DNA of 44,098 nt from a virus (taxonomy: Duplodnaviria > Heunggongvirae > Uroviricota > Caudoviricetes). The stretch lies in the IMG/VR virus record IMGVR_UViG_2585427657_000002. The stretch is one strand, 5' to 3'. Positions within the stretch are counted from its first letter, which is position 1; the number at the start of each line of letters is the position of its first letter. Positions 1 to 44,098 of the stretch are shown here, one piece after another. Under the pieces are notes generated by a model that was not told the origin of the DNA, did not search any database, and saw nothing but the letters and a program-made list of their open reading frames with translations. A program made the translations under genes and the position numbers.

Positions 1-428
1 CTATGCTGTTTTGATATCTACGATAATCCAGTCTTTACCACGATCATCATTGTATCGGTCGGTCATTTTTCTGGATTTATGACCTAACAACTTTTGCGTA
101 TCCAGACCCTGTTCCCGATATAACCGTTCTGACAGAGATCGCTGCTCATGAAATGTGGGCGCAGTTCCTGGCTCCCATTTTATGCCACATTTTTCCCTGG
201 CCTTTTTAAAAGCCGTTGTAAGAGTATTTGCAGACACCTGGTCTCCTCTGTTTGCTTGAGAGGTAGTGTGACGGTAATGGACCAGATATTTACTAACAAC
301 AGCATCCCTGCACTGAGATATAACTTCACGAAGGGTAATATTCAGAGCATCGCATTTCAGGTTAAGCGGAATAGCAAGTTTTGAACCGGTTTTTTCCTGA
401 GTAATGTGCAACATGTCGTCCCAGATAT
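1..428 (-). pseudogene. int: lambda-type tyrosine integrase, C-terminal ~140 codons only
   Basis: ORF 1..414 (-) carries the catalytic C-terminus of lambda-family Int (...PTFHEQRSLSERLYREQ...LLGHKS...DRYNDDRGKDW); the frame runs upstream straight into the IS911 terminus at 429 and no N-terminal part is present elsewhere. Confidence 0.8.
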
Positions 429-458
429 TGAAGTGGTCAACAAAAACTGGCCACCGAG

Positions 459-1606
<1,148 letters not shown>

Positions 1607-1664
1607 TATGGCACCTGTGTTGTTCTGAGGTGAGCATATCACCTCTGTTCAGGTGGCCAAATTC

Positions 1665-2018
1665 TGGCCACACTCACGTGGGTGGACTGGTATAACAATC
1701 GACGATTGCTGGAAAGGCAGGGCCATACTCCTCCGGCAGAAGCAGAAAAAGCTTATTATGCTTCCATCGGAAACGATGATCTGGCAGCCTGAGTTCACAG
1801 ATAAAACACTCTCCAGGAAACCCGGGGCGGTTCACAGTAAACCACTTCTGGCCACACTCACGTGGGTGGACTGGTATAACAATCGACGATTGCTGGAAAG
1901 GCAGGGCCATACTCCTCCGGCAGAAGCAGAAAAAGCTTATTATGCTTCCATCGGAAACGATGATCTGGCAGCCTGAGTTCACAGATAAAACACTCTCCAG
2001 GAAACCCGGGGCGGTTCA
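1665..2018 (+). repeat. Two tandem copies of a 170-bp IS3-type right-end fragment, separated by 14 bp
   Basis: 1665..1834 and 1849..2018 are identical; each encodes a transposase C-terminus (...LTWVDWYNNRRLLERQGHTPPAEAEKAYYASIGNDDLAA) and ends in ...CCCGGGGCGGTTCA, an IS3-type terminus. Confidence 0.7.
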
Positions 2019-2043
2019 TACAGAGAGCAAAAGAGAAACGCCG

Positions 2044-2625
2044 ATGAACAACTCATGGTGGCAGGAACTAATGCATTTTTTCCTGCAAGGAATGACACTT
2101 AAACAGTTGATTCATATGCTAATCATCCTGATCATATTGATTATTGTTATGCCGGTAAGCGTAAAAGAATGGATAAACCTGCATAGTCCAGAAATCCTTC
2201 CTCATTACTGGATGTATTACATCCTGTTGTTTTGCGTTAGCTATGTGCTTAACGGCGTTGTTAATTCCGCTTATCACGCTGTGACTGAAAGAATTGAGGT
2301 ATTCGCTGCTCAGAAGCGCAAATCTAAAGAAGAAAAATATGTGCAAGATTTGTTTGATTCGTTAACTCTTGGAGAAAGAGCGTATTTGGCATTCGCTGTA
2401 GCCGCTAATAACCAGCTACAAACGGAAAAGGGCGCTCATGAATCAATTTCATTGCTCAAAAAAGGACTCCTCGTTCGAAGGCCTCCTGCTGTTGGATATC
2501 CTGATACCGACCGTTTCGTTATCCCTGAAAGCTATAGACATGAGTGCTACATTAGGTTTGCCGGGAAGGCAGACAGCCTTATGGATGAACTTATCGCTCA
2601 GGATAAGCATGGCAAAAACAAGTAA
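2044..2625 (+). CDS. sieB: superinfection exclusion protein B
   Basis: Starts MNNSWWQELMHFFLQGMTLKQLIHMLIILIILIIVMPVSVKEW...; N-terminal membrane helices then soluble domain; convergent with N as in lambda. ORF-track start 1942 is read-through from the IS fragment. Confidence 0.7.
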   Translation: MNNSWWQELMHFFLQGMTLKQLIHMLIILIILIIVMPVSVKEWINLHSPEILPHYWMYYILLFCVSYVLNGVVNSAYHAVTERIEVFAAQKRKSKEEKYVQDLFDSLTLGERAYLAFAVAANNQLQTEKGAHESISLLKKGLLVRRPPAVGYPDTDRFVIPESYRHECYIRFAGKADSLMDELIAQDKHGKNK

Positions 2626-2641
2626 TTAGCAAATGAATTTA

Positions 2642-2914
2642 TCATCTCGCCGTCAGTTGTTTTGATTTCCGGTAGCCTGCCGCGTAAAGAGCTACGTTCG
2701 GAAGACAAGTTGAACCTTCATATTTTCTGGTCAACGTTGTCAGAGTTATCACTTCTGCTCTCATTGCTGGTTTGAGCTTGCATTGCAAGACCACTCGTGA
2801 AGGGGTTGGCCTGTGTAGCTTGTCGGAGCTGATCGCCTCCTGACTTTGCAGATTTGCGCGACGAGCTCTACGGCGAGAAGCTGCGGTGCCTTTAAATTCT
2901 GTTTTTCTGGACAT
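2642..2914 (-). CDS. N: N-type transcription antiterminator (arginine-rich motif protein)
   Basis: 90-aa product from ATG at 2914 with strong upstream GGGAGGAA; N-terminal arginine-rich motif MSRKTEFKGTAASRRRARRANLQ; first leftward gene beyond the presumed pL region. Confidence 0.6.
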   Translation of the reverse strand: MSRKTEFKGTAASRRRARRANLQSQEAISSDKLHRPTPSRVVLQCKLKPAMRAEVITLTTLTRKYEGSTCLPNVALYAAGYRKSKQLTAR

Positions 2915-3099
2915 GGATTCCTCCCGAATAAACTTTGGCGATGCAATCTCGAAGCTCCTCCTGAGACGGTTGCTTCGGCATTGCATCCCACAGCTTATGT
3001 GGTTGGGTGATCTGGCTTTTCAGCCACGTAGTCGAGAGTCGACGTTGTTTAAAGAGCCTGCCAGTCTGTTCCATTTGGCTTCCAGCGTCCTGCTGACGG

Positions 3100-3320
3100 T
3101 TAAATAGTACGATATGTACTTTACAAGATCAATACAATTTGTTGTAAGTTGGCGTGGTTTTTTATAACGCTTTGTATTTAATAGTGTTGTTTTTTAGCGT
3201 GGATGTATTGCCTCGGCGATGTAAGGAGAGATCAGAATTGCGTGGTTTAGTGGGTTGCATCTATTTATTTTTCAATAAATATAATTGGTTATGTGTTTTT
3301 AGGTGGGCGAACGTGAGGCA
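3100..3320 (-). promoter_or_regulatory. Putative pL / oL operator region, with nutL expected between it and N
   Basis: AT-rich intergenic block between the cI-operon terminator and N; contains TGTACTTTACAAG and TTACAA...TTGTAA motifs resembling motifs in the cI-cro intergenic region. Exact operators not resolved. Confidence 0.3.
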
Positions 3321-3324
3321 AAGA

Positions 3325-3348
3325 AAACCCGGCGCTGAGGCCGGGTTG
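3325..3348 (-). terminator. Intrinsic terminator ending the cI operon
   Basis: Minus-strand hairpin CCCGGCCTCAGCGCCGGG followed by TTTTCTTT, immediately after the stop of the 250-aa gene. Confidence 0.6.
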
Positions 3349-3350
3349 TA

Positions 3351-4103
3351 TTATGCTGCAAGTCTCTTAACCCAAGTCTCTCTTTTGGAGAATGGTAGAA
3401 CTTGGCTTGATTCATGGAAGAGTAAGGAGAGTTGTTGCATTTGATCACCAATTGCTTCGCTGTCTATAACAACAAATCTGTTGTTATACTCCTCACTTGA
3501 AGCTTTAAGATCAATTAGTTTCCCAAGCAATGAGTAAGCACTATTCCAGCTTCCTCCGTGTTTCACGCTTGATGTAAAAACGTATTTAGGTATGTCGGTT
3601 TTTATTGTTACAGGGACGGTAATTTGATGTCCACTCAAGCCATATACGTTTTCACGAAGAGAAAGTGCGTCTCTAAGCTCTGTGTGATATAGATAATCAA
3701 TAACCATACTTTCAAACTTTTCAGCTTGAACTGGCTGATACCAGTCTAACGACAAAGTTGATGCGAGTATACCAGCTCTAATTATGTTCGATGTAATCGC
3801 ACCGACATCCTTTTCTGTTGCCCAAGCAATGATTTCTCCTCGAGCATTGAGTTCTGCGCCTTCTTTAAGCAGTAATTGTCGTATCTCATCAAGTCGTTTT
3901 TTGGTAAGCGAGATCCCTCTTGCCTCCATATTCATTAAGGCATCGCATCTGTCACTAACTAAATACCTACCATTGACTTCACGGATAAAGGCACCGACAT
4001 GCTCTCCATCATCACAGTAAGTGAATGGACTGATAATTCTCAAGGTCTTGCCTATTGGATGGCATTCGAAACCTAGTTGTGAGATCACTGTTGAGCACAT
4101 CAT
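3351..4103 (-). CDS. Hypothetical protein (250 aa), distal gene of cI-linked two-gene operon
   Basis: ATG ATG start overlaps the stop of the upstream 185-aa gene by 4 nt; no transmembrane segment or motif I can assign; followed by terminator. Confidence 0.7.
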   Translation of the reverse strand: MMCSTVISQLGFECHPIGKTLRIISPFTYCDDGEHVGAFIREVNGRYLVSDRCDALMNMEARGISLTKKRLDEIRQLLLKEGAELNARGEIIAWATEKDVGAITSNIIRAGILASTLSLDWYQPVQAEKFESMVIDYLYHTELRDALSLRENVYGLSGHQITVPVTIKTDIPKYVFTSSVKHGGSWNSAYSLLGKLIDLKASSEEYNNRFVVIDSEAIGDQMQQLSLLFHESSQVLPFSKRETWVKRLAA

Positions 4104-4657
4104 ATTCCAAACCCCATTTGCCCCGACTCATCTTCAAGCGGTAAAGGTATTCTCCCAGAGTAAGTTATGTTCAGATGTTTACAGAAGTAATTCCAATACC
4201 CTACCAGGTCATCTGGGTTTATGTCATCTTCGATTGGAAACGCTATTCTATCACTATAGTATCCAGCTTCTTCATAGTATACATGGTAGTGAGCACCGTA
4301 AATGATATCTTGGTACTTCGGATGATCGACCTTGTAACTATTCGTGTGTTTGTCAAAGTGATAGGTATCTACCGCGAAAACCCTCTTGTTATGATAGAAA
4401 GCAATAATATTTATTTTAGGGTAAGAAATCGGGTCATCAGGTTCTGAATCCTGATCTGGTTTCCATTTCAGTTCAAACTTTAGCCCTTGTATAGGTATAC
4501 AATCCTCATCCAAGGGGATGATATGGGCTTGTAGCCACATATCAGAGCGACTTGGTTTCTGTTTCCATTTAACGCCAGAAAAGTTAACTATTTTTTTACA
4601 ATAAAGTACTTTATCAACTTCTACTTGGCTTGGCTGATAATCATCTATTTTTGCCAA
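4100..4657 (-). CDS. Hypothetical acidic Tyr/Asp-rich protein (185 aa), proximal gene of cI-linked operon
   Basis: ORF begins at a TTG codon 40 nt downstream of the cI stop (in-frame stop two codons upstream, so no longer extension is possible); only alternative start is an ATG at codon 40. Confidence 0.6.
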   Translation of the reverse strand: MAKIDDYQPSQVEVDKVLYCKKIVNFSGVKWKQKPSRSDMWLQAHIIPLDEDCIPIQGLKFELKWKPDQDSEPDDPISYPKINIIAFYHNKRVFAVDTYHFDKHTNSYKVDHPKYQDIIYGAHYHVYYEEAGYYSDRIAFPIEDDINPDDLVGYWNYFCKHLNITYSGRIPLPLEDESGQMGFGI

Positions 4658-4696
4658 TGTTTACCGCCCTGTAAATTGTAGATAAAAGTGGTTTCA

Positions 4697-5362
<666 letters not shown>

Positions 5363-5404
5363 GTCCTTATTATTACGCTCTGTACTGGAACCATCCATGC
5401 ACAA

Positions 5405-5474
5405 TGTGTATTTTTACTTGTATTCGCAAAGTACATATTGTATTTTTTTTATTCGTGTTTACTATGGAGGGCAT
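5405..5474. promoter_or_regulatory. Putative oR operators with divergent pRM / pR
   Basis: 70-bp AT-rich divergent intergenic region between cI and cro with repeated TGTA/TACA half-site-like motifs (e.g. CTTGTATTCGCAAAGTACA). Confidence 0.4.
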
Positions 5475-5690
5475 ATGAGCAACCTACGAAAATATCGAGA
5501 GTCACTGAATATCTCTCAAACAACACTTGCTAAGGCAGTTGGATGCACACAGGGAGCTATCGGACATTGGGAATCTGGTCGTCGCTTCCCAGACCTTAAA
5601 ACATGCCGTGCTCTTGTTGCGTGCCTAAACAAGTTAGGCGCAAAAGTCAGTCTTGATGACGTGTTCCCGCCGGAACACAAAGCCGCTTAA
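5475..5690 (+). CDS. cro: Cro-like HTH regulator (XRE family)
   Basis: 71 aa from ATG 5475 preceded by GGAGG; HTH segment ISQTTLAKAVGCTQGAIGHWESG; divergent from cI. Confidence 0.75.
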   Translation: MSNLRKYRESLNISQTTLAKAVGCTQGAIGHWESGRRFPDLKTCRALVACLNKLGAKVSLDDVFPPEHKAA

Positions 5691-5707
5691 TAAGCGGATC
5701 CGCTCTT

Positions 5708-5758
5708 TGTAACAACGGACATTCGTCCTACGTCGCTGAAAAGCGAGTTCCAAGATAT
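5708..5758 (+). promoter_or_regulatory. Candidate nutR / tR1 region
   Basis: boxA-like CGCTCTTTG at 5710..5718 and a short hairpin TCGCTGAAAAGCGA downstream; spacing is longer than in lambda nutR, so assignment is tentative. Confidence 0.3.
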
Positions 5759-5831
5759 CTGACCAACTAAGGCCATATGCGTTTCCACGCATACCTTTCA
5801 ACTAACTATTCACTATTGGAAATCTTAAGAA

Positions 5832-6128
5832 ATGGAAAGAACAAGTTACAGCAAACTATCACAGCGTGACGTTGATCGCGCAGAAACAGATTTACTTATC
5901 AATCTGTCAGCTATTACCCAGCGCGGTCTGGCAAAGATGATTGGCTGTCATGAATCGAAGATAAGCAGAACGGACTGGAGATTTATTGCTTCGGTCTTGT
6001 GTGCTTTCGGAATGGCATCAGACATCAGTCCGATTAGCAGGGCTTTTAAGTATGCGCTTGATGGACTCACCAATAAAAAACGCCCGGCGGCAACCGAGCG
6101 TTCTGAACAAATCCAGATGGAATTCTGA
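5832..6128 (+). CDS. cII: cII transcriptional activator
   Basis: C-terminus ...LTNKKRPAATERSEQIQMEF matches lambda cII as recalled; N-terminal two-thirds differ. Confidence 0.8.
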   Translation: MERTSYSKLSQRDVDRAETDLLINLSAITQRGLAKMIGCHESKISRTDWRFIASVLCAFGMASDISPISRAFKYALDGLTNKKRPAATERSEQIQMEF

Positions 6129-6160
6129 GGTCATTACTGGATCAATCCACAGGAGTCATT

Positions 6161-7060
6161 ATGACAAATACAGCAAAAATACTCAACTTCTGCAGAGGTA
6201 ACTTTGCCAAACAGGAGCGTAATGTGGCAGATCTCGATGATGGTTACGCCAGACTATCAAATATGCTGCTTGAGGCTTATTCAGGCGCAGATCTGACCAA
6301 GCGACAGTTTAAAGTGCTGCTTGCCATTCTGCGTAAAACCTATGGATGGAATAAACCAATGGACAGAATCACCGATTCTCAACTTAGCGAGATTACAAAG
6401 TTACCCGTCAAACGGTGCAATGAAGCCAAGTTAGAACTCGTCAGAATGAATATTATCAAGCAGCAAGGCGGCATGTTTGGACCAAATAAAAACATCTCAG
6501 AATGGTGTATCCCTCAAAACGAGGGAAAATCCCCTAAAACGAGGGATAAAACATCCCTCAAATTGGGGGATTGCTATCCCTCAAAACAGGGGGACACAAA
6601 AGACACTATTACAAAAGAAAAAAGAAAAGATTATTCGTCAGAGAATTCTGGCGAATCCTCTGACCAGCCAGAAAACGACCTTTCTGTGGTGAAACCGGAT
6701 GCTGCAATTCAGAGCGGCAGCAAGTGGGGGACAGCAGAAGACCTGACCGCCGCAGAATGGATGTTTGACATGGTGAAGACCATCGCGCCATCAGCCAGAA
6801 AACCGAATTTTGCAGGGTGGGCTAACGATATCCGCCTGATGCGTGAACGTGACGGACGTAACCATCGCGACATGTGTGTACTGTTCCGCTGGGCATGCCA
6901 GGACAACTTCTGGTCCGGTAACGTGCTGAGCCCGGCCAAACTCCGCGACAAGTGGACCCAGCTCGAAATCAACCGTAACAAGCAACAGGCAGGTGTGACA
7001 GCCTGCAAACCAAAACTCGACCTGACAAACACTGACTGGATTTACGGGGTGGATTTATGA
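6161..7060 (+). CDS. O: Replication initiator O
   Basis: Starts MTNTAKILNFCRGNFAKQERNVADLDDGYARLSNMLLEAYSGADLTKRQFKVLLAILRKTYGWNKP...; lambda O architecture with internal origin iterons. Confidence 0.95.
   Translation: MTNTAKILNFCRGNFAKQERNVADLDDGYARLSNMLLEAYSGADLTKRQFKVLLAILRKTYGWNKPMDRITDSQLSEITKLPVKRCNEAKLELVRMNIIKQQGGMFGPNKNISEWCIPQNEGKSPKTRDKTSLKLGDCYPSKQGDTKDTITKEKRKDYSSENSGESSDQPENDLSVVKPDAAIQSGSKWGTAEDLTAAEWMFDMVKTIAPSARKPNFAGWANDIRLMRERDGRNHRDMCVLFRWACQDNFWSGNVLSPAKLRDKWTQLEINRNKQQAGVTACKPKLDLTNTDWIYGVDL
6509..6640 (+). repeat. ori-lambda-type origin: four ~18-bp iterons plus A+T-rich region inside O
   Basis: Four repeats of the ATCCCTCAAAACGAGGGA type (6509..6594) followed by an AT-rich run (CACAAAAGACACTATTACAAAAGAAAAAAGAAAAG). 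Confidence 0.8.
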
Positions 7061-7758
7061 AAAACATCGCCGCACAGATGGTTAATTTTGACCGTGAGCA
7101 GATGCGTCGGATCGCCAACAACATGCCGGAACAGTACGACGAAAAGCCGCAGGTACAGCAGGTAGCGCAGATCATCAACGGTGTGTTCAGCCAGTTACTG
7201 GCAACTTTCCCGGCGAGTCTGGCTAACCGTGACCAGAACGAACTGAACGAAATCCGCCGCCAGTGGGTTCTGGCTTTCCGGGAAAACGGGATCACCACAA
7301 TGGAACAGGTTAACGCAGGAATGCGCGTAGCCCGTCGGCAGAATCGACCATTTCTGCCATCACCCGGGCAGTTTGTTGCATGGTGCCGGGAAGAAGCATC
7401 CGTTATCGCCGGACTGCCAAACGTCAGCGAGCTGGTTGATATGGTTTACGAGTATTGCCGGAAGCGAGGCCTGTATCCGGATGCAGAGTCTTATCCGTGG
7501 AAATCGAACGCGCACTACTGGCTGGTTACCAACCTGTACCAGAACATGCGGGCCAATGCGCTGACTGACGCGGAATTACGACGCAAGGCTGCCGATGAAC
7601 TGACCTGTATGACAGCGCGAATTAACCGTGGTGAGACGATACCTGAACCAGTAAAACAACTTCCTGTCATGGGCGGCAGACCTCTAAATCGTGTTCAGGC
7701 GCTGGCGAAGATCGCAGAAATTAAAGCTAAGTTAGGACTGAAAGGAGCAAGTGTATGA
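7057..7758 (+). CDS. P: Replication protein P (DnaB helicase loader)
   Basis: 233 aa, starts MKNIAAQMVNFDREQMRRIANNMPEQYDEKPQVQQVAQIINGVF...; overlaps O stop. Confidence 0.95.
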   Translation: MKNIAAQMVNFDREQMRRIANNMPEQYDEKPQVQQVAQIINGVFSQLLATFPASLANRDQNELNEIRRQWVLAFRENGITTMEQVNAGMRVARRQNRPFLPSPGQFVAWCREEASVIAGLPNVSELVDMVYEYCRKRGLYPDAESYPWKSNAHYWLVTNLYQNMRANALTDAELRRKAADELTCMTARINRGETIPEPVKQLPVMGGRPLNRVQALAKIAEIKAKLGLKGASV

Positions 7759-8045
7759 CGGGCAAAGAGGCAATTATTCATTACCTGGGGACGCATAATA
7801 GCTTCTGTGCGCCGGACGTTGCCGCGCTAACAGGCGCAACAGTAACCAGCATAAATCAGGCCGCGGCTAAAATGGCACGGGCAGGTCTTCTGGTTATCGA
7901 AGGTAAGGTCTGGCGAACGGTGTATTACCGGTTTGCTACCAAGGAAGAACGGGAAGGAAAGATGAGCACGAACCTGATTTTTAAGGAGTGTCGCCAGAGT
8001 GCCACGATGAAACGGATATTGGCGGTATATGGAGTTAAAAGATGA
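7755..8045 (+). CDS. ren: Ren
   Basis: 96 aa, starts MTGKEAIIHYLGTHNSFCAPDVAALTGATVTSINQAAAKMARAGLL...; overlaps P stop. Confidence 0.85.
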   Translation: MTGKEAIIHYLGTHNSFCAPDVAALTGATVTSINQAAAKMARAGLLVIEGKVWRTVYYRFATKEEREGKMSTNLIFKECRQSATMKRILAVYGVKR

Positions 8046-8070
8046 CCATCTACATCACTGAGCTAATAAC

Positions 8071-8108
8071 AGGCCTGCAGGTCAGGTAATCGCAGGCCTT
8101 TTTATTTG
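8071..8108 (+). terminator. Intrinsic terminator (tR2 position)
   Basis: Hairpin AGGCCTGC...GCAGGCCT followed by TTTTTATTT between ren and ninB. Confidence 0.6.
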
Positions 8109-8123
8109 GGGGAGAGGGAAGTC

Positions 8124-8564
8124 ATGAAAAAACTAACCTTTGAAATTCGATCTCCGGCACATCAGCAAAACGCTATTCACGCAGTACAGCAAATCCTTCC
8201 AGACCCAACCAAACCAATCGTAGTAACCATTCAGGAACGCAACCGCAGCTTAGACCAAAACAGGAAGCTATGGGCCTGCTTAGGTGACGTCTCTCGTCAG
8301 GTTGAATGGCATGGTCGCTGGCTGGATGCAGAAAGCTGGAAGTGTGTGTTTACCGCAGCATTAAAGCAGCAGGATGTTGTTCCTAACCTTGCCGGGAATG
8401 GCTTTGTGGTAATAGGCCAGTCAACCAGCAGGATGCGTGTAAGCGAATTTGCGGAGCTATTAGAGCTTATACAGGCATTCGGTACAGAGCGTGGCGTTAA
8501 GTGGTCAGACGAAGCGCGACTGGCTCTCGAATGGAAAGCGCGATGGGGAGATCGGGCTGCATGA
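8124..8564 (+). CDS. ninB: NinB (Orf recombination mediator)
   Basis: Starts MKKLTFEIRSPAHQQNAIHAVQQILPDPTKPIVVTIQERNRSLDQNRKLWACLGDVSRQVEWHGRWLD... Confidence 0.9.
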   Translation: MKKLTFEIRSPAHQQNAIHAVQQILPDPTKPIVVTIQERNRSLDQNRKLWACLGDVSRQVEWHGRWLDAESWKCVFTAALKQQDVVPNLAGNGFVVIGQSTSRMRVSEFAELLELIQAFGTERGVKWSDEARLALEWKARWGDRAA

Positions 8565-9088
8565 CTATCAAATCAAATACGCCAGCACACGACAAGGACT
8601 GCTGGCAAACGCCGCTTTGGCTTTTTGATGCACTGGATATTGAGTTTGGATTCTGGCTGGATTCGGCAGCGAGCGACAAAAATGCTCTGTGCGCTCACTG
8701 GCTAACTGAGGACGACGACGCGCTCAATTCTGAGTGGGTAAGCCACGGTGCAATCTGGAATAACCCACCGTACAGCAATATCAGGCCGTGGGTGGAAAAA
8801 GCCGCTGAGCAGTGTATACAACAGCGACAGACGGTAGTGATGCTTGTGCCAGAGGATATGTCTGTCGGATGGTTCAGCAAGGCTCTGGAGAGTGTTGACG
8901 AAGTTCGTATTATCACTGATGGACGGATTAATTTTATCGAACCATCGACAGGGCTGGAGAAGAAGGGAAACAGCAAAGGCTCCATGCTGCTGATTTGGCG
9001 ACCGTTCATCAGTCCTCGACGGATGTTTACTACCGTATCCAAAGCGGCATTGATGGCGATCGGGCAGGGCGTCAGGAGGGCTGCATGA
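8561..9088 (+). CDS. Phage N6-adenine DNA methyltransferase (Dam-like)
   Basis: 175 aa with DxxCWQTPxWLF and NPPY motifs ([13 protein letters not shown]); ATGA overlap with ninB stop; sits where lambda carries ninC. Confidence 0.8.
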
Positions 9089-9261
9089 GACGACAGCGAC
9101 GAAGCATCACCGACATAATCTGCGAAAACTGCAAATACCTTCCAACGAAACGCTCCAGAAATAAACGCAAGCTAATCCCAAAAGAATCTGACGTAAAAAC
9201 CTTCAATTACACAGCCCACCTGTGGGATATCCGGTGGCTAAGATATCGTGCGAGGAAATGA
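9085..9261 (+). CDS. ninE: NinE
   Basis: 58 aa, [58 protein letters not shown]; ATGA overlap with upstream gene. Confidence 0.8.
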
Positions 9262-9605
9262 CAATGGATTATTCACAGTTAAGTGATTTTGAAATTAACA
9301 GAATGGTAGGAGACATAATTTTTAAAGGCCTTTGGGCAAGTAAACCGGAAACATCAGGGAATAACACCAACAAATGGTATTACGGAAATGCTGATACAAC
9401 TTTTGAGCCATTAAATCATTTGCCTGACTACTGCAATGATCCGAGCGCTTCATGGCCGATTATTGAGAAATACAGGATTTCTATCTTAGACCAGTTAACT
9501 GAATGGTGTGTGGATGCAAAAGGCGTAAGCCCAATATTTGATACCAGACCTCTCCGCGCCGCCATGATTGTCTTTCTCCTGATGCAGGAGGCCAATAATG
9601 CTTAG
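9258..9605 (+). CDS. Hypothetical nin-region protein
   Basis: 115 aa from [26 protein letters not shown]...; translationally coupled (ATGA) to ninE; no function assignable. Confidence 0.55.
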
Positions 9606-9792
9606 CCCATCTCAATCCCTTCAATACCTGAAAGAAAGCATAGAGCGGGCTTCAATGTGCACAGAGTGGATTCTATCTAGGTTTAGCGCATACAGAAGAT
9701 TGCCGGTAAAGGGCATGCCAAGCAAGTCGATGCTGCATATGCAAAAGAATGCGCGCTGGAAGGTATGGCGAGAACACAGGTTATGTGGCTGA
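9598..9792 (+). CDS. NinF-like small protein
   Basis: N-terminus [10 protein letters not shown] resembles lambda NinF as recalled; the rest diverges. Confidence 0.35.
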
Positions 9793-9811
9793 AAGAGGGG
9801 GTTATTAAGGC

Positions 9812-10174
9812 GTGAATACCTACAGCATCACATTACCCTGGCCTCCGAGCAATAATCGCTATTACCGCCATAATCGCGGGCGCACGCACGTCAGCGCAGA
9901 GGGGCAGGCATACCGCGATAACGTCGCCCGAATCATTAAAAACGCAATGCTGGATATCGGCCTGGCTATGCCTGTGAAAATCCGCATTGAGTGCCACATG
10001 CCGGATCGCCGTCGCCGTGACCTGGATAATCTGCAAAAAGCCGCTTTTGACGCACTCACTAAAGCAGGTTTCTGGCTGGATGATGCTCAGGTCGTTGATT
10101 ACCGCGTTGTGAAGATGCCTGTTACCAAAGGTGGGAGGCTGGAACTGACCATCACCGAAATGGGGAATGAATGA
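9812..10174 (+). CDS. rusA: RusA Holliday-junction resolvase
   Basis: 120 aa from a GTG start, [46 protein letters not shown]...; catalytic Asp-rich core ([25 protein letters not shown]). Confidence 0.9.
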
Positions 10175-10311
10175 TGTTTGAGTTTAATATGGCAGAACTT
10201 CTTCGCCACCGCTGGGGGCGTCTGCGCTTATATCGTTTCCTCGGTTCTGTTTTGACCGATTACCGAATACTGAAGAATTACGCCAAAACCCTGACAGGAA
10301 CAGGAGTATGA
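10171..10311 (+). CDS. ylcG: YlcG-like small protein (46 aa)
   Basis: [46 protein letters not shown]; below the ORF-track length cut-off, found by reading the sequence; overlaps rusA stop. Confidence 0.5.
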
Positions 10312-10396
10312 AGTCAGAGATAACAATCAACTAATACTGTTTTGTTGATTTTTGCTTGTAATTGGCGTTCTGGTCTGATTTTTGTGGAGTAAGTTG

Positions 10397-10780
10397 ATGC
10401 GTGATATTCAGATGGTTCTTGAGCGTTGGGGTGCGTGGGCGGCTAATAATCATGAAGATGTGACCTGGTCGTCCATTGCCGCCGGTTTTAAGGGATTAAT
10501 TCCTTCAAAAGTAAAATCTCGCCCGCAATGTTGTGACGATGACGCGATGATCATTTGCGGGTGCATGGCCCGTCTGAAAAAGAACAACAGCGATTTACAC
10601 GATTTATTAGTAGATTATTATGTATGTGGTATGACATTCATGTCACTGGCAAGTAAGCATTGCTGCTCGGATGGTTATATCGGGAAAAGGTTACAGAAGG
10701 CTGAGGGCATAATTGAAGGGATGTTAATGGCATTAGATATCCGGTTAGATATGGATATCGTTGCTAATAATTCTAATTGA
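10397..10780 (+). CDS. Q: Late-gene antiterminator Q (phage 82 / DLP12 QuuD type)
   Basis: 127 aa from ATG 10397 (GGAG 7 nt upstream): [36 protein letters not shown]...; Cys-rich zinc-binding region. Confidence 0.85.
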
Positions 10781-10916
10781 TATGCAATTGTTTACTAAAA
10801 GTTATTAAAAATGGGGCGTGGAAACGCCCCCAAAATAAAGGGTAATATATAACAGAAGGTTTATATAGTAAGAAGCAAGGTAGTGCTTCTAAAGGAAGTG
10901 GCTTGAGGGCTCCACT

Positions 10917-10957
10917 TATATGTTGCGGAGGCAAAGCCTCCCGCAACATATCTTTTT
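10917..10957 (+). terminator. Intrinsic terminator between Q region and porin gene
   Basis: Near-perfect hairpin ATATGTTGCGGAGGC-AAA-GCCTCCCGCAACATAT followed by CTTTTT on the + strand. Confidence 0.6.
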
Positions 10958-10968
10958 CGTAAGTCAGA

Positions 10969-12051
10969 TTAGAACTGATAAACCAGACCTACAGCGACGA
11001 TGTCGTCGGTATCAATACCAGCTGTTTTGGTAAACTTACTATCGTCAATTAAGTTGATTTTGTAATCAACAAAAGTGGACATGTTTTTATTAAAGTAGTA
11101 AGTAGCACCGACATCGACATACTTGACTAAGTCTCGGTCACCATGAACACCAAGGTCTTTACCTTTTGACTGAAGGTAAGCAACAGATGGACGCAGACCG
11201 AAGTCAAACTGATATTGTGCTACTGCTTCAAAGTTTTGTGCTTTGTTTGCAATATGGTTATTACCAAAAACGGTCATATTCTGAGTTTCAGAATATGTGG
11301 TAGCCAGATAGATATTGTTCGCATCATATTTCAGGCCTGCAGCCCATACTTCCGCATTTTTGCCGGAGGCATTGAATTTGCTCTTACCATAGGCGACCTG
11401 ACCGTCAGTGCGATCTGATTTAGCATAGGTTGCACCCACGCCGAATCCTTCATACTCATAAGTAGTGGAGAAACCGAAACCATCACCATTGGCTTCAGTT
11501 ACGTCAGTGCGGTCATTTTTACCCTGATACTGAGCAGCAAAGTTCAGGCCATCGACCAGACCAAAGAAGTCGTTGTTACGATAAGTTGCAACACCAGTAG
11601 TGCGACCAGTCATGAACACATCTGTTTGGGTCCAGGTATCACCACCGAATTCTGGCAGAACGTCAGTCCACGCACCGATGTCGTATGCTACACCGTAGTT
11701 ACGGCCGTAATCGATTGAGCCGTAATCACCAAATTTCAGGCCTGCAAATGCAAGACGGGTTTTGTCTTTGGAAGAACCTTGAGATTCAGCACGGTTGCCT
11801 TTGAATTCATATTCCCACTGACCGAAACCAGTCAGTTGATCGTTGATTTGGGTTTCACCTTTGAAGCCAAGACGGGCATAAGTAGTATCACCATCATCTG
11901 CATCATTAGAGGAGAAGTAGTGCTTGGCATTAACTTTCCCGTATAGATCCAGCTTGTTACTGTCTTTATTATAAATTTCAGCTGCCTGAGCAGACATCGC
12001 CATCAGTACTGATGCAGCTACAGCAGAAATTGCCACTGTTAATTTTTTCAT
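10969..12051 (-). CDS. nmpC: Outer-membrane general porin, phage-encoded OmpC-family (NmpC/Lc type)
   Basis: Signal peptide [23 protein letters not shown] then AEIYNKD...; C-terminal ...VAVGLVYQF; opposite orientation to phage late genes. Start taken as ATG 12051, not the longer ORF-track start. Confidence 0.9.
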
Positions 12052-12477
12052 TGTACGCCCTTTTTTTGAACTTTTATTAAAAAATGATGTCACTGCGCGA
12101 TAAATATTCATCTAATCAATGTGATTATTTCAAGATGTAAGTTTTAGTTTCTCATTTAATTTGTGAAGTAGATCTCTATTTTTATCTGAACCTTTTCTAT
12201 CTAATCCTATTCATGGCTCTTGTCTGAACAAAAATAAATCTATTAGCTAATTTATATTAATGGCACTTATTTATAAGTGCTCTATAATTCTTTAGCTTAA
12301 TTTAAACAAACTAAAAATAACATCGGAAATTATTAACTGGTTATTTGTTGAAGTTTTCTTATGCATTTGTGGTGGTGTTTTGAACACTCGGTGGCATTCT
12401 CACAAATATCATTTAGTAGTTTACGTACGTAAAAAATTGGTTATGCTGTTAAGAGTGGTTACTTCGTCACACAGCTT

Positions 12478-12510
12478 AAACCCGCCGTCGAGCGGGTTTT
12501 TCCATTTTTT
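12478..12510 (+). terminator. Intrinsic terminator upstream of the lysis cassette (candidate tR')
   Basis: Hairpin CCCGC-CGTCGA-GCGGG followed by TTTTTCCATTTTTT, about 130 bp before the holin start. Confidence 0.55.
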
Positions 12511-12639
12511 GAGTCTCGATATTAGCTGATAACCCAATACCTGAGTTATTCACTGACTCCGAATCTGTTACGTTTCTGCCTTTATTGCGATACGTAGTAT
12601 CCCCTTAATTTACACCCGCTTTGTCTGCGAGGTGGGGTT

Positions 12640-12855
12640 ATGAAATCCATGGATAAGTTAACAACGGGTGTCGCCTATGGTACCTCAGCAGGTAGTGCCG
12701 GGTACTGGTTTTTACAGTTGCTCGATAAAGTCACGCCCTCACAGTGGGCGGCAATAGGTGTGCTGGGTAGCCTGGTATTTGGCCTGCTGACGTACCTGAC
12801 AAACCTTTATTTCAAGATTAAAGAAGATAAGCGCAAGGCTGCGAGAGGTGAATAA
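12640..12855 (+). CDS. S: Holin, phage-21 pinholin type
   Basis: 71 aa, [71 protein letters not shown]; two TM segments, dual-start motif MKSM. Confidence 0.9.
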
Positions 12856-13352
12856 TGCCTCCATCATTACGAAAAGCCGTTGCTGCTGCTATTGGTGGCG
12901 GAGCAATTGCTATAGCATCAGTGTTAATCACTGGCCCAAGTGGTAACGATGGTCTGGAAGGTGTCAGCTACATACCATACAAAGATATTGTTGGTGTATG
13001 GACTGTATGTCACGGGCATACAGGAAAAGACATCATGCTCGGTAAAACGTATACCAAAGCAGAATGCAAAGCCCTCCTGAATAAAGACCTTGCCACGGTC
13101 GCCAGACAAATTAACCCGTACATCAAAGTCGATATACCGGAAACAATGCGCGGCGCTCTTTACTCATTCGTTTACAACGTGGGTGCTGGCAATTTCAGAA
13201 CATCGACGCTTCTTCGCAAAATAAACCAGGGCGATATCAAAGGCGCATGTGATCAGCTACGTCGCTGGACATATGCTGGCGGTAAGCAATGGAAAGGTCT
13301 CATGACTCGTCGTGAGATTGAGCGTGAAATCTGTTTGTGGGGTCAGCAATGA
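12855..13352 (+). CDS. R: SAR endolysin (lysozyme with signal-anchor-release N-terminus)
   Basis: 165 aa; N-terminal weakly hydrophobic SAR segment [20 protein letters not shown] followed by lysozyme domain; overlaps holin stop. Confidence 0.9.
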
Positions 13353-13810
13353 ACAGAGTAACCGCGATTATCTCCGCTCTGGTTATCTGCATCATCGTCT
13401 GCCTGTCATGGGCTGTTAATCATTACCGTGATAACGCCATTACCTACAAAGCCCAGCGCGACAAAAATGCCAGAGAACTGACGCTGGCGAACGCGGCAAT
13501 TACTGACATACAGATGCGTCAGCGTGATGTTGCTGCGCTCGATGCAAAATACACGAAGGAGTTAGCTGATGCGAAAGCTGAAAATGATGCTCTGCGTGAT
13601 GATGTTGCCGCTGGTCGTCGTCGGTTGCACATCAAAGCAGTCTGTCAGTCAGTGCGTGAAGCCACCACCGCCTCCGGCGTGGATAATGCAGCCTCCCCCC
13701 GACTGGCAGACACCGCTGAACGGGATTATTTCACCCTCAGAGAGAGGCTGATCACTATGCAAAAACAACTGGAAGGAACCCAGAAGTATATTAATGAGCA
13801 GTGCAGATAG
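13349..13810 (+). CDS. Rz: Rz i-spanin
   Basis: 153 aa, [38 protein letters not shown]...; N-terminal TM then coiled-coil; ATGA overlap with R. Confidence 0.9.
13569..13751 (+). CDS. Rz1: Rz1 o-spanin lipoprotein, embedded in the +1 frame of Rz
   Basis: [20 protein letters not shown]... lipobox, proline-rich mature part; entirely nested within Rz. Confidence 0.85.
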
Positions 13811-13841
13811 AGCTGCCCATATCGATGGGCAACTCATGCAA

Positions 13842-14135
13842 TTATTGTGAGCAATACACACGCGCTTCCAGCGGAGTATAAATGCCTAAAGTAATAAAAC
13901 CGAGCAATCCATTTACGAATGTTTGCTGGGTTTCTGTTTTAACAACATTTTCTGCACCACCACAAATTTTTGCTGCATCGACAGTTTTCTTCTGCCCAAT
14001 TCCCGAAACGAAGAAATGATGGGTGATGGTTTCCTTTGGTGTTACTGCTGTAGGTTTGTTTCCAACAGTAAACGTCTGTTGAGCACATCCTGTAATAAGC
14101 ATTGCCAGAGCGGCAGAAAACAACATTTTTTTCAT
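13842..14135 (-). CDS. bor: Bor lipoprotein (serum-resistance moron)
   Basis: 97 aa from MKKMLFSAALAMLITGCAQQTFTV... (lipobox LITGC). Confidence 0.9.
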   Translation of the reverse strand: MKKMLFSAALAMLITGCAQQTFTVGNKPTAVTPKETITHHFFVSGIGQKKTVDAAKICGGAENVVKTETQQTFVNGLLGFITLGIYTPLEARVYCSQ

Positions 14136-14615
14136 CTTATTATCCTGCATTGTTAAAAACGGCAGAATCCTATGTGACAACAATTAAACGATAGTTAAAT
14201 GGATTGATGAAAATTAAAACTACACAGGTGGGCTCAGACTATTGGAGGAAGTTGGGGACACTCAGAATCCTGTGGAATGAAATAAACCGGTCTATCCGTC
14301 CATTACCCTTTTAGCTGCGCTGTATCGTCGCCGTATTCCCGCATTAACCATGACCGTAGCCCGACGGGGAATTCCTTCTGCGTGAGTGTGCGGGAATAAT
14401 TAAAAACGATGCACACCGGGTTTTTACCGCGTTAATGATTCGCGGGTTTATCCCGGTGCGATGGTGGAAGAAACAGGAAGCTGTATTACAGAAAGTGCTA
14501 CTACTGTATCCCGATGCGATGTATGTAATGTGAGTCAGATAATGGCACAGGATGTGGTGATGTGGCAGTCTGGAACACAGGATATATTGTCAGAATAAGA
14601 CCCGTAGGAATAAAA

Positions 14616-14942
14616 ATGAAAAGACGCCTTTTACTACTTTTTCTGTTATCTGTCCTGGCAGTGGGATGCTCGCAGCAAAAAGCTGATGAGCCCCGGCAAT
14701 TAGTGACGGTGTATCCACGATATCCGGAATATGCTGCAGCAAATTATATCAAGGGGCTGGTTGAGGTTAAGTTCGATATTGGTGCTGATGGGACTGTGAC
14801 ACGGATCGTTTTTCTCCGCTCAGAGCCTCATAATTTGTTTCGTGATGAAGTGGTGAAGGCCATGGCGAAATGGCGATTTGAAAAGAATCGCCCCTGTCAG
14901 GGAGTGAAGAGACAATTTATCTTTACGCCGTCACGTCCTTGA
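14616..14942 (+). CDS. Lipoprotein with TonB C-terminal-like domain (moron)
   Basis: MKRRLLLLFLLSVLAVGCSQQ signal/lipobox, then VYPRYPEYAAANYIKGLVEVKFDIGADGTVTRIVFLRSEPHNLFRDEVVKAMAKWRFE, which matches the TonB_C pattern (YP..A...G.V.V.F.I..DG.V..I.......F...V..A...WR). Confidence 0.7.
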   Translation: MKRRLLLLFLLSVLAVGCSQQKADEPRQLVTVYPRYPEYAAANYIKGLVEVKFDIGADGTVTRIVFLRSEPHNLFRDEVVKAMAKWRFEKNRPCQGVKRQFIFTPSRP

Positions 14943-15064
14943 TGCTTCCAGGTAGAGAGGGGCTGGAAGCAGGAGAAAAATGAAAGAGCCAGCGGTTATA
15001 TTTTTGTCATGGCTGACGAGGAATGATGGAAGAAGGCGTTGTATGCCACACAACGCCTCACTGT

Positions 15065-15418
15065 TCATTTCTTCTTTTTCTCTGGTGGAACCCGATGAAT
15101 AAGAGTTGCACTGGTTTCCGATGAGATGGCGATATACTCGGGCAAAGTATGCTGGCAGTTTTCCAACTGGTCAAAAATACCTGCTCTCGTCTGTTGCAAT
15201 GCCTGCAGCATGCGGCGGCAATGCGCCTTGCTTTTACTAACCATCTTTCCTTCCTCTATCAGTCGCTGCGTGAACTCATCATGGAATACCAGGTAAATGC
15301 GGATGTTATCGGTTTTGGCTACGCAGCATAGTACAAAACGGACAGGTGCATCCCGGGACGGGGGAGGCGTCACATGTCCCTGTGATGGTTGTTCCGGGTA
15401 ATGTACTGTGTGGGGCAT
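15065..15418 (-). CDS. Hypothetical ORF (117 aa), coding status uncertain
   Basis: Open frame only; overlaps the small secretory ORF 15306..15557 and a + strand 60-aa ORF; identical copy at 19418..19771. Confidence 0.25.
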   Translation of the reverse strand: MPHTVHYPEQPSQGHVTPPPSRDAPVRFVLCCVAKTDNIRIYLVFHDEFTQRLIEEGKMVSKSKAHCRRMLQALQQTRAGIFDQLENCQHTLPEYIAISSETSATLIHRVPPEKKKK

Positions 15419-15557
15419 AAAAATGTCCGATAATTTTACTTTCTACCGCAGTTAGTTGATTCGTTGGTCCTGGTAGCACATTGGGCGAGGATTTAAATGC
15501 CAGGCAACTGAAGGATGATGTCGCAAGGGAGATAGCGAGAATATTTCTGATTTTCAT
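15306..15557 (-). CDS. Small predicted secreted Cys-rich protein (83 aa)
   Basis: MKIRNILAISLATSSFSCLA-FKSS signal peptide; mature part has four Cys (C..C.C..C near the C-terminus); identical copy at 19659..19910. Confidence 0.3.
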   Translation of the reverse strand: MKIRNILAISLATSSFSCLAFKSSPNVLPGPTNQLTAVESKIIGHFYAPHSTLPGTTITGTCDASPVPGCTCPFCTMLRSQNR

Positions 15558-15705
15558 TTGATGATGCCTCTGTGTGAAATGACGGTAAACGACGCACTTG
15601 TGCCGGCACATAATAGCAAGCACCATAATAGATCAGATTCGATTCTTGCTGTAAGTGATAATTATTCTCGTTTTCGGGTCCTTTCCGTCGATCCAACAGG
15701 TTACG

Positions 15706-15717
15706 GGGCGGCGACCT
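15706..15717 (+). other. cos: cosN cohesive-end site GGGCGGCGACCT (copy 1)
   Basis: ...ATCCAACAGGTTACG|GGGCGGCGACCT|CGCGG... matches the lambda right-end/left-end junction as recalled; cosB-like inverted GTCCGACATGAAAG / CATGTCGGGC elements lie between it and Nu1. Confidence 0.85.
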
Positions 15718-15893
15718 CGCGGTTTTTCACTATTTATGAAAATTTTTCAGGGAAAATCGTGTCGGTACTTCTCGAATATAACTTTTTGTTTTTTTTAATA
15801 TTGCATCCGTAAAGGTCCGACATGAAAGTGTCCGAAAATGCCTTTTTCTGGCGTTTTCATGTCGGGCCTTGTATTTGATAATGGGTTGTTTTC

Positions 15894-16158
15894 ATGAAGG
15901 TTAATAAAAAGAGGCTTGCCGAAATTTTCAACGTGGACCCGCGGACGATTGAACGCTGGCAGTCTCAGGGACTCCCTTGCGCCTCCAAAGGTAGTAAGGG
16001 CATTGAATCTGTATTTGATACTGCCATGGCAATTCAGTGGTATGCGCAGAGGGAAACTGATATCGAAAACGAAAAGCTCCGCAAAGAACTGGACGATTTG
16101 CGTGCGGCAGCGGAGTCAGATTTACAACCCGGCACCATTGACTATGAACGCTACCGGC
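15894..16158 (+). pseudogene. nu1: Terminase small subunit Nu1, 5' copy truncated after codon ~88 by a rearrangement junction
   Basis: [33 protein letters not shown]...TIDYERYR then sequence switches to the reverse complement of the porin upstream region. Confidence 0.7.
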
Positions 16159-16323
16159 ACATCTTGAAATAATCACATTGATTAGATGAATATTTATCGC
16201 GCAGTGACATCATTTTTTAATAAAAGTTCAAAAAAAGGGCGTACAATGAAAAAATTAACAGTGGCAATTTCTGCTGTAGCTGCATCAGTACTGATGGCGA
16301 TGTCTGCTCAGGCAGCTGAAATT
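16159..16323. repeat. Fold-back arm: reverse complement of 11974..12138 forming a perfect palindrome with 16327..16491
   Basis: 16159..16323 reads as the exact reverse complement of the porin 5' end and upstream region; symmetry centre at about 16325 (GCTGAAATT-ATA-AATTTCAGC). Confidence 0.85.
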
Positions 16324-16830
16324 ATAAATTTCAGCTGCCTGAGCAGACATCGCCATCAGTACTGATGCAGCTACAGCAGAAATTGCCACTGTTAATTTTT
16401 TCATTGTACGCCCTTTTTTTGAACTTTTATTAAAAAATGATGTCACTGCGCGATAAATATTCATCTAATCAATGTGATTATTTCAAGATGTAAGTTTTAG
16501 TTTCTCATTTAATTTGTGAAGTAGATCTCTATTTTTATCTGAACCTTTTCTATCTAATCCTATTCATGGCTCTTGTCTGAACAAAAATAAATCTATTAGC
16601 TAATTTATATTAATGGCACTTATTTATAAGTGCTCTATAATTCTTTAGCTTAATTTAAACAAACTAAAAATAACATCGGAAATTATTAACTGGTTATTTG
16701 TTGAAGTTTTCTTATGCATTTGTGGTGGTGTTTTGAACACTCGGTGGCATTCTCACAAATATCATTTAGTAGTTTACGTACGTAAAAAATTGGTTATGCT
16801 GTTAAGAGTGGTTACTTCGTCACACAGCTT

Positions 16831-16863
16831 AAACCCGCCGTCGAGCGGGTTTTTCCATTTTTT
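16831..16863 (+). terminator. Duplicate of terminator 12478..12510
   Basis: Identical sequence at offset +4353. Confidence 0.5.
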
Positions 16864-16992
16864 GAGTCTCGATATTAGCTGATAACCCAATACCTGAGTT
16901 ATTCACTGACTCCGAATCTGTTACGTTTCTGCCTTTATTGCGATACGTAGTATCCCCTTAATTTACACCCGCTTTGTCTGCGAGGTGGGGTT

Positions 16993-17208
16993 ATGAAATC
17001 CATGGATAAGTTAACAACGGGTGTCGCCTATGGTACCTCAGCAGGTAGTGCCGGGTACTGGTTTTTACAGTTGCTCGATAAAGTCACGCCCTCACAGTGG
17101 GCGGCAATAGGTGTGCTGGGTAGCCTGGTATTTGGCCTGCTGACGTACCTGACAAACCTTTATTTCAAGATTAAAGAAGATAAGCGCAAGGCTGCGAGAG
17201 GTGAATAA
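16993..17208 (+). CDS. S: Holin (duplicate copy)
   Basis: Identical to 12640..12855. Confidence 0.85.
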
Positions 17209-17705
17209 TGCCTCCATCATTACGAAAAGCCGTTGCTGCTGCTATTGGTGGCGGAGCAATTGCTATAGCATCAGTGTTAATCACTGGCCCAAGTGGTAAC
17301 GATGGTCTGGAAGGTGTCAGCTACATACCATACAAAGATATTGTTGGTGTATGGACTGTATGTCACGGGCATACAGGAAAAGACATCATGCTCGGTAAAA
17401 CGTATACCAAAGCAGAATGCAAAGCCCTCCTGAATAAAGACCTTGCCACGGTCGCCAGACAAATTAACCCGTACATCAAAGTCGATATACCGGAAACAAT
17501 GCGCGGCGCTCTTTACTCATTCGTTTACAACGTGGGTGCTGGCAATTTCAGAACATCGACGCTTCTTCGCAAAATAAACCAGGGCGATATCAAAGGCGCA
17601 TGTGATCAGCTACGTCGCTGGACATATGCTGGCGGTAAGCAATGGAAAGGTCTCATGACTCGTCGTGAGATTGAGCGTGAAATCTGTTTGTGGGGTCAGC
17701 AATGA
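17208..17705 (+). CDS. R: SAR endolysin (duplicate copy)
   Basis: Identical to 12855..13352. Confidence 0.85.
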
Positions 17706-18163
17706 ACAGAGTAACCGCGATTATCTCCGCTCTGGTTATCTGCATCATCGTCTGCCTGTCATGGGCTGTTAATCATTACCGTGATAACGCCATTACCTAC
17801 AAAGCCCAGCGCGACAAAAATGCCAGAGAACTGACGCTGGCGAACGCGGCAATTACTGACATACAGATGCGTCAGCGTGATGTTGCTGCGCTCGATGCAA
17901 AATACACGAAGGAGTTAGCTGATGCGAAAGCTGAAAATGATGCTCTGCGTGATGATGTTGCCGCTGGTCGTCGTCGGTTGCACATCAAAGCAGTCTGTCA
18001 GTCAGTGCGTGAAGCCACCACCGCCTCCGGCGTGGATAATGCAGCCTCCCCCCGACTGGCAGACACCGCTGAACGGGATTATTTCACCCTCAGAGAGAGG
18101 CTGATCACTATGCAAAAACAACTGGAAGGAACCCAGAAGTATATTAATGAGCAGTGCAGATAG
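17702..18163 (+). CDS. Rz: Rz i-spanin (duplicate copy)
   Basis: Identical to 13349..13810. Confidence 0.85.
17922..18104 (+). CDS. Rz1: Rz1 o-spanin (duplicate copy)
   Basis: Identical to 13569..13751. Confidence 0.8.
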
Positions 18164-18194
18164 AGCTGCCCATATCGATGGGCAACTCATGCAA

Positions 18195-18488
18195 TTATTG
18201 TGAGCAATACACACGCGCTTCCAGCGGAGTATAAATGCCTAAAGTAATAAAACCGAGCAATCCATTTACGAATGTTTGCTGGGTTTCTGTTTTAACAACA
18301 TTTTCTGCACCACCACAAATTTTTGCTGCATCGACAGTTTTCTTCTGCCCAATTCCCGAAACGAAGAAATGATGGGTGATGGTTTCCTTTGGTGTTACTG
18401 CTGTAGGTTTGTTTCCAACAGTAAACGTCTGTTGAGCACATCCTGTAATAAGCATTGCCAGAGCGGCAGAAAACAACATTTTTTTCAT
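18195..18488 (-). CDS. bor: Bor lipoprotein (duplicate copy)
   Basis: Identical to 13842..14135. Confidence 0.85.
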   Translation of the reverse strand: MKKMLFSAALAMLITGCAQQTFTVGNKPTAVTPKETITHHFFVSGIGQKKTVDAAKICGGAENVVKTETQQTFVNGLLGFITLGIYTPLEARVYCSQ

Positions 18489-18968
18489 CTTATTATCCTG
18501 CATTGTTAAAAACGGCAGAATCCTATGTGACAACAATTAAACGATAGTTAAATGGATTGATGAAAATTAAAACTACACAGGTGGGCTCAGACTATTGGAG
18601 GAAGTTGGGGACACTCAGAATCCTGTGGAATGAAATAAACCGGTCTATCCGTCCATTACCCTTTTAGCTGCGCTGTATCGTCGCCGTATTCCCGCATTAA
18701 CCATGACCGTAGCCCGACGGGGAATTCCTTCTGCGTGAGTGTGCGGGAATAATTAAAAACGATGCACACCGGGTTTTTACCGCGTTAATGATTCGCGGGT
18801 TTATCCCGGTGCGATGGTGGAAGAAACAGGAAGCTGTATTACAGAAAGTGCTACTACTGTATCCCGATGCGATGTATGTAATGTGAGTCAGATAATGGCA
18901 CAGGATGTGGTGATGTGGCAGTCTGGAACACAGGATATATTGTCAGAATAAGACCCGTAGGAATAAAA

Positions 18969-19295
18969 ATGAAAAGACGCCTTTTACTACTTTTTCTGTT
19001 ATCTGTCCTGGCAGTGGGATGCTCGCAGCAAAAAGCTGATGAGCCCCGGCAATTAGTGACGGTGTATCCACGATATCCGGAATATGCTGCAGCAAATTAT
19101 ATCAAGGGGCTGGTTGAGGTTAAGTTCGATATTGGTGCTGATGGGACTGTGACACGGATCGTTTTTCTCCGCTCAGAGCCTCATAATTTGTTTCGTGATG
19201 AAGTGGTGAAGGCCATGGCGAAATGGCGATTTGAAAAGAATCGCCCCTGTCAGGGAGTGAAGAGACAATTTATCTTTACGCCGTCACGTCCTTGA
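18969..19295 (+). CDS. TonB-C-like lipoprotein (duplicate copy)
   Basis: Identical to 14616..14942. Confidence 0.65.
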   Translation: MKRRLLLLFLLSVLAVGCSQQKADEPRQLVTVYPRYPEYAAANYIKGLVEVKFDIGADGTVTRIVFLRSEPHNLFRDEVVKAMAKWRFEKNRPCQGVKRQFIFTPSRP

Positions 19296-20058
19296 TGCTT
19301 CCAGGTAGAGAGGGGCTGGAAGCAGGAGAAAAATGAAAGAGCCAGCGGTTATATTTTTGTCATGGCTGACGAGGAATGATGGAAGAAGGCGTTGTATGCC
19401 ACACAACGCCTCACTGTTCATTTCTTCTTTTTCTCTGGTGGAACCCGATGAATAAGAGTTGCACTGGTTTCCGATGAGATGGCGATATACTCGGGCAAAG
19501 TATGCTGGCAGTTTTCCAACTGGTCAAAAATACCTGCTCTCGTCTGTTGCAATGCCTGCAGCATGCGGCGGCAATGCGCCTTGCTTTTACTAACCATCTT
19601 TCCTTCCTCTATCAGTCGCTGCGTGAACTCATCATGGAATACCAGGTAAATGCGGATGTTATCGGTTTTGGCTACGCAGCATAGTACAAAACGGACAGGT
19701 GCATCCCGGGACGGGGGAGGCGTCACATGTCCCTGTGATGGTTGTTCCGGGTAATGTACTGTGTGGGGCATAAAAATGTCCGATAATTTTACTTTCTACC
19801 GCAGTTAGTTGATTCGTTGGTCCTGGTAGCACATTGGGCGAGGATTTAAATGCCAGGCAACTGAAGGATGATGTCGCAAGGGAGATAGCGAGAATATTTC
19901 TGATTTTCATTTGATGATGCCTCTGTGTGAAATGACGGTAAACGACGCACTTGTGCCGGCACATAATAGCAAGCACCATAATAGATCAGATTCGATTCTT
20001 GCTGTAAGTGATAATTATTCTCGTTTTCGGGTCCTTTCCGTCGATCCAACAGGTTACG

Positions 20059-20070
20059 GGGCGGCGACCT
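20059..20070 (+). other. cos: cosN (copy 2)
   Basis: Identical to 15706..15717 with the same flanks. Confidence 0.8.
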
Positions 20071-20246
20071 CGCGGTTTTTCACTATTTATGAAAATTTTT
20101 CAGGGAAAATCGTGTCGGTACTTCTCGAATATAACTTTTTGTTTTTTTTAATATTGCATCCGTAAAGGTCCGACATGAAAGTGTCCGAAAATGCCTTTTT
20201 CTGGCGTTTTCATGTCGGGCCTTGTATTTGATAATGGGTTGTTTTC

Positions 20247-20795
20247 ATGAAGGTTAATAAAAAGAGGCTTGCCGAAATTTTCAACGTGGACCCGCGGACG
20301 ATTGAACGCTGGCAGTCTCAGGGACTCCCTTGCGCCTCCAAAGGTAGTAAGGGCATTGAATCTGTATTTGATACTGCCATGGCAATTCAGTGGTATGCGC
20401 AGAGGGAAACTGATATCGAAAACGAAAAGCTCCGCAAAGAACTGGACGATTTGCGTGCGGCAGCGGAGTCAGATTTACAACCCGGCACCATTGACTATGA
20501 ACGCTACCGGCTCACAAAAGCGCAGGCAGATGCGCAGGAACTGAAAAATGCCCGTGAAGACGGAGTAGTGCTGGAAACTGAACTGTTTACCTTCATTCTG
20601 CAACGTGTGGCACAGGAGATTTCGGGGATACTTGTGCGTGTGCCGTTGACATTACAGCGTAAATATCCGGACATTTCACCATCACACCTTGATGTGGTGA
20701 AAACTGAAATCGCGAAAGCCTCCAATGTTGCAGCTAAGGCCGGTGAAAACGTGGGCGGGTGGATCGATGATTTCAGACGCGCAGAAGGCAGCTAA
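20247..20795 (+). CDS. nu1: Terminase small subunit Nu1 (full length, in duplicated copy B)
   Basis: 182 aa; ...[54 protein letters not shown]...; winged-helix N-terminus. Confidence 0.85.
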
Positions 20796-21358
20796 TGCAG
20801 CCGGTGCGATAGCTACAGGGCTTTTATCTCTCATTATTCCTGTTCCACTGACGACAGTTCAGTGGGCCAATAAACATTATTACCTTCCTAAAGAGTCGTC
20901 TTATACCCCGGGGCGATGGGAAACACTGCCGTTTCAGGTTGGCATCATGAACTGTATGGGCAACGATCTGATTCGCACGGTTAACCTGATTAAATCTGCC
21001 CGTGTTGGTTATACAAAGATGTTGCTGGGAGTGGAGGCTTATTTTATTGAGCATAAATCACGCAACAGCCTTCTTTTTCAGCCCACGGACTCAGCTGCTG
21101 AAGATTTTATGAAATCTCATGTTGAGCCAACGATAAGGGATGTTCCTGCATTGCTGGAGCTGGCTCCATGGTTCGGAAGAAAACACCGCGATAATACGCT
21201 CACCCTGAAGCGTTTTTCCTCCGGTGTGGGGTTCTGGTGTCTGGGTGGTGCGGCAGCAAAAAACTACCGTGAAAAATCCGTGGATGTGGTCTGTTATGAC
21301 GAGCTTTCCTCGTTCGAACCGGATGTTGAAAAAGAGGGTTCGCCAACCCTGCTGGGGG
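20725..21358 (+). pseudogene. A: Terminase large subunit A, 5' fragment ending at a rearrangement junction
   Basis: Identical to the first ~210 codons of 22889..24859, then joins sequence equivalent to 15426 onward (...PTLLG then GTCCGATAATTTTAC...). Confidence 0.7.
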
Positions 21359-21638
21359 TCCGATAATTTTACTTTCTACCGCAGTTAGTTGATTCGTTGG
21401 TCCTGGTAGCACATTGGGCGAGGATTTAAATGCCAGGCAACTGAAGGATGATGTCGCAAGGGAGATAGCGAGAATATTTCTGATTTTCATTTGATGATGC
21501 CTCTGTGTGAAATGACGGTAAACGACGCACTTGTGCCGGCACATAATAGCAAGCACCATAATAGATCAGATTCGATTCTTGCTGTAAGTGATAATTATTC
21601 TCGTTTTCGGGTCCTTTCCGTCGATCCAACAGGTTACG

Positions 21639-21650
21639 GGGCGGCGACCT
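21639..21650 (+). other. cos: cosN (copy 3)
   Basis: Identical 12-mer and flanks. Confidence 0.8.
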
Positions 21651-21826
21651 CGCGGTTTTTCACTATTTATGAAAATTTTTCAGGGAAAATCGTGTCGGTA
21701 CTTCTCGAATATAACTTTTTGTTTTTTTTAATATTGCATCCGTAAAGGTCCGACATGAAAGTGTCCGAAAATGCCTTTTTCTGGCGTTTTCATGTCGGGC
21801 CTTGTATTTGATAATGGGTTGTTTTC

Positions 21827-22092
21827 ATGAAGGTTAATAAAAAGAGGCTTGCCGAAATTTTCAACGTGGACCCGCGGACGATTGAACGCTGGCAGTCTCA
21901 GGGACTCCCTTGCGCCTCCAAAGGTAGTAAGGGCATTGAATCTGTATTTGATACTGCCATGGCAATTCAGTGGTATGCGCAGAGGGAAACTGATATCGAA
22001 AACGAAAAGCTCCGCAAAGAACTGGACGATTTGCGTGCGGCAGCGGAGTCAGATTTACAACCCGGCACCATTGACTATGAACGCTACCGGCT
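21827..22092 (+). pseudogene. nu1: Nu1 5' fragment (third copy), truncated after codon ~88
   Basis: ...TIDYERYRL then joins sequence equivalent to 15576 onward. Confidence 0.7.
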
Positions 22093-22222
22093 GAAATGAC
22101 GGTAAACGACGCACTTGTGCCGGCACATAATAGCAAGCACCATAATAGATCAGATTCGATTCTTGCTGTAAGTGATAATTATTCTCGTTTTCGGGTCCTT
22201 TCCGTCGATCCAACAGGTTACG

Positions 22223-22234
22223 GGGCGGCGACCT
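22223..22234 (+). other. cos: cosN (copy 4, the one contiguous with the intact packaging/head operon)
   Basis: Identical 12-mer and flanks, about 190 bp upstream of the intact Nu1 at 22411. Confidence 0.85.
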
Positions 22235-22410
22235 CGCGGTTTTTCACTATTTATGAAAATTTTTCAGGGAAAATCGTGTCGGTACTTCTCGAATATAACT
22301 TTTTGTTTTTTTTAATATTGCATCCGTAAAGGTCCGACATGAAAGTGTCCGAAAATGCCTTTTTCTGGCGTTTTCATGTCGGGCCTTGTATTTGATAATG
22401 GGTTGTTTTC

Positions 22411-22959
22411 ATGAAGGTTAATAAAAAGAGGCTTGCCGAAATTTTCAACGTGGACCCGCGGACGATTGAACGCTGGCAGTCTCAGGGACTCCCTTGCGCC
22501 TCCAAAGGTAGTAAGGGCATTGAATCTGTATTTGATACTGCCATGGCAATTCAGTGGTATGCGCAGAGGGAAACTGATATCGAAAACGAAAAGCTCCGCA
22601 AAGAACTGGACGATTTGCGTGCGGCAGCGGAGTCAGATTTACAACCCGGCACCATTGACTATGAACGCTACCGGCTCACAAAAGCGCAGGCAGATGCGCA
22701 GGAACTGAAAAATGCCCGTGAAGACGGAGTAGTGCTGGAAACTGAACTGTTTACCTTCATTCTGCAACGTGTGGCACAGGAGATTTCGGGGATACTTGTG
22801 CGTGTGCCGTTGACATTACAGCGTAAATATCCGGACATTTCACCATCACACCTTGATGTGGTGAAAACTGAAATCGCGAAAGCCTCCAATGTTGCAGCTA
22901 AGGCCGGTGAAAACGTGGGCGGGTGGATCGATGATTTCAGACGCGCAGAAGGCAGCTAA
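22411..22959 (+). CDS. nu1: Terminase small subunit Nu1
   Basis: 182 aa, identical to 20247..20795; followed by overlapping terminase A. Confidence 0.9.
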
Positions 22960-24859
22960 TGCAGCCGGTGCGATAGCTACAGGGCTTTTATCTCTCATTA
23001 TTCCTGTTCCACTGACGACAGTTCAGTGGGCCAATAAACATTATTACCTTCCTAAAGAGTCGTCTTATACCCCGGGGCGATGGGAAACACTGCCGTTTCA
23101 GGTTGGCATCATGAACTGTATGGGCAACGATCTGATTCGCACGGTTAACCTGATTAAATCTGCCCGTGTTGGTTATACAAAGATGTTGCTGGGAGTGGAG
23201 GCTTATTTTATTGAGCATAAATCACGCAACAGCCTTCTTTTTCAGCCCACGGACTCAGCTGCTGAAGATTTTATGAAATCTCATGTTGAGCCAACGATAA
23301 GGGATGTTCCTGCATTGCTGGAGCTGGCTCCATGGTTCGGAAGAAAACACCGCGATAATACGCTCACCCTGAAGCGTTTTTCCTCCGGTGTGGGGTTCTG
23401 GTGTCTGGGTGGTGCGGCAGCAAAAAACTACCGTGAAAAATCCGTGGATGTGGTCTGTTATGACGAGCTTTCCTCGTTCGAACCGGATGTTGAAAAAGAG
23501 GGTTCGCCAACCCTGCTGGGGGATAAACGTATTGAGGGCTCTGTATGGCCAAAATCCATTCGCGGCTCGACGCCTAAAATCAAAGGCTCCTGCCAGATCG
23601 AAAAAGCCGCTAACGAGTCGGCACACTTCATGCGTTTTTATGTGCCCTGTCCGCACTGTGGGGAGGAGCAGTATCTGAAATTTGGCGATGATGCCTCGCC
23701 TTTCGGTCTTAAGTGGGAGAAGAATAAGCCAGAAAGTGTTTTCTACCTTTGTGAGCATCATGGCTGTGTGATCCATCAGTCTGAGCTTGACCAGAGTAAC
23801 GGGCGGTGGATCTGTGAAAACACGGGCATGTGGACCCGTGACGGCCTGATGTTTTTCAGCGCCCGGGGTGATGAAATTCCGCCGCCGCGCTCCATCACTT
23901 TCCATATCTGGACGGCGTACAGTCCGTTCACCACCTGGGTACAGATTGTCTATGACTGGCTGGATGCACTGAAAGATCCCAACGGCCTGAAAACCTTTGT
24001 GAACACCACGCTGGGCGAGACCTGGGAAGAGGCTGTGGGCGAAAAACTCGATCACCAGGTGCTGATGGATAAGGTTGTGCGTTACACGGCGGCGGTGCCT
24101 GCCCGGGTGGTTTATCTGACGGCGGGCATTGACTCGCAGCGAAACCGTTTTGAGATGTATGTCTGGGGATGGGCTCCGGGAGAGGAAGCCTTTCTGGTGG
24201 ATAAAATCATCATTATGGGGCGTCCCGATGAGGAAGAGACGCTGTTACGTGTGGATGCGGCGATCAACAAAAAATACCGCCATGCAGACGGAACCGAAAT
24301 GACCATTTCCCGTGTCTGCTGGGACATCGGGGGGATCGATGGCGAAATCGTTTATCAGAGGTCAAAAAAACACGGTGTTTTCCGGGTGCTGCCGGTAAAA
24401 GGCGCGTCTGTCTATGGCAAGCCGGTGATCACCATGCCGAAAACCCGCAATCAGCGGGGCGTTTATCTGTGTGAAGTGGGGACGGACACCGCAAAAGAAA
24501 TTCTCTATGCCCGTATGAAAGCCGAGCCCACGCCTGCGGATGAAGCCACGTCGTATGCCATCCGTTTTCCTGATGATCCGGAGATTTTTTCGCAGACAGA
24601 GGCGCAGCAACTGGTCGCGGAAGAGCTTGTGGAGAAGTGGGAAAAAGGAAAGATGCGTCTGCTGTGGGATAACAAAAAGCGGCGTAACGAAGCGCTGGAC
24701 TGCCTGGTGTATGCCTACGCGGCATTACGTGTGTCCGTGCAACGCTGGCAGCTTGATCTGGCTGTACTGGCAAAATCCCGGGAAGAAGAGACGACCCGGC
24801 CAACCCTTAAAGAACTGGCAGCGAAGCTGTCCGGAGGAGTGAATGGTTACAGTCGCTGA
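22889..24859 (+). CDS. A: Terminase large subunit A
   Basis: ...[32 protein letters not shown]...[14 protein letters not shown]...[19 protein letters not shown]... lambda gpA pattern; start could alternatively be the ATG at 22931 (MISDAQ...). Confidence 0.9.
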
Positions 24860-25049
24860 ACTGCAGGCGCTGCGTCAGGCGCGCCTTGATTTATTAACCG
24901 GTAAACGGGTGGTGTCTGTCCAGAAAGATGGTCGCAGAATTGAATATACGGCGGCTTCTCTGGATGAGCTTAACCGGGCGATCAATGATGCGGAGTCGGT
25001 ACTGGGGACAACCCGGTGTCGCCGTCGTCCGCTGGGAGTGAGGTTATGA
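24843..25049 (+). CDS. W: Head-tail joining protein W
   Basis: 68 aa, ...LLTGKRVVSVQKDGRRIEYTAASLDELNRAINDAE... Confidence 0.9.
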   Translation: MVTVAELQALRQARLDLLTGKRVVSVQKDGRRIEYTAASLDELNRAINDAESVLGTTRCRRRPLGVRL

Positions 25050-26638
25050 AACGAACGCCTGTCCTGATTGATGTGAACGGCGTTCCGCTTCGTGAGAGTC
25101 TCAGCTACAACGGGGGCGGTGCAGGATTTGGCGGGCAAATGGCTGAGTGGTTGCCACCGGCGCAGAGTGCCGATGCGGCCCTGCTGCCCGCGTTGCGTCT
25201 GGGGAATGCCCGGGCAGATGATCTGGTGCGCAATAACGGAATAGCGGCTAATGCGGTGGCTCTGCATAAGGATCACATTGTCGGGCATATGTTTCTGATC
25301 AGCTACCGTCCGAACTGGCGCTGGCTGGGGATGCGGGAGACCGCAGCAAAAAGCTTTGTCGATGAGGTGGAGGCGGCCTGGTCGGAATACGCCGAAGGGA
25401 TGTTTGGCGAGATCGACGTGGAAGGAAAACGCACGTTCACGGAATTTATCCGTGAAGGTGTGGGCGTTCATGCGTTTAACGGCGAAATCTTTGTGCAGCC
25501 GGTCTGGGATACGGAAACCACGCAGTTATTCCGTACGCGTTTTAAAGCCGTGAGTCCGAAACGGGTGGACACGCCTGGACACGGTATGGGGAACCGTTTT
25601 CTGCGGGCCGGTGTGGAGGTCGATCGATATGGCCGTGCCGTCGCGTACCATATCTGTGAGGATGATTTTCCGTTCTCTGGTAGTGGACGATGGGAACGGA
25701 TCCCGCGTGAACTTCCCACCGGGCGTCCGGCCATGCTGCATATTTTCGAGCCGGTGGAGGACGGGCAGACCCGTGGGGCTAATCAGTTTTACAGCGTCAT
25801 GGAACGGCTGAAGATGCTCGATTCCCTGCAGGCAACACAGCTTCAGTCGGCCATAGTGAAGGCGATGTATGCAGCGACGATTGAAAGTGAACTTGATACC
25901 GAAAAGGCCTTTGAATATATCGCCGGCGCGCCACAGGAGCAGAAGGATAATCCGCTTATTAATATTCTGGAGAAGTTCTCCAGCTGGTATGACACGAATA
26001 ACGTGACACTGGGCGGTGTCAAAATTCCGCACCTTTTCCCTGGTGATGATCTGAAACTACAGACTGCGCAGGATTCAGACAATGGATTTTCTGCGCTTGA
26101 ACAGGCGCTGCTGCGGTATATCGCCGCCGGTCTTGGCGTTTCCTACGAACAGTTGTCCCGTGATTACTCGAAGGTCAGTTACTCAAGTGCCCGCGCCTCC
26201 GCCAATGAGTCGTGGCGCTATTTTATGGGGCGGCGAAAATTTATTGCGGCCCGGCTGGCCACGCAGATGTTTTCCTGCTGGCTGGAAGAGGCACTTCTTC
26301 GGGGGATTATTCGTCCGCCACGGGCACGTTTTGATTTTTATCAGGCGCGATCAGCCTGGTCACGGGCAGAGTGGATTGGTGCCGGAAGAATGGCCATTGA
26401 CGGGCTCAAGGAAGTCCAGGAATCAGTGATGCGCATTGAGGCCGGACTGAGCACGTATGAGAAAGAGCTGGCGCTGATGGGCGAGGATTATCAGGACATT
26501 TTCCGCCAGCAGGTCAGGGAATCTGCTGAGCGGCAAAAAGCCGGACTCTCACGTCCGGTGTGGATAGAGCAGGCGTATCAGCAGCAGATAGCGGAGAGTC
26601 GTAGGCCGGAAGAGGAGACAACACCACGTGAGACGTAA
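25046..26638 (+). CDS. B: Portal protein B
   Basis: Starts MKRTPVLIDVNGVPLRESLSYNGGGAGFGGQ...; lambda gpB pattern throughout (...EPVEDGQTRGANQFYSVMERLKMLDSLQATQLQSAIVKAMYAATIESELD...). Confidence 0.9.
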   Translation: MKRTPVLIDVNGVPLRESLSYNGGGAGFGGQMAEWLPPAQSADAALLPALRLGNARADDLVRNNGIAANAVALHKDHIVGHMFLISYRPNWRWLGMRETAAKSFVDEVEAAWSEYAEGMFGEIDVEGKRTFTEFIREGVGVHAFNGEIFVQPVWDTETTQLFRTRFKAVSPKRVDTPGHGMGNRFLRAGVEVDRYGRAVAYHICEDDFPFSGSGRWERIPRELPTGRPAMLHIFEPVEDGQTRGANQFYSVMERLKMLDSLQATQLQSAIVKAMYAATIESELDTEKAFEYIAGAPQEQKDNPLINILEKFSSWYDTNNVTLGGVKIPHLFPGDDLKLQTAQDSDNGFSALEQALLRYIAAGLGVSYEQLSRDYSKVSYSSARASANESWRYFMGRRKFIAARLATQMFSCWLEEALLRGIIRPPRARFDFYQARSAWSRAEWIGAGRMAIDGLKEVQESVMRIEAGLSTYEKELALMGEDYQDIFRQQVRESAERQKAGLSRPVWIEQAYQQQIAESRRPEEETTPRET

Positions 26639-28133
26639 TCTTTCACACATTATTGCCGCAGCATTCAATGAACCGCTGCTTCTGGAGCCCGCCTATGCGC
26701 GGGTTTTCTTTTGCGCGCTCGGGCGCGAGATGGGGGCAGCAAGTCTTTCGGTACCACAACAGCAGGTACAGTTTGATGCTCCCGGAATGCTGGCTGAAAC
26801 GGACGAGTACATGGCCGGAGGTAAACGACCGGCCCGTGTTTACCGGGTGGTGAACGGTATTGCTGTACTGCCGGTGACCGGCACGCTGGTGCACCGGCTG
26901 GGTGGTATGCGGCCATTTTCCGGAATGACAGGCTATGACGGCATTGTCGCCTGTCTTCAGCAGGCAATGGCGGATAGCCAGGTGCGGGGCGTACTGCTGG
27001 ACATTGACAGTCCGGGCGGGCAGGCCGCCGGCGCGTTTGACTGCGCTGACATGATTTACCGCCTCCGTCAGCAGAAGCCGGTCTGGGCACTGTGCAATGA
27101 CACGGCCTGTTCTGCAGCCATGCTGCTGGCGTCGGCCTGCTCCCGACGGCTGGTTACCCAGACATCCCGTATCGGCTCCATTGGCGTGATGATGAGCCAT
27201 GTCAGCTATGCCGGTCATCTGGCGCAGGCCGGTGTGGATATCACGCTGATTTACTCAGGGGCGCACAAGGTGGATGGCAATCAGTTTGAAGCGTTGCCGG
27301 CAGAGGTTCGCCAGGACATGCAGCAGCGGATTGATGCGGCGCGCCGGATGTTTGCCGAAAAAGTGGCGATGTATACCGGTCTGTCTGTTGATGCCGTCAC
27401 GGGAACAGAGGCTGCCGTTTTTGAAGGTCAGTCCGGCATTGAGGCCGGGCTGGCGGATGAATTAATCAATGCGTCGGATGCCATCAGTGTGATGGCCACG
27501 GCGCTGAACAGTAATGTCAGAGGAGGCACTATGCCGCAATTAACTGCAACGGAAGCCGCCGCGCAGGAGAACCAGCGAGTGATGGGGATCCTGACATGCC
27601 AGGAAGCGAAAGGACGTGAACAGCTTGCCACGATGCTGGCAGGACAACAGGGCATGAGCGTTGAACAGGCCCGGGCGATTCTGGCCGCGGCGGCACCGCA
27701 GCAGCCGGTGGCATCCACGCAGAGTGAAGCCGATCGCATTATGGCGTGTGAAGAAGCGAACGGTCGTGAACAACTGGCGGCAACGCTGGCGGCGATGCCG
27801 GAGATGACGGTGGAAAAAGCCCGCCCGATCCTGGCTGCTTCACCGCAGGCGGATGCCGGACCATCACTCCGTGATCAGATCATGGCACTGGATGAGGCAA
27901 AAGGGGCTGAGGCGCAGGCTGAACAGCTGGCTGCCTGCCCGGGAATGACAGTGGAGAGCGCCCGGGCTGTGCTGGCTGCGGGATCAGGTAAGGCAGAACC
28001 GGTCTCTGCATCCACAACCGCCATGTTTGAACATTTCATGGCGAACCATTCACCGGCAGCGGTACAGGGTGGCGTGGCACAGACGTCAGCAGACGGTGAT
28101 GCGGACGTGAAAATGCTCATGGCCATGCCATGA
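26628..28133 (+). CDS. C: Prohead protease C (S49/ClpP-like) with C-terminal scaffold (Nu3-equivalent) region
   Basis: GTG start; N-terminal ...AAFNEPLLLEPAYARVFFCAL... and protease core; C-terminal third contains three tandem ~36-aa modules. Confidence 0.85.
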   Translation: MRRNLSHIIAAAFNEPLLLEPAYARVFFCALGREMGAASLSVPQQQVQFDAPGMLAETDEYMAGGKRPARVYRVVNGIAVLPVTGTLVHRLGGMRPFSGMTGYDGIVACLQQAMADSQVRGVLLDIDSPGGQAAGAFDCADMIYRLRQQKPVWALCNDTACSAAMLLASACSRRLVTQTSRIGSIGVMMSHVSYAGHLAQAGVDITLIYSGAHKVDGNQFEALPAEVRQDMQQRIDAARRMFAEKVAMYTGLSVDAVTGTEAAVFEGQSGIEAGLADELINASDAISVMATALNSNVRGGTMPQLTATEAAAQENQRVMGILTCQEAKGREQLATMLAGQQGMSVEQARAILAAAAPQQPVASTQSEADRIMACEEANGREQLAATLAAMPEMTVEKARPILAASPQADAGPSLRDQIMALDEAKGAEAQAEQLAACPGMTVESARAVLAAGSGKAEPVSASTTAMFEHFMANHSPAAVQGGVAQTSADGDADVKMLMAMP

Positions 28134-28169
28134 AGTCAGTGCTGACCATCAATAGGAGGTTTTTACAAT

Positions 28170-28517
28170 ATGGTGACGAAAACCATCACTGAACAGCGTG
28201 CGGAAGTACGTATTTTTGCCGGTAATGATCCGGCTCATACCGCCACAGGCAGCAGCGGGATTTCCTCGCCAACACCGGCACTGACGCCCCTGATGCTGGA
28301 TGAAGCCACCGGGAAACTGGTGGTCTGGGACGGACAGAAAGCCGGTAGTGCGGTTGGCATACTGGTACTGCCGCTTGAAGGCACAGAGACGGCGCTGACG
28401 TATTACAAGTCGGGAACCTTTGCGACGGAGGCAATCCACTGGCCTGAAAGTGTGGATGAACACAAAAAGGCCAACGCCTTTGCTGGCAGTGCCCTGAGTC
28501 ACGCGGCGCTGCCGTAA
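28170..28517 (+). CDS. D: Head decoration protein D
   Basis: 115 aa, ...NDPAHTATGSSGISSPTPALTPLMLDEATGKLVVWDGQKAGSAVGILVLPLEG... Confidence 0.9.
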   Translation: MVTKTITEQRAEVRIFAGNDPAHTATGSSGISSPTPALTPLMLDEATGKLVVWDGQKAGSAVGILVLPLEGTETALTYYKSGTFATEAIHWPESVDEHKKANAFAGSALSHAALP

Positions 28518-28574
28518 CACGTTATCAGGCCACCGCGGTGGCCTGACTGATTTCTGAATGAAAGGAACTGATTT

Positions 28575-29603
28575 ATGGGATTGTTTACGACCCGCCAGTT
28601 ACTCGGTTATACCGAACAAAAAGTTAAATTTCGTGCGCTGTTTCTGGAGCTGTTTTTCCGCCGTACGGTGAATTTCCATACCGAAGAGGTGATGCTGGAC
28701 AAAATTACCGGAAAAACGCCGGTGGCGGCCTATGTCTCCCCGGTTGTTGAAGGAAAAGTGCTGCGTCATCGTGGTGGTGAAACCCGCGTGTTGCGTCCGG
28801 GCTACGTCAAGCCGAAACACGAATTTAATTACCAGCAGGCGGTTGAGCGCCTTCCTGGTGAAGATCCATCTCAACTGAATGATCCGGCTTACCGCCGTCT
28901 GCGTATCATTACCGATAACCTCAAACAGGAAGAGCACGCGATTGTCCAGGTGGAAGAAATGCAGGCGGTAAATGCTGTGTTGTATGGCAAATACACCATG
29001 GAAGGAGACCAGTTCGAGAAAATTGAGGTCGATTTTGGCAGGTCGACGAAGAATAACATCACTCAGGGTAGTGGTAAGGAGTGGTCAAAACAGGATCGTG
29101 ACACGTTCGATCCTACACATGATATTGACCTCTACTGCGACCTGGCCAGCGGTCTTGTGAATATTGCCATTATGGACGGTACCGTCTGGCGTCTTCTGAA
29201 TGGTTTTAAGCTGTTCCGCGAAAAACTGGATACCCGTCGCGGTTCAAATTCTCAACTCGAAACGGCAGTGAAAGATCTGGGCGCAGTGGTGTCCTTCAAG
29301 GGGTATTACGGCGATCTGGCCATTGTGGTGGCGAAAACGTCTTATATAGCAGAAGACGGTATCGAAAAACGTTATCTTCCAGATGGCATGCTGGTTCTGG
29401 GGAATACTGCTGCAGATGGGATCCGTTGTTACGGTGCCATTCAGGATGCTCAGGCGTTGTCCGAAGGTGTGGTGGCCTCTTCCCGTTATCCGAAACACTG
29501 GCTGACGGTAGGGGATCCCGCCCGTGAATTTACCATGACGCAGTCCGCGCCGCTGATGGTGTTGCCGGACCCGGATGAGTTTGTGGTGGTACAGGTGAAA
29601 TAA
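28575..29603 (+). CDS. E: Major capsid protein E
   Basis: 342 aa, ...LDTRRGSNSQLETAVKDLGAVVSFKGYYGDLAIVV...GDPAREFTMTQSAPLMVLPDPDEFVVVQVK. Confidence 0.95.
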   Translation: MGLFTTRQLLGYTEQKVKFRALFLELFFRRTVNFHTEEVMLDKITGKTPVAAYVSPVVEGKVLRHRGGETRVLRPGYVKPKHEFNYQQAVERLPGEDPSQLNDPAYRRLRIITDNLKQEEHAIVQVEEMQAVNAVLYGKYTMEGDQFEKIEVDFGRSTKNNITQGSGKEWSKQDRDTFDPTHDIDLYCDLASGLVNIAIMDGTVWRLLNGFKLFREKLDTRRGSNSQLETAVKDLGAVVSFKGYYGDLAIVVAKTSYIAEDGIEKRYLPDGMLVLGNTAADGIRCYGAIQDAQALSEGVVASSRYPKHWLTVGDPAREFTMTQSAPLMVLPDPDEFVVVQVK

Positions 29604-29611
29604 TCCGTGAG

Positions 29612-29640
29612 CGGGGGCGAAATGCCCCCGTGTCTTTTTT
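29612..29640 (+). terminator. Intrinsic terminator-like hairpin right after the major capsid gene
   Basis: CGGGGGC-GAAAT-GCCCCCG followed by TGTCTTTTTT. Confidence 0.55.
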
Positions 29641-29654
29641 CACAGGGGGCTGAT

Positions 29655-30029
29655 ATGGCAACGAAAGAGCAAAATCTGAAACGGCTTGATGAACTGGCCC
29701 TGATTCTGGGGCGTGAGCCGGATATATCCGGGAGTGCCGCAGAGATAGCGCAGCGGGTGGCAGAATGGGAAGAGGAAATGCAGTCATCCGGCGATGATGT
29801 ACAGGTTATGAATATGGATATCCGGGAGCGGGAAACCGCGGCTCATGATGTTCGTGAGGAAACATCCGGCGCGTTAACGCGCATCAGAGTTCTGACCTGC
29901 CTCCATCTCTGTGGCGTTGATGGTGAAACGGGGGAATCCGTTGAGCTTGCGGATGTTGGTCGGGTGATTCTGATTATGTCCTCAGATGCAAAAACACACG
30001 TTGATGGTGGAATGGCTGTTTATGCGTGA
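29655..30029 (+). CDS. FI: FI (DNA-packaging / head assembly accessory)
   Basis: ATG 29655 preceded by GGGGG; MATKEQNLKRLDELALILGREPDISGS...; position between E and FII. Confidence 0.75.
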   Translation: MATKEQNLKRLDELALILGREPDISGSAAEIAQRVAEWEEEMQSSGDDVQVMNMDIRERETAAHDVREETSGALTRIRVLTCLHLCGVDGETGESVELADVGRVILIMSSDAKTHVDGGMAVYA

Positions 30030-30375
30030 TTTTCAGAATGCCTTTGATGCCGCCCTTGCCGGGGTGGACAGTACGATTGTTGAAGTGATGGGCATCAGTG
30101 CGCAGTTCACCTCCGGTGCACAGCGTGGCGGCGAGGTTCATGGCGTTTTTGACGATCCGGAGTCGCTGGGTTTTGCCAGTAGTGGGATCCGTATTGAAGG
30201 AAGTAACCCGTCATTATTTGTGCTTACGGATACGGTTTGTGCTGTACGGCGTGGTGACACGCTGACCATTAACGGCGAGATGTTCTGGGTGGACCGTGTT
30301 TCTCCGGATGACGGAGGGAGTTGTTATCTCTGGCTCAACCGGGGGCAACCACCTGCCGCCAGCCGTCGCCGCTGA
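30022..30375 (+). CDS. FII: Head completion protein FII
   Basis: MRDFQNAFDAALAGVDSTIVEVMGISAQFTSGAQRGGEVHGVFDDPESLGF...WVDRVSPDDGGSCYLWLNRGQPPAASRRR. Confidence 0.85.
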   Translation: MRDFQNAFDAALAGVDSTIVEVMGISAQFTSGAQRGGEVHGVFDDPESLGFASSGIRIEGSNPSLFVLTDTVCAVRRGDTLTINGEMFWVDRVSPDDGGSCYLWLNRGQPPAASRRR

Positions 30376-30386
30376 AAGGGGGATGT

Positions 30387-30965
30387 ATGGCCATAAAAGG
30401 TCTTGAGCAGGCCGTTGAAAACCTCAGCCGTATCAGCAAAACGGCAGTGCCTGGTGCCGCCGCAATGGCCATTAACCGCGTTGCTTCATCCGCGATATCG
30501 CAGTCGGCGTCACTGGTTGCCCGTGAGACAAAGGTACGCCGGAAACTGGTAAAGGAAAGGGCCAGGCTGAAAAGGGCCACGGTCAAAAATCCGCAGGCCA
30601 GAATCAAAGTTAACCGGGGGGATTTGCCCGTAATCAGGCTGGGTAATGCGCGGGTTGTCCTTTCGCGCCGCAGGCGTCGTAAAAAGGGGCAGCGTTCATC
30701 CCTGAAAGGTGGCGGCAGCGTGCTTGTGGTGGGTAACCGTCGTATTCCCGGCGCGTTTATTCAGCAACTGAAAAATGGCCGCTGGCATGTCATGCAGCGT
30801 GTGGCCGGGAAAAACCGTTACCCCATTGATGTGGTGAAAATTCCGATGGCGGTGCCGCTGACCACGGCGTTTAAACAGAATATTGAGCGGATACGGCGTG
30901 AGCGTCTTCCGAAAGAGCTGGGCTATGCGCTGCAGCATCAACTGAGGATGGTAATAAAGCGATGA
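30387..30965 (+). CDS. Z: Tail completion protein Z
   Basis: MAIKGLEQAVENLSRISKTAVPGAAAMAINRVASSAISQSAS... from ATG 30387. Confidence 0.85.
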   Translation: MAIKGLEQAVENLSRISKTAVPGAAAMAINRVASSAISQSASLVARETKVRRKLVKERARLKRATVKNPQARIKVNRGDLPVIRLGNARVVLSRRRRRKKGQRSSLKGGGSVLVVGNRRIPGAFIQQLKNGRWHVMQRVAGKNRYPIDVVKIPMAVPLTTAFKQNIERIRRERLPKELGYALQHQLRMVIKR

Positions 30966-31357
30966 AACATACTGAATTCCGTGCAGCCGTACTGGATGCA
31001 CTGGAAAAACATGACACCGGGGCGACGCTTTTTGATGGTCGCCCCGCTGTTTTTGATGAGGCGGATTTTCCGGCAATTGCCGTTTATCTCACCGGCGCTG
31101 AATACACGGGCGAAGAGCTGGACAGCGATACCTGGCAGGCGGAGCTGCATATTGAAGTTTTCCTGCCTGCTCAGGTGCCGGATTCAGAGCTGGATTCGTG
31201 GATGGAAAGCCGGATTTATCCGGCGATGAGCGATATCCCGGCACTGTCAGATTTGATCACCAGTATGGTGGCCAGTGGCTATGACTACCGGCGCGACGAT
31301 GATGCGGGCCTGTGGAGTTCAGCCGATCTGACTTATGTCATTACCTATGAAATGTGA
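30962..31357 (+). CDS. U: Tail terminator protein U
   Basis: 131 aa, [63 protein letters not shown]... Confidence 0.9.
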
Positions 31358-31364
31358 GGACGAT

Positions 31365-32105
31365 ATGCCAACACCAAATCCTCTGGCACCGGTGAAAGGG
31401 GCCGGAACCACACTGTGGGTTTATAACGGGAGCGGCGACCCTTATGCAAACCCGCTTTCAGACAATGACTGGTCGCGTCTGGCAAAAATTAAAGACCTAA
31501 CGCCCGGCGAACTGACCGCTGAGTCCTATGACGACAGTTATCTCGATGATGAAGATGCGGACTGGACCGCGACCGGGCAGGGGCAGAAATCCGCCGGAGA
31601 TACCAGCTTCACGCTGGCGTGGATGCCCGGAGAGCAGGGGCAGCAGGCGCTGCTGGCGTGGTTTAATGAAGGTGATACCCGTGCCTATAAAATCCGCTTC
31701 CCGAACGGCACGGTCGATGTGTTCCGTGGCTGGGTCAGCAGTATCGGTAAGGCGGTGACGGCGAAGGAAGTGATCACCCGTACGGTGAAGGTCACCAATG
31801 TGGGCCGTCCGTCAATGGCAGAAGATCGCAGTACGGTGACGGCGGCAACCGGTATGACCGTGACGCCTGCCAGCTCCTCGGTGGTGAAAGGGCAGAGCAC
31901 CACGCTGACCGTGGCCTTCCAGCCGGAGGGCGCAACTGACAAGAGCTTCCGTGCGGTGTCAGCGGATAAAACAAAAGCCACCGTGTCGGTCAGTGGTATG
32001 ACCATCACCGTGAACGGCGTTGCTGCAGGCAAGGTCAACATTCCGGTTGTATCCGGTAATGGTGAACTTGCTGCGGTTGCAGAAATCACTGTCACCGACA
32101 GTTAA
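31365..32105 (+). CDS. V: Major tail protein V
   Basis: [57 protein letters not shown]...; C-terminal Ig-like extension. Confidence 0.9.
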
Positions 32106-32120
32106 TCCGGAGAGTCAGCG

Positions 32121-32543
32121 ATGTTCCTGAAAACCGAATCATTTGAACATAACGGCGTGACCGTCACGCTTTCTGAACTGTCAGCCCTGCAGCGTATTGA
32201 GCATCTCGCCCTGATGAAACAGCAGGCAGAACAGGCGGAGTCAGACAGCAACCGGCAGGTTACTGTGGAAGACGCCATCAGAACCGGTGCTTTTGTGGTG
32301 GCGATGTCCCTGTGGCATAACCATCCGCAGAAGACAAAGCAGCCTTCCATGAATGAAGCCGTTAAACAGATTGAGCAGGAAGTGCTTACCACCTGGCCCG
32401 CGGAGGCAATTTCTCATGCTGAAAACGTGGTGTACCGGCTGTCCGGTATGTATGGGTTTGTGGTGAATGATGCCCCTGACCAGGCAGAGGACTCCGGGCC
32501 TGCAGAGCCTGTTTCTGCGGGAAAGTGTTCGACGGTGAGCTGA
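32121..32543 (+). CDS. G: Tail assembly chaperone G
   Basis: 140 aa, MFLKTESFEHNGVTVTLSELSALQRIEHLALMKQQAEQAESDSN... Confidence 0.9.
   Translation: MFLKTESFEHNGVTVTLSELSALQRIEHLALMKQQAEQAESDSNRQVTVEDAIRTGAFVVAMSLWHNHPQKTKQPSMNEAVKQIEQEVLTTWPAEAISHAENVVYRLSGMYGFVVNDAPDQAEDSGPAEPVSAGKCSTVS
32519..32525 (+). other. Programmed -1 frameshift slippery heptamer G GGA AAG (G to G-T fusion)
   Basis: GGGAAAG sits in the G frame just before the G stop, with the T ORF open in the -1 frame from this point. Confidence 0.8.
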
Positions 32544-32959
32544 GTTTTGCCCTGAAACTGGCGCGAGAGATGGGGCGACCTGACTGGCGCGCCATGCTTG
32601 CCGGGATGTCATCCACGGAGTATGCCGACTGGCACCGCTTTTACAGTACCCATTATTTTCATGATGTTCTGCTGGATATGCACTTTTCCGGGCTGACGTA
32701 CACTGTGCTCAGCCTGTTTTTCAGCGATCCGGATATGCATCCGCTGGATTTCAGTTTGCTGAACCGGCGTGAGGATGACGAAGAGCCTGAAGATGATGTG
32801 CTGATGCAGAAAGCGGCAGGGCTTACCGGAGGCGTCCGCTTTGACCCGGACGGAAATGAAGTTATCCCCGCTTCCCCGGATATGGCGGGCATGACGGAGG
32901 ATGACGTAATGCTGATGACAGTATCAGAAGGGATCGCAGGAGGAGTCCGGTATGGCTGA
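32525..32959 (+). CDS. T: T segment of the G-T tail assembly chaperone (expressed by frameshift from G)
   Basis: -1 frame relative to G; ...LKLAREMGRPDWRAMLAGMSSTEYADWHRFYSTHYFHDVLLD... Confidence 0.85.
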   Translation: MFDGELSFALKLAREMGRPDWRAMLAGMSSTEYADWHRFYSTHYFHDVLLDMHFSGLTYTVLSLFFSDPDMHPLDFSLLNRREDDEEPEDDVLMQKAAGLTGGVRFDPDGNEVIPASPDMAGMTEDDVMLMTVSEGIAGGVRYG

Positions 32960-35513
32960 ACCGGTAGGCGATCTGGTCGTTGATTTAAGTCTGGATGCGG
33001 CCAGATTTGACGAGCAGATGGCCAGAGTCAGGCGTCATTTTTCCGGTACGGAAAGTGATGCGAAAAAAACAGCGGCAGTCGTTGAACAGTCGCTGAGCCG
33101 ACAGGCGCTGGCTGCACAGAAAGCGGGGATTTCCGTCGGGCAGTATAAAGCCGCCATGCGTATGCTGCCTGCACAGTTCACCGACGTGGCCACGCAGCTT
33201 GCAGGCGGGCAAAGCCCGTGGCTGATCCTGCTGCAACAGGGTGGTCAGGTTAAGGACTCCTTCGGCGGGATGATCCCCATGTTCCGGGGGCTTGCCGGTG
33301 CGATCACCCTGCCGATGGTCGGGGCCACCTCGCTGGCGGTGGCGACCGGTGCGCTGGCGTATGCCTGGTATCAGGGTAACTCAACCCTGTCCGATTTCAA
33401 CAAAACGCTGGTCCTTTCCGGCAATCAGTCGGGTCTGACGGCAGATCGTATGCTGGTCCTGTCCAGAGCCGGGCAGGCGGCAGGGCTGACGTTTAACCAG
33501 ACCAGCGAGTCACTCAGCGCACTGGTTAAGGCGGGAGTAAGCGGTGAGGCTCAGATTGCATCCATCAGCCAGAGTGTGGCGCGTTTCTCCTCTGCATCCG
33601 GCGTGGAGGTGGACAAGGTCGCTGAAGCCTTCGGGAAGCTGACCACTGACCCGACGTCGGGGCTGACGGCGATGGCGCGCCAGTTCCATAACGTAACGGC
33701 GGAGCAGATTGCGTATGTTGCTCAGTTGCAGCGTTCCGGCGATGAATCCGGGGCATTGCAGGCGGCGAACGAGGCCGCAACGAAAGGGTTTGATGACCAG
33801 ACCCGACGCCTGAAAGAGAACATGGGCACGCTGGAAACCTGGGCAGACAGGACAGCACGGGCATTCAAATCCATGTGGGATGCGGTGCTGGATATTGGTC
33901 GTCCTGATACCGCTCAGGAGATGCTGATTAAGGCAGAGGCTGCGTTTAAGAAAGCGGACGACATCTGGAATCTGCGCAAGGATGATTATTTTGTTAACGA
34001 TGAAGCGCGGGCGCGTTACTGGGATGATCGTGAAAAGGCCCGTCTTGCGCTTGAAGCCGCCCGAAAGAAGGCTGAACAGCAGAGTCAACAGGACAAAAAT
34101 GCGCAGCAGCAGAGCGATACCGAAGCATCACGGCTGAAATATACCGAAGAGGCGCAGAAGGCTTACGAACGGCTGCAGACACCGCTGGAGAAATATACCG
34201 CCCGTCAGGAAGAACTGAACAAGGCACTGAAAGACGGGAAAATCCTGCAGGCAGATTACAACACGCTGATGGCGGCGGCGAAAAAGGATTATGAAGCGAC
34301 GCTGAAAAAGCCGAAACAGTCCGGCGTGAAGGTGTCTGCGGGCGATCGTCAGGAAGACAGTGCTCATGCTGCCCTGCTGACGCTTCAGGCTGAACTCCGG
34401 ACGCTGGAGAAGCATGCCGGAGCAAATGAGAAAATCAGCCAGCAGCGCCGGGATTTGTGGAAGGCGGAGAGTCAGTTCGCGGTACTGGAGGAGGCGGCGC
34501 AACGTCGCCAGCTGTCTGCACAGGAGAAATCCCTGCTGGCGCATAAAGATGAGACGCTGGAGTACAAACGCCAGCTGGCTGCACTTGGCGACAAGGTTAC
34601 GTATCAGGAGCGCCTGAACGCGCTGGCGCAGCAGGCGGATAAATTCGCACAGCAGCAACGGGCAAAACGGGCCGCTATTGATGCGAAAAGCCGGGGGCTG
34701 ACTGACCGGCAGGCAGAACGGGAAGCCACGGAACAGCGCCTGAAGGAACAGTATGGCGATAATCCTCTGGCGCTGAATAACGTCATGTCAGAGCAGAAAA
34801 AGACCTGGGCGGCTGAAGACCTGCTTCGCGGGAACTGGATGGCAGGCCTGAAGTCCGGCTGGAGTGAGTGGGAAGAGAGTGCCACGGACAGTATGTCGCA
34901 GGTTAAAAGTGCTGCCACGCAGACCTTTGATGGTATTGCGCAGAATATGGCGGCGATGCTGACCGGCAGTGAACAGAACTGGCGCAGCTTCACCCGTTCC
35001 GTGCTGTCCATGATGACAGAAATTCTGCTTAAGCAGGCAATGGTGGGGATTGTCGGGAGTATCGGCAGCGCTATTGGCGGGGCTGTTGGTGGCGGCGCAT
35101 CCGCGTCAGGCGGTACAGCCATTCAGGCCGCTGCGGCGAAACTCCATTTTGCAACCGGAGGATTTACGGGAACCGGCGGCAAATATGAGCCAGCGGGGAT
35201 TGTTCACCGTGGTGAATTTGTCTTCACGAAGGAGGCAACCAGCCGGATTGGCGTGGGAAATCTCTACCGGCTGATGCGCGGCTATGCCACCGGCGGTTAT
35301 GTCGGTGGCACCGGAAGTCCGGCGCAAATGCGGCGTTCAGAGGGTATCAGGTTTGAGCAGAACAACAACGTGGTGATTCAGAACGACGGTACGAATGGTC
35401 TGCCAGGTCCACAGATGATGAAGGCGGTGTATGACATGGCCCGCAAGGGTGCCCGTGATGAAATCCAGGCACAGATGCGCGATGGTGGTCTGTTCTCCGG
35501 AGGTGGACGATGA
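32952..35513 (+). CDS. H: Tail tape-measure protein H
   Basis: 853 aa, coiled-coil-rich with Gly-rich C-terminal segment; between G-T and M. Confidence 0.95.
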   Translation: MAEPVGDLVVDLSLDAARFDEQMARVRRHFSGTESDAKKTAAVVEQSLSRQALAAQKAGISVGQYKAAMRMLPAQFTDVATQLAGGQSPWLILLQQGGQVKDSFGGMIPMFRGLAGAITLPMVGATSLAVATGALAYAWYQGNSTLSDFNKTLVLSGNQSGLTADRMLVLSRAGQAAGLTFNQTSESLSALVKAGVSGEAQIASISQSVARFSSASGVEVDKVAEAFGKLTTDPTSGLTAMARQFHNVTAEQIAYVAQLQRSGDESGALQAANEAATKGFDDQTRRLKENMGTLETWADRTARAFKSMWDAVLDIGRPDTAQEMLIKAEAAFKKADDIWNLRKDDYFVNDEARARYWDDREKARLALEAARKKAEQQSQQDKNAQQQSDTEASRLKYTEEAQKAYERLQTPLEKYTARQEELNKALKDGKILQADYNTLMAAAKKDYEATLKKPKQSGVKVSAGDRQEDSAHAALLTLQAELRTLEKHAGANEKISQQRRDLWKAESQFAVLEEAAQRRQLSAQEKSLLAHKDETLEYKRQLAALGDKVTYQERLNALAQQADKFAQQQRAKRAAIDAKSRGLTDRQAEREATEQRLKEQYGDNPLALNNVMSEQKKTWAAEDLLRGNWMAGLKSGWSEWEESATDSMSQVKSAATQTFDGIAQNMAAMLTGSEQNWRSFTRSVLSMMTEILLKQAMVGIVGSIGSAIGGAVGGGASASGGTAIQAAAAKLHFATGGFTGTGGKYEPAGIVHRGEFVFTKEATSRIGVGNLYRLMRGYATGGYVGGTGSPAQMRRSEGIRFEQNNNVVIQNDGTNGLPGPQMMKAVYDMARKGARDEIQAQMRDGGLFSGGGR

Positions 35514-35839
35514 AAACCTTCCGCTGGAAAGTGAAACCCGGGATGGATGTGACATCGGCTCCTTCCGTCAGGGAGGTGCGCTTTGGTGATGGCTATTCCC
35601 AGCGTGCGCCTGCCGGGCTGAACGCTGACCTGAAAACGTACAGCGTGACGCTGTCTGTCTCCCGTGAGGAGGCCACGGCGCTGGAGTCGTTTCTGGCTGA
35701 GCACGGGGGCTGGAAGGCCTTTCTGTGGACGCCGCCTTATGGTTACAGGCAGATAAAGGTGACCTGCGCAAAATGGTCGTCGCGGGTCAGTATGCTGCGT
35801 GTTGAGTTCAGCGCAGAGTTTGAACAGGTGGTGAACTGA
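35510..35839 (+). CDS. M: Tail tip protein M
   Basis: 109 aa, MKTFRWKVKPGMDVTSAPSVREVRFGDGYSQRAPAGLNADLKTYSV... Confidence 0.9.
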   Translation: MKTFRWKVKPGMDVTSAPSVREVRFGDGYSQRAPAGLNADLKTYSVTLSVSREEATALESFLAEHGGWKAFLWTPPYGYRQIKVTCAKWSSRVSMLRVEFSAEFEQVVN

Positions 35840-36537
35840 TGCAGGATATCCGGCAGGAAACATTGAATGAATGCACCCGTGCGGAGCAGTCGGCCAGCGT
35901 GGTGCTCTGGGAAATCGATCTGACAGAGGTCGGTGGAGAACGTTATTTTTTCTGTAATGAGCAGAACGAAAAAGGTGAGCCGGTCACCTGGCAGGGGCGA
36001 CAGTATCAGCCGTATCCCATTCAGGGGAGTAGTTTTGAACTGAATGGCAAAGGCACCAGTACGCGCCCCACGCTGACGGTTTCTAACCTGTACGGTATGG
36101 TCACCGGGATGGTGGAAGATCTGCAGAGTCTGGTCGGCGGAACGGTGGTCAGGCGTAAGGTTTACGCCCGTTTTCTGGATGCGGTGAACTTCGTCAACGG
36201 AAACAGCGACGCCGATCCGGAGCAGGAGGTGATCAGCCGCTGGCGCATCGAGCAGTGCAGCGAACTGAGTGCGGTCAGTGCCTCCTTTGTACTGTCCACA
36301 CCGACGGAAACGGATGGTGCCGTTTTTCCGGGGCGCATCATGCTGGCTAATACCTGCACCTGGACCTATCGCGGTGATGAGTGCGGTTATCACGGTCCGG
36401 CGGTCGCGGATGAATATGATCAGCCGACTTCCGATATCACGAAGGATAAATGCAGCAAATGCCTGAGCGGCTGTAAGTTTCGCAATAACGTCGGCAACTT
36501 TGGCGGCTTCCTTTCCATTAACAAACTTTCGCAGTAA
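35839..36537 (+). CDS. L: Tail tip protein L
   Basis: 232 aa; C-terminal Cys cluster (KCSKCLSGCKF). Confidence 0.9.
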   Translation: MQDIRQETLNECTRAEQSASVVLWEIDLTEVGGERYFFCNEQNEKGEPVTWQGRQYQPYPIQGSSFELNGKGTSTRPTLTVSNLYGMVTGMVEDLQSLVGGTVVRRKVYARFLDAVNFVNGNSDADPEQEVISRWRIEQCSELSAVSASFVLSTPTETDGAVFPGRIMLANTCTWTYRGDECGYHGPAVADEYDQPTSDITKDKCSKCLSGCKFRNNVGNFGGFLSINKLSQ

Positions 36538-36542
36538 ATCCC

Positions 36543-37286
36543 ATGACAGAGACAGAATCAGCGATTCTGGCGCATGCCCGGCGATGTGCGCCAGCGGAGT
36601 CGTGCGGCTTCGTGGTGAGAGCGCCGGAGGGGGAAAGATATTTTCCCTGCGTGAATATCTCCGGTGAGCCGGAGGCGTATTTCCGGATGGCTCCGGAGGA
36701 CTGGCTGCAGGCAGAGATGCAGGGTGAGATTGTGGCGCTGGTCCACAGTCATCCCGGTGGTCTGCCCTGGCTGAGTGAGGCCGACCGGCGGCTGCAGGTG
36801 CAGAGTGATTTGCCGTGGTGGCTGGTCTGCCGGGGGGCGATTCATAAGTTCCGCTGTGTGCCGCATCTCACCGGGCGGCGCTTTGAGCACGGGGTGACGG
36901 ACTGTTACACGCTGTTCCGGGACGCTTACCATCTGGCGGGGATTGAGATGCCGGACTTTCATCGTGAGGATGACTGGTGGCGTAACGGCCAGAATCTCTA
37001 TCTTGATAATCTGGAGGCCACAGGGCTGTATCAGGTGCCGTTGTCAGCGGCGCAGCCGGGCGATGTGCTGCTGTGCTGCTTTGGTTCATCGGTGCCGAAT
37101 CATGCCGCTATTTACTGTGGTGACGGCGAGCTGCTGCACCATATTCCTGAACAACTGAGTAAACGAGAGAGGTATACCGACAAATGGCAGCGACGCACAC
37201 ACTCCCTCTGGCGTCACCGGGCATGGCGCGCATCTGCCTTTACGGGGATTTACAACGATTTGGCCGCCGCATCGACCTTCGTGTGA
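36543..37286 (+). CDS. K: Tail tip assembly protein K (JAB/MPN plus NlpC/P60-like)
   Basis: 247 aa; ...VALVHSHPGG... and ...GVTDCYTLFRDAYHLAG... motifs. Confidence 0.9.
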   Translation: MTETESAILAHARRCAPAESCGFVVRAPEGERYFPCVNISGEPEAYFRMAPEDWLQAEMQGEIVALVHSHPGGLPWLSEADRRLQVQSDLPWWLVCRGAIHKFRCVPHLTGRRFEHGVTDCYTLFRDAYHLAGIEMPDFHREDDWWRNGQNLYLDNLEATGLYQVPLSAAQPGDVLLCCFGSSVPNHAAIYCGDGELLHHIPEQLSKRERYTDKWQRRTHSLWRHRAWRASAFTGIYNDLAAASTFV

Positions 37287-37855
37287 AAACGGGGGCTGAA
37301 GCCATCCGCGCACTGGCCACACAGCTCCCGGTGTTTCGTCAGAAACTGAGCGACGGCTGGTATCAGGTACGGATTGCCGGGCGGGACGTCAGCACGTCCG
37401 GGTTAACGGCGCAGTTACATGAGACTCTGCCTGATGGCGCTGTGATTCATATTGTTCCCAGAGTCGCCGGGGCCAAGTCAGGTGGCGTATTCCAGATTGT
37501 CCTGGGGGCTGCCGCCATTGCCGGATCATTCTTTACCGCCGGAGCCACCCTTGCAGCATGGGGGGCAGCCATTGGGGCCGGTGGTATGACCGGCATCCTG
37601 TTTTCTCTCGGTGCCAGTATGGTGCTCGGTGGTGTGGCGCAGATGCTGGCACCGAAAGCCAGAACTCCCCGTACACAGACAACGGATAACGGCAAACAGA
37701 ACACCTATTTCTCCTCACTGGATAACATGGTTGCCCAGGGCAATGTTCTGCCGGTTCTGTACGGTGAAATGCGCGTGGGGTCACGCGTGGTTTCTCAGGA
37801 GATCAGCACGGCAGACGAAGGGGATGGTGGTCAGGTTGTGGTGATTGGTCGCTGA
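37184..37855 (+). CDS. I: Tail tip assembly protein I
   Basis: 223 aa, ...RICLYGDLQRFGRRIDLRVKTGAEAIRALATQLP...; overlaps the 3' end of K in another frame; true start may be the internal ATG at 37223. Confidence 0.8.
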   Translation: MAATHTLPLASPGMARICLYGDLQRFGRRIDLRVKTGAEAIRALATQLPVFRQKLSDGWYQVRIAGRDVSTSGLTAQLHETLPDGAVIHIVPRVAGAKSGGVFQIVLGAAAIAGSFFTAGATLAAWGAAIGAGGMTGILFSLGASMVLGGVAQMLAPKARTPRTQTTDNGKQNTYFSSLDNMVAQGNVLPVLYGEMRVGSRVVSQEISTADEGDGGQVVVIGR

Positions 37856-37915
37856 TGCAAAATGTTTTATGTGAAACCGCCTCCGGGCGGTTTTATCGTT
37901 TATGGAGCATGAGGA

Positions 37916-40900
37916 ATGGGTAAAGGCAGCAGTAAGGGGCATACCCCGCGCGAAGCGAAGGACAACCTGAAATCATCCCAGATGCTGAGCGTGATAGACG
38001 CCATCAGCGAAGGGCCGGTTGAAGGTCCGGTGGATGGATTAAAAAGCGTGCTGCTGAACAGTACGCCGGTGCTGGACAGTGAGGGGAATACCAATATATT
38101 CGGCGTCACGGTGGTGTTCCGGGCCGGTGAGCAGGAGCAGACACCGCCGGAGGGATTTGAATCCTCCGGCTCCGAGACGGTGCTCGGTACAGAAGTGAAA
38201 TATGACACGCCGATCACCCGGACCATCACGTCGGCAAACATTGACCGTCTGCGTTTTACTTTCGGCGTGCAGGCACTGGTGGAAACCACCTCAAAGGGGG
38301 ACAGGAATCCATCGGAAGTCCGCCTGCTGGTTCAGATTCAACGTAACGGTGGCTGGGTGACGGAAAAAGACATCACCATTAAGGGCAAAACCACGTCGCA
38401 GTATCTGGCCTCGGTGGTGGTGGATAACCTGCCGCCGCGCCCGTTTAATATCCGGATGCGCAGGATGACGCCGGACAGCACCACAGACCAGTTGCAGAAC
38501 AAAACGCTCTGGTCGTCATACACCGAAATCATCGATGTGAAACAGTGCTACCCGAACACGGCACTGGTCGGCGTACAGGTGGACTCGGAGCAGTTCGGCA
38601 GCCAGCAGGTGAGCCGTAATTATCATCTTCGCGGGCGCATTCTGCAGGTGCCGTCGAACTATAACCCGCAGACGCGGCAATACAGCGGTATCTGGGACGG
38701 AACGTTTAAGCCAGCATACAGCAACAACATGGCCTGGTGTCTGTGGGATATGCTGACCCATCCGCGCTACGGCATGGGGAAACGTCTTGGTGCGGCAGAT
38801 GTGGATAAATGGGCGCTGTATGTCATCGGCCAGAATTGCGACCAGTCAGTGCCGGACGGCTTTGGCGGCACGGAGCCGCGCATCACCTGTAATGCGTACC
38901 TGACCACACAGCGCAAGGCGTGGGATGTGCTCAGTGATTTTTGCTCGGCGATGCGCTGTATGCCGGTATGGAACGGGCAGACGCTGACATTCGTGCAGGA
39001 CCGACCGTCGGATAAGGTGTGGACCTATAACCGCAGTAATGTGGTGATGCCGGATGATGGCGCGCCGTTCCGCTACAGCTTCAGCGCCCTGAAAGACCGC
39101 CATAATGCCGTTGAGGTGAACTGGATTGACCCGGATAACGGCTGGGAGACGGCGACAGAGCTTGTGGAGGACACGCAGGCCATTGCCCGTTACGGTCGTA
39201 ACGTCACGAAGATGGATGCCTTTGGCTGTACCAGCCGGGGGCAGGCACACCGCGCCGGGCTGTGGCTGATTAAAACGGAGCTGCTGGAAACGCAGACCGT
39301 GGACTTCAGCGTGGGTGCAGAAGGGCTTCGCCATGTACCGGGCGATGTCATTGAAATCTGTGATGATGACTATGCGGGGATCAGCATCGGCGGGCGCGTG
39401 CTGGCGGTGAACAACCAGACGCGGACACTGACGCTCGACCGTGAAATCACGCTGCCATCCTCCGGCACCACGCTGATAAGCCTGGCTGACGGACAGGGGA
39501 ATCCGGTCAGCGTGGAGGTCCAGTCCGTCACCGACGGCGTGAAGGTAAAAGTGAGCCGTGTTCCTGACGGCGTTGCAGAATACAGCGTGTGGGGGCTGAA
39601 GTTGCCAACGTTGCGCCAGCGCCTGTTCCGCTGTGTGAGTATCCGTGAGAACGATGACGGCACGTATGCCATCACTGCCGTGCAGCATGTACCGGAAAAA
39701 GAGGCCATCGTGGATAACGGGGCGCACTTTGACGGCGACCAGAGCGGCACGGTGAATGGTGTCACGCCGCCAGCGGTGCAGCACCTGACTGCCGAAGTCA
39801 CCGCAGACAGCGGGGAATATCAGGTGCTGGCGCGCTGGGACACGCCGAAGGTGGTGAAGGGGGTGAGCTTTATGCTTCGCCTGACCGTGGCAGCGGATGA
39901 CGGCAGTGAGCGGCTGGTCAGCACGGCCCGGACGACGGAAACCACATACCGCTTCAGGCAACTGGCGCTGGGGAACTACAGGCTGACAGTCCGGGCGGTA
40001 AATGCGTGGGGGCAGCAGGGCGATCCGGCATCGGTATCGTTCCGGATTGCCGCACCGGCAGCGCCGTCGCAGATTGAGCTGACACCGGGGTATTTTCAGA
40101 TAACCGCCACGCCGCATCTTGCGGTTTATGATCCGACGGTACAGTTTGAGTTCTGGTTCTCGGAAAAGCGGATTGCGGATATCAGGCAGGTTGAAACCAC
40201 AGCACGCTATCTTGGCACGGCGCTGTACTGGATAGCCGCCAGTATCAATATCAAACCGGGCCATGATTATTATTTTTACATCCGCAGTGTGAACACCGTT
40301 GGCAAATCGGCATTTGTGGAGGCTGTTGGCCAGCCGAGTGATGATGCATCCGGCTATCTGAATTTTTTCAAAGGAGAGATAGGGAAAACCCATCTGGCTC
40401 AGGAGTTGTGGACGCAGATTGATAACGGTCAGCTTGCGCCTGACCTGGCTGAAATCAGGACGTCCATTACGGGTGTCAGCAATGAAATCACGCAGACCGT
40501 CAATAAGAAACTGGAAGACCAGAGTGCAGCGATCCAGCAGATACAGAAGGTTCAGGTTGATACAAATAATAACCTGAACAGCATGTGGGCTGTGAAGCTG
40601 CAGCAGATGCAGGACGGACGCCTTTATATCGCGGGTATTGGTGCCGGTGTTGAGAATACTCCTGACGGTATGCAGAGTCAGGTGCTGCTGGCGGCGGACA
40701 GGATTGCGATGATTAATCCTGCGAATGGCAACACAAAGCCGATGTTTGTTGGGCAGGGCGATCAGATATTCATGAACGAAGTGTTCCTGAAATATCTGAC
40801 GGCTCCCACCATTACCAGCGGTGGCAATCCCCCAACGTTTTCACTGACACCTGATGGTCGACTTTCTGCGAAAAATGCGGATATCAGCGGTAACGTGAAC

Positions 40901-41398
40901 GCGAACTCCGGGACGCTCAACAACGTCACGATTAATCAGAACTGTCGGATTCTGGGAAAACTGTCAGCTAACCAGATTGAAGGTGATATTGTCAAAACGG
41001 TGGGAAAAGCCTTTCCGAGAAATGGCAGTTATGCCAGCGGTACAATAACGGTCACTGTGTACGATGACCAGGCTTTTGACCGTCAGATAGTAGTCCCCCC
41101 CGTTCTGTTTCGTGGGGGTAAGCATGAAAACTTCAACAGCAACAACCAACAGTCATACTGGTATTCAACCTGTAAGCTGCAGGTACTGAAGAACGGACAG
41201 GAAATCTTTCAGCAACCCGCGACGGATGTCAGCAGGGTATTTTCATCAGTCATTGATATGCCTGCCGGACACGGCCATGTCACCCTGACTTTCAATGTTT
41301 CTTCATATGGTGCTAATAACTGGACGCCAACGACCAGTATCAGCGACCTTCTTGTTGTTGTGATGAAGAAATCTACAGCCGGTATCAGTATCAGTTGA
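37916..41398 (+). CDS. J: Central tail fibre / host-specificity protein J
   Basis: 1160 aa; conserved lambda-J N-terminus ([37 protein letters not shown]...) and a C-terminal receptor-binding region. Confidence 0.95.
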
Positions 41399-41416
41399 AT
41401 TTTATAACCCAGATAC

Positions 41417-41443
41417 GGGCGCCAGAAATGGCGCCTTTTTTAT
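41417..41443 (+). terminator. Intrinsic terminator after J
   Basis: GGCGCC-AGAAAT-GGCGCC followed by TTTTTTATTT. Confidence 0.6.
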
Positions 41444-41450
41444 TTGTGGA

Positions 41451-43517
41451 GTGAATATGGCAGTACAGATTTCAGGCGTGCTGAAAGACGGTGCAGGAAA
41501 ACCGATACAGAACTGCACCATTCAGCTCAAAGCAAAACGTAACAGCACCACGGTTGTGGTGAACACGGTGGCCTCAGAAAATCCGGATGAAGCCGGACGT
41601 TACAGCATGGATGTCGAGTATGGCCAGTACAGCGTTATCCTGCTGGTTGAAGGTTTTCCGCCTTCACATGCCGGGGCCATCACCGTGTATGAGGATTCTA
41701 AGCCGGGGACATTGAATGATTTTCTGGGCGCTGCAACAGAAGATGATGTTCGTCCGGAGGCACTGTATCGTTTTGAAAAGATGGTGGAAGAGGTGGCACG
41801 CAACGCTGAAGCCGCCTCTCAGAGCGCAGCGGCAGCAAAGAAATCAGAAACAGCAGCGGCATCGTCCAGGAATGCGGCGAAAACATCAGAGACGAATGCA
41901 GGTAACAGCGCGAAAGCGGCAGCTTCTTCAAAAACAGCCGCACAAAACGCAGCAACAGCGGCAGAACGTTCAGAGACAAATGCCCGTGCGTCAGAAGAAG
42001 CCTCCGCAGACAGTGAAGAGGCTTCCCGCCGTAATGCAGAGTCAGCCGCTGAAAATGCCGGAGTCGCCACCACAAAAGCGCGGGAGGCCGCAGCAGACGC
42101 AACAAAGGCCGGGCAGAAAAAGGATGAGGCTCTGTCGGCAGCGACACGGGCTGAAAAGGCGGCAGACCGCGCAGAAGTCGCAGCGGAAGTGACTGCAGAG
42201 CCCTATGCGAATATAGTGCCGCCGCTGCCTGATGTGTGGATACCGTTTAACGATTCACTGGATATGATTGCGGGTTTTTCTCCGGGCTATAAAAAAATAG
42301 CTATTGGTGACGATGTGGTTCAGGTCGCCAGTGATAAACAGGTTAATTTCAGTCGCGCATCAACGGCAACATATATCAACAAATCTGGCGAACTGAAAAC
42401 GGCGGAAATTAATGAGCCGCGATTTGAGTGTGATGGCCTGCTTATTGAGGGACAAAGAACGAACTACATGCTCAATTCGGAAAGTCCAGCCAGCTGGGGG
42501 AAGTCATCAAACATGGATGTGCCCGAAACCGGGACAGATAGTTTTGGTTTTACTTATGGAAAGTTTGTCTGCAACGATTCTCTGGTTGGGCAAACTTCGG
42601 CTATTAATATGGCATCAATTGCTGCAACAAAGTCAGTTGATGTCTCAGGCGATAACAAGTACGTGACAACCTCATGCCGTTTTAAAACAGAACGACAGGT
42701 AAGGTTACGTATACGGTTTGATAAGTATGATGGTAGTGCAACAACTTTTCTTGGCGATGCGTACATTGATACGCAAACGCTTGAAATTAATATGACAGGT
42801 GGGGCTGCCGGCAGAATTACGGCACGAGTCAGGAAGGATAAGACCACAGGCTGGATTTTTGCAGAGGCAACGATTCAGGCAATTGATGGTGAGTTAAAAA
42901 TAGGCTCTCAGATACAGTATTCTCCTGAGCGGGGTGGGGCAACAGTATCTGGTGACTATATTTATCTTGCCACCCCACAAGTAGAGAATGGGCCGTGTGT
43001 ATCATCATTTATTATTTCAGGAGGCAGCGCAACGACAAGAGCCAGTGATTTGGTTAGTATCCCCACCAGAAATAATCTTTATAAGTTACCATTTACTTTT
43101 TTACTTGAGATTCATAAAAACTGGGATATTGCACCAAACGCCGCACCCCGCGTGTGGGATATAGCAGCAGCCAATACCGGGCAATCAGCAATTGCAGCAA
43201 TCAACAGAGGTAGTGGTAAGTTATATATGAGTCTGTCAAACCCTTCAGGCTTGTATGTTAATAGTGCAGCGACAGATGTATTTGCAGAGAAAACCACATT
43301 TGGATGTATTGCAAAAGCTGATGGTCACTTTCATGTGGTGACAAATGGTAAAGCGGTTAATGAAGTTTATTGTGAATATAATGGTGTGACCGCTGATAAA
43401 AATATCCGATTTGGAGGGCAGACGAATACTGGAGAACGACATCTGTTTGGCCATATTCGCAATTTCCGCATATGGCATAAAGAATTAAATGACAGGCAAT
43501 TAAAAGAGGTCGTATGA
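41451..43517 (+). CDS. stf: Side tail fibre protein (Stf-type N-terminus and Ala-rich shaft; divergent C-terminal distal domain)
   Basis: N-terminus MAVQISGVLKDGAGKPIQNCTIQLKAKRNSTTVVVNTV...GRYSMDVEYGQYSVIL resembles lambda Stf; Ala/Ser-rich repeats with recurring SETNA motif; last ~430 aa unrelated to lambda Stf, ending ...RNFRIWHKELNDRQLKEVV. Confidence 0.8.
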   Translation: MNMAVQISGVLKDGAGKPIQNCTIQLKAKRNSTTVVVNTVASENPDEAGRYSMDVEYGQYSVILLVEGFPPSHAGAITVYEDSKPGTLNDFLGAATEDDVRPEALYRFEKMVEEVARNAEAASQSAAAAKKSETAAASSRNAAKTSETNAGNSAKAAASSKTAAQNAATAAERSETNARASEEASADSEEASRRNAESAAENAGVATTKAREAAADATKAGQKKDEALSAATRAEKAADRAEVAAEVTAEPYANIVPPLPDVWIPFNDSLDMIAGFSPGYKKIAIGDDVVQVASDKQVNFSRASTATYINKSGELKTAEINEPRFECDGLLIEGQRTNYMLNSESPASWGKSSNMDVPETGTDSFGFTYGKFVCNDSLVGQTSAINMASIAATKSVDVSGDNKYVTTSCRFKTERQVRLRIRFDKYDGSATTFLGDAYIDTQTLEINMTGGAAGRITARVRKDKTTGWIFAEATIQAIDGELKIGSQIQYSPERGGATVSGDYIYLATPQVENGPCVSSFIISGGSATTRASDLVSIPTRNNLYKLPFTFLLEIHKNWDIAPNAAPRVWDIAAANTGQSAIAAINRGSGKLYMSLSNPSGLYVNSAATDVFAEKTTFGCIAKADGHFHVVTNGKAVNEVYCEYNGVTADKNIRFGGQTNTGERHLFGHIRNFRIWHKELNDRQLKEVV

Positions 43518-43792
43518 AAGATTTAACTTTGAAGTTTCATGACAAACTGCAGTTTAAGGCCTTCCTGTCATCTCTTGACTGGGAGGAGGATGAAGACCTC
43601 CAGAATAAACTGTTAGTCGATGAAATTGGTTTCACCTACACAGAAACAGGGGTAACAGAAGAGGGAGAACCTGTCTGTGTCCGGAATGACGGTTATTTTG
43701 TCAACATTCGCATTCTTGATGACTTGTTTGATGTTTCTGTATTCTCTGATTATGTCGTGGAGCTGGAAACACCGCTTCGGGAATGGAGCTGA
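43514..43792 (+). CDS. Hypothetical acidic protein (92 aa), translationally coupled to stf
   Basis: ATGA overlap with stf stop; MKDLTLKFHDKLQFKAFLSSLDWEEDEDLQNKLLVDEIGFTYTE...; not a recognisable Tfa. Confidence 0.5.
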   Translation: MKDLTLKFHDKLQFKAFLSSLDWEEDEDLQNKLLVDEIGFTYTETGVTEEGEPVCVRNDGYFVNIRILDDLFDVSVFSDYVVELETPLREWS

Positions 43793-43804
43793 AAGGAGGA
43801 AATA

Positions 43805-44098
43805 ATGGATATAAGCCCCTTACTTCATGCGCTTTGTGCTGTGGCTGCGCAGATACTGGTTGGTCTTTTTACCGGAAACTGGGCTTACGGAGCGATAGCC
43901 GGTTGTACGTTCTTCATTGCGCGTGAACATACCCAGGCAGAATATCGCTGGATTGAAATGTTCGGGCATGGCAAGCGAATGAATATGCCGTGGTGGGGCG
44001 GTTTTGATCCGCGAGCTTGGGATGTGGCAAGCCTGATGGATTTTGCTGTGCCGGTGGTGGCGTGTCTGCTGGTCTGGCTGTTGGTTAATCGTGGGTGA
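43805..44098 (+). CDS. Hypothetical small integral membrane protein (97 aa)
   Basis: GGAGG 6 nt upstream of ATG; hydrophobic segments LLHALCAVAAQILVGLF, AYGAIAGCTFFIA, FAVPVVACLLVWLLV; stop codon is the last three bases of the window. Confidence 0.5.
   Translation: MDISPLLHALCAVAAQILVGLFTGNWAYGAIAGCTFFIAREHTQAEYRWIEMFGHGKRMNMPWWGGFDPRAWDVASLMDFAVPVVACLLVWLLVNRG

What the first reader, a model, noticed from the sequence alone, without database searches (positions are those of the whole stretch)
1665..2018. Tandem duplicate of a 170-bp IS3-type end fragment next to the truncated IS911
Two identical 170-bp copies of the 3' end of an IS3-family element (last ~40 codons of the transposase plus terminus ...CCCGGGGCGGTTCA) sit head-to-tail, separated by 14 bp (CAGTAAACCACTTC) that resembles a degenerate IS911 inverted-repeat tip. 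The second copy ends 25 bp upstream of the sieB start codon and creates the spurious N-terminal extension of the sieB ORF in the six-frame track. This is a nested IS scar or a local mis-assembly.
Basis: seen in the sequence. Interest (0 to 1): 0.35.

Follow-up and report, generated by a model that had tools for sequence, protein, structure and literature searches.

The report
Spurious IS-end duplicate: assembly artefact
The two identical 170-bp insertion-sequence end fragments are really in this sequence, but 18 other complete assemblies of this strain line (E. coli Nissle 1917 and strains derived from it) lack both, so they are almost certainly an assembly error in the 2014 GenBank record and not biology.

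Summary
A perfect 173-nt direct repeat lies at 1662-1834 and 1846-2018. Each copy holds the last 170 nt of an IS629/IS1203-type IS3-family element.

The window is E. coli Nissle 1917 GenBank CP007799.1. The ORF that spans the repeat junctions is exactly ECOLIN_06500 and is on record from that one contig only.

The 14-nt spacer is not a degenerate tip. It is the exact terminal 14 nt (positions 15 to 2) of the left inverted repeat of the neighbouring IS911-like element, ISEc52. That element is therefore complete but split, not truncated.

Deleting two 171-nt blocks (1665-1835 and 1849-2019) reproduces the independent Nissle assembly CP022686.1 base for base. Eighteen Nissle-line complete assemblies show that shorter form.

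None of the four junctions occurs in 5,426 RefSeq E. coli genomes, GTDB representative genomes, JGI metagenomes or IMG/VR.

Every other difference between this window and CP022686.1 is also extra sequence in the window:
- 6,517 nt of re-traversed prophage DNA
- six single-C insertions that break the cI repressor gene
- one extra T and one 5-nt duplication

Published work already reports a spurious IS in irp2 of CP007799.1.

Verdict: mis-assembly, confidence about 0.9. It is not a nested IS scar, and interest is low.

The parts
1..427 (-). 3' remnant of a lambda-type integrase gene (int'), the prophage end next to icd
   Evidence: ORF 1..414 (137 aa) is exactly AID78247.1 'integrase [E. coli Nissle 1917]'. 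RefSeq annotates it as a partial tyrosine recombinase next to icd.
428..1664 (-). ISEc52 (IS911-like, IS3 family), from the right-inverted-repeat tip (TGAAGTGGTCAAC...) to position 15 from the left-inverted-repeat tip (...GGCCAAATTC)
   Evidence: RefSeq product 'IS3-like element ISEc52 family transposase'. OrfB and OrfA match NF033516 IS3 family transposase at 3.8e-90 and 6.3e-15. It is about 95% identical to the IS911 copy in phage Sf6. Together with 1836-1848 and base 2020 it equals the 1250-bp element of ATCC 25922 with 0 mismatches.
1665..1835 (+). Spurious block 1: the last 170 nt of an IS629/IS1203-type element (positions 1141-1310 of 1310) plus one C
   Evidence: Absent from 18 Nissle-line assemblies. 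Removing it restores CP022686.1 exactly. It is 169/170 identical to the IS copies of FY26, H106, WG5 and 2013C-4830; the single difference is A for T at 1719.
1836..1848 (-). ISEc52 left-inverted-repeat terminal nucleotides 14 to 2 (AGTAAACCACTTC), cut off from the body of the IS by block 1
   Evidence: Alignments with Nissle CP022686, ATCC 25922, H106 and WG5 all read ...GGCCAAATTCAGTAAACCACTTCA.
1849..2019 (+). Spurious block 2: the same 170 nt plus one T
   Evidence: As for block 1. The variant base is at 1903.
2020..2043 (+). Terminal A of ISEc52, then the native phage sequence upstream of sieB (CAGAGAGCAAAAGAGAAACGCCG)
   Evidence: CP022686 reads ...CCACTTCACAGAGAGC. Uninterrupted phage ev017 reads ...ATTCACCCCTACAGAGAGC.
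2044..2625 (+). sieB (193 aa), a genuine gene
   Evidence: An exact protein match in a 531-member SieB cluster. Annotated 'super-infection exclusion protein B'.
1653..1976 (+). Spurious ORF (107 aa), annotated in GenBank as hypothetical protein ECOLIN_06500. It reads across junctions J1, J2 and J3.
   Evidence: Exact match to AID78250.1. It is a cluster of one member, seen on one contig of 5,441,200 bp.

Best explanation
The tandem pair is an assembly artefact of GenBank CP007799.1, the first (2014) 'complete' genome of E. coli Nissle 1917.

The real locus reads: icd | truncated int | one complete 1250-bp ISEc52 (IS911-like) | CAGAGAGC... | sieB. In the deposited sequence two 171-nt blocks were written into the last 15 nt of the ISEc52 left inverted repeat. 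Each block is the 170-nt right end of an IS629/IS1203-type element plus one base. Each sits at a TTC^A site, and the two sites are 13 nt apart.

Shown: the blocks are absent from every other assembly of the strain line. Removing them restores the independent sequence exactly. Every other difference in the window is also extra sequence in this record.

Inferred: the 170 nt came from reads of other loci, because real Nissle chromosomes hold two similar stretches elsewhere. They were probably inserted during repeat resolution, gap closing or consensus building. One insertion may have been placed at both of two equivalent TTC^A alignment positions. The exact software step is not known.
For: 1. The window is CP007799.1. 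The 107-aa ORF spanning J1-J3 is exactly AID78250.1 / ECOLIN_06500, seen on one contig of 5,441,200 bp only.
2. Eighteen other Nissle-line complete assemblies match window 1-3400 at 99.7-100% identity (17 at 100%) in about 3058 bp, which is 342 = 2 x 171 bp shorter. They include CP022686, CP035486, CP058217, CP080246, CP148105, CP171242, CP172017, CM187577 and CM189242/3.
3. Deleting 1665-1835 and 1849-2019 reproduces CP022686.1 with 0 mismatches over 4558 bp.
4. ATCC 25922 carries the identical ISEc52 as a simple insertion with a 3-bp ATT duplication at this site and no IS629-type fragment.
5. No contiguous match to J1, J2 or J3 exists in 5,426 RefSeq E. coli genomes. Pattern scans for J1/J3, J4 or J2/J4 found nothing relevant in GTDB representatives, JGI metagenomes (39, 56, 58) or IMG/VR (38, 40).
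6. The exact 170-nt sequence is 100% identical in only one RefSeq genome, an APEC strain, and not in Nissle.
7. Elsewhere in the same window the record holds only extra sequence relative to CP022686.1. There are 6,517 nt of perfect re-traversals, including a 170-nt inverted piece. Six single-C insertions break cI. There is one extra T and one 5-nt duplication. The rest is 100% identical.
8. Literature. CP007799.1 is 5,441,200 bp against 5,055,316 bp for CP022686.1 (PMC9049610; PMC9801561). It shows irp2 disrupted by an insertion sequence, whereas resequencing found irp2 intact (PMC8636617). It contains four fim operons and three flu genes (PMC9049610).
Against: No raw reads of the 2014 project could be examined, so a real change private to the sequenced stock is not formally excluded. 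All four junctions are clean. Both copies end exactly at the IS terminus CA-3', as a true transposase-made joint would. No real locus supplies any junction, so a simple graph mis-join between genuine k-mers does not explain them, and the artefact mechanism remains conjecture. Several of the 18 comparison assemblies come from one study, so the number of independent confirmations is nearer ten than 18.
Confidence: 0.9

Rival explanations
1. A real rearrangement private to the isolate sequenced in 2014. Under this reading, an IS629-type right-end fragment was copied twice into the ISEc52 inverted repeat, by aberrant one-ended transposition or by template switching at the two TTC^A sites.
For: The fragment ends exactly at the IS terminus and begins with TG. 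IS629-type and IS911-type elements do occur nested in real genomes such as WG5 and H106. Real Nissle chromosomes carry two similar stretches that could act as donors (versus 62).
Against: There is no left inverted repeat: the left boundary is internal, at IS position 1141 of 1310. There is no 3-4 bp target duplication: the flanks are TTC/CAG and TTC/TAC. No Nissle assembly holds a 170/170 identical donor. Two identical events 13 nt apart would be needed. Eighteen assemblies lack them. The same record carries many other extra-sequence errors.
Confidence: 0.05
2. An old nested IS scar. Under this reading, an IS629-type element upstream of sieB was truncated by an IS911-type insertion, and the remnant was then tandemly duplicated.
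For: Prophages of FY26 and NCTC11151 do carry an IS629-type element directly upstream of sieB.
Against: In those genomes the IS end abuts ATTCACCCCTACAGAG, which is a different junction. The ancestor-like ATCC 25922 prophage and all other Nissle assemblies have an intact ISEc52 and zero copies of the fragment here, so there is nothing to duplicate. A tandem duplication cannot yield a first copy that directly follows ...AAATTC while the spacer carries the rest of the inverted repeat (sequence logic).
Confidence: 0.02
3. A variant of the artefact explanation: the fragment comes from foreign DNA or from a reference sequence (another E. coli strain) rather than from Nissle reads.
For: The exact 170 nt, with A at position 55, is found in no Nissle assembly and in only one RefSeq genome, APEC E12053. 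The base after copy 2 (T) matches native phage sequence (..CCCCTACAGAG) rather than the Nissle junction.
Against: One mismatch may simply be a consensus error in a record that has many. The T has a 1-in-4 chance of matching by accident. Pattern scans for an IS629-type end joined to the sieB leader (J4) found it in no GTDB representative genome, IMG/VR contig or JGI metagenome contig; in RefSeq E. coli the nearest IS-to-sieB joints seen, as in FY26, sit 9 nt further upstream. J4 itself had no dedicated search of RefSeq E. coli.
Confidence: 0.1

Closest known systems
Repeat-associated mis-assembly in early short-read 'finished' genomes, specifically the known defects of CP007799.1
   Same: Extra IS sequence that resequencing does not confirm, as with the spurious IS in irp2 (PMC8636617). 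The record is 386 kb longer than later assemblies. Prophage segments are duplicated in the same window.
   Different: This particular error at ECOLIN_06500 is not mentioned in any of the four papers I read. It is unusual in placing two copies of a partial IS end inside another IS's inverted repeat, through junctions that no real locus supplies.
IS629 / IS1203 (IS3 family) right end
   Same: It is 169/170 identical to the last 170 nt of complete 1310-bp copies, including the transposase C-terminus and the terminus ...CCCGGGGCGGTTCA.
   Different: Only 13% of the element is present. There is no left end, no target duplication and no transposase.
ISEc52 / IS911 (IS3 family)
   Same: The real neighbour is a complete 1250-bp ISEc52 with TGAAGTGG... 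inverted repeats, OrfA and OrfB. In ATCC 25922 it has a 3-bp duplication.
   Different: In this record its left inverted repeat is interrupted after position 15 by block 1, and its terminal A is separated by block 2. That makes it look truncated.
Genuine nested IS629-in-IS911 remnants (E. coli C/WG5, H106)
   Same: The same two IS types lie side by side.
   Different: Those loci have different junctions and a different order. They recur in about 25 independent genomes. The junctions seen here occur nowhere else.

Membership tests
Genuine IS3-family (IS629/IS1203) insertion | Both terminal inverted repeats (5'-TG ... CA-3') are present | tested here: not met
   Only the right end is present. 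The left boundary is at IS position 1141 of 1310, an internal site.
Genuine IS3-family (IS629/IS1203) insertion | A 3-4 bp direct duplication of the target flanks the element | tested here: not met
   Copy 1 has flanks TTC / CAG and copy 2 has TTC / TAC. Relative to the uninterrupted sequence, each insert is 170 nt plus one unexplained base.
Genuine IS3-family (IS629/IS1203) insertion | The element is present at the locus in independent assemblies of the same strain | tested here: not met
   It is absent from 18 Nissle-line complete assemblies.
Tandem duplication by slippage or unequal exchange | The progenitor carries one copy of the unit, and the product has a single new junction | tested here: not met
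   The other Nissle assemblies carry zero copies at this locus. The window shows four new junctions.
Assembly artefact | Not reproduced by independent assemblies of the same strain, and removing it restores their sequence | tested here: met
   Removing 2 x 171 nt gives 0 mismatches to CP022686.1 over 4558 bp. Eighteen assemblies agree.
Assembly artefact | Other unsupported extra sequence occurs in the same record | tested here: met
   There are 6,517 nt of re-traversals, six C insertions in cI, one extra T and one 5-nt duplication, all extra in the window. The literature reports a spurious IS in irp2.
Assembly artefact | No raw reads span the junctions | not testable with these tools
NZ_CP007799.1 is not in the annotated collection.
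ISEc52 / IS911-like element (the real neighbour) | A complete element with both inverted repeats, an OrfA/OrfB transposase and a 3-bp target duplication | tested here: met
   In ATCC 25922 it is 1250 bp with an ATT duplication, and the Nissle copy is identical. OrfB matches NF033516 at 3.8e-90.

The most novel reading that the evidence does not exclude
The stock sequenced in 2014 really carried two 171-bp copies of an IS629-type right end on either side of the last 13 nt of the ISEc52 inverted repeat. They would have been made by an aberrant one-ended IS3-family strand transfer, or by a template switch that prefers TTC^A sites inside another IS's terminus.
Probability: 0.04. Interest if true: 0.3.

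Novelty: not a real feature. Interest (0 to 1): 0.05.

Why it matters
There is little biological consequence. The practical point is that CP007799.1 is still used as the Nissle 1917 reference in papers dated up to 2026.

At this locus the record does three misleading things:
- It invents a gene, ECOLIN_06500.
- It makes a complete ISEc52 look truncated.
- It gives sieB a false N-terminal extension.

Nearby, the same record breaks the prophage cI repressor gene with six extra C bases and duplicates the lysis and terminase genes. Work on Nissle prophage 3, such as phage-immunity studies or engineering of the prophage, should use a later assembly such as CP022686.1.

Tried and rejected
1. Simple 184-bp tandem duplication. 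Rejected: it cannot place copy 1 directly after ...AAATTC, and the progenitor has no copy at all.
2. Transposition of the 170-nt piece as a mini-element. Rejected: it has no left inverted repeat (by eye its left end matches the right-end repeat at only about 6 of 14 positions) and no target duplication.
3. IS911-type targeting of the GAAGTGG motif that lies 3 nt before the fragment's left boundary inside IS629. The geometry does not fit, because the boundary lies on the wrong side of the motif.
4. Searches for each junction in RefSeq E. coli, GTDB representatives, JGI metagenomes and IMG/VR. None were found.
5. A 97% hit to junction J2 in strain 2013C-4830. It was a chance flank, CAGTAACCAGCTT, and not an IS911 tip.
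6. The look-up of encoding contigs for the 107-aa ORF returned nothing. NZ_CP007799.1 is not in the annotated collection. The Reister 2014 paper and the variant table of PMC9049610 are not held. So neither the assembly method nor read-level evidence could be checked.
7. Locating the two genuine IS629-type right-end stretches in real Nissle chromosomes. I could only count them by subtraction: 3 places with the fragment in the query, 1 without it, and 2 with the 157 nt upstream of it. Their positions and flanks remain unknown, so the source of the spurious copies is not pinned down.

Full report
**1. Observation**

The repeat is real in the window. The repeat finder and Tandem Repeats Finder report a perfect direct repeat of 173 nt at 1662-1834 and 1846-2018, with a period of 184. 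The part derived from an insertion sequence is 170 nt: 1665-1834 is identical to 1849-2018. A 26-nt probe from it matches only these two places, with none expected by chance.

Each copy carries the last 41 sense codons of a transposase, a TGA stop and 42 nt up to the terminus ...CCCGGGGCGGTTCA. Copy 2 ends 25 nt before the sieB ATG at 2044. The ORF 1942..2625 is SieB with a false N-terminal extension.

**2. What the pieces are**

- The 170 nt align at 169/170 with the right end of complete 1310-bp IS3-family elements of the IS629/IS1203 type. These are positions 1141-1310 in strains FY26, H106, WG5 and 2013C-4830. The one difference is A for T at window 1719 and 1903.
- The element to the left (428-1664, minus strand) is annotated in RefSeq as ISEc52. 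It is an IS911-like IS3-family element, about 95% identical to the IS911 copy in phage Sf6.
- In other genomes its left inverted repeat reads, in window orientation...GGCCAAATTCAGTAAACCACTTCA. The 14-nt 'spacer' CAGTAAACCACTTC is therefore positions 15 to 2 of that repeat, exactly. It is not a degenerate copy. The IS is not truncated in this record; copy 1 splits it.

**3. Where the window comes from**

The 107-aa ORF 1653..1976 reads across three of the four junctions. It is exactly AID78250.1, 'hypothetical protein ECOLIN_06500 [Escherichia coli Nissle 1917]'. It is a cluster of one member, seen on a single contig of 5,441,200 bp. That length is the size of GenBank CP007799.1 (PMC9049610). 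The window is the lambdoid 'prophage 3' of Nissle 1917, next to icd.

**4. Comparison with independent assemblies**

- Eighteen other complete assemblies of Nissle 1917 or its laboratory derivatives match window 1-3400 at 99.7-100% identity (17 at 100%), but in about 3058 bp. That is 342 = 2 x 171 bp shorter.
- Deleting 1665-1835 (the fragment plus C) and 1849-2019 (the fragment plus T) reproduces CP022686.1 with no mismatch over 4558 bp.
- The real locus is icd | int' | complete ISEc52 | CAGAGAGC... | sieB.
- The related prophage of ATCC 25922 has the identical ISEc52 as a simple insertion between ral and sieB, with a 3-bp ATT duplication. So the intact IS is the ancestral state.
- In Nissle the IS additionally borders two deletions. 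One runs from its right inverted repeat into int. The other removes 11 nt at its left inverted repeat.

**5. The junctions exist nowhere else**

- No contiguous match to J1, J2 or J3 was found in 5,426 complete RefSeq E. coli genomes. Every apparent full-length hit was two separate pieces or a chance flank.
- Pattern scans, each aimed at some of the junctions (J1/J3, J4 or J2/J4), found nothing relevant in GTDB representative genomes, JGI metagenomes or IMG/VR.
- The exact 170-nt sequence is 100% identical in only one RefSeq genome, an avian pathogenic strain, and not in Nissle.
- By subtraction, real Nissle chromosomes hold two similar stretches elsewhere, and one of them also has the adjoining upstream IS sequence. 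I could not locate them.

**6. The rest of the window points the same way**

I aligned the whole window to CP022686.1. Every difference is extra sequence in the window:

- The two 171-nt blocks.
- Six single-C insertions within 110 bp. These break the 231-aa cI repressor gene into fragments. That gene is intact in the other assemblies, and Bury et al. cloned the pr gene and found it active (PMC5987069).
- One extra T in a T-run.
- A 5-nt CAGGT duplication.
- 6,517 nt in which the path re-traverses prophage DNA already covered, including a 170-nt inverted piece.

The literature agrees. CP007799.1 is 386 kb longer than CP022686.1. It shows four fim operons and three flu genes. It shows irp2 disrupted by an insertion sequence, although resequencing found irp2 intact (PMC8636617).

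**7. Mechanism**

- As biology, the structure fails the tests for an IS3-family insertion. It has no left end, no target duplication and no donor copy, and it would need two events 13 nt apart.
- It also fails the tests for a tandem duplication, because the progenitor has no copy at this locus.
- As an artefact, what is shown is that the blocks are unsupported by every independent assembly, and that this record systematically contains surplus sequence.
- What is inferred is the route. Both blocks sit at TTC^A sites 13 nt apart. That is what one would expect if a single spurious insertion were placed at two equivalent alignment positions and both were kept.
- I could not test this route, because neither the reads nor the methods paper are available.

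**8. Verdict**

Confidence in the artefact is about 0.9. The remaining probability is mostly a real change private to the sequenced stock. This is not a real genomic feature, and interest is low. Its only value is as a warning about a reference record that is still widely used.

Noticed in passing
window 11968-23522: Large perfect repeats. Relative to CP022686.1 the window runs forward, inserts a 170-nt inverted piece (16159-16327), re-traverses 4.2 kb, then repeats 735-nt and 1431-nt stretches. That is 6,517 extra nt (4353+1580+584) duplicating the lysis genes, iss and the small terminase gene. The other Nissle, CFT073 and ATCC 25922 assemblies listed among the top hits all lack it.
   Followed up: yes
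window 5104, 5128, 5139, 5148, 5160, 5213: Six single-C insertions within 110 bp, relative to CP022686.1. They break the prophage cI ('LexA family') repressor gene into fragments of 136, 72, 50 and 67 aa. The 231-aa protein WP_001302016.1 is intact in Nissle CP022686, ATCC 25922 and FY26.
   Followed up: yes
window 5443 and 8078: One extra T in a T-run, and a 5-nt tandem duplication (CAGGT), relative to CP022686.1. The latter lies around the end of the ren gene, in the ren-ninB region.
   Followed up: partly
L001 4172 (FY26) and L006 4251 (ATCC 25922), both equivalent to the sequence just before window 2019: Two different IS3-family elements have an end abutting the very same nucleotide (|ATTCACCCCTACAGAG) upstream of sieB: the IS629-type element in FY26 and ISEc52 in ATCC 25922. 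This may be a shared ATT target hot spot in the ral-sieB spacer.
   Followed up: no
window 1-2043 versus L006 (ATCC 25922): Real biology of the locus. In Nissle the ISEc52 borders a deletion that removes everything from the N-terminal part of int through xis, exo, bet, gam, kil, cIII, ea10 and ral. It also borders an 11-nt deletion on its other side. This fits the reported inability to induce prophage 3.
   Followed up: partly
window 10969-12111 (minus strand): An ompC-like porin gene, and further on an iss/bor lipoprotein gene, sit as morons in the late region of the prophage. This is ordinary for lambdoid prophages.
   Followed up: no

What the first reader, a model, noticed from the sequence alone, without database searches (positions are those of the whole stretch)
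3325..4657. Unassigned two-gene operon directly downstream of cI, in the rexAB position
Two translationally coupled genes (185 aa, then 250 aa, 4-nt ATGA overlap) lie on the same strand as cI, start 40 nt after the cI stop, and are closed by an intrinsic terminator just before the pL/N region. This is the slot where lambda carries rexA-rexB, so the pair would be expressed from the repressor transcript in a lysogen. Neither protein looks like RexA/RexB (no membrane helices, different sizes) or any family I can name. The first is acidic and Tyr/Asp-rich; the second is soluble with no motif I recognise. Cargo at this position in lambdoid prophages is frequently exclusion or abortive-infection function, so this is the strongest candidate for an undescribed system in the window.
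Basis: partly seen in the sequence, partly recalled or inferred. Interest (0 to 1): 0.85.

Follow-up and report, generated by a model that had tools for sequence, protein, structure and literature searches.

The report
Untested two-gene cassette replacing lambda rexAB
In the E. coli Nissle 1917 lambda-like prophage, two overlapping genes of unknown function sit exactly where phage lambda carries its rexA-rexB exclusion genes; the pair always travels behind prophage repressor genes and two published computational screens flag it or its family as an anti-phage candidate, but I found no experimental test and the mechanism is unknown.

Summary
Gene A (4100-4657, minus strand, 185 aa, TTG start) and gene B (3351-4103, 250 aa) overlap by ATGA. 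A starts 39 nt after the cI stop, and a terminator (3347-3326) follows B.

Alignment with lambda shows homology on both sides: up to the cI stop, and again from the terminator hairpin after rexB, which is identical. The pair therefore replaces rexAB between conserved anchors.

All 93 related loci analysed keep A immediately upstream of B. In every locus checked the pair lies in the operon of a lysogeny repressor, of at least 17 S24-peptidase classes plus short CI types. Hosts include Enterobacterales, Aeromonas and a Pseudomonas phage.

B has a DUF1828 domain with a type III secretion chaperone / YbjN-like fold, plus a restriction-endonuclease-like (DUF1829) domain that lacks a recognisable catalytic triad. 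A has no fold relative in the libraries searched, an invariant Arg/Asp/Asn/His set and a conserved C-terminal tail.

The pair is not RexAB. It is a remote relative of the PADLOC candidate PDC-M24. Both exact proteins are listed as 'Predicted novel defense gene' in the DefensePredictor tables, but were not screened there.

My verdict is a real, widespread, uncharacterised candidate exclusion system. It is already flagged computationally and its mechanism is open. One relevant paper (Brenes & Laub 2025) could not be read.

The parts
4100..4657 (-). Gene A: 185 aa, TTG start, weak DUF6978 / PDC-M24A-like match. It is a beta-rich protein with no fold relative in the libraries searched. Invariant residues are K22, W31, R92, D97, N106, H123, H125, F158 and P173; H104 and G121 are nearly invariant. 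The C-terminal tail is conserved (SGQ, then two variable residues, a hydrophobic, one variable and a hydrophobic residue) and is modelled at low confidence.
3351..4103 (-). Gene B: 250 aa. The N-terminal DUF1828 domain (about residues 1-120) has a type III secretion chaperone / YbjN / DUF2170-like fold. The C-terminal domain (about 125-250) has a restriction-endonuclease-like fold and corresponds to DUF1829. Invariant residues are S25, P26, D32, D51, G89, E90, I91, F130, V134, L138, S157, G158, W186, D198 and R209. H159 is kept in 8 of 9 deep relatives, and position 214 is always Asp or Glu.
4100..4103 (-). ATGA stop/start overlap, implying translational coupling of A and B. A 4-nt overlap is found in 66 related loci; the second allele has a 13-nt overlap.
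3326..3347 (-). Intrinsic terminator closing the cI-A-B unit. The hairpin is identical to the one that follows rexB in lambda.
3226..3347 (-). Conserved right-hand anchor of the cassette slot. It is 90% identical to lambda 35708-35826, and the homology begins at the terminator just after the stop of the last cargo gene.
4658..4696 (-). 39-nt spacer between cI and A, with a GGGCGG Shine-Dalgarno-like element 6 nt before the TTG start.
   Evidence: read directly from the sequence
4697..5398 (-). cI repressor (HTH plus S24 peptidase domain) and left-hand anchor of the slot. Its 3' half is 93% identical to lambda cI up to the stop codon. In this assembly it appears frameshifted by seven single-C insertions, six of them seen in the stretch aligned; the gene is intact (231 aa) in other Nissle and CFT073 assemblies.
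3106..3120 (.). Operator-like palindrome AGTACGATATGTACT on the pL side. Related copies lie at 5430-5444 and 5372-5386 on the pR/pRM side. Together they bracket the immunity region that contains the pair.

Best explanation
The pair is most likely a two-protein exclusion or abortive-infection module expressed in the lysogen, carried as swappable cargo in the same slot as lambda rexAB.

Shown:
- The pair sits between the cI stop and the lambda-type terminator.
- A and B are always together and overlapping.
- The pair follows lysogeny repressors of many unrelated specificities.

Inferred:
- The pair is co-transcribed with cI from the maintenance promoter, and so is present before a superinfecting phage arrives.
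- A and B form a complex.
- B is the sensing and controlling subunit. Its chaperone-like DUF1828 domain binds a protein ligand: a phage product, the conserved C-terminal tail of A, or both in competition. Its restriction-endonuclease-fold DUF1829 domain binds or cuts DNA.
- A supplies an enzymatic or effector activity through its invariant R92/D97/H104/N106/H123/H125 cluster.
- Infection by a heteroimmune phage shifts the complex into an active state that blocks phage replication or kills the cell.

Which subunit is the effector, and what the target is, remain open.
For: Position:
- Homology with lambda stops at the cI stop and resumes at the identical terminator hairpin after rexB.
- This slot is a published hotspot that houses the abortive-infection systems RexAB and BstA (PMC8585504).

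Linkage:
- All 93 loci analysed have A immediately upstream of B.
- The upstream gene is an S24 cI-type repressor of at least 17 classes sharing under 60% identity, or a short CI-type repressor, sometimes with one small gene in between.
- The same arrangement is found in Aeromonas, in a Pseudomonas phage where the A-like ORF is unannotated, and in the most distant A relatives recovered.

Allelic diversity:
- A second E. coli allele (A about 40%, B about 51% identical) occupies the same slot behind true lambda-type cI/Cro and behind the window's own cI type.
- A diverges faster than B throughout.

Independent defence predictions:
- B matches PADLOC PDC-M24B over its full length (E 4.7e-10). A and several of its relatives match PDC-M24A weakly. 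[quoted passage not shown]
- WP_000968518.1 and WP_001062368.1 score log-odds 5.64 and 4.90, above the strict cut-off of 4, and are labelled 'Predicted novel defense gene' (PMC13092281 Table S5).

Domains:
- DUF1829 also occurs in the validated system DS-6/HipAD.

Other signs of selection and tuning:
- The tail of A is conserved at the protein level while its codons vary synonymously.
- A starts with GTG or TTG in 91 of 93 loci.
- The cassette is AT-rich.
Against: - I found no experiment on this pair.
- DefensePredictor validated only 45% of the transcription units it tested, and this pair was not among them (Table S6).
- The match of A to PDC-M24A is weak (E about 5e-4) and covers only about a third of the model.
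- No canonical D...(D/E)xK triad is conserved in B, and K173 and K200 vary, so nuclease activity is doubtful.
- A has no informative structural relative, so its role is a guess.
- Constant linkage to repressors could equally point to a role in lysogeny control.
- Co-transcription with cI was not demonstrated here.
Confidence: 0.55

Rival explanations
1. The pair is a toxin-antitoxin-like addiction or stress module. A, an enzyme with the His/Asp cluster, is the toxin. B neutralises it, with the chaperone-like domain holding A's tail and the DUF1829 domain binding DNA. The main benefit would be prophage maintenance; any phage defence would be secondary.
For: The pair is two-gene and translationally coupled. 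A has a non-ATG start in 91 of 93 loci. In the validated system DS-6/HipAD the second protein carries DUF1829, is proposed to act as an antitoxin, and is predicted to bind the toxin strongly and DNA more weakly. B's canonical nuclease residues are absent.
Against: No known toxin or antitoxin family is hit in Pfam, NCBIfam or PADLOC. Many toxin-antitoxin modules are themselves defence systems, so this rival overlaps the best explanation rather than excluding it. A prophage integrated in the chromosome has little need for an addiction module.
Confidence: 0.2
2. The pair is an accessory regulator of the lysis-lysogeny switch or of prophage induction. It would act on the prophage's own DNA or repressor circuit rather than on foreign phages.
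For: The pair lies in the repressor operon in every locus examined, even at 21-30% identity. B has a DNA-enzyme-like fold without clear catalytic residues. From my own knowledge, not checked here: lambda RexA has been reported to bind DNA and to influence the lysogenic-to-lytic transition.
Against: The same pair follows at least 17 unrelated repressor classes and different Cro types, so it cannot depend on a particular operator or repressor. Remote relatives define a candidate found embedded in BREX, DISARM and RM loci. The pair is kept intact at 99% identity or more in 241 E. coli genomes, including the defective, non-inducible Nissle prophage.
Confidence: 0.12
3. The pair is a host-fitness or virulence cargo gene unrelated to phages, for example one that benefits extraintestinal pathogenic E. 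coli.
For: The genomes listed as carrying allele 1 include Nissle 1917, CFT073, clone D i14 and the E. coli type strain. For comparison, bstA in the same slot was first linked to virulence phenotypes.
Against: Both proteins are cytoplasmic with no secretion signal or membrane segment. The domains are a nuclease-like fold and a chaperone-like fold. The pair occurs in environmental and insect-associated genera and in a Pseudomonas sewage phage.
Confidence: 0.05

Closest known systems
Lambda RexA-RexB (abortive infection / exclusion)
   Same: Both occupy the identical genomic slot between the cI stop and the same terminator hairpin. Both are two genes on the cI strand. By inference, both are expressed in the lysogen.
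   Different: There is no sequence relationship: the PADLOC RexA and RexB models hit the lambda proteins but not A or B. RexB is described as an ion channel, whereas A and B are both soluble. Sizes and folds also differ.
PADLOC candidate PDC-M24 (two-gene phage defence candidate, Payne et al. 2024 preprint)
   Same: B aligns with PDC-M24B over its whole length (E 4.7e-10). A and its relatives repeatedly give weak hits to PDC-M24A and DUF6978. Both are two-gene cassettes in A-B order.
   Different: A's match is weak and partial (model positions 79-134 of 148). [quoted passage not shown] I found no paper that names PDC-M24; the preprint presents the PDC set as candidates for future functional studies.
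DS-6 / HipAD (DefensePredictor; also Brenes & Laub 2025)
   Same: Both are two-gene systems whose second protein ends in a DUF1829 (PD-(D/E)xK clan) domain preceded by another domain.
   Different: The first gene of DS-6 is a HipA-like kinase, unlike A. The N-terminal domain of its second protein is DUF3037, not DUF1828.
BstA (Salmonella prophage BTP1)
   Same: Both are encoded directly downstream of the prophage repressor with strikingly conserved synteny, and the slot is described as a mosaic hotspot.
   Different: BstA is a single protein with a DNA-based self-immunity element. A and B gave no PADLOC hit other than PDC-M24; I did not check whether that library holds a BstA model. No equivalent self-immunity element was identified here.
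Toxin-antitoxin-chaperone (TAC) systems
   Same: This is an analogy only. In both, a chaperone-type domain may recognise a conserved flexible C-terminal extension of a partner protein.
   Different: There is no homology. B's domain has the type III secretion chaperone / YbjN fold rather than the SecB-like chaperone of TAC systems, and the interaction in A-B is hypothetical.

Membership tests
RexAB | A RexA-homologous protein | tested here: not met
   The PADLOC RexA model hits lambda RexA at 9e-110 but neither A nor B at E up to 1. Pfam and PHROGs give no Rex family either.
RexAB | A RexB-homologous membrane protein | tested here: not met
   The RexB model hits lambda RexB at 8.6e-61 but not A or B. 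The highest 19-residue hydropathy is 1.19 or less.
RexAB | Location downstream of cI, on the cI strand, closed by the terminator that precedes pL | tested here: met
   Flank homology with lambda on both sides and an identical terminator hairpin.
PDC-M24 (PADLOC candidate) | A PDC-M24B-type protein | tested here: met
   E 4.7e-10; residues 2-249 align to model positions 4-254 of 256.
PDC-M24 (PADLOC candidate) | A PDC-M24A-type protein adjacent to it | tested here: inconclusive
   E 4.8e-4, covering only model positions 79-134 of 148. Six of ten family members tested give similar weak hits. Adjacency is met.
PDC-M24 (PADLOC candidate) | Embedding in BREX, DISARM or type I RM loci (the basis on which the candidate was defined) | tested here: not met
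   All loci examined are prophage repressor operons.
Pfam DUF1828 + DUF1829 proteins | A DUF1828 domain above the gathering score | tested here: met
   33.5 bits against a cut-off of 22; residues 26-110.
Pfam DUF1828 + DUF1829 proteins | A DUF1829 domain (PD-(D/E)xK clan) | tested here: inconclusive
PD-(D/E)xK nucleases | A restriction-endonuclease-like alpha/beta core | tested here: met
PD-(D/E)xK nucleases | A conserved catalytic Asp ... (Asp/Glu)-x-Lys set | tested here: inconclusive
   The conserved polar residues in the C-terminal domain are S157, G158, H159, D198, R209 and D/E214. K173 and K200 vary, and no canonical triad could be placed from sequence.
Pfam DUF6978 | A score above the gathering cut-off | tested here: not met
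   22 bits against a cut-off of 29.6, and only the C-terminal third aligns. Relatives score 19.5-22.9 bits.
HipAD / DS-6 | A HipA-like kinase toxin | tested here: not met
   Pfam gives A no kinase domain. A is a beta-rich protein with no fold relative.

The most novel reading that the evidence does not exclude
The pair may be a mechanistically new immune module. In this reading, a type III secretion chaperone-like sensor domain fused to a degenerate restriction-endonuclease fold (B) controls an enzyme of unmatched fold (A: R92/D97/H104/N106/H123/H125) through A's conserved C-terminal tail. A protein of the invading phage would fire the system by competing for the chaperone-like groove. The cI-to-terminator slot would then be a defined exchange site where rexAB, two deeply diverged A-B alleles and at least two further unknown cassettes act as interchangeable immune alleles of lambdoid prophages.
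Probability: 0.2. Interest if true: 0.8.

Novelty: new variant of a known kind. Interest (0 to 1): 0.6.

Why it matters
**Prevalence.** Taken together, the two alleles of this pair occur in 302 of 5,426 complete E. coli genomes. That is about three times as many as carry lambda rexAB itself (99).

**Strains of interest.** Carriers include the probiotic Nissle 1917, the uropathogen CFT073, the E. coli type strain, O104:H4 strains and an Stx1a-converting phage.

**Link to a reported phenotype.** Bury et al. traced part of Nissle's resistance to lambdoid and Stx phages to this prophage, and explicitly left its other genes untested (PMC5987069).

**What a positive result would give.** A demonstrated function would:
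- add a new two-protein system to the repressor-linked defences;
- give functions to three domains of unknown function (DUF1828, DUF1829 in this context, and DUF6978);
- turn the cI-to-terminator slot into a precisely bounded place to mine further cargo.

**How testable it is.** The test is one cloning experiment plus a phage panel.

Tried and rejected
- **RexAB membership** is rejected: the models work on the lambda proteins but do not hit A or B.
- **Named defence families.** In PADLOC v2 only PDC-M24 matched. NCBIfam gave nothing.
- **PDB by sequence.** Close-family profiles gave nothing below E 0.2.
- **Designed Kelch protein.** The deep A profile gave an apparent E of 1e-11 to the designed protein SAKe6AC-LB. 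No single stretch passes on its own, so I attribute the score to summing weak matches over the target's repeated design and reject it.
- **Catalytic Lys in B.** I rejected the D198-x-K200 motif because K200 varies (K, R, Y, S, T).
- **RNA or ribosome-binding-site constraint as the reason for A's tail conservation** is rejected, because the codons vary synonymously.
- **Repeats.** A search for a BstA-style self-immunity element or other repeats in the cassette found only short matches likely to be chance.
- **Literature.** Searches for DUF1828, DUF6978 and PDC-M24 found no functional study. Brenes & Laub 2025 is the source of phages PhiR57_1 and PhiR63_2, which carry the pair, but it is not held in the library, so I cannot exclude that it tested the pair.

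Full report
**Source of the window.** The window is 100% identical to E. coli Nissle 1917 assembly CP007799. It holds the lambda-like prophage integrated next to icd, called 'prophage 3' by Bury et al. 2018 (PMC5987069). Compared with the inducible relative PhiR57_1, the prophage is defective. An IS3-family element truncates the integrase gene, and the region from int to ral is missing.

Gene A (4100-4657, minus strand, 185 aa) starts with TTG and reads MAK. That N-terminus is conserved in every homologue and agrees with the RefSeq call. Gene B (3351-4103, 250 aa) starts inside the stop codon of A, giving the ATGA overlap. A begins 39 nt after the cI stop. A G+C-rich hairpin followed by a T-run lies at 3347-3326, 3 nt after the B stop. 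A is acidic and rich in Asp and Tyr, and neither protein has a membrane-type segment. The cassette has 39.5% G+C against 50.1% for the window.

**The 'rexAB position' is exact.**
- A blastn comparison with lambda shows that window 4696-5104 matches the 3' half of lambda cI at 93%, up to its stop codon.
- Window 3226-3347 matches lambda 35708-35826 at 90%. This is the segment that begins just after the rexB stop.
- The terminator hairpin AACCCGGCCTCAGCGCCGGGTTTTCTTTGCC is identical in the window, in lambda and in a third kind of prophage.
- The 1.35-kb A-B cassette therefore replaces the 1.4-kb rexA-rexB cassette between two conserved anchors.
- Operator-like palindromes at 3106-3120 and at 5372-5386 and 5430-5444 bracket the immunity region.
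- The same cI allele is found with other cargo in the slot. PhiR11_1 and 2G7b carry genes of 283 and 163 aa, and Sakai-type Stx phages carry genes of 44 and 173 aa. None of these hits PADLOC or Pfam.
- Owen et al. 2021 already described the cI-to-N region as a mosaic hotspot that holds rexAB and bstA (PMC8585504).

**The pair is a conserved unit tied to repressor operons.**
- Homologues of B and A occur across Enterobacterales and in Aeromonas.
- In 80 viral contigs plus further genomic and phage loci (93 loci in all), A is always immediately upstream of B. The overlap is 4 nt, or 13 nt in the second allele.
- The next gene upstream is an HTH/S24-peptidase repressor belonging to at least 17 classes that share under 60% identity, or a short CI-type repressor. 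In a few loci a small extra gene lies in between.
- The arrangement persists in Aeromonas caviae prophages with two different repressor and Cro types.
- It also persists in Pseudomonas phage phPA-G, where the A-like ORF is unannotated.
- The most distant A relatives found in 1.84 billion representative proteins show it too. That family is small: 20 representatives at E of 0.001 or better.
- A second E. coli allele (A about 40%, B about 51% identical) sits in the same slot behind true lambda-type cI/Cro and behind the window's cI type.
- A diverges faster than B at every distance.
- In complete E. coli genomes, allele 1 is in 241 of 5,426, allele 2 in 61 (including O104:H4 strains), and lambda rexAB in 99.
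- Among sequenced phages the pair is rare, at 8 of 50,697 records. These include ev017, ev207, PhiR57_1, PhiR63_2 and one Stx1a-converting phage.

**What the proteins are.**

*Protein B:*
- It is DUF1828 by Pfam (33.5 bits, residues 26-110) and belongs to PHROG 1960, of unknown function.
- The AlphaFold model (pLDDT 84) has two domains.
- Independently, HHblits in the DefensePredictor supplement assigns residues 155-241 of this exact protein to DUF1829, of the PD-(D/E)xK clan, at 98.8% probability.
- Across deep relatives the invariant residues are S25, P26, D32, D51, G89, E90 and I91 in the first domain. In the linker and second domain they are F130, V134, L138, S157, G158, W186, D198 and R209. 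H159 and an acidic residue at 214 are nearly always kept. K173 and K200 vary.
- I could not place a canonical D...(D/E)xK triad, so nuclease activity is uncertain.

*Protein A:*
- It belongs to PHROG 2017, of unknown function.
- It gives sub-threshold hits to DUF6978 and PDC-M24A, as do several of its relatives.
- Deep conservation picks out K22, W31, R92, D97, H104, N106, G121, H123, H125, F158 and P173. This pattern looks like an active or metal-binding site.
- The last 11 residues are modelled at low confidence, yet they keep an S-G-Q motif followed by hydrophobic residues while their codons vary synonymously. The tail is therefore under selection at the protein level.
- A uses GTG or TTG as its start codon in 91 of 93 loci.

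**Relation to known systems.**
- The pair is not RexAB.
- B matches PADLOC PDC-M24B over its full length (E 4.7e-10). A matches PDC-M24A weakly and only in part.
- In DefensePredictor (Science 2026, PMC13092281), Table S5 lists WP_000968518.1 (B, log-odds 5.64) and WP_001062368.1 (A, 4.90). They are adjacent on a contig of an assembly from the paper's 69-strain E. coli collection, and both are labelled 'Predicted novel defense gene'. The strict cut-off is 4.
- Neither accession, nor any DUF1828 protein, appears in Table S6 (units screened), Table S7 (plaque assays) or Table S8 (domains of validated systems). DUF1828 is also absent from the paper's list of newly implicated domains. The pair was therefore predicted but not tested there.
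- DUF1829 does occur in the validated system DS-6/HipAD, in the putative antitoxin and DNA-binding subunit.
- Literature searches for DUF1828, DUF6978 and PDC-M24 found no functional work.
- Brenes & Laub 2025, the source of PhiR57_1 and PhiR63_2, could not be read. This is the main gap in the novelty assessment.

**Interpretation.** The best-supported reading (confidence about 0.55) is a lysogen-expressed two-protein exclusion or abortive-infection module that is positionally allelic to rexAB.

The case rests on four points:
- the exact slot;
- the persistent pairing and repressor linkage across many immunity types;
- deep allelic diversity between conserved flanks;
- two independent computational defence predictions.

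The mechanistic sketch is inference. In it, B acts as a chaperone-like sensor with a DNA-binding or DNA-cutting domain, A acts as a His/Asp enzyme docked through its tail, and a phage product provides the trigger.

Three rivals remain:
- a toxin-antitoxin-like maintenance module (0.2), which overlaps the main reading;
- a regulator of the lysis-lysogeny switch (0.12), weakened because the pair is indifferent to repressor type;
- a host-fitness cargo gene (0.05).

**Verdict.** This is a real and widespread candidate system that is still uncharacterised as far as I could establish. Others have already flagged it computationally, so it is not a blind discovery. Its mechanism, and the fold of A, are unknown.

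Noticed in passing
window 5090-5260 (within cI, 4697-5398, minus strand): cI appears split into a 67-aa HTH ORF and a 136-aa S24 ORF. The cause is extra single C bases in runs of C relative to Nissle assembly CP022686: six in the stretch aligned, and a 7-base length difference overall. cI is intact (231 aa) in other Nissle and CFT073 assemblies, so this looks like a homopolymer sequencing artefact of CP007799. It probably also explains the two separate 'repressor' genes EcN_1293 and EcN_1294 in Bury et al. 2018.
   Followed up: yes
window 1662-1834 and 1846-2018: A perfect 173-nt direct repeat with 184-nt spacing lies at the junction between the IS3-family element and sieB. It may be a real tandem duplication or another assembly artefact.
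   Followed up: partly
window 1-2000: The integrase gene is truncated by an IS3-family element (ISEc52-like). The int-xis-exo-bet-gam-kil-cIII-ea10-ral block of the related inducible phage PhiR57_1 is missing, so the prophage is defective, yet it keeps sieB, N, the A-B pair and cI.
   Followed up: partly
L101 448-1828 (PhiR11_1) and L102 744-1622 (Stx1 phage HUN/2013): The same cI allele and the same flanks carry other unknown cargo in the slot: genes of 283 and 163 aa in PhiR11_1 and 2G7b, and of 44 and 173 aa in Sakai-type Stx phages. The three larger proteins (283, 163 and 173 aa) were scanned and have no PADLOC or Pfam match; the 44-aa ORF was not scanned. These are further candidates from the same hotspot.
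   Followed up: partly
L094 3486-4004 (Pseudomonas phage VB_PaD_phPA-G, PP083311): An unannotated ORF with a 4-nt overlap onto the B-like gene encodes an A-like protein. It keeps the MAK start, the R-x4-D, H-x-N and H-x-H motifs, and the GQMGF tail. The ORF lies downstream of the CI-like repressor, with one extra 216-aa gene between them.
   Followed up: yes
window 4655-4657, and A starts in 93 related loci: Gene A starts with GTG (61 loci) or TTG (30 loci) and not once with ATG among the 93 loci. This suggests that low translation of A is selected for.
   Followed up: partly
window 3106-3120, 5372-5386, 5430-5444: Operator-like palindromes of the form AGTAC-N5-GTACT lie on the pL and pR/pRM sides. 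There are 3 matches in the window against 0.5 expected by chance. They are likely binding sites of this cI type.
   Followed up: partly
window 4697-5104: The C-terminal (S24) domain of this cI is 93% identical in DNA to lambda cI, while the N-terminal DNA-binding domain differs. The repressor is therefore a mosaic, with the recombination joint inside the gene.
   Followed up: partly

Follow-up and report, generated by a model that had tools for sequence, protein, structure and literature searches.

What is the small gene that sits between ninB and ninE in a lambda-like prophage, and what would a phage do with it? A first-pass annotation had called its product a Dam-like N6-adenine methyltransferase that stands in place of ninC. 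We analysed the gene within a stretch of 44,098 nucleotides (the window), the whole of which corresponds to the prophage adjoining icd in Escherichia coli Nissle 1917. Our answer, to which we give a probability of roughly 0.9, is that the gene encodes an intact orphan phage DNA (adenine-N6)-methyltransferase. It is an allele of M.EcoVT2Dam that would methylate GATC, be made as a delayed-early product and top up the methylation of phage DNA. Family, intact motifs, near identity to M.EcoVT2Dam and orphan context were computed here; the GATC target comes from the literature, and timing and role we infer.

The coding sequence of this N6-adenine DNA methyltransferase lies at 8561-9088 on the plus strand (175 amino acids plus stop), as supported by translation, profiles and identity. 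Translation reproduces exactly the coordinates of the 175-residue reading frame that had been annotated, with 175 codons between the ATG at 8561 and the TGA at 9086-9088. The start codon (8561-8563, context gcATGAct) shares an ATGA with the stop codon of ninB (TGA, 8562-8564). At the other end, the methyltransferase stop shares an ATGA with the start codon of ninE (ATG, 9085-9087). The upstream neighbour is the ninB/orf recombination mediator gene (8124-8564, plus strand; PF05772 at 1.1e-54). The downstream neighbour is ninE (9085-9261, plus strand; PF05322 at 1.8e-41), followed by the NinX and RusA genes. The earlier description of a gene coupled between ninB and ninE thus holds, with overlaps on both sides, and translation is probably coupled to both neighbours. 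The overlaps are real but generic, and not peculiar to the methyltransferase gene. The same type of overlap occurs within the window at O/P, P/ren and rusA/ylcG, and the nin regions of all lambdoid phages are described as tightly packed in this ATGA fashion (PMC8022706).

The start at ATG 8561 is backed by 39 homologues that begin at the identical position in our alignment. Three other candidate features were rejected. An extension of the frame to a GTG at 8501 and an antisense reading frame at 8695-9042 are mechanical open reading frames that we found to be unsupported. A promoter-like site within the coding sequence (8886-8913) is no more than chance would produce: 5 such sites were found and 4.8 are expected.

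The protein is a member of the PF05869/TIGR01712 family by profile, motif and size. It matches the PF05869 (Dam) profile at 3.7e-65 (219.1 bits, cut-off 28.1, profile positions 1-167 of 169). The match to the NCBIfam equivalog TIGR01712, 'phage N-6-adenine-methyltransferase', reaches 1.2e-79 (265.6 bits, cut-off 97.05, positions 1-165 of 165). PHROG 111 (phrog_111) is matched at 8.3e-88, and the best PADLOC match is 'orphan methyltransferase' (oMTase). PF05869 is the sole Pfam family matched at E-values up to 0.01. A search of 5.8 billion protein sequences returned 273 relatives at an E-value of 1e-5 or better, and all 120 of the relatives listed among these carry PF05869. Homologues are 173-185 amino acids long.

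Conservation across the family points to an intact enzyme. We aligned 40 mostly full-length members with 59-98% identity; 43 columns of this alignment are invariant, and the window protein has all 43. They include T17, P18, F31, L33, D34, A36 and the catalytic motif IV, N68-P69-P70-Y71 (8762-8773, plus strand), which is invariant in 40/40 homologues and follows a predicted strand at residues 64-68. The NPPY motif noticed in the first-pass annotation is hence present at residues 68-71, and the lesion in the catalytic motif that would have overturned that annotation is excluded. The N-terminal DxxCWQTPxWLF motif is found as described at residues 11-22 (8591-8626, plus strand). Within it all 40 homologues share T17, P18 and F22, and 90% or more of them have D13, W15 and Q16. 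The segment F31-W-L-D34-S-A-A37 (8651-8671, plus strand) forms the predicted strand beta-1, with F31, L33, D34 and A36 invariant. It is presumed to be AdoMet-binding motif I, judging from the motif order of the gamma class. Every residue of the WxTP motif and of the F-x-LD-x-A strand is either invariant or at least 90% conserved.

More distant members of PF05869 occur in phages of Vibrio, Klebsiella, Lactococcus and Gordonia. These distant PF05869/TIGR01712 members differ from the window protein in that identity is only 26-48% and most are without a tested specificity. We take the Dam enzyme of Haemophilus phage HP1 to belong to the same family. The likeness lies in small single-domain enzymes with the PF05869 profile, carried by temperate phages. 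HP1 is described as encoding a phage Dam methyltransferase (PMC7556043).

The closest characterised enzyme is almost the same protein. The window protein and orf32 of phage VT2-Sakai (NP_050531) are identical at 174 of 175 residues, the single difference being D51 here and A51 there, in a variable acidic loop. The VT2-Sakai enzyme, M.EcoVT2Dam, was reportedly cloned and found to be GATC-specific by Radlinska and Bujnicki in 2001, a study known to us from citation. A later paper lists M.EcoVT2Dam of prophage VT2-Sa as a GATC-targeting orphan methyltransferase (PMC6602927, citing Radlinska & Bujnicki 2001, PMID 11720311). GATC methylation by the window protein is thus reported second-hand, for a one-residue variant, and would carry over by sequence similarity. 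The two genes also share length, position between ninB and ninE, ATGA overlaps and membership in the Pfam and NCBIfam families. The surrounding prophages differ: VT2-Sakai is an Stx2 phage, whereas the prophage in the window is lambda-like and non-Stx, its O, P and ren being of the lambda type and its late region of the DLP12 type.

The same protein is widespread. It is reported at 98-100% identity in HK97, 933W-type phages, Min27 and others (PMC3342100), and phi24B carries an identical gene. The window protein is identical to WP_000153286.1, annotated in E. coli Nissle 1917. At the nucleotide level, all 528 bases of the gene are the same in Nissle 1917, ATCC 11775, NU14 and other strains, and of 5426 complete E. 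coli genomes, 1565 (about 29%) have a copy at 95% identity or more. All 15 genome records listed annotate it as 'phage N-6-adenine-methyltransferase'. The ninB-dam-ninE-ninX block finds matches in 429 phage records, with 100% identity in Escherichia phages ev207, ev017 and PhiR57_1. Hence the methyltransferase is already known and routinely annotated, under the name DNA methyltransferase or phage N-6-adenine methyltransferase in the records listed, and a one-residue variant has been characterised. A tblastn hit in Shigella phage SfII had the appearance of a Dam-NinC fusion. We rejected this candidate, as the SfII protein, 217 amino acids long, is an ordinary PF05869 enzyme (9.7e-46). The SfII gene is named 'dam' (NC_021857; 2462-3115 of the stretch examined), and its product name, 'phosphoadenosine phosphosulfate reductase', is apparently a mistake in the annotation.

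Near identity to an active enzyme also bears on whether the gene is an inactive remnant in a mosaic, possibly defective prophage. One could suspect this because the Nissle 1917 locus has an integrase truncated by an IS3-family element and a DUF1364 pseudogene nearby. Against it, the reading frame is full length and keeps every invariant residue; the protein differs from an active enzyme by a single position of a variable acidic loop (D51 instead of A51), and its gene is identical to those of the functional phages ev207 and ev017. We give an inactive remnant next to no credence and keep to an intact enzyme.

To what extent is the enzyme a Dam? A sequence search of the PDB found no relative (the best E-values, 0.31 and 0.69, belong to unrelated proteins), and the fold comparison therefore relied on a predicted model. 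The AlphaFold2 model, built on the 40-sequence alignment, is a single-domain alpha/beta structure (pLDDT 89.9, pTM 0.87). It places NPPY after the strand at 64-68 and the LD-x-A motif on the strand at 31-36. All 175 amino acids form one compact domain, and the model contains no separate target-recognition domain. The best structural match to the model is PCIF1 (score 10.3), on which Foldseek concurs. M.TaqI (9.5), M.BseCI (9.2), MmeI (8.9), CamA (8.7) and type I HsdM (8.6) follow, ahead of E. coli Dam (7.7) and T4 Dam (7.3).

With M.TaqI, M.BseCI, CamA, MmeI, type I HsdM and PCIF1 the protein shares an NPPY/NPPF motif and an AdoMet-binding strand N-terminal to it. In contrast to the window protein, these M.TaqI-type and PCIF1 enzymes are 320-750 amino acids long, have a separate target-recognition domain or subunit, and are only 12-18% identical to it. 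E. coli Dam and T4 Dam, which belong to the alpha class, resemble the window protein in the reported product (N6-methyladenine in GATC) and in a Rossmann-type AdoMet-dependent core. Our searches for the hallmarks of the host-type Dam family (E. coli Dam, T4 Dam, DpnM) in the protein were negative: it has neither that family's profile, which we take to be PF02086, nor DPPY, nor a recognition domain between the AdoMet and catalytic motifs. The model thus portrays the protein as a bare adenine-N6 methyltransferase core, M.TaqI-like but lacking the target-recognition domain. Since its fold resembles M.TaqI-type enzymes and PCIF1 more than host Dam, the protein would be a Dam by activity and not by descent from host Dam. 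The earlier label 'Dam-like' therefore stands for the reported GATC activity; it does not stand for the family, which is PF05869/TIGR01712 and not that of host Dam and T4 Dam. The broader assignment to phage Dam-family N6-adenine methyltransferases is borne out by the agreement of profiles, catalytic motif, near identity to M.EcoVT2Dam and predicted fold.

The predicted fold raises three further readings, all concerned with what the enzyme acts on. First, the substrate could be RNA or something else other than DNA. The sole pointer is that the closest solved fold, PCIF1, is an mRNA cap adenosine methyltransferase, and we think this reading has hardly any chance of being right.

Second, the specificity could be relaxed or extend beyond GATC, which would make the enzyme a broad anti-restriction modifier of phage DNA. 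A protein of 175 amino acids with one compact domain in the model and no separate recognition domain would fit, and some phage adenine methyltransferases are indeed non-specific (Hia5/Hin1523; PMC3299994). Hia5-type enzymes fall into another class, marked by DPPY and FxGxG. We rejected a link to Hia5/Hin1523 on account of these motifs and because their description makes no mention of the PF05869 family (PMC3299994). The enzyme that is identical at 174 of 175 residues is reported to be GATC-specific, and lysogens of STEC with two copies of the gene are described as showing only GATC, CTGCAG and one motif assigned to a different enzyme, although the gene may be silent there (PMC6602927). Relaxed specificity is therefore very unlikely in our view.

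Third, GATC may be read in a way that has not been described, for example by an oligomer or by a hairpin at 121-146, or there may be additional substrates or a counter-defence role that were not reported in 2001. Such possibilities arise because the protein has no target-recognition domain and no solved relative, and because its fold is closest to that of PCIF1. We regard them as improbable. Methylation of GATC remains our reading of the target. On family and literature grounds, the enzyme would transfer a methyl group from AdoMet to the exocyclic N6 of the GATC adenine, with the flipped base bound by NPPY.

How did the gene come to lie between ninB and ninE? The window aligns to lambda at 97% identity from O through ninB, up to window position 8564, which corresponds to lambda 41084, the last base of ninB. 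Identity returns at window position 9092 (lambda 42097), seven bases into ninE. Because homology to lambda breaks at the ninB stop and returns in ninE, the module replaces ninC plus ninD, with junctions at gene boundaries. The earlier claim that the methyltransferase stands in place of ninC is right about the slot and incomplete about its extent, as the breakpoints of the lambda alignment show that ninD is replaced too. This is typical lambdoid mosaicism, a mosaic replacement rather than divergence. The methyltransferase shares with lambda NinC (PAPS-reductase-like) and NinD the slot between ninB and ninE and the operon. Kinship with lambda NinC was rejected: BLASTP gives an E-value of 9.4, and NinC matches PF01507, which the window protein does not. 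Further along the nin region, at about 9720-9815 between ninX and rusA, the Nissle locus annotates a DUF1364 pseudogene whose N-terminal part is missing, the scar of an old deletion or recombination event.

The neighbourhood makes the methyltransferase an orphan. Profile searches identify its neighbours as NinB, NinE, NinX and RusA, and the RefSeq annotation of the identical Nissle 1917 locus holds no endonuclease besides the Holliday-junction resolvase RusA. We inspected relatives with 66-80% identity in prophages of three other genera. The Pectobacterium relative lies between a DUF1367 gene and ninF-ninG-Q, the Providencia relative between the replication genes and Q, and the Yersinia relative at the end of an early gene block that opens with a YqaJ exonuclease gene. 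A restriction gene is found beside none of the three, and neither is ninB. As no restriction enzyme lies alongside, the enzyme is an orphan. In the window, Nissle 1917, Pectobacterium, Yersinia and Providencia the gene is always among the early genes of temperate prophages. Because the relatives lie among early genes and none of them by ninB, we regard the methyltransferase as an orphan early-gene module, whose ninB neighbourhood reflects synteny and not functional pairing.

When would the enzyme be made? The gene belongs to the early-right (pR) operon of the prophage, downstream of a tR2-like terminator. In the spacer between ren and ninB, within the block that is 97% identical to lambda, a hairpin with a U-run is found at 8071-8107 on the plus strand (GGCCUGC...GCAGGCC, then UUUUUAUUU). 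It presumably occupies the position of the lambda terminator tR2. The hairpin folds at -17.2 kcal/mol, with a z-score of only -1.7, modestly better than shuffled sequences, and a scan for consensus terminators did not call it. Since the scan missed the hairpin and the z-score is weak, the expected timing rests on homology to lambda and on general knowledge. Known terminators lie in the nin region, and N has to overcome them (Cheng et al. 1995, cited in PMC8022706). From the position in the pR operon past a tR2-like hairpin we expect delayed-early expression: the gene would be nearly silent in the lysogen and active once N antitermination sets in.

Alternatively, the enzyme could act mainly as a regulator in the lysogen, where low expression would add to host Dam activity so as to keep lysogeny stable or to adjust prophage or host promoters. 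A screen of lysogen cultures for expressed genes picked up the identical phi24B gene, the authors of that screen suggested such a role, and stable lysogeny of 933W reportedly needs host Dam (Murphy et al. 2008, as cited in PMC3342100). Hence strict silence in the prophage is not a given. Yet the gene lies downstream of pR and the tR2-like hairpin, so cI repression is expected in the lysogen, and lysogen cultures always contain spontaneously induced cells. The transcript level of the phi24B gene is described as changing significantly on prophage induction (PMC3342100). We found no direct experiment on a regulatory role in the literature, and lambda and many relatives manage without the gene. 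A mainly regulatory role is unlikely in our judgement, and we retain delayed-early expression.

What would a delayed-early GATC methylase achieve? Virion DNA of lambda and P22 is described as under-methylated at Dam sites, since replication outpaces host Dam (PMC8022706). Most probably, the phage enzyme would top up GATC methylation on phage DNA that replicates too fast for the scarce host Dam to methylate in full. Genomes would thus be packaged in a fully methylated state, and so shielded from restriction enzymes that are blocked by GATC methylation. GATC methylation made by the phage could also avoid nicking by MutH at hemimethylated sites.

The base composition of the window does not decide the matter. 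GATC is under-represented, with 122 sites observed and 171-197 expected (ratio 0.62). GGCC has a similar ratio (0.64) and CTAG a far more extreme one (0.17). Scarcity of GATC is unexpected if methylation made the site harmless, but the pattern is general in lambda-like phages; it neither supports nor refutes the proposed role.

The rest of the window holds several features of its own. At its left end (1-1664), the matching Nissle annotation is a truncated integrase pseudogene interrupted by a frameshifted ISEc52 (IS3-family) transposase; with its integrase interrupted, the prophage may be unable to excise. At the end of the IS3-family element, 1662-2018 holds a 173-base tandem duplication (1662-1834 and 1846-2018, 100% identical), and about 355 bases there are without a counterpart in the Nissle 1917 locus. 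On the minus strand at 3351-4657, two overlapping genes lie by the cI-like repressor, in the slot of lambda rexAB. They encode a 250-aa DUF1828 protein and a 185-aa protein, and the pair matches both components of PDC-M24, a candidate defence system in PADLOC (B: 4.7e-10; A: 4.8e-4). It is possible that this is a prophage-encoded defence pair.

An OmpC/NmpC-type porin gene lies on the minus strand at 10969-12111, between Q and the lysis genes, and iss lies downstream of the lysis genes, encoding the serum-survival lipoprotein Iss according to the annotation of the identical Nissle locus. Both look like host-fitness cargo in the late region. Direct repeats of 100% identity cover the region 11968-22676 and are absent from the otherwise near-identical Nissle 1917 prophage. 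The segment 11968-16158 recurs at 16321-20511 (offset 4353) and 19928-21358 recurs at 22092-23522, with further copies of 585-735 bases at 21358-22092 and 21508-22092. The repeats span the porin, lysis, iss and small-terminase region, and their appearance suggests either an artefact of assembly or a recent tandem amplification. Exactly at the junction of the two 4.2-kb copies, a 334-base segment (16159-16491) is its own reverse complement at 99.4%, and part of this palindrome matches the Nissle locus inverted. Foldback or chimeric reads produce junctions of this kind, and so does inverted duplication.

What does the enzyme mean for its phage? Anti-restriction and control of replication or packaging, the functions suggested for it at the outset, are hypotheses. 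Since E. coli already has Dam, any benefit of a second GATC methylase is hypothetical. As a discovery the gene carries little weight, and the role of the enzyme for the phage is a modest question that reaches beyond this window. The same is true of the way in which a bare catalytic core would recognise GATC, in a family for which a sequence search finds no experimental structure. Nissle 1917, a probiotic strain, carries the exact allele and would be a convenient test bed.

Follow-up and report, generated by a model that had tools for sequence, protein, structure and literature searches.

The NmpC/Lc porin module of lambdoid phages has been known since the 1980s. Its classical example is Lc of phage PA-2, a phage-borne general porin that is expressed in the lysogen, carries an ipeX-type 3'UTR and constitutes the classical case of porin lysogenic conversion. 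In PA-2 lysogens OmpC is down-regulated and the receptor is lost. Reviews are the source for this down-regulation and receptor loss (PMC12197685, PMC5069750), and IpeX is a 167-nt RNA of DLP12 origin, made within the porin transcript, that controls OmpC (PMC12197685; also PMC5069750). The DLP12 (qsr') prophage of E. coli K-12 has the order rusA-ylcG-quuD, nmpC on the opposite strand, then essD-rrrD-rzpD-borD. There IS5 splits nmpC 58 nt ahead of the stop codon, and the gene carries a pseudogene annotation. The Q gene and the site at which Q acts are described in other phages. In Stx phages pR' lies just downstream of Q (PMC6266700), and an account of the Q21 system has the protein binding direct repeats of TGAGCA between -35 and -10 (PMC6606751). 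The gene considered here, its position, the disrupted K-12 version and the regulatory 3'UTR are already known from textbooks and reviews, and the exact allele is in public records.

The locus lies in a 44,098-nt stretch of viral DNA, which was analysed as a whole and is called the window below; its features are collected in Table 1. The interval 10781..12639 is the exact gap between the stop codon of the Q gene (10780) and the start codon of the holin gene (12640), and it is filled by a porin gene on the opposite strand, as the original prediction had it. The suggested comparison with the DLP12 nmpC region revealed the same gene order, a module about 91% identical and an identical pR'-tR' block, with the porin gene broken in K-12 but intact here. 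The 2.6-kb module is 100% identical to that of phages ev017 and PhiR57_1 and to that of the prophage next to icd in E. coli Nissle 1917 and CFT073. Of the 5426 complete E. coli genomes, 2392 (about 44%) contain at least 80% of the module. The element has the properties of an NmpC/Lc moron, namely the slot between Q and lysis genes, opposite orientation, nmpC-related flanks and an IpeX-type 3'UTR ahead of a terminator. We consider it very probable that it is an intact allele of the NmpC/Lc-type porin moron of DLP12/PA-2-like lambdoid prophages, and that its expression and the late transcription around it follow the model set out below.

Table 1. Features of the porin module and its surroundings (positions are those of the window).
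Feature	Position	Strand	Basis
Q antiterminator gene (quuD allele, 127 aa)	10397..10780	+	Pfam PF06530 Phage_antitermQ, E 7.7e-54
Intrinsic terminator of the porin transcript: stem 10830..10813, then AUUUUUAAUAACUUUU	10803..10830	-	Terminator scan, fold
Structured 3'UTR of the porin mRNA, IpeX small-RNA homologue	10803..10968	-	Alignment to K-12, fold
Long hairpin, then CUUUUUCG	10918..10958	+	Folds of both strands
Porin gene (NmpC/Lc/OmpD-type general porin, 360 aa)	10969..12051	-	ORF, profile and structure alignments
Part of the porin gene coding for the signal peptide	11983..12051	-	Alignment to mature OmpC chains
Porin 5' leader and AT-rich upstream DNA, putative porin promoter region	12052..12380	-	GC content, conservation
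Proposed late promoter pR'	12420..12447	+	Homology to annotated pR' features of 933W/24B
Short pR' leader and tR' terminator (stem 12478..12499, then UUCCAUUUUUU)	12448..12510	+	Terminator scan, fold
Lysis cassette: holin essD 12640..12855, lysozyme rrrD 12855..13352, Rz rzpD 13337..13810	12640..13810	+	Pfam, annotation
Second, partial copy of the module	16159..20510		Repeat search, BLAST against the Nissle locus, junction sequences

The open reading frame of the porin spans 12111..10969 in total. Translation probably starts at the ATG at 12051 (MKKLTVAIS...); by direct reading AAGGG precedes this codon by 6-7 nt, and the coding sequence that it opens is 1083 nt long. The ATG at 12111 would give a 380-aa product and was rejected because it has no ribosome-binding site and places 20 extra residues ahead of a normal signal peptide. 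This upstream start is the one used in many database entries of 385 aa. The 360-aa product covers positions 1-337 of the 337 of the Pfam Porin_1 profile (PF00267; E 1.9e-151), and its residues 24-360 align with whole mature OmpC crystal chains, from first residue to last, in structures such as 2XE2 and 2J1N. Because the OmpC chain alignment starts at residue 24, the signal peptide is 23 aa long and ends in AQA|AE. The PEFGGD motif of the constriction loop (L3) and the C-terminus ...GLVYQF, with its final Phe, are present in translation and alignment. Neither translation nor the full-length alignments revealed a frameshift or internal stop. The predicted complete OmpC-family porin with a signal peptide thus withstood the check for disruption. 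From its family membership, the product is expected to form a trimeric outer-membrane diffusion channel.

The protein is identical to RefSeq WP_000737271.1, occurs in its exact sequence on at least 1000 contigs, and is the allele carried by CFT073. Among named proteins it is closest to NmpC and 'porin protein LC', with which it shares 90-94% identity. Database proteins named NmpC are 90-91% identical, as are those labelled 'outer membrane porin protein LC', a name that is also attached to the exact sequence. The likeness to PA-2 Lc rests on these automatically annotated 'LC' labels rather than on the PA-2 sequence. Together with the shared K-12 layout, these matches agree with the original assignment to lysogenic-conversion genes of the PA-2 Lc/DLP12 nmpC kind. 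Salmonella enterica OmpD is 79% identical, with the same Pfam family, length and architecture. OmpD and OmpC are, however, core chromosomal genes, whereas the porin here is carried by a prophage and has flanks and a 3'UTR that are specific to the phage. RefSeq gives the gene the name ompC and the product 'porin OmpC', which would make it the host chromosomal gene and not phage cargo. That is almost certainly wrong, as quuD and essD of a lambdoid prophage flank the gene, phages that were isolated and sequenced carry it, and its best named matches are NmpC and Lc. The label 'ompC' is misleading for this gene. Among relatives of at least 80% identity, amino acid variation clusters in short blocks, which are taken to be surface loops without being mapped onto a structure, and the L3 constriction-loop region is conserved. 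Judged from the alignment, conserved L3 and block-limited variation make up the pattern that would be expected under selection.

Downstream of its stop codon the porin gene has a structured 3'UTR of about 165 nt that went unrecognised in the original prediction. The 241 aligned nucleotides of 10760..11000, which include the 3'UTR, show 96% mean column identity to the K-12 DNA between the nmpC stop and quuD, that is, to the IpeX region. The 3'UTR folds into four stem-loops and a terminator at -54.1 kcal/mol (z = -5.5; none of 200 shuffles was equally stable). Scanned against Rfam at gathering thresholds, the whole window gave no hit, so no curated RNA family matches this 3'UTR or the pR' leader. 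The transcript's own terminator has a 7-bp GC-rich stem and a U-run on the - strand only, and is conserved in K-12 DLP12. By its pattern, a - strand hairpin followed by a U-run, this is the terminator that a moron is expected to bring with it.

The original prediction had the porin bracketed by intrinsic terminators at 10917..10957 and 12478..12510. Both hairpins exist at roughly these coordinates, but the roles given to them do not hold. The hairpin at 10917..10957 cannot be the intrinsic terminator of the porin because a U-run follows the hairpin (~10918..10951) on the + strand alone; the actual - strand terminator had not been listed. The other is a + strand terminator, tR', on the 5' side of the porin and downstream of pR'. 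Read on the + strand, 10918..10958 is terminator-like for transcription leaving Q, and its - strand version is the first stem-loop of the porin 3'UTR. The terminator scan missed this hairpin, probably owing to a one-base bulge in the stem. It is kept in K-12, with differences at one stem position (G/C) and one loop position. The + strand terminator lies nearer the porin and the - strand terminator nearer Q. Each transcript would extend beyond the end of the other, so that the IpeX 3'UTR would be perfectly complementary to the tail of the Q/early-right transcript over about 150 nt. Such an overlap could couple porin/IpeX expression in the lysogen to the fate of the Q mRNA, and hence to the late-gene threshold. 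After induction the coupling could run in reverse.

The Q gene is annotated quuD in Nissle, CFT073 and K-12. Its product is 76% identical to Q of 933W and has a distant match to the phage 21 Q structures 6P18/6JNX (E 4e-8); all compared Q proteins belong to PF06530. For late transcription, the original prediction had left two alternatives, a promoter placed so that late transcription crosses the porin gene antisense or a pR' within 12112..12480. Homology favors the second. DNA homologous to the pR'-tR' block of 933W and 24B, with its -10 element, leader and terminator, spans 12417..12501, past the porin. The 933W feature 'promoter, homologous to pR'' and the 24B feature 'pR putative late promoter', both themselves annotated 'putative', are the homologues of the proposed promoter, and 12478..12510 aligns with the annotated tR' of both phages. 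The elements are a -35 TTTACG (12420..12425), a 16-nt spacer and a -10 TATGCT (12442..12447). They match the consensus weakly (8/12 positions) and were not listed by the consensus promoter scan. The block also occurs in SfII, phiP27 and Stx2a_1447 and is invariant in five porin-carrying modules, and seven phages share the conserved leader core TAAGAGTGGTTAC..CAC.CAG..AACCCGCCG. By homology and pattern, the order of promoter, short leader and intrinsic terminator ahead of the late genes is present. We therefore propose pR' at 12420..12447 and, at 12478..12510, the late-operon terminator that Q would override.

With pR' placed downstream of the porin, late transcription initiated there would not cross the porin gene. 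That pR' directly follows Q in most lambdoid phages speaks for a late promoter next to Q, from which Q-modified transcription would cross the porin antisense before reaching the holin. This arrangement is very improbable here: the porin 3'UTR takes up the 188 nt that follow the Q stop codon, and these have no homology to the pR'-tR' block, which lies beyond the porin and ends in a + strand terminator followed by the holin. In 933W, Q and pR' are directly adjacent and the promoter overlaps the end of Q, whereas here a 1.64-kb porin cassette separates them; the flanks of the moron are thus found joined in another phage. Other phages have other genes near this position. SfII has two - strand ORFs between Q and pR', for which a Pfam search found no family. 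phiP27 has a GIY-YIG nuclease gene between Q and pR'. Stx2a_1447 has - strand ORFs immediately upstream of the pR' block, a position seen relative to the block alone and not to Q. Beyond tR' is the lysis cassette, with matches to Phage_holin_2_1, Phage_lysozyme and Phage_lysis and with an embedded Rz1.

Direct reading of 12400..12460 found no TGAGCA, the direct repeat of the Q21 system; instead, the -35 region holds a 14-bp palindrome, TTTACGTACGTAAA (12420..12433). QuuD presumably uses a binding site other than TGAGCA repeats. The corresponding palindrome reads TTTACGATCGTAAA in 933W, GCGTACGC in SfII and GGAATTCC in phiP27. It thus differs among phages with differing Q, while leader and tR' stay conserved. 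In this Q subfamily the palindrome, rather than direct repeats as for Q21, could confer specificity for Q. Both ideas, the coupling of porin and Q transcripts through their overlap and the palindrome as specificity element, are read from the sequence only and strike us as quite unlikely. As far as we could trace, the literature contains no prior description of the convergent transcript overlap or of the pR' palindrome.

How the porin itself is transcribed has to be judged from its upstream DNA. GC content drops from about 0.5 in the flanks to 0.245 in 12100..12299, and is 0.245-0.30 across the whole leader and upstream region, in line with the AT-rich DNA originally noted beside the gene. A consensus scan found no sigma-70 promoter for the porin on the - strand. 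The segment 12052..12250 is almost invariant among the five modules, whose overall identity is only 90-93%, and the conserved AT-rich leader is compatible with a porin promoter. The sole consensus-scan match in the intergenic DNA is on the + strand, ATGGCA-17-TATAAT at 12260..12288, with a conserved TATAAT. It was considered as pR' and rejected, since homology to the Stx-phage pR' begins only at ~12417, and what precedes this point in 933W codes for Q; it remains a candidate promoter with no assigned role. An isolated hit to the DNA upstream of the porin, seen in other genomes, is only a decayed DLP12 remnant beside emrE-ybcL-ybcM.

The gene might be intact but effectively silent, held 'quiescent' by nucleoid proteins on its AT-rich promoter, in which case ordinary conditions would bring no porin conversion and the gene would persist only by hitch-hiking. 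The upstream composition of 24-30% GC and the lack of a clear sigma-70 promoter would fit, and the literature cites nmpC of E. coli B as quiescent. However, the nmpC genes of CFT073, a bearer of the exact allele, are strongly induced at 37 C relative to 23 C and highly expressed there as both RNA and protein (PMC12890032). The locus tags in that study, c1560 and c2348, do not necessarily correspond to the porin copy described here. The conservation of the leader and promoter region, higher than that of the coding sequence among the 90-93% identical modules, and the restriction of amino acid variation to presumed surface loops with L3 conserved likewise argue against silence, which we consider unlikely. 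A tie to host regulation comes from nmpC mRNA, a reported target of RybB (PMC3333887).

The window contains a second, partial copy of the module. The segment 16159..16323 is an inverted copy of 11974..12138, comprising the porin 5' end and leader, and 16321..20510 is a direct repeat of 11968..16158 that carries the first 84 nt of the porin coding sequence (11968..12051), the promoter region, pR'/tR' and the lysis genes. This odd fold-back duplication begins within the porin 5' end, and its junction is spanned by no complete E. coli genome. The breakpoints were considered as a phage cos site and rejected; they fall ~265 nt (88 codons) into the gene for the terminase small subunit and not upstream of it.

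Taken together, these observations favor a model in which the porin moron sits between Q and the pR'-tR' block on which Q acts, and is oriented opposite to phage transcription. In the lysogen, as literature on the same family suggests, the porin would be transcribed alone from a promoter in the AT-rich DNA at ~12052..12380. The transcript would comprise the 1083-nt coding sequence and the structured 3'UTR and end at the - strand terminator 10830..10803. By analogy with the same family, the product would be exported to the outer membrane and assemble there as a 16-strand, trimeric general porin, and the IpeX RNA of the 3'UTR would lower host OmpC and OmpF synthesis. Porin and IpeX would thereby exchange the cell's porin set, altering permeability and removing OmpC as a phage receptor. 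Late transcription, by homology, would start at pR' and stop at tR' unless Q modifies the polymerase, which would then continue into essD-rrrD-rzpD. Early-right transcription through Q would meet the + strand terminator-like hairpin, and only terminator-resistant, N-modified polymerase would be expected to run antisense over the porin.

The porin moron is real but ordinary. The map of its surroundings is corrected, with late promoter and terminator downstream of the porin and a porin terminator different from those originally proposed. Its practical relevance comes from its carrier, a prophage of the Nissle 1917/CFT073 type. With a prophage porin whose synthesis rises at body temperature and an RNA that reduces OmpC and OmpF, antibiotic entry would change, as would serum and phage susceptibility and the antigenicity of a probiotic (Nissle) and of a uropathogen (CFT073).

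The interval 10781..12639 exactly fills the gap between the Q stop codon and the holin start codon, and its single long open reading frame (12111..10969) lies on the minus strand, which agrees with the original prediction of an opposite-strand porin gene at this site. The ATG at 12111 was rejected as the start, since only the ATG at 12051 has a ribosome-binding site (AAGGG, 6-7 nt upstream); the latter is the biologically sensible and likely start. The product of 360 aa spans positions 1-337 of the 337 of the Pfam Porin_1 profile (E 1.9e-151) and aligns with the whole chain of mature OmpC crystal structures from residue 24, therefore leaving a 23-residue signal peptide ending AQA/AE. These two full-length matches bear out a complete OmpC-family porin with a signal peptide. 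Alignment found neither a frameshift nor an internal stop in the porin frame, two of the outcomes named beforehand as refuting. PEFGGD, the motif of the constriction loop, is also present, and the C-terminal residue is Phe. Across 73 relatives with 80% identity or more, the variable residues group into seven short blocks (roughly 48-56, 86-95, 181-187, 216-232, 262-267, 298-306 and 335-347) and region 120-160, which holds the constriction loop, is conserved, suggesting the usual diversification of porin surface loops. Codons 4-6 (window 12030..12044, minus-strand mRNA ...AACAGUGGC...) contain CAGUGGC, complementary to the 5' end of the small RNA RybB (GCCACUG...), a candidate pairing. RybB is reported to target nmpC mRNA (PMC3333887).

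Features of the porin module and its surroundings
Feature	Position	Strand	Description
Q antiterminator gene	10397..10780	+	mechanical ORF from 10382; Pfam PF06530, E 7.7e-54
Porin intrinsic terminator	10813..10830	-	GC-rich 7-bp stem; then AUUUUUAAUAACUUUU on -, CAAAAUAAA on +
Q-side hairpin	10918..10951	+	stem of about 15 bp; then CUUUUUCG on +, AAGUGGAGCC on -
Porin gene	10969..12051	-	NmpC/Lc-type; likely start at 12051
pR' (proposed)	12420..12447	+	-35 TTTACG 12420..12425, 16-nt spacer, -10 TATGCT 12442..12447; by alignment
tR' (proposed)	12478..12510	+	homology to 933W/24B block and hairpin pattern
tR' hairpin	12478..12499	+	then UUCCAUUUUUU on +; upstream of porin 5' end
Holin gene	12640..12855	+	phage 21-type S holin; then lysozyme gene and Rz gene
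Bor/Iss homologue	13842..14183	-	serum-resistance lipoprotein; mechanical ORF 113 aa, RefSeq CDS 97 aa
TonB-family protein gene	14562..14942	+	small; next gene after Bor/Iss in the window

The segment 10300..12900 (2.6 kb) matches phages ev017 and PhiR57_1 and the icd-adjacent prophage of E. coli Nissle 1917 at 100% identity; at least 80% of it is found in 36 phage records and in 2392 of 5426 complete E. coli genomes. An identical protein is present in CFT073 (WP_000737271.1), and the exact porin sequence occurs on at least 1000 contigs, where it is called 'porin OmpC' or 'outer membrane porin protein LC'. Among named proteins, NmpC and LC come closest (90-94% identity); Salmonella OmpD is at 79%. 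Comparison with the nmpC region of DLP12, a cryptic K-12 prophage, revealed the same layout of rusA, ylcG, quuD and opposite-strand nmpC, then essD, rrrD, rzpD and borD, but nmpC of K-12 is split by IS5 whereas the window porin is uninterrupted. Because of this distribution, layout and protein similarity, we assign the element on sequence grounds to the classical NmpC/Lc porin moron, as an uninterrupted allele. All testable defining features of that moron were found in the window, and the element is already known.

The original prediction left two placements for the late promoter pR': either late transcription crosses the porin gene antisense, or pR' lies in 12112..12480. When the DNA between porin and holin was used in a sensitive nucleotide search, 12417..12501 matched, at 76-94% identity, a short homologous segment in many Stx and other lambdoid phages. 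This segment directly follows the Q gene in the Stx phages 933W and 24B. It is annotated in 933W as 'promoter, homologous to pR'' and 'terminator, homologous to tR'', and in 24B as 'pR putative late promoter', 'qut' and a rho-independent terminator. In Stx phages, pR' lies just downstream of Q, and the Q utilisation site is partly between -35 and -10 (PMC6266700). A leader core, TAAGAGTGGTTAC..CAC.CAG..AACCCGCCG....CGGGTTTTT, is conserved in 933W, 24B, SfII, phiP27, Stx2a_1447 and K-12; the Q proteins of 933W, SfII and phiP27 are all PF06530, 76%, 48% and 48% identical to that of the window. In five porin-carrying modules otherwise 90-93% identical, 12420..12494 is invariant, and the pR'-tR' block as a whole varies at just a single base, on the 3' arm of the tR' stem, where two of the five differ. 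The proposed pR' matches only 8 of 12 consensus positions and was unlisted by a consensus promoter scan. Homology to the 933W/24B block, together with the hairpin pattern, favors the second placement, and the first is very unlikely because that block lies downstream of the porin. We conclude from these alignments that pR' and tR' most plausibly occupy the tabulated positions and that late transcription would not cross the porin gene. The AT-rich spacer also holds a plus-strand promoter-like site at 12260..12288 (ATGGCA-17-TATAAT, 10 of 12 consensus positions), whose TATAAT is invariant in the five diverged modules and the bases beside it variable.

Q and pR' abut in 933W, whereas in the window a 1.64 kb porin cassette lies in between. 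In SfII (35581..37195) the same position holds two minus-strand ORFs of about 194 and 340 aa, for which a Pfam search returned no family. Similar minus-strand ORFs lie just upstream of the pR'-tR' block of Stx2a_1447 (where the position of Q was not located), and in phiP27 a GIY-YIG nuclease gene fills the slot. The SfII and Stx2a_1447 ORFs appear to be uncharacterised cargo, and the Q-pR' gap a recurrent insertion slot. Since Q and pR' are adjacent in relatives, the porin has the neighbors of a moron, and it has its own terminator, the minus-strand hairpin. The DNA upstream is AT-rich (24-30% GC), as originally proposed, with 12052..12250 nearly invariant, and may hold the porin promoter, but a scan of the minus strand for consensus promoters gave no match. 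A second opposite-strand cargo gene, the Bor/Iss homologue, follows the lysis genes, with the TonB-family gene beyond it.

The three hairpins flanking the porin gene were each folded on both strands to assign direction. As a terminator, the Q-side hairpin would serve only transcription leaving Q. The tR' hairpin is not a porin terminator, because it acts on the plus strand and lies upstream of the porin 5' end. The gene is thus not bracketed by terminators at 10917..10957 and 12478..12510, as had been proposed, and its true terminator was missing from that list. The roughly 165 nt from the porin stop codon (10969) to this minus-strand terminator fold into four stem-loops plus the terminator at -54.1 kcal/mol (shuffle mean -31.9; z = -5.5), and a 241-nt alignment across the 3'UTR is 96% identical to K-12 DNA between the nmpC stop and quuD. 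The 3'UTR is thereby the probable location of IpeX, the small RNA of the DLP12 nmpC 3'UTR; there is no Rfam model for it. IpeX is described as a 167-nt RNA of DLP12 that arises from the porin transcript and controls OmpC (PMC12197685). The plus-strand terminator for Q transcripts is nearer the porin and the minus-strand porin terminator nearer Q (10803..10958). Because each lies nearer the other gene, Q and porin/IpeX transcripts running toward each other would share about 150 nt of complementary overlap, the whole IpeX region, an arrangement that may be new.

The phage 21 Q binding element, direct repeats of TGAGCA, is absent from 12400..12460, the sole family feature not found. QuuD, a distant relative of Q21 (E 4e-8), presumably recognizes something else. 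In the -35 region of the proposed pR' (12420..12433), a short, perfectly palindromic sequence precedes an A-run: TTTACGTACGTAAA in the window, TTTACGATCGTAAA in 933W, GCGTACGC in SfII and Stx2a_1447, and GGAATTCC in phiP27. Its sequence changes with the Q allele from phage to phage while the leader and tR' stay conserved, raising the possibility that it is a Q-specificity site; this candidate may be new.

The window and the Nissle prophage are not collinear. Within the porin 5' end begins a fold-back duplication, with 16159..16323 (porin 5' end and leader, inverted) the reverse complement of 11974..12138 and forming a 165-nt perfect palindrome with 16327..16491 around a 3-nt spacer. From 16321 to 20510, 11968..16158 is repeated exactly, from the porin start and promoter region through pR'/tR', essD, rrrD, rzpD and bor/iss onward. 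The left junction, 16158, shows no microhomology and leaves about 88 codons of the terminase small-subunit gene; a search of 5426 complete E. coli genomes found the fold-back junction spanned in none. A stretch that runs from just before this terminase gene into it is present in four copies (15425..15874, 19778..20227, 21358..21807, 21942..22391), and breakpoints 21358 and 22092 reuse almost the same nu1 site (...CTACCGGC, then T) as 16158. Either the duplication is a genuine inverted one, or it is a chimera from long-read sequencing or amplification. Compared with Nissle 1917, the window shows no substitutions over 14 kb but carries six single-C insertions within 110 bp (5104..5213) of a LexA-family (CI-like) repressor gene, one additional T in a run of Ts and an AGGTC insertion of 5 bp (5443, 8078). 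The repressor-gene insertions would locally scramble the reading frame and look like sequencing errors; they and the fold-back look like assembly or amplification artefacts. Two copies of a 173-nt segment from the end of an IS3-family element lie in 1662..2018, at a spacing of 184 nt, where Nissle has one.

Lysogens of PA-2, a lambdoid phage with the Lc porin, make Lc and lose OmpC, which is the PA-2 receptor. The window holds an intact exportable porin gene, an IpeX-type 3'UTR with a minus-strand terminator, pR'/tR' downstream of the porin, and a plus-strand terminator-like hairpin between Q and porin. IpeX represses ompC and ompF (PMC5069750), lowering OmpC/OmpF according to the literature. 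At 37 C the nmpC genes of CFT073, a strain with this allele, are strongly expressed compared with 23 C, both as RNA and as protein (PMC12890032); these genes may include the present copy. After induction, the porin gene could be crossed antisense only by early transcription resistant to terminators, and in the lysogen the cassette would swap the porin set of the host.

What the first reader, a model, noticed from the sequence alone, without database searches (positions are those of the whole stretch)
11968..22234. Nested perfect segmental duplications producing four cos / Nu1-5' copies
11968..16158 (porin 5' end, lysis cassette, bor, lipoprotein, cos, first ~88 codons of Nu1) recurs identically at 16321 onward (offset +4353), continuing through a full Nu1 and ~630 bp of terminase A. 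A partial copy (equivalent to 15426..16159) follows at 21359..22092 and another (from 15576) at 22093 onward, leading into the only intact packaging-head operon. As a result cosN occurs four times (15706, 20059, 21639, 22223), the holin-to-lipoprotein block twice, and Nu1 four times (two complete, two truncated). The copies appear sequence-identical over kilobases, which means either a very recent amplification or an assembly artefact in a repeat-rich, cos-proximal region.
Basis: seen in the sequence. Interest (0 to 1): 0.6.

Follow-up and report, generated by a model that had tools for sequence, protein, structure and literature searches.

The report
Pasted-overlap assembly artefact at prophage cos
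The four cos/Nu1 copies and the doubled lysis cassette are really in this sequence, but they are almost certainly overlapping assembly blocks of the E. coli Nissle 1917 icd prophage pasted end to end without trimming, not a biological amplification.

Summary
Exact repeats are 11968-16158 = 16321-20511 (4191 bp), 19928-21358 = 22092-23522 (1431 bp) and 19778-20512 = 21358-22092 (735 bp), and cosN (GGGCGGCGACCT) occurs four times.

The window is the defective lambdoid prophage at icd of E. coli Nissle 1917. Every comparable complete genome has this region once, including 18 Nissle-lineage records, CFT073 and ATCC 25922. No junction occurs in any collection searched.

In reference coordinates the window is four collinear blocks. 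Each starts inside the previous block, they are ordered by start coordinate, and two of them end at the same nucleotide.

The same window carries independent assembly scars:
- A 5-bp CAGGT doubling is exactly the overlap of two alignment blocks against CFT073 at its IS site.
- Six spurious bases in cI sit exactly where the 2002 CFT073 record has N or extra bases.
- Two identical IS-end scraps lie at 1662-2018.

Best explanation: a reference-guided pseudomolecule with untrimmed overlaps (about 0.8). A real amplification is not excluded (about 0.1). Interest is low.

The parts
11968..16158 (.). Tail of block 1 and copy 1 of the 4191-bp repeat. It runs from the porin 5' end through lysis cassette, bor/iss, tonB-like gene and cosN to Nu1 codons 1-88. 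It ends at reference position L002 17946 (breakpoint e).
16159..16323 (-). Inverted 165-bp arm, the reverse complement of 11974-12138 (porin start codon and upstream). With 16327-16491 it forms a perfect palindrome (3-nt loop at 16324-16326, -207.5 kcal/mol as ssDNA). Junction J1 (16158|16159) is blunt.
16321..21358 (.). Block 2, equal to L002 13756-18793. It holds the second porin 5' fragment, the second lysis cassette, bor/iss, cosN, a complete Nu1 and gpA codons 1-197. It ends at breakpoint f.
21358..22092 (.). Block 3, equal to L002 17213-17947 (735 bp), holding cosN and Nu1 codons 1-88. It lies wholly inside block 2 and ends at the same nucleotide (e, within 1 nt) as block 1. Junction J2 at 21358 shares 1 nt.
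22092..23522 (.). Start of block 4 (L002 17363 onward). It repeats 19928-21358 and continues, 100% identical to the Nissle reference, to the window end. Junction J3 at 22092 shares 1 nt.
15706..15717 (+). cosN copy 1 (GGGCGGCGACCT)
20059..20070 (+). cosN copy 2
21639..21650 (+). cosN copy 3
22223..22234 (+). cosN copy 4, the one followed by the intact packaging-head operon
12640..13810 (+). Lysis cassette copy 1: P21-type holin 12640-12855, lysozyme 12855-13352, Rz 13349-13810
16993..18163 (+). Lysis cassette copy 2, identical to copy 1
13842..14135 (-). bor/iss lipoprotein copy 1. Copy 2 is at 18195-18488.
22411..24859 (+). The only intact Nu1 (22411-22959) plus gpA (22931-24859) pair that continues into portal and head genes
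8078..8087 (.). CAGGTCAGGT, where Nissle has a single CAGGT. This is exactly the 5-bp overlap of the two maximal alignment blocks of IS-free Nissle sequence against CFT073 at its IS insertion site. It is an independent scar of untrimmed block pasting.
5104..5213 (.). Six spurious single bases in the cI-like repressor gene. They sit at exactly the positions where the 2002 CFT073 record has N or extra bases, and are absent from newer CFT073 and Nissle assemblies.

Best explanation
The repeats are an assembly artefact. The window comes from a Nissle 1917-type genome record built as a pseudomolecule. Sequence blocks (contigs or their alignment segments) were ordered along the 2002 CFT073 reference and joined end to end without removing their overlaps.

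In the cos region four overlapping blocks were pasted:
- block 1 ends at reference position e, inside Nu1;
- block 2 begins with a spurious fold-back (hairpin) end and runs a to f;
- block 3 is a small contained block, c to e;
- block 4 runs from d onward.

Each overlap therefore appears as a perfect duplication. The real chromosome has one porin - lysis - bor - cos - Nu1 - A arrangement.

Shown: the block architecture, the absence of the structure elsewhere, and the other scars in the same window. Inferred: the pipeline, and the identity of the source record. The record is possibly the first EcN genome, CP007799.1, which is about 386 kb longer than later assemblies.
For: 1. Identity of the region. 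The window equals NZ_CP022686.1 (Nissle 1917) 4786142-4823368. There are no mismatches over 14.1 kb, 5.0 kb and 22.0 kb, apart from the rearrangements and 8 small indels.

2. Single copy elsewhere. In 267 genomes that cover at least 80% of the 12.1-kb query, the top matches span only 5,584 bp, which means one copy. These include nine Nissle records, CFT073 and ATCC 25922.

3. Junctions not found anywhere.
- No genome has junction J1 or the fold-back.
- The best matches to the J2/J3 query are three non-collinear pieces.
- The junction 40-mers give 0 hits in IMG/VR (J1-J3), GTDB genomes (J1, J3) and JGI metagenomes (J1, J2).
- The unrearranged 40-mer across e occurs once in each of 75 IMG/VR contigs.
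- None of 8 junction or frameshift ORF products exists among about 15 billion proteins.

4. Block architecture. The four blocks are collinear with the reference. Their starts rise monotonically (<=3820, 13756, 17213, 17363), each lying inside the previous block. Blocks 1 and 3 end at the same nucleotide (17946/17947). Junctions are blunt or share 1 nt.

5. Independent pasting scar. CAGGTCAGGT at 8078 is exactly what results from pasting the two maximal alignment blocks of IS-free Nissle sequence against CFT073 at its IS site.

6. Reference-derived errors. Six extra bases in cI match positions of N or extra bases found only in NC_004431.1. Three newer CFT073 assemblies and Nissle lack them. Indel-type states follow CFT073 while SNP-type states follow Nissle.

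7. A perfect 333-bp palindrome is a typical spurious contig end. From established knowledge of SbcCD, it would be unstable in wild-type E. coli.

8. Literature. CP007799.1 is 5,441,200 bp against 5,055,316 bp for CP022686.1 (PMC9049610, PMC9801561). It shows irp1/irp2 disrupted, whereas resequencing finds them intact (PMC8636617).
Against: - No reads are available, so depth and junction-spanning reads could not be examined.
- The source record could not be identified.
- The breakpoints do not coincide with repeat or mosaic edges that would explain why contigs end there. This was checked against population mosaic edges, draft-contig ends in IMG/VR, and the CFT073 potB prophage and PICI.
- The old-CFT073 errors in the tail gene V region are not shared by the window, so reference carry-over is local rather than general.
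- The twin IS-end scraps at 1662-2018 are not explained by simple overlap pasting.
Confidence: 0.8

Rival explanations
1. The structure is a genuine, very recent complex amplification in one Nissle-lineage isolate. A tandem-inversion-duplication-like event (forward - inverted - forward) arose by snap-back at the AATT-ATA-AATT site in the porin 5' end, and the inverted middle copy was later deleted down to 165 bp. Two nested head-to-tail duplications of 1581 bp (c to f) and 584 bp (d to e) then formed by end joining with little or no microhomology. The result is 4 cos sites, 2 lysis cassettes and 2 iss copies.
For: - The order a..f | c..e | d.. can be produced by two nested tandem duplications.
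- Junctions with 0-1 nt of homology are compatible with RecA-independent joining.
- The fold-back centre lies at a short self-complementary AATT pair.
- Perfect identity of the copies fits a very recent event.
Against: - It needs at least 3-4 independent events in 10 kb, all too recent to have accumulated a single difference.
- Two junctions with different partners share the same left breakpoint to within 1 nt.
- A perfect 165-bp-arm palindrome is retained.
- The structure is seen in none of 18 Nissle-lineage or 5,426 E. coli complete genomes.
- The same window shows unrelated assembly scars.
Confidence: 0.1
2. The structure is a long-read assembly artefact of another kind. Chimeric or fold-back reads (a missed hairpin adapter, or both strands read in succession), or untrimmed ends of a circular contig, were incorporated and the record was later rotated. 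No reference-guided pasting was involved.
For: - The palindrome followed by a 4.2-kb exact overlap looks like an uncircularised contig end carrying a fold-back read.
- Kilobase-long exact repeats cannot be produced by a short-read graph alone (inference).
Against: - A polished long-read assembly would not carry six errors specific to the 2002 CFT073 record, nor the CAGGT overlap at the CFT073 IS site.
- Three further blocks with a shared end point are not expected from a single circularisation overlap.
Confidence: 0.06
3. The rearrangements came from phage DNA metabolism, such as terminase cutting at cos during in situ replication of the excision-defective prophage followed by rejoining.
For: - The prophage lacks xis and has a truncated int.
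- All repeats surround cos.
Against: - No junction lies at cosN. The nearest breakpoint is 131 bp upstream, and the others are 281 bp upstream and 452 and 1299 bp downstream.
- The structure is absent from all other assemblies of the strain.
Confidence: 0.02

Closest known systems
False segmental duplications caused by mis-assembly: untrimmed contig overlaps, negative gaps closed as sequence, uncircularised contig ends (general knowledge, e.g. Kelley and Salzberg 2010, cited from memory)
   Same: Copies are 100% identical. Blocks are collinear with the reference and each restarts upstream of the previous end. Junctions lack homology. The structure is absent from independent assemblies, and other pasting scars are present in the same record.
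   Different: Read-level evidence, which is the usual proof, could not be obtained here. One block begins with a 165-bp hairpin.
First E. coli Nissle 1917 genome record CP007799.1 (Reister et al. 2014), as described in PMC9049610, PMC9801561 and PMC8636617
   Same: It is a Nissle-lineage sequence. That record is about 386 kb longer than later assemblies and has reported gene disruptions that resequencing did not confirm. This matches the kind of errors seen in the window.
   Different: I could not show that the window comes from that record. It is not in any collection the tools can read.
Tandem inversion duplication (TID) of Salmonella and E. coli (Kugelberg, Roth and colleagues, from memory)
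   Same: The arrangement is forward - inverted - forward, with a fold-back at a very short self-complementary sequence and a remodelled second junction.
   Different: In TIDs the long palindromic junctions are removed by deletion under selection, whereas here a perfect 165-bp-arm palindrome persists. Two extra nested duplications reuse one breakpoint, and no other isolate shows the structure.
Lambda / phage 21-type cos - Nu1 - gpA packaging module
   Same: The cosN 12-mer, Nu1 (PF07471) and gpA (PF05876, PF20454) are present, with a P21-type holin upstream..
   Different: Normal phages and prophages carry one cos per genome unit, as do all relatives found. Four within 6.5 kb is not a known natural arrangement.

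Membership tests
False duplication from untrimmed assembly overlaps | Copies are identical base for base | tested here: met
   4191, 1431 and 735 bp at 100% identity
False duplication from untrimmed assembly overlaps | Blocks are collinear with a reference, each starts inside the previous block, and they are ordered by start | tested here: met
   Starts <=3820, 13756, 17213, 17363; ends 17946, 18793, 17947, 39369 in L002
False duplication from untrimmed assembly overlaps | Absent from independent assemblies of the same strain | tested here: met
   18 Nissle-lineage records and 5,426 genomes; none has the junctions
False duplication from untrimmed assembly overlaps | Other pasting or reference carry-over scars in the same record | tested here: met
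   CAGGT overlap at the CFT073 IS site; six NC_004431-specific spurious bases
False duplication from untrimmed assembly overlaps | Single-copy read depth and no reads spanning the junctions | not testable with these tools
   No reads available; source record not identified
Tandem inversion duplication (TID) | Forward - inverted - forward copies with a fold-back at a short quasi-palindrome | tested here: inconclusive
   Fold-back centre is AATT-ATA-AATT; the inverted copy is only 165 bp
Tandem inversion duplication (TID) | Long perfect palindromic junctions are not retained, because they are removed by deletion | tested here: not met
   Perfect 165-bp arms with a 3-nt loop, -207.5 kcal/mol
Simple microhomology or RecA-independent tandem duplication | Head-to-tail copies with one novel junction per event | tested here: met
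   J2 and J3 are head-to-tail with 1 nt shared
Simple microhomology or RecA-independent tandem duplication | Independent events have independent breakpoints | tested here: not met
   J1 and J3 share the left breakpoint 17946/17947 but have different partners
Lambda / 21-type cos packaging module | cosN 12-nt cohesive-end sequence next to Nu1 and gpA | tested here: met
   GGGCGGCGACCT four times; PF07471, PF05876 and PF20454
Lambda / 21-type cos packaging module | One cos per genome unit | tested here: not met
   Four in the window; one in every relative

The most novel reading that the evidence does not exclude
One Nissle 1917-lineage isolate really carries a very recent complex amplification of the cos-proximal end of its defective icd prophage. 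It would combine a fold-back (TID-like) duplication with two nested tandem duplications. The result is four cos sites, two lysis cassettes and two iss/bor copies, with a replication or repair hot spot at Nu1 codon 88 used twice.
Probability: 0.1. Interest if true: 0.4.

Novelty: not a real feature. Interest (0 to 1): 0.08.

Why it matters
As biology it matters little. The real locus is an ordinary phage 21-like lysis - cos - terminase region of a known defective prophage.

It matters as a quality warning. Anyone who uses this record would be misled if they count iss/bor, holin or terminase genes, predict prophage completeness or size, design homology arms in Nissle 1917, or study cos sites. 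The window also shows a broken cI repressor, which is itself an artefact.

If the amplification were real, it would be a rare natural example of a retained long palindrome and a reused breakpoint in E. coli, and of multiple cos sites in one prophage.

Tried and rejected
1. Breakpoints as repeat or mosaic edges, which would explain contig ends. This was not supported.
- Population mosaic edges in a 2.3-kb reference query lie at query positions 445-464, 535, 785-818, 1277-1285 and 1409. None lies at c (214), d (364), e (947) or f (1794).
- Ends of 75 IMG/VR loci show no clustering at a-f.
- The CFT073 potB prophage and the EcCICFT073-like island share only 73-94% identical stretches, with other edges.
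- The potB region of Nissle has no prophage.
- The other two Nissle places that match this region could not be listed with the tools.

2. Identifying the source record. This did not succeed.
- Junction 40-mers gave 0 hits in IMG/VR, GTDB genomes and JGI metagenomes.
- Three chimeric ORFs gave no encoding contigs.
- Eight unusual ORF products are not among 15 billion proteins.
- NZ_CP007799.1 is not in the collection.
- The Reister et al. paper is not held, and the variant table of PMC9049610 is not held.

3. Terminase-cut origin. Rejected, because no junction is at cosN.

4. A shared restriction site or motif at the junction ends. None was seen by eye.

5. One literature search was mis-specified and gave nothing useful.
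Full report
OBSERVATION. All are 100% identical:
- 11968-16158 = 16321-20511 (4191 bp)
- 15425-16158 = 21358-22091
- 15575-16158 = 22092-22675
- 19778-20512 = 21358-22092 (735 bp)
- 19928-21358 = 22092-23522 (1431 bp)

The lambda-type cohesive-end sequence GGGCGGCGACCT occurs at 15706, 20059, 21639 and 22223, and nowhere else. About 0.2 matches are expected by chance.

Gene identities were confirmed by Pfam: Gram-negative porin, P21 holin, phage lysozyme, Rz, Bor, TonB_C, Nu1, and the gpA ATPase and nuclease domains. The RefSeq annotation of the identical Nissle sequence agrees. Nu1 is present four times, two copies cut after codon 88 and two complete. gpA is present once cut after codon 197 and once complete. 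The holin-to-bor block is present twice.

Bases 16159-16323 are the reverse complement of 11974-12138, which is the porin start codon and its upstream region. Together with 16327-16491 they form a perfect palindrome with 165-bp arms and a 3-nt loop. As single-stranded DNA it folds at -207.5 kcal/mol, z = -42.

WHAT THE WINDOW IS. The window is the lambdoid prophage next to icd of E. coli Nissle 1917 (NZ_CP022686.1 4786142-4823368, locus L002 2143-39369). Its left end is a truncated integrase followed by ISEc52 and then sieB. That end is found in only 18 complete genomes, and the 15 listed are all Nissle 1917 or its derivatives. The window starts and ends on gene boundaries, as a predicted provirus would.

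Against L002 the window aligns with no mismatch at all. The 6,871 extra bases are:
- the repeats (4353 + 2164 bp);
- a net 342-bp insertion at 1665-2019;
- twelve bases of small indels.

BLOCK STRUCTURE. In reference coordinates the region reads as follows:
- block 1 runs up to 17946;
- the inverted arm rc(13926..13762) follows;
- block 2 is 13756-18793;
- block 3 is 17213-17947;
- block 4 is 17363 to the end.

All blocks are collinear with the reference. Each begins inside the previous block. They are in order of increasing start. Block 3 lies wholly within block 2. Blocks 1 and 3 end at the same nucleotide to within one base, although they are joined to different partners. Junction J1 is blunt, and J2 and J3 share one base. 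No junction is at cosN.

IS IT ANYWHERE ELSE? No.
- With the 12.1-kb region as query, 267 complete E. coli genomes cover at least 80% of it. The best matches span only 5,584 bp in four pieces, which means one copy. They include nine Nissle records, CFT073 and ATCC 25922. A record with the window's arrangement would have ranked first as one piece.
- No genome holds J1 or the fold-back.
- The best matches to a J2/J3 query are three non-collinear pieces.
- Phage records also have one copy.
- The junction 40-mers are absent from IMG/VR, GTDB genomes and JGI metagenomes. The unrearranged 40-mer across breakpoint e occurs exactly once in each of 75 IMG/VR contigs.
- None of eight ORF products created by the junctions or frameshifts exists among about 15 billion proteins.

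OTHER SCARS IN THE SAME WINDOW. These carry most of the weight of the argument.

(a) At 8078 the window has CAGGTCAGGT where Nissle has CAGGT. CFT073 carries an IS3-family element exactly there, flanked by a GGT target duplication. If IS-free Nissle sequence is aligned to CFT073, the left alignment block ends in ...CTGCAGGT. The right block begins at CAGGTAATCG, because the last two IS bases, CA, happen to match. Pasting the two blocks without trimming their 5-bp overlap gives exactly the window sequence. This is the same error class as the kilobase repeats, on a small scale.

(b) In the cI-like repressor gene the window has six extra single bases (5104-5213) relative to Nissle. The 2002 CFT073 record NC_004431.1 has the same length there, with N at three of those positions and an extra C at the other three. 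Three newer CFT073 assemblies, Nissle and all other records listed lack these bases. The T-run at 5443 also has the CFT073 length. At the two substitution differences, the window agrees with Nissle and the newer CFT073 assemblies. So indel states follow the old reference and base states follow the reads. That pattern is expected from a consensus built on a CFT073 backbone.

(c) Two identical 173-bp copies of the 3' end of that same IS family sit 11 bp apart at 1662-2018. They are absent from every Nissle record.

The carry-over is local. The old-CFT073 errors in the tail gene V region are not in the window.

BEST EXPLANATION. The record was assembled as a pseudomolecule. Blocks were ordered along CFT073 and joined without trimming overlaps, so each overlap became a perfect duplication. 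Block 2 brought a spurious fold-back end with it.

This is one process rather than three or four independent, mutation-free biological events. It explains the monotonic order, the contained block, the shared end point, the blunt joins and the small CAGGT doubling.

It also fits what is published about the first Nissle genome, CP007799.1. That record is 5,441,200 bp against 5,055,316 bp for CP022686.1 (PMC9049610, PMC9801561). It is described there as carrying four fim operons (PMC9049610). It shows irp1 and irp2 disrupted, whereas resequencing finds them intact (PMC8636617). I could not show that the window comes from that record, so this link is an inference.

RIVALS. A genuine amplification can be written as a tandem-inversion-duplication-like event plus two nested tandem duplications, and junctions with 0-1 nt of homology are compatible with RecA-independent joining. 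Several points count against it:
- It needs several events with no subsequent mutation.
- It needs a breakpoint reused to the nucleotide with different partners.
- It needs a long perfect palindrome to be retained. Established knowledge of SbcCD says such palindromes are unstable in wild-type E. coli.
- It must exist in one isolate only, and that isolate's record happens to carry unrelated assembly scars.

A purely long-read artefact (fold-back read plus uncircularised end) explains the first repeat. It does not explain the CFT073-specific errors or the CAGGT overlap. A terminase-related origin is rejected because no junction is at cosN.

WHAT DID NOT WORK. I could not explain why the blocks end where they do. 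The breakpoints are not common phage mosaic edges. They are not frequent contig ends in other draft assemblies. They are not edges of similarity to the CFT073 potB prophage or its neighbouring island. Nissle has no potB prophage. The two other Nissle places that match this region could not be retrieved. The twin IS-end scraps are not explained by simple overlap pasting.

VERDICT. The structure is most probably not a real feature of the chromosome (about 0.8). The underlying biology is an ordinary, already annotated phage 21-like lysis - cos - Nu1 - gpA region of a defective prophage. Interest is low. The residual novel reading is a real complex amplification, with a probability of about 0.1. 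Read depth, junction-spanning reads or PCR on the source strain would decide the question.

Noticed in passing
window 1662-2018: There are two identical 173-bp copies, 11 bp apart, of the 3' end of an IS3-family element. This is the element that sits between ren and ninB in CFT073 (L001 16415-16585). They are inserted between ISEc52 and sieB and are absent from all 18 Nissle-lineage complete genomes. Both scraps start at the same internal IS position. This is probably another assembly scar, but its exact origin is unexplained.
   Followed up: partly
window 4697-5404: The cI-like (LexA-family) repressor gene is broken into fragments by six single-base insertions. These coincide with N or extra bases in the 2002 CFT073 record. 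The gene is intact (231 aa) in Nissle CP022686.1 and in newer CFT073 assemblies, so the apparent pseudogene is an artefact.
   Followed up: yes
window 8078-8087: CAGGT is doubled at the empty site of the CFT073 IS. It equals the overlap of the two alignment blocks against CFT073.
   Followed up: yes
window 1-2040 (L002 2143-3830; compare L001 1-9211): The prophage is defective. The integrase is truncated by ISEc52, and the whole xis - exo - bet - gam - kil - cIII - ral segment present in the CFT073 counterpart is missing. This agrees with the report that EcN 'prophage 3' is not inducible (PMC5987069).
   Followed up: partly
L002 17444-17543 (window about 22173-22272); L004 6001-6322: There is a sharp mosaic edge about 30 bp to the right of cosN. 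Many E. coli prophages share the iss - tonB-like - cosN side at about 99.5% identity and then switch to a different nohD/terminase pair. Other prophages share only the side from about 30-50 bp left of cosN onward.
   Followed up: partly
L080 47528-47605 and 48263-48314 (CFT073 1387528-1388314): Two short cos-like matches (80% and 94% identity to the cosN region, in opposite orientations) lie at the end of a small integrase - primase - capsid island next to the potB prophage of CFT073. This would fit a cos-carrying satellite island.
   Followed up: no
L001 6158-6262, 12298-12424, 33468-33709 (NC_004431.1): The 2002 CFT073 RefSeq record still carries N bases and clustered indels. They produce annotated pseudogenes, including cI fragments and a frameshifted tail protein, that newer assemblies of the same strain do not show.
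   Followed up: partly

What the first reader, a model, noticed from the sequence alone, without database searches (positions are those of the whole stretch)
14616..14942. Lipoprotein moron with a TonB C-terminal-like domain
Downstream of bor, a ~108-aa predicted lipoprotein carries the conserved pattern of the TonB C-terminal domain, the part of TonB that contacts the TonB box of outer-membrane transporters. A periplasmic lipoprotein decoy of this kind could interfere with TonB-dependent uptake (siderophores, colicins, TonB-dependent phages), which would be a superinfection-exclusion or colicin-protection function. This is inference from motif similarity only.
Basis: inference. Interest (0 to 1): 0.5.

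Follow-up and report, generated by a model that had tools for sequence, protein, structure and literature searches.

The report
Phage outer-membrane lipoprotein carrying a TonB domain
A small gene in this E. coli prophage encodes a lipid-anchored copy of only the receptor-binding end of the TonB energy-transfer protein; databases already label it a TonB family protein and about 30% of E. coli genomes carry it, but nobody has tested its function, and the best guess is that it jams TonB-dependent uptake.

Summary
Window 14616-14942 (+) is a 108-aa ORF with a good RBS and a lipoprotein signal peptide (LAVGC|SQQ, predicted outer-membrane sorting). It has one TonB_C domain (Pfam E=7e-13). An AlphaFold model (pLDDT 88) superposes on E. 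coli TonB C-terminal domain, including receptor-bound forms, at 0.9-1.5 Å.

It is not new as an object. The same gene is annotated in phage 21, Nissle 1917 and 1616 of 5426 complete E. coli genomes. No functional study was found.

It is not a decaying TonB fragment. dN/dS is 0.12 between two phage clades, and 1611 of 1616 copies are full length. Its closest relatives are small chromosomal TonB_C lipoproteins of Klebsiella, Raoultella, Serratia and Erwinia.

It lacks TonB's membrane anchor and proline-rich spacer, so it cannot transduce energy.

The decoy idea is plausible, because periplasmic TonB fragments inhibit transport and T5 Llp acts on FhuA from the periplasm. It remains untested, and several facts argue for caution.

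The gene sits in a discrete cassette after the lysis genes, in the late-operon orientation, with no detectable promoter.

An exact second copy (18969-19295) comes from a non-reference 4.35-kb duplication.

The parts
14616..14942 (+). Gene for the 108-aa TonB_C lipoprotein. It is identical to phage 21 CPT_21_73 (UMO75484.1) and to WP_000830178.1.
   Evidence: ORF. Pfam and NCBIfam matches. DNA is 100% identical to phage 21, Nissle 1917 and other records.
14616..14669 (+). Lipoprotein signal peptide with lipobox L-A-V-G-C. Cys18 is the predicted lipidated first residue of the mature protein. Ser at +2 predicts Lol sorting to the outer membrane.
   Evidence: Sequence. Lipobox regex. Gly17-Cys18 are invariant in both E. 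coli phage clades, and the Cys is kept in many distant homologues.
14691..14930 (+). TonB_C domain, residues 26-105, corresponding to E. coli TonB 153-232. Order of elements: short N-terminal strand, helix 1, strands 1 and 2, helix 2, strand 3.
   Evidence: Ungapped alignment to TonB CTD. AF2 pLDDT of about 96-98 over this range. Foldseek TM 0.91-0.92.
14604..14607 (+). Shine-Dalgarno-like AGGA, 6 nt before the ATG.
   Evidence: Read directly. Annotated as an RBS in phage 21.
14485..14975 (+). Approximate extent of the inserted cassette that carries the gene. The left edge is defined by loss of homology to lambdoid phages that lack the gene.
   Evidence: Homology to phages without the gene ends at about 14424-14484. 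In JLK-2012, a 653-bp cassette replaces 246 bp of Stx2a_WGPS8.
18969..19295 (+). Exact second copy of the gene, inside a 4191-bp perfect repeat (11968-16158 = 16321-20511).
   Evidence: The junction is absent from all 5426 complete E. coli genomes.
14322..14461 (+). Conserved structured non-coding element immediately upstream of the cassette. It is a neighbour shared by many lambdoid phages, not a specific part of the gene.

Best explanation
The gene encodes a periplasm-facing lipoprotein anchored in the inner leaflet of the outer membrane. Its single domain is a TonB C-terminal domain on a tether of about 8 residues. It has no inner-membrane anchor, no ExbB/ExbD coupling motif and no proline-rich spacer, so it cannot deliver energy.

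The most likely mechanism is unproductive binding. The protein would bind the exposed TonB box of TonB-dependent outer-membrane transporters (FhuA, BtuB, FepA, Cir and others) by the same beta-strand addition that TonB uses. It would compete with TonB and dampen TonB-dependent uptake of siderophores, B12, group B colicins and microcins, and infection by TonB-dependent phages.

Shown here: the gene, the lipobox, the fold, purifying selection, its distribution and its position. Inferred: outer-membrane location, TonB-box binding, the inhibitory outcome, and the timing of expression. On timing, it is most likely read as part of the Q-dependent late transcript, because it lies between the lysis and packaging genes on the same strand and has no recognisable promoter.
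For: - Fold: the model is essentially identical to TonB CTD, including the receptor-bound conformations in BtuB:TonB and FhuA:TonB (TM 0.92, rmsd 0.9-1.0 Å).
- Sequence: the alignment to TonB 151-230 is ungapped. It keeps the PRxL...PxYP N-terminal segment and F180, G186, F202, W213, F230 (Y215 becomes F).
- Missing parts: at 108 aa with a lipobox, there is no TM helix or Pro-rich spacer. It scores 69 bits against 265-448-bit cut-offs for the TonB equivalog models.
- Selection: dN/dS is 0.12 between clades that are 72% identical in protein. 1611 of 1616 genomic copies are full length and annotated as CDS.
- Position: it sits in the same slot (after the lysis cassette, before terminase, on the late strand) in three different phage backbones.
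[quoted passage not shown] 2001, as cited in PMC9841981).
- Precedent for phage lipoproteins: T5 Llp is a periplasmic lipoprotein that binds the periplasmic face of FhuA. The Cor lipoproteins of T1 and phi80 are proposed to act the same way (PMC9586334).
- Possible compensation: the same prophage type carries sitABCD, an iron/manganese ABC importer. From my own knowledge it does not depend on TonB. It could offset a loss of TonB-dependent iron uptake.
Against: - No binding or phenotype was tested, and no complex model could be run.
- TonB positions tied by genetics and crystal structures to Ton-box contact (R158, Q160, R166; from established literature, recalled from memory) are T31, Y33, Y39 here and vary within the family.
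- Homologues at 37-49% identity are chromosomal and outside prophages in Klebsiella, Raoultella, Serratia and Erwinia. The family may therefore have a cellular role unrelated to phage exclusion.
- Carriers include ExPEC strains such as ST131 strain EC958, CFT073, Nissle 1917 and BEN2908. From my own knowledge, these strains rely on TonB-dependent siderophores, so a strong constitutive block would be costly.
- No sigma-70-like promoter, Fur box or terminator was found, so lysogenic expression is unproven.
- Phage 21 uses LamB, so the protein does not guard its own receptor.
- The sit linkage is weak. About 20 further sit-carrying phage records lack this gene, and none of the clade-2 phages appears among the sit-carrying records.
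Confidence: 0.4

Rival explanations
1. The protein is an envelope lipoprotein with a function independent of TonB-dependent transporters. Its TonB_C fold would serve as a general beta-strand-binding or peptidoglycan-associating module. It would tether the outer membrane to another partner, and the phage simply carries a copy of a chromosomal enterobacterial lipoprotein as cargo that benefits the host.
For: - On the domain alone, the closest relatives are small lipoproteins (47-49% identity, 83-91 bits), not TonB (41%, 66 bits).
- These relatives are chromosomal and sit in varied non-phage contexts: lacZ/lacI, araA, ycgN-dsbB-nhaB-fadR.
- Many other secreted single-domain or multi-domain TonB_C proteins exist (2795 hits).
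- The Ton-box contact residues of TonB are not conserved.
Against: - No partner or motif was identified.
- The neighbourhoods of the chromosomal homologues give no functional hint.
- The fold is closest to receptor-bound TonB.
Confidence: 0.25
2. The protein poisons the energy transducer rather than the receptors. It would form heterodimers with the C-terminal domain of host TonB, or bind the ExbD periplasmic domain, and hold them at the outer membrane. The TonB-deficient phenotype would be the same but the target different.
For: - The aromatic residues that mediate TonB CTD homodimer contacts in the literature (F202, W213, Y215, F230; recalled from memory) are conserved as F75, W86, F88, F103.
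- The crystal form 1u07, a TonB CTD dimer, is the top structural match.
Against: - These residues are also core residues of the fold, so their conservation does not discriminate.
- No interaction data exist.
Confidence: 0.12
3. The protein is a lysis accessory or spanin-like protein, as implied by the label 'Rz-like spanin' on PHROG 1267.
For: - The full-length match to phrog_1267 has E=5e-43.
- The gene always lies just after the lysis cassette, on the same strand, in three phage backbones.
Against: - The phage already has a complete Rz/Rz1 pair.
- The gene is not embedded in or adjacent to an i-spanin gene. bor on the opposite strand and about 800 nt lie between them.
- The mature protein is a globular TonB_C domain, not a short proline-rich peptide.
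- Other spanin PHROGs match only the signal peptide, at E of about 0.1.
Confidence: 0.05
4. The gene is a passenger fragment of a captured tonB gene that now does nothing, as annotations such as 'TonB fragment' and 'partial tonB-like membrane protein' imply.
For: - Annotations in ev017 and Perceval say so.
- The protein covers only the last third or so of TonB.
Against: - dN/dS is 0.12, with dS of about 1.5.
- A bona fide lipoprotein signal peptide has been added and is conserved.
- 1611 of 1616 copies are intact.
- There is a good RBS.
Confidence: 0.08

Closest known systems
C-terminal domain of E. coli TonB (residues ~150-239; PDB 1U07, 2GSK chain B, 2GRX chain C)
   Same: Same fold (TM 0.91-0.92, rmsd 0.9-1.5 Å). 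Identity is 38-41% with no gaps. The YP motif, the core aromatic residues and strand 3 are all kept.
   Different: It has no N-terminal TM anchor, no Pro-rich spacer and no link to ExbB/ExbD. It is anchored to the outer membrane by a lipid instead of to the inner membrane. R158, Q160 and R166 are replaced. It ends about 4 residues earlier.
Engineered periplasmic TonB C-terminal fragments (Howard, Herrmann, Stratilo and Braun 2001, J Bacteriol 183:5885; seen here only as cited in PMC9841981)
   Same: A TonB C-terminal domain delivered to the periplasm without its energy-coupling N-terminus. Over-production is reported to inhibit iron import through TonB-dependent transporters.
   Different: Those fragments were laboratory constructs of TonB itself, soluble and over-produced. 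This is a natural, diverged, lipid-anchored protein whose expression level is unknown.
Superinfection-exclusion lipoproteins Llp (T5) and Cor (T1, phi80, N15)
   Same: Small phage-encoded lipoproteins that face the periplasm and act on a TonB-dependent transporter from the periplasmic side (PMC9586334; PMC11436027).
   Different: No sequence or fold relation: TonB_C is the only Pfam match. Llp binds the FhuA plug rather than the TonB box, and it protects the phage's own receptor. Phage 21 uses LamB. A TonB-box binder would act on many transporters at once.
Uncharacterised small chromosomal TonB_C lipoproteins of Klebsiella, Raoultella, Serratia and Erwinia (for example P0041, P0043, P0044; loci L006-L013)
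   Same: Same architecture (lipobox plus one TonB_C domain, 107-133 aa). Shared motifs SEPxHLFD and KWRFExxKPxxG. Identity on the domain is 41-49% for the closest members (P0041-P0045).
   Different: They are chromosomal and not in prophages. Their function is also unknown.
Bor/Iss, the neighbouring lambdoid lipoprotein moron
   Same: A small outer-membrane lipoprotein gene lodged in the lysis-to-packaging interval of lambdoid phages.
   Different: Bor is on the opposite strand and is noted as expressed in the lysogenic state (933W record annotation). It is an unrelated protein.

Membership tests
TonB_C domain (Pfam PF03544 / TIGR01352) | Profile match above the curated threshold | tested here: met
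   PF03544: 49.2 bits against 24.6, E=7.3e-13. TIGR01352: 47.4 bits against 27.1.
TonB_C domain (Pfam PF03544 / TIGR01352) | Fold with two helices packed on a three-stranded sheet, as in solved TonB CTDs | tested here: met
   AF2 pLDDT 87.8, about 96-98 over the domain. Foldseek top 11 hits are all TonB or FusB CTDs, target-normalised TM up to 0.92.
TonB_C domain (Pfam PF03544 / TIGR01352) | YP motif and conserved core residues (TonB Y163-P164, F180, G186, F202, W213, F230) | tested here: met
   Y36-P37, F53, G59, F75, W86 and F103 align without gaps.
Bona fide TonB energy transducer (NCBIfam PRK10819 equivalogs) | N-terminal inner-membrane anchor that couples to ExbB/ExbD | tested here: not met
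   The N-terminus is a cleavable lipoprotein signal peptide and the whole protein is 108 aa.
Bona fide TonB energy transducer (NCBIfam PRK10819 equivalogs) | Proline-rich spacer that spans the periplasm | tested here: not met
   Only about 8 residues lie between Cys18 and the start of the domain.
Bona fide TonB energy transducer (NCBIfam PRK10819 equivalogs) | Score above the equivalog cut-off | tested here: not met
   Best score is 69.2 bits against cut-offs of 265-448 bits. Matches cover only the C-terminal 80 positions of the models.
Bacterial outer-membrane lipoprotein | Signal peptide ending in a lipobox with an invariant Cys, and no Asp at +2 | tested here: met
   MKRR-hydrophobic-LAVGC|SQ matches the PROSITE-type pattern. 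G17 and C18 are invariant in both E. coli clades. +2 is Ser, Thr or Ala.
Bacterial outer-membrane lipoprotein | Actual lipidation and outer-membrane localisation | not testable with these tools
   Needs globomycin sensitivity, palmitate labelling and membrane fractionation.
Cor/Llp superinfection-exclusion lipoproteins | Sequence or fold relation to Cor or Llp | tested here: not met
   TonB_C is the only Pfam family matched. There was no PADLOC match. The best structural matches are all TonB CTDs.
Cor/Llp superinfection-exclusion lipoproteins | Blocks infection through a TonB-dependent transporter | not testable with these tools
   Needs plating assays with T1, phi80, T5, H8 and similar phages.
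o-spanin (Rz1-like), as labelled for PHROG 1267 | Gene embedded in, overlapping or adjacent to an i-spanin gene; short proline-rich mature peptide | tested here: not met
   Rz/Rz1 are present separately at 13337-13810 and 13569-13751. bor and about 800 nt lie between them and this gene. The mature protein is a globular domain.
Moron (autonomous extra gene in a phage genome) | Discrete insertion between genes that are adjacent in related phages | tested here: met
   JLK-2012 carries a 653-bp cassette where Stx2a_WGPS8 has 246 unrelated bp. Lambda-like phages lose homology at 14424-14484.
Moron (autonomous extra gene in a phage genome) | Own promoter and terminator | tested here: inconclusive
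   No + strand sigma-70-like site with at least 9 of 12 matches lies upstream. No terminator-like site follows the gene. No Fur box was found: the best match is 11/19, which is the chance level. Consensus scans are weak evidence.
Moron (autonomous extra gene in a phage genome) | Expression from the repressed prophage | not testable with these tools
   Needs RNA-seq or a reporter in a lysogen, with and without induction.

The most novel reading that the evidence does not exclude
This would be a broad-spectrum TonB-box decoy: an outer-membrane-tethered TonB C-terminal domain that caps the TonB boxes of all TonB-dependent transporters at once. That would be a third mechanism for phage lipoproteins acting on these transporters, distinct from Llp and Cor. 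It would give an infected or lysogenic cell simultaneous resistance to TonB-dependent phages, group B colicins and siderophore-microcins. The co-carried SitABCD importer could offset the lost iron uptake. The chromosomal homologues in Klebsiella, Raoultella and Serratia would then be endogenous post-translational brakes on TonB-dependent uptake.
Probability: 0.25. Interest if true: 0.7.

Novelty: new variant of a known kind. Interest (0 to 1): 0.45.

Why it matters
The gene is present in about 30% of complete E. coli genomes. Carriers include Nissle 1917, CFT073, the ST131 strain EC958 and O111 strains.

TonB-dependent uptake underlies several important processes: siderophore-based virulence, entry of siderophore-antibiotic conjugates, killing by colicins and microcins, and infection by many phages.

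A natural protein inhibitor of the interaction between TonB and the TonB box would matter in three ways:
- It would affect how phage- and bacteriocin-susceptibility data are interpreted in these strains.
- It would add a new mode of superinfection exclusion.
- It would give a ready-made scaffold for the TonB-targeting antibacterial strategy already pursued with peptides (PMC9841981).

If it does not inhibit TonB, the family still marks an uncharacterised use of the TonB_C fold as an outer-membrane lipoprotein module.

Tried and rejected
- Literature. Ten full-text searches used phage 21, TonB, bor, the protein accession, 'tonB-like', decoy and mimic wording, Jouyvirus, and Cor, Llp and FhuA. 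None found a paper on this protein. The phage 21 genome announcement says only that the morons of phages 21 and 434 differ from lambda's. Howard et al. 2001 is not held, so it is cited second-hand.
- First AlphaFold run. With six near-identical sequences it gave pLDDT 60.8 and weak Foldseek scores. A 17-sequence alignment replaced it.
- Word-indexed homology search. Run with the protein and then with a profile, it stayed within E. coli. The exhaustive search was needed to find distant relatives.
- Related-locus search with the 17-sequence alignment. It failed for lack of a conserved stretch. A 6-sequence alignment worked.
- Lysis or terminase homologues near the Klebsiella, Raoultella, Serratia and Erwinia loci. 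None were found, and Pfam on neighbouring genes showed ordinary chromosomal genes.
- Fur box and promoter scans were negative.
- The PADLOC search was negative.
- Rfam on 14100-15750 gave only a chance miRNA match.
- The AFDB library was not available. BFVD viral structures gave no significant match.
- Link to sitABCD. Every phage record with the window-clade gene also carries sit, but about 20 further sit-carrying records lack the gene. None of the clade-2 phages appears among the sit-carrying records. Shared backbone explains this as well as function does.
- Spanin reading of PHROG 1267. Rejected on gene arrangement and fold.

Full report
**1. What is in the sequence**

Window 14616-14942 (+) is an ORF of 108 codons. 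It starts at an ATG that has AGGA six bases upstream, and phage 21's curated record marks that site as the RBS.

The product begins MKRRLLLLFLLSVLAVGC|SQQ. That is a positively charged n-region, a hydrophobic core and a lipobox, with Ser at +2. By the established +2 rule for Lol sorting, this predicts a lipoprotein of the inner leaflet of the outer membrane.

bor lies just upstream on the opposite strand (13842-14135). The S21 pinholin, SAR endolysin and Rz/Rz1 genes lie before it.

**2. The domain**

- Pfam TonB_C matches at E=7.3e-13, 49 bits against a 24.6-bit threshold.
- TIGR01352 matches at 1.8e-12.
- phmmer against all PDB chains puts E. coli TonB C-terminal domain first (1u07, 1xx3, 2gsk_B, 2grx_C; E of about 1e-14). 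The alignment is ungapped, with residues 24-103 matching TonB 151-230.
- From the sequence of the 1u07 chain, phage residue i corresponds to TonB residue i+127.
- Kept: Y36-P37 = Y163-P164, F53 = F180, G59 = G186, F75 = F202, W86 = W213, F103 = F230.
- Changed: F88 in place of Y215, T31 in place of R158, Y33 in place of Q160, Y39 in place of R166.

The first AlphaFold run, on six close sequences, was poor (pLDDT 60.8). With 17 diverse family members the model reached pLDDT 87.8, and about 96-98 across residues 31-100.

Foldseek against the PDB gave 1u07_A TM 0.91 / 1.5 Å, 2gsk_B (TonB bound to BtuB) TM 0.92 / 1.0 Å, and 2grx_C (TonB bound to FhuA) TM 0.92 / 0.9 Å.

**3. It is not a TonB**

The protein scores 69 bits against equivalog cut-offs of 265-448 bits, and it matches only the last 80 or so positions of those models. 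It has no transmembrane anchor and no proline-rich spacer. It cannot be coupled to ExbB/ExbD.

**4. It is already annotated and very common**

- The DNA is 100% identical in phage 21 (CPT_21_73, 'TonB C-terminal domain protein'), ev017 ('Partial tonB-like membrane protein...'), Perceval ('TonB fragment') and three ECOR-derived phages.
- It is also identical in Nissle 1917 (WP_000830178.1, 'TonB family protein').
- 1616 of 5426 complete E. coli genomes carry the gene, and 1611 of those copies are full length.
- 1224 genomes have a copy at 95% nucleotide identity or more. Examples are Nissle 1917, ST131 strain EC958 and BEN2908.
- 392 genomes have a copy at about 74% nucleotide identity. Examples are O111 strains.
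- Only 15 of 50,697 phage records have it.
- 218 IMG/VR contigs have it.
- BFVD holds no similar viral structure.
- Ten literature searches found no functional study. The phage 21 genome note does not discuss it.

**5. It is a working gene, not a relic**

Between the window copy and the JLK-2012 copy (72% protein identity), dN=0.18 and dS=1.50, so dN/dS=0.12. The value is 0.10 over the domain and 0.16 over the signal peptide. Gly17 and Cys18 are invariant across both clades.

**6. Where it comes from**

The exhaustive profile-free search found 2795 relatives. Many are 107-133-aa proteins with a lipobox or signal peptide followed by one TonB_C domain.

On the domain alone, the phage protein is closer to these small lipoproteins (47-49% identity, 83-91 bits) than to E. 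coli TonB (41%, 66 bits).

In species-representative genomes the homologues lie in Klebsiella, Raoultella, Serratia and Erwinia chromosomes. Their neighbours are lacZ/lacI, araA, or ycgN-dsbB-nhaB-fadR, with no phage lysis or terminase genes nearby.

The phage gene is therefore a mobilised member of an uncharacterised enterobacterial lipoprotein family, not a truncated tonB.

**7. Genomic setting**

The gene occupies the same slot in every case examined: after the last lysis gene, before the packaging genes, on the late-gene strand. The cases are:
- phage 21 and the Nissle prophage;
- JLK-2012, which has a different backbone with HNH and terS/terL genes;
- Klebsiella phage ST13-OXA48phi12.4;
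- three further E. coli prophages.

Comparing JLK-2012 with Stx2a_WGPS8 shows a discrete 653-bp cassette replacing 246 bp. Lambda-like phages lose homology to the window at 14424-14484.

No sigma-70-like promoter, Fur box or intrinsic terminator was found around the gene. The simplest reading is that it is transcribed as part of the Q-antiterminated late operon. Lysogenic expression cannot be excluded.

**8. Mechanism**

[quoted passage not shown] It rests on:
- the near-identical fold, including strand 3, the strand that pairs with the TonB box in 2GSK and 2GRX (established structures, recalled from memory);
- the predicted outer-membrane tether;
- the absence of any energy-coupling part;
- the reported inhibition of iron import through TonB-dependent transporters by over-produced periplasmic TonB domain;
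- the precedent of Llp (and probably Cor) acting on FhuA from the periplasm.

The evidence against is real:
- contact residues R158, Q160 and R166 are not conserved;
- the family has chromosomal members with no phage link;
- carriers include ExPEC strains, which from my own knowledge depend on TonB-dependent siderophores;
- the phage's own receptor is LamB;
- expression timing is unknown.

The rivals are set out in the Rival explanations section. They are a TonB-independent envelope role, sequestration of TonB or ExbD, a lysis accessory role, and an inert passenger.

The spanin label on PHROG 1267 is almost certainly an annotation error. It was probably carried over because of the gene's position and its lipoprotein signal.

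**9. A possible link to iron**

Phage 21 and the Nissle prophage carry sitABCD beyond the tail-fibre genes, just outside this window. Every phage record with the window-clade gene also has sit.

About 20 further sit-carrying records lack the gene, and none of the clade-2 phages appears among the sit-carrying records. The association may only reflect a shared backbone.

**10. Side observations**

- The window equals the Nissle-type icd prophage, except for nested exact duplications around nu1 and A and a 334-nt perfect palindrome. No complete E. coli genome has that junction. These duplications create the second gene copy at 18969-19295.
- Immediately upstream of the cassette lies a conserved element (about 14322-14461) found in 432 phage records, including lambda, 434 and 933W. 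It has a consensus hairpin structure that is better paired on the + strand (96.5% against 88.5%; 30 G·U pairs against 5). Four pairs show compensatory changes. It has no Rfam match.

**11. Verdict**

The annotation-level claim is already known. The functional hypothesis is reasonable, untested and apparently unpublished. The protein is best classed as a new variant of a known kind: a TonB_C domain re-tethered to the outer membrane as a phage-borne lipoprotein. Interest is moderate.

Noticed in passing
window 11968-23522: Nested exact duplications relative to the Nissle 1917 prophage. 11968-16158 is repeated at 16321-20511. 15425-16158 and 19778-20512 are repeated at 21358-22092. 19928-21358 is repeated at 22092-23522. 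A 170-nt inverted copy of 11969-12138 at 16159-16327 forms a 334-nt near-perfect palindrome (16159-16491). None of 5426 complete E. coli genomes has this junction. This looks like a long-read or fold-back assembly artefact, or a strain-specific rearrangement. It duplicates the lysis genes, bor and the TonB_C gene.
   Followed up: partly
window 14322-14461 (+); also lambda 46865-46974, 933W 28479-28590: A conserved non-coding element between the lysis and packaging modules, present in 432 phage records. Between the two gene clades it is 81-87% identical, against about 74% nucleotide identity for the CDS and about 55% for the proximal leader. RNAalifold gives a long irregular hairpin plus a second hairpin (35 pairs). 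96.5% of cells are paired on the + strand against 88.5% on the - strand. Four pairs show compensatory changes (3 of 500 shuffles reach this). There is no Rfam match. It may be a structured element of the late transcript. Only 9 sequences were analysed, and recent recombination could also explain the conservation.
   Followed up: partly
just beyond the right end of the window (phage 21 21967-25400; Nissle 4823460-4826909): The same prophage type carries sitABCD, an iron/manganese ABC importer, downstream of the tail-fibre genes. 27 phage records hold it, including every record with the window-clade TonB_C gene. From my own knowledge it does not depend on TonB. It could compensate for TonB inhibition, or it may be only a backbone linkage.
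   Followed up: partly
window 15065-15418 (-) and 15306-15626 (-): Two overlapping minus-strand ORFs (117 and 106 aa) lie between the TonB_C gene and cos. The second has an internal signal-peptide-like stretch (MKIRNILAISLATSSFSCLA). Neither has a Pfam match. RefSeq and the phage 21 record instead annotate a 60-aa + strand ORF at 15149-15331. Which of these is real, if any, is unclear.
   Followed up: partly
PHROG phrog_1267: The PHROG family that contains this protein is labelled 'Rz-like spanin' (E=5e-43, full length). The protein is a TonB_C-domain lipoprotein, and the phage has its own Rz/Rz1. The label looks like a propagated mis-annotation.
   Followed up: yes
locus L005 (NZ_SJEX01000172.1, 'Modestobacter excelsi', 418-bp contig): A 418-bp contig in an actinobacterial assembly encodes residues 1-67 of this E. 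coli phage protein at 100% identity. It is almost certainly E. coli contamination of that assembly.
   Followed up: no
window 1662-1834 and 1846-2018: A perfect 173-nt direct repeat with start-to-start spacing of 184 nt, at the left end of the window. Not examined.
   Followed up: no
window 10969-12111 (-): An OmpC-like porin gene carried by the prophage between the Q antiterminator and the lysis genes. Nissle 1917 annotates it as 'porin OmpC'. Its 5' end is the segment that is inverted at the duplication junction.
   Followed up: no

What the first reader, a model, noticed from the sequence alone, without database searches (positions are those of the whole stretch)
16150..16162. Two independent junctions fall within one nucleotide of each other inside Nu1
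The copy-1 junction lies after ...GAACGCTACCGGC (16158) and the copy-3 junction after ...GAACGCTACCGGCT (22092), i.e. the same Nu1 codon (~88-89) but joined to different partners (an inverted porin-upstream segment versus sequence 130 bp upstream of cos). Recurrent breakage at one site points to a hotspot: a biological DNA end or nick, a site-specific event, or a systematic assembly or read-end artefact. It is not cosN, which lies ~450 bp upstream.
Basis: seen in the sequence. Interest (0 to 1): 0.4.

Follow-up and report, generated by a model that had tools for sequence, protein, structure and literature searches.

The report
Shared breakpoint in scrambled prophage assembly
Two odd joins at the same base of a phage packaging gene are real in this sequence, but they most likely come from faulty stitching of overlapping pieces of a well-known E. 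coli Nissle 1917 prophage, probably at a spot where a jumping gene inserts, not from a new DNA-breaking mechanism.

Summary
Two copies continue natively. Two are joined to foreign partners, and because the T at 22092 is ambiguous both joins can sit on the identical nucleotide (chance P about 0.006-0.016).

The window is the defective icd-locus lambdoid prophage of E. coli Nissle 1917 (phage-21-type cos/terminase), identical to the reference except for a set of anomalies. These are four collinear blocks abutted bluntly (microhomology 0/3/1/1 nt), a 2x165-bp near-perfect palindrome, six +C insertions that would truncate the repressor, and stray IS-end fragments. No junction is found in 5,426 complete E. 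coli genomes or the phage, IMG/VR, GTDB-representative and metagenome collections.

b is phage-21 nt 453. It is not cosN or cosB, not a hairpin and not a mosaic boundary. Three independent assemblies break within 5 nt of b, one through a real IS629/IS1203-type insertion at b+1.

Best reading: artefactual stitching, with b one underlying discontinuity (probably an IS insertion site) used twice. Reads could not be examined and the source record was not identified. Low interest.

The parts
11968..16158 (+). Last 4,191 nt of block 1 (native, continuous with 1-11967): porin 5' end, lysis genes, bor, cos, gene 1 codons 1-88. It is repeated exactly at 16321-20511.
   Evidence: Self-BLAST 100% over 4,191 nt; collinear with Nissle locus L002.
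15706..15717 (+). cosN copy 1 (GGGCGGCGACCT = phage 21 nt 1-12). Further copies are at 20059-20070, 21639-21650 and 22223-22234.
   Evidence: Exact match to the first 30 nt of phage 21 OL657228.1 at four window positions; cos annotation.
15894..16172 (+). Gene 1 (small terminase, Nu1 homologue) copy 1, truncated by J1: residues 1-88 plus HILK*.
   Evidence: Translation; Pfam Phage_Nu1 on the intact copy.
16158..16159 (.). J1: b joined bluntly (0 nt microhomology) to an inverted segment.
   Evidence: Absent from 5,426 complete E. coli genomes, phages, and IMG/VR, GTDB representatives and metagenomes.
16159..16323 (-). 165-nt inverted copy of 11974-12138 (porin start codon, signal peptide and upstream region). 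It is the left arm of the palindrome.
   Evidence: the repeat finder I1/I2, 100% complementary.
16324..16326 (.). ATA centre of a 2x165-bp near-perfect, AT-rich-centred palindrome (fold-back junction, 3-nt microhomology ATT).
   Evidence: absent from IMG/VR.
16327..21358 (+). Block 2: second full copy of porin 5' end, lysis genes, cos and an intact gene 1 (20247-20795; b at 20511), plus the first 199 codons of gene 2. It ends at phage-21 nt 1300.
   Evidence: 100% identical to Nissle L002 14756-19793.
21358..21358 (.). J2: jump back 1,580/1,581 nt from phage-21 nt +1300 to -280/-281; 1 shared G.
   Evidence: 0 of 5,426 complete genomes; absent from IMG/VR.
21359..22091 (+). Block 3: 733-735 nt from -280 to b, containing cos copy 3 and gene 1 copy 3 (21827-22099, residues 1-88 plus LK*).
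22091..22092 (.). J3: b (or b+1; the T is ambiguous) joined to -130/-131 upstream of cosN.
   Evidence: Not present as one piece in complete genomes (listed full-coverage hits are two pieces 585 bp apart); absent from IMG/VR, metagenomes and GTDB representatives.
22092..44098 (+). Block 4: native from -130 through cos copy 4, intact gene 1 (22411-22959; b at 22675), gene 2, and head and tail genes to the end of the window.
   Evidence: 100% identical over 22,007 nt to Nissle L002 18363-40369.

Best explanation
The window is an unreliable rendering of the defective lambdoid prophage at the icd locus of E. coli Nissle 1917. Four blocks, each a perfect and collinear copy of that one locus, are abutted without being merged. 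Block 1 runs up to b. Block 2 is a 165-nt fold-back followed by porin 5' end through phage-21 nt +1300. Block 3 runs from -280 to b. Block 4 runs from -130 onward. The apparent tandem duplications (periods 4,353, 1,580 and 584 nt) are the unmerged overlaps of these blocks, and the palindrome is a fold-back chimera at the head of block 2. Blocks 1 and 3 end on the same nucleotide because the underlying data were discontinuous there, so the two junctions reflect one discontinuity used twice and not two independent breakage events. The most concrete candidate for that discontinuity is an IS629/IS1203-type (IS3-family) insertion at nt 453/454 of gene 1, present in all or part of the sequenced culture. 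Contigs break at such a repeat. Shown: the anatomy, the blunt joins, the uniqueness of the junctions, and the independent use of this site by that IS. Inferred: that the source data had such an insertion (about 0.4 on its own), and that stitching produced J1 and J3.
For: 1. Parent and uniqueness. Apart from the anomalies, the window has no mismatch to Nissle CP022686.1. The closest phage record, 33 complete genomes sharing the Nissle-type left end and 10 sampled contexts of the gene 1 protein all have one copy of the porin-lysis-cos-gene 1 region.
2. No junction exists anywhere else. Five junction-specific proteins are absent from a 15-billion-protein collection. Positive control: 75 IMG/VR contigs carry the native sequence across b.
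3. Junction microhomology of 0/3/1/1 nt is what random blunt abutment gives (P=0.16). All copies are 100% identical, and block starts ascend along the locus.
4. The structure includes a 2x165-bp palindrome with a 3-nt AT-rich centre. A 460-bp perfect chromosomal palindrome kills SbcCD+ E. coli even when rec+ (PMC4245961).
5. Co-occurring error-like anomalies: six +C insertions within 110 bp (5 of 6 extend a C run) that put stop codons into the repressor gene, a T7-to-T8 change, a 5-nt duplication, and a foreign 170-nt IS end present twice.
6. b is a discontinuity in independent assemblies. L082 has the same IS type (77/77 nt identical to the reverse complement of the stray fragment) inserted at b+1. 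L083 stops at b+2. L126 starts at b-4. About 0.03 right-hand ends are expected within 2 nt of b and two are observed. None of the other five breakpoints shows this.
7. If the source is the first Nissle assembly (unproven): it is 386 kb longer than later ones and had irp1 frameshifted and irp2 interrupted by an IS, neither confirmed on re-sequencing (PMC9049610, PMC9801561, PMC8636617).
Against: - The reads and the identity of the source record could not be obtained, so no junction could be tested directly.
- No IS sequence lies at J1 or J3 in the window. Two of the four copies cross b uninterrupted, so an IS at b would have to be subclonal or come from a merged data set.
- No complete E. coli genome has an IS at this site.
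- The 100 nt left of b match only one place in the Nissle genome, so b is not a repeat boundary there. The other breakpoints are not homology boundaries either, so a simple collapsed-repeat graph does not explain all block ends.
- TGAAAT lies at or near three junction sides (P about 0.0025, a motif chosen post hoc). Random stitching does not predict that.
- The overall layout (duplication with a short inverted middle copy) also resembles real replicative template-switch products.
Confidence: 0.65

Rival explanations
1. A genuine, recent complex rearrangement in a Nissle sub-line. This would be replication template switching or break-induced replication of the tandem-inversion-duplication (DUP-TRP/INV-DUP) type plus nested tandem duplications. 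It might start from a fork-blocking lesion or an IS629-type transposase nick at b, with pseudo-ends beginning TGAA.
For: - The architecture fits: a duplicated 4.2-kb block with a 165-nt inverted middle copy and a 3-nt microhomology at the fold-back.
- All partners lie within 4.2 kb of b, so the process is local.
- TGAAAT is enriched at acceptor sides.
- b is independently an IS3-family target.
- Palindromes and DSBs are known to generate inverted duplications in E. coli (PMC3315005).
Against: - J1, J2 and J3 have 0-1 nt of microhomology, as random joins do, and E. coli has no end-joining pathway (own knowledge).
- A 333-bp near-perfect palindrome should be lethal or quickly lost in SbcCD+ cells (PMC4245961).
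- Inverted duplications of that kind were seen only without SbcCD and RecA.
- Four perfect direct repeats are recombinationally unstable.
- The frameshifted repressor next to intact lysis genes would not give a viable lysogen (inference).
- The structure is absent from every sibling assembly.
- No IS lies at the junctions.
Confidence: 0.17
2. In-vitro chimeras that an assembler then incorporated, with no IS involved. Candidates are phi29 multiple-displacement amplification or chimeric/fold-back long reads, with the polymerase repeatedly running off a template end or nick at b.
For: - The zig-zag pattern of forward, short inverted piece, then forward from the turning point is typical of MDA or fold-back chimeras. 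MDA is documented to produce pervasive palindromic (inverted chimeric) reads that compromise assembly (abstract of PMC13265396).
- Jump-backs are local.
- All copies are identical.
Against: - It needs a specific template end at b, for which there is no evidence.
- It does not explain why independent assemblies also break at b.
- MDA junctions usually carry more microhomology than seen here (own knowledge).
- Consensus assemblers normally out-vote single chimeric reads.
Confidence: 0.1
3. b is a specific biological DNA end or nick made by the packaging machinery or another site-specific nuclease, and the free end was joined to nearby DNA twice.
For: The same nucleotide is used twice. The site lies in the first DNA packaged after cos cleavage.
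Against: - b is 452 nt from cosN and 287 nt beyond the last annotated cosB element.
- There is no cos-like sequence, hairpin (z=0.22) or repeat.
- RecBCD would not leave an exact end twice (own knowledge).
- Two copies cross b intact.
Confidence: 0.03
4. Pure coincidence of two unrelated breakpoints.
For: Many breakpoints lie in a small region.
Against: P=0.006-0.016, and three further independent discontinuities lie at the same place.
Confidence: 0.01

Closest known systems
Redundant or mis-joined blocks in early 'complete' bacterial assemblies, for example the first E. coli Nissle 1917 record CP007799.1
   Same: Same strain lineage and prophage. Same classes of anomaly: extra sequence, frameshifts and IS insertions that were not confirmed on re-sequencing (PMC8636617, PMC9049610). 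General warnings about early hybrid 454 genomes are in PMC9176272.
   Different: It could not be shown that the window comes from that record. No published description of this particular locus was found.
Tandem inversion duplication (Kugelberg et al. 2010, Genetics 185:65; citation seen, content from own knowledge) and DUP-TRP/INV-DUP rearrangements
   Same: A duplicated segment with an inverted middle copy, and a fold-back junction at a short AT-rich quasi-palindrome with 3-nt microhomology.
   Different: - The inverted copy is only 165 nt.
- The other junctions have no microhomology.
- No amplified gene under selection is evident.
- The symmetric palindromic junction is retained, whereas real cases lose it.
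- Two further nested direct jump-backs share a breakpoint.
Palindrome-induced inverted chromosome duplications in E. coli (Darmon et al. 2010, PMC3315005; Azeroglu et al. 2014, PMC4245961)
   Same: A long palindrome sits at the centre of an inverted duplication.
   Different: Those form only without SbcCD and RecA. A long perfect palindrome is lethal in SbcCD+ cells. Here the palindrome would have to persist in a wild-type probiotic strain.
IS629/IS1203-type (IS3-family) insertion polymorphisms in lambdoid prophages
   Same: The same IS type is inserted at b+1 in an independent prophage (L082). Stray ends of it occur in the window, and contig breaks at b occur in two more assemblies.
   Different: In the window no IS is present at b. 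No target consensus was found at four other insertion sites. The site is not occupied in any complete genome.
cos (cosN/cosB) of phage 21 and lambda
   Same: The rearranged unit contains a complete phage-21 cos site and gene 1, 100% identical to the phage 21 records over the junction-region query (99.8% over 2,778 nt).
   Different: The breakpoint is at nt 453, outside cosN (1-12) and cosB (50-166).

Membership tests
Assembly or stitching artefact (unmerged overlapping blocks plus a fold-back chimera) | Every block is individually collinear with, and identical to, the true single-copy locus | tested here: met
   Five alignment segments at 100% (99.4% for the inverted arm, 1 gap) to Nissle L002; copies are 100% identical to each other.
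Assembly or stitching artefact (unmerged overlapping blocks plus a fold-back chimera) | Joins are blunt, with no more microhomology than random abutment | tested here: met
   0/3/1/1 nt against a random mean of 0.67; P(sum>=5)=0.16.
Assembly or stitching artefact (unmerged overlapping blocks plus a fold-back chimera) | Junctions are absent from independent assemblies of the same strain or prophage | tested here: met
   native control positive.
Assembly or stitching artefact (unmerged overlapping blocks plus a fold-back chimera) | Other sequencing or assembly errors occur in the same record | tested here: met
   Six +C (5 of 6 homopolymer extensions) giving stop codons in cI; T7 to T8; CAGGT duplication; duplicated foreign IS end.
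Assembly or stitching artefact (unmerged overlapping blocks plus a fold-back chimera) | No reads span the junctions; read depth is 1x over the 'repeats' | not testable with these tools
   Source record and reads not available; provenance look-ups failed.
Collapsed-repeat or mosaic boundary at b | Homology between related prophages, or between paralogous loci of the genome, starts or ends at b | tested here: not met
   Partial hits end at +41, +67 and +154 from b, not at b. Diverged alleles differ on both sides (-43.. and +2/+5..). The 100 nt left of b match only one place in Nissle.
IS3-family (IS629/IS1203-type) insertion site | An IS terminal inverted repeat abuts the site | tested here: inconclusive
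   Met in the independent contig L082 (b+1 followed by TGAACCGCCCCGGG..., 77/77 nt = reverse complement of window fragment E). Not met in the window itself.
IS3-family (IS629/IS1203-type) insertion site | Recurrent independent use of the site | tested here: met
   L082 (IS at b+1), L083 (stretch ends at b+2) and L126 (stretch starts at b-4) come from three different genomes. That is 3 of 10 alignment ends within +/-300 nt falling in a 7-nt window. Only L082 is proven to be an IS.
IS3-family (IS629/IS1203-type) insertion site | Short target-site duplication flanking the element | not testable with these tools
   The L082 contig ends 77 nt into the IS, so the other junction is not available.
cosN / terminase cleavage site | The break lies at the 12-nt cohesive-end sequence flanked by cosB R sites and an IHF site | tested here: not met
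   b = nt 453; cosN 1-12; cosB 50-166.
Tandem inversion duplication / DUP-TRP/INV-DUP | Three copies with the middle one inverted, flanked by duplicated sequence | tested here: met
   11974-12138 direct, 16159-16323 inverted, 16327-16491 direct; 4,191-nt block duplicated.
Tandem inversion duplication / DUP-TRP/INV-DUP | Both inversion junctions arise at short inverted repeats or microhomology; symmetric palindromic junctions are lost by deletion | tested here: not met
   The fold-back has 3 nt but J1 has 0 nt. The 333-bp palindrome is retained intact.
Repeat- or hairpin-driven template switching at b | Inverted or direct repeats, or a stable hairpin, at the donor site or linking donor and acceptors | tested here: not met
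   Fold z-score 0.22. No repeat links b with the acceptors.

The most novel reading that the evidence does not exclude
Nucleotide 453/454 of the phage-21-type small-terminase gene is a genuine hotspot for an IS3-family (IS629/IS1203-type) transposase. In this Nissle sub-line, transposase action at that site, using pseudo-ends that begin TGAA(AT), produced real local rearrangements. These quadruple cos and create two stand-alone copies of the small-terminase DNA-binding domain (residues 1-88). Such copies could act as cos decoys or dominant-negative packaging inhibitors against incoming 21-type phages.
Probability: 0.07. Interest if true: 0.5.

Novelty: not a real feature. Interest (0 to 1): 0.12.

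Why it matters
As a biological claim it matters little. The 'hotspot' is most likely a by-product of how one record was put together, and anyone using that record would be misled: they would count four cos sites, two truncated small-terminase genes, a broken repressor and a 333-bp palindrome.

Two things are useful.
- **A curation flag.** This rendering of the Nissle 1917 icd-locus prophage should not be used for prophage, cos or terminase analyses.
- **A small real observation.** The same nucleotide of gene 1 is hit by an IS629/IS1203-type element, or by contig breaks, in three unrelated assemblies. This suggests a preferred insertion site that inactivates packaging in phage-21-type prophages. 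If the rearrangement were real, it would be an unusual case of IS-associated local amplification of a packaging site.

Tried and rejected
- **Mosaic or homology boundary at b.** A first sample showed partial hits ending at +41, +67 and +154, not at b. About 20 IMG/VR contigs then seemed to switch allele right after b, but they also differ to the left at -43, -46 and -49, so b is only the edge of a ~45-nt conserved island. Rejected.
- **Repeat boundary inside the Nissle genome.** The 100 nt left of b match one place only. Rejected.
- **Hairpin at b** (z=0.22) and **short repeats linking b to its partners**. Nothing found.
- **Restriction-site or Cas9-type cut at the joins** (by eye). No common site.
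- **cos-like sequence at b**. None.
- **Natural homology boundaries at the ends of the 165-nt inverted piece**. None.
- **IR-like target.** TGAACGCTACCGGCT resembles the IS end TGAACCGCCCCGGGT at 10 of 15 positions. Flanks of the same IS at four other loci show no consensus. Left as an unsupported lead.
- **Relationship between the stray IS fragment and the resident ISEc52**. None.
- **Provenance.** Exact junction scans in IMG/VR, GTDB representatives and metagenomes, BLAST against complete E. coli genomes and phages, exact look-ups of five junction-specific proteins, and contexts of the intact gene 1 protein. The source was not found.
- **Literature.** The variant table of PMC9049610, which could have proved a CP007799.1 origin, is not held. 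No paper describes this locus or an IS629 hot spot in a small-terminase gene. The TID papers are not held.
- **'Round' coordinates** (+1300, -280, -130; a 5,200-nt piece). Judged a forking-paths coincidence.

Full report
**1. What is in the sequence**

A self-comparison of the window and base-level inspection confirm the finding. Let b be the last base of ...GAACGCTACCGGC. It occurs four times, at 16158, 20511, 22091 and 22675.

- At 20511 and 22675 it is followed by the native TCACAAAAGCG.
- At 16158 (J1) it is followed by the reverse complement of 11974-12138.
- At 22091 (J3) it is followed by sequence that natively lies 583/584 nt upstream.
- The T at 22092 could belong to either side of J3, so J1 and J3 may share exactly the same nucleotide.

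Two more junctions belong to the same structure. One is a fold-back centre (ATA, 16324-16326) between two perfectly complementary 165-nt arms. The other is a jump back of 1,580/1,581 nt at 21358 (J2). All repeated copies are 100% identical. With eight breakpoints in a 5-kb span, an identical pair is expected with P=0.006 and a pair within 1 nt with P=0.016. The coincidence therefore needs a cause.

**2. What the locus is**

- The cos region and terminase genes match phage 21 (100% over the junction-region query; 99.8% over 2,778 nt).
- The whole window is the defective lambdoid prophage at the icd locus of E. coli Nissle 1917. Window 1-44098 corresponds to CP022686.1 4786142-4823368. It starts and ends exactly on annotated gene boundaries, as a predicted-provirus extract would.
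- In Nissle, in the closest phage record PhiR63_2, in 33 complete genomes with the Nissle-type left end and in ten sampled contexts of the very common gene 1 protein, the porin-lysis-cos-gene 1-gene 2 region is single copy.
- In phage 21 coordinates b is nt 453, the first base of codon 89 of gene 1. cosN is 1-12 and cosB (R3, I1, R2, R1) is 50-166.
- The other breakpoints are at -3738/-3732, -3568, -280/-281, -130/-131 and +1300.

**3. How the window differs from its parent**

Against Nissle the window decomposes into four collinear blocks:

| Block | Content |
|---|---|
| 1 | ...up to b |
| 2 | 165-nt inverted piece plus porin 5' end through +1300 |
| 3 | -280 to b |
| 4 | -130 to the end of the window |

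Outside this cluster there is not a single mismatch, but there are further oddities:

- Six single +C insertions lie within 110 bp of the repressor gene. Five of them extend a C run, and together they introduce stop codons.
- There is a T7-to-T8 change.
- There is a 5-nt tandem duplication (CAGGT).
- A 355-nt block replaces 13 nt inside the terminal repeat of the resident ISEc52. It consists of the last 170 nt of a different IS, of the IS629/IS1203 type, present twice.

**4. Are the junctions found anywhere else?**

No.

- J1 and J2 are in none of 5,426 complete E. coli genomes.
- For J3, the listed full-coverage hits are two pieces 585 bp apart, which is the native order.
- Phage records hold no junction in one piece.
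- Exact scans found nothing. In IMG/VR all four junctions and the IS-fragment junction were scanned; in one-genome-per-species GTDB contigs and JGI metagenomes J1 and J3 were scanned.
- As a control, the native sequence across b is present once in each of 75 IMG/VR contigs.
- Five proteins that only this arrangement could encode are absent from a 15-billion-protein collection.

**5. Nature of the joins**

Microhomology is 0 (J1), 3 (fold-back), 1 (J2) and 1 nt (J3). Random blunt joins in this region give a mean of 0.67 nt, and the observed sum is unremarkable (P=0.16). There is no hairpin at b (z=0.22) and no short repeat connecting b with its partners.

b is not a mosaic boundary. Partial matches in other genomes end elsewhere. 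A diverged allele that shares the 30 nt before b also differs to the left of it. The 100 nt before b match only one place in the Nissle genome. The ends of the inverted piece are not homology boundaries either.

**6. Could the structure exist in a living Nissle cell?**

- The 2x165-bp palindrome has a 3-nt AT-rich centre. A 460-bp perfect palindrome in the E. coli chromosome is cleaved on both sister chromosomes by SbcCD and kills even recombination-proficient cells. Only interrupted palindromes with spacers of 20-24 bp are tolerated (PMC4245961).
- By analogy, which is inference, a 333-bp nearly perfect palindrome should not persist in a wild-type strain.
- The repressor truncated by frameshifts next to two intact lysis cassettes would also not be expected in a viable lysogen (inference).

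**7. Why the same nucleotide twice?**

I searched IMG/VR for the 30-mer that ends at b and found 97 stretches: 75 native, about 20 of a diverged allele, and two exceptions.

- **L082** is a different prophage, 86% identical here. An IS629/IS1203-type end follows b+1 directly, and its 77 visible bases equal the reverse complement of the stray IS fragment in the window.
- **L083** is a third prophage (95% identical) whose stretch stops at b+2.
- **L126**, found in the mirror search with the 31-mer after b, is a stretch beginning at b-4.

Alignment ends near b run at roughly 1.5 per 100 nt. About 0.03 would be expected within 2 nt on the right side and two are seen. Overall, three of ten ends within +/-300 nt fall in a 7-nt window. 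None of the other five breakpoints shows such independent breaks.

So b is a place where independent assemblies are discontinuous, and in at least one case the reason is a real IS insertion. No complete genome has an IS there, no target consensus emerged from four other insertion sites, and I found no literature on it.

**8. Best explanation (about 0.65)**

The record is a stitched product in which overlapping, individually correct blocks of one locus were abutted instead of merged, with a fold-back chimera at the head of one block. Two blocks end at b because the underlying data broke there.

The best candidate cause is an IS629/IS1203-type insertion, clonal or subclonal, at a site this element also uses elsewhere. 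That IS also left stray ends in the left part of the window. I give this sub-hypothesis about 0.4.

The fit is supported by what is published about the first Nissle assembly, CP007799.1. It is 5,441,200 bp against 5,055,316 bp for CP022686.1, and it showed irp1 frameshifted and irp2 interrupted by an IS, neither confirmed on re-sequencing (PMC9049610, PMC9801561, PMC8636617). I could not show that the window comes from that record.

**9. What argues against it, and the rivals**

Points against:

- No IS lies at J1 or J3.
- Two copies cross b intact.
- The other block ends have no evident cause.
- TGAAAT lies at or near three junction sides (P about 0.0025, though I chose the motif after seeing it).

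Rivals:

| Rival | Probability | Comment |
|---|---|---|
| Real complex rearrangement (tandem-inversion-duplication-like, possibly transposase-initiated) | ~0.17 | The main rival. It fits the layout but not the blunt joins, the retained palindrome or the broken repressor. |
| In-vitro chimeras from amplification or long reads | ~0.10 | |
| Packaging-related or other site-specific DNA end | ~0.03 | No support. |
| Chance | ~0.01 | Excluded by the statistics. |

**10. If it were real**

The segment -130..+453 (cosN, cosB and gene 1 residues 1-88) would be present four times. Two copies would encode only the N-terminal part of the small terminase. That part contains the solved winged-helix DNA-binding domain (lambda gpNu1 1-68, PDB 1J9I; 1-98, 6HN7) without the assembly and large-subunit-binding regions. 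This is the basis of the low-probability 'decoy' reading given as the novel case.

**11. Verdict**

The feature is most likely not a real property of a genome. The small real residue is a probable IS insertion hot spot at nt 453/454 of phage-21-type gene 1. Read mapping or PCR on the source strain would settle the matter.

Noticed in passing
window 1662-2018 (extra block 1665-2019): A 170-nt 3' end (orfB C-terminus plus terminal repeat ...GGCGGTTCA) of an IS629/IS1203-type element occurs twice, 184 nt apart, inside the terminal repeat of the resident ISEc52. Both copies follow TTC. Nissle has 13 nt here instead. The fragment is unrelated to ISEc52.
   Followed up: partly
window 5104, 5128, 5139, 5148, 5160, 5213 (and 5443): Six single +C insertions lie within 110 bp of the cI/LexA-family repressor gene (minus strand). 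Five of them extend a C run. They create stop codons after the helix-turn-helix part. There is also a T7-to-T8 change in the cI-cro intergenic region. No other base differences from Nissle occur in 44 kb, which looks like a low-quality read tail.
   Followed up: partly
window 8078-8082: A 5-nt tandem duplication (CAGGT) lies between ren and ninB relative to Nissle. It is about 20 nt from where PhiR63_2 carries an IS200-family insertion.
   Followed up: no
window 16165-16170, 16317-16322, 22092-22097: TGAAAT lies at or within 6 nt of three junction sides. P is about 0.0025 for any 6-mer shared by 3 of 7 random flanks, but the motif was chosen post hoc. J3 also recreates the 8-mer GCTGAAAT found at the fold-back site. 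Unexplained.
   Followed up: partly
L082 8130/8131; L083 end; L126 start (IMG/VR contigs 2778261223_000013, 2721755721_000003, 2541047879_000004): Three unrelated prophage assemblies are discontinuous within 5 nt of b, one through a proven IS629/IS1203-type insertion at b+1. This suggests an insertion hot spot at nt 453/454 of phage-21-type gene 1. The target TGAACGCTACCGGCT matches the IS end TGAACCGCCCCGGGT at 10 of 15 positions.
   Followed up: partly
window 21358, 21359, 22093; piece 16159-21358: Several breakpoints fall on round numbers in phage-21 coordinates (+1300, -280, -130, allowing the 1-nt ambiguity), and one piece is exactly 5,200 nt. Probably coincidence among the many numbers examined.
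   Followed up: no
window 1 and 44098: The window starts and ends exactly on annotated CDS boundaries of the Nissle record (integrase pseudogene start; end of the hypothetical gene before sitD). This is as expected for an automatically delimited provirus and not for a natural contig.
   Followed up: no
L064 (about b-395) and L079 (about b+1373): Two further IMG/VR contigs continue 76-79 nt past an alignment break, the signature of a contig running k-1 bases into a repeat. These are possibly other IS insertions, one within cosB and one in gene 2.
   Followed up: no
window 22633-22679 equivalent (b-42..b+4): A ~45-nt island encoding ...[11 protein letters not shown]... is identical between the phage-21-type gene 1 and a homologue that is otherwise about 86% identical. 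b lies at its right edge.
   Followed up: partly
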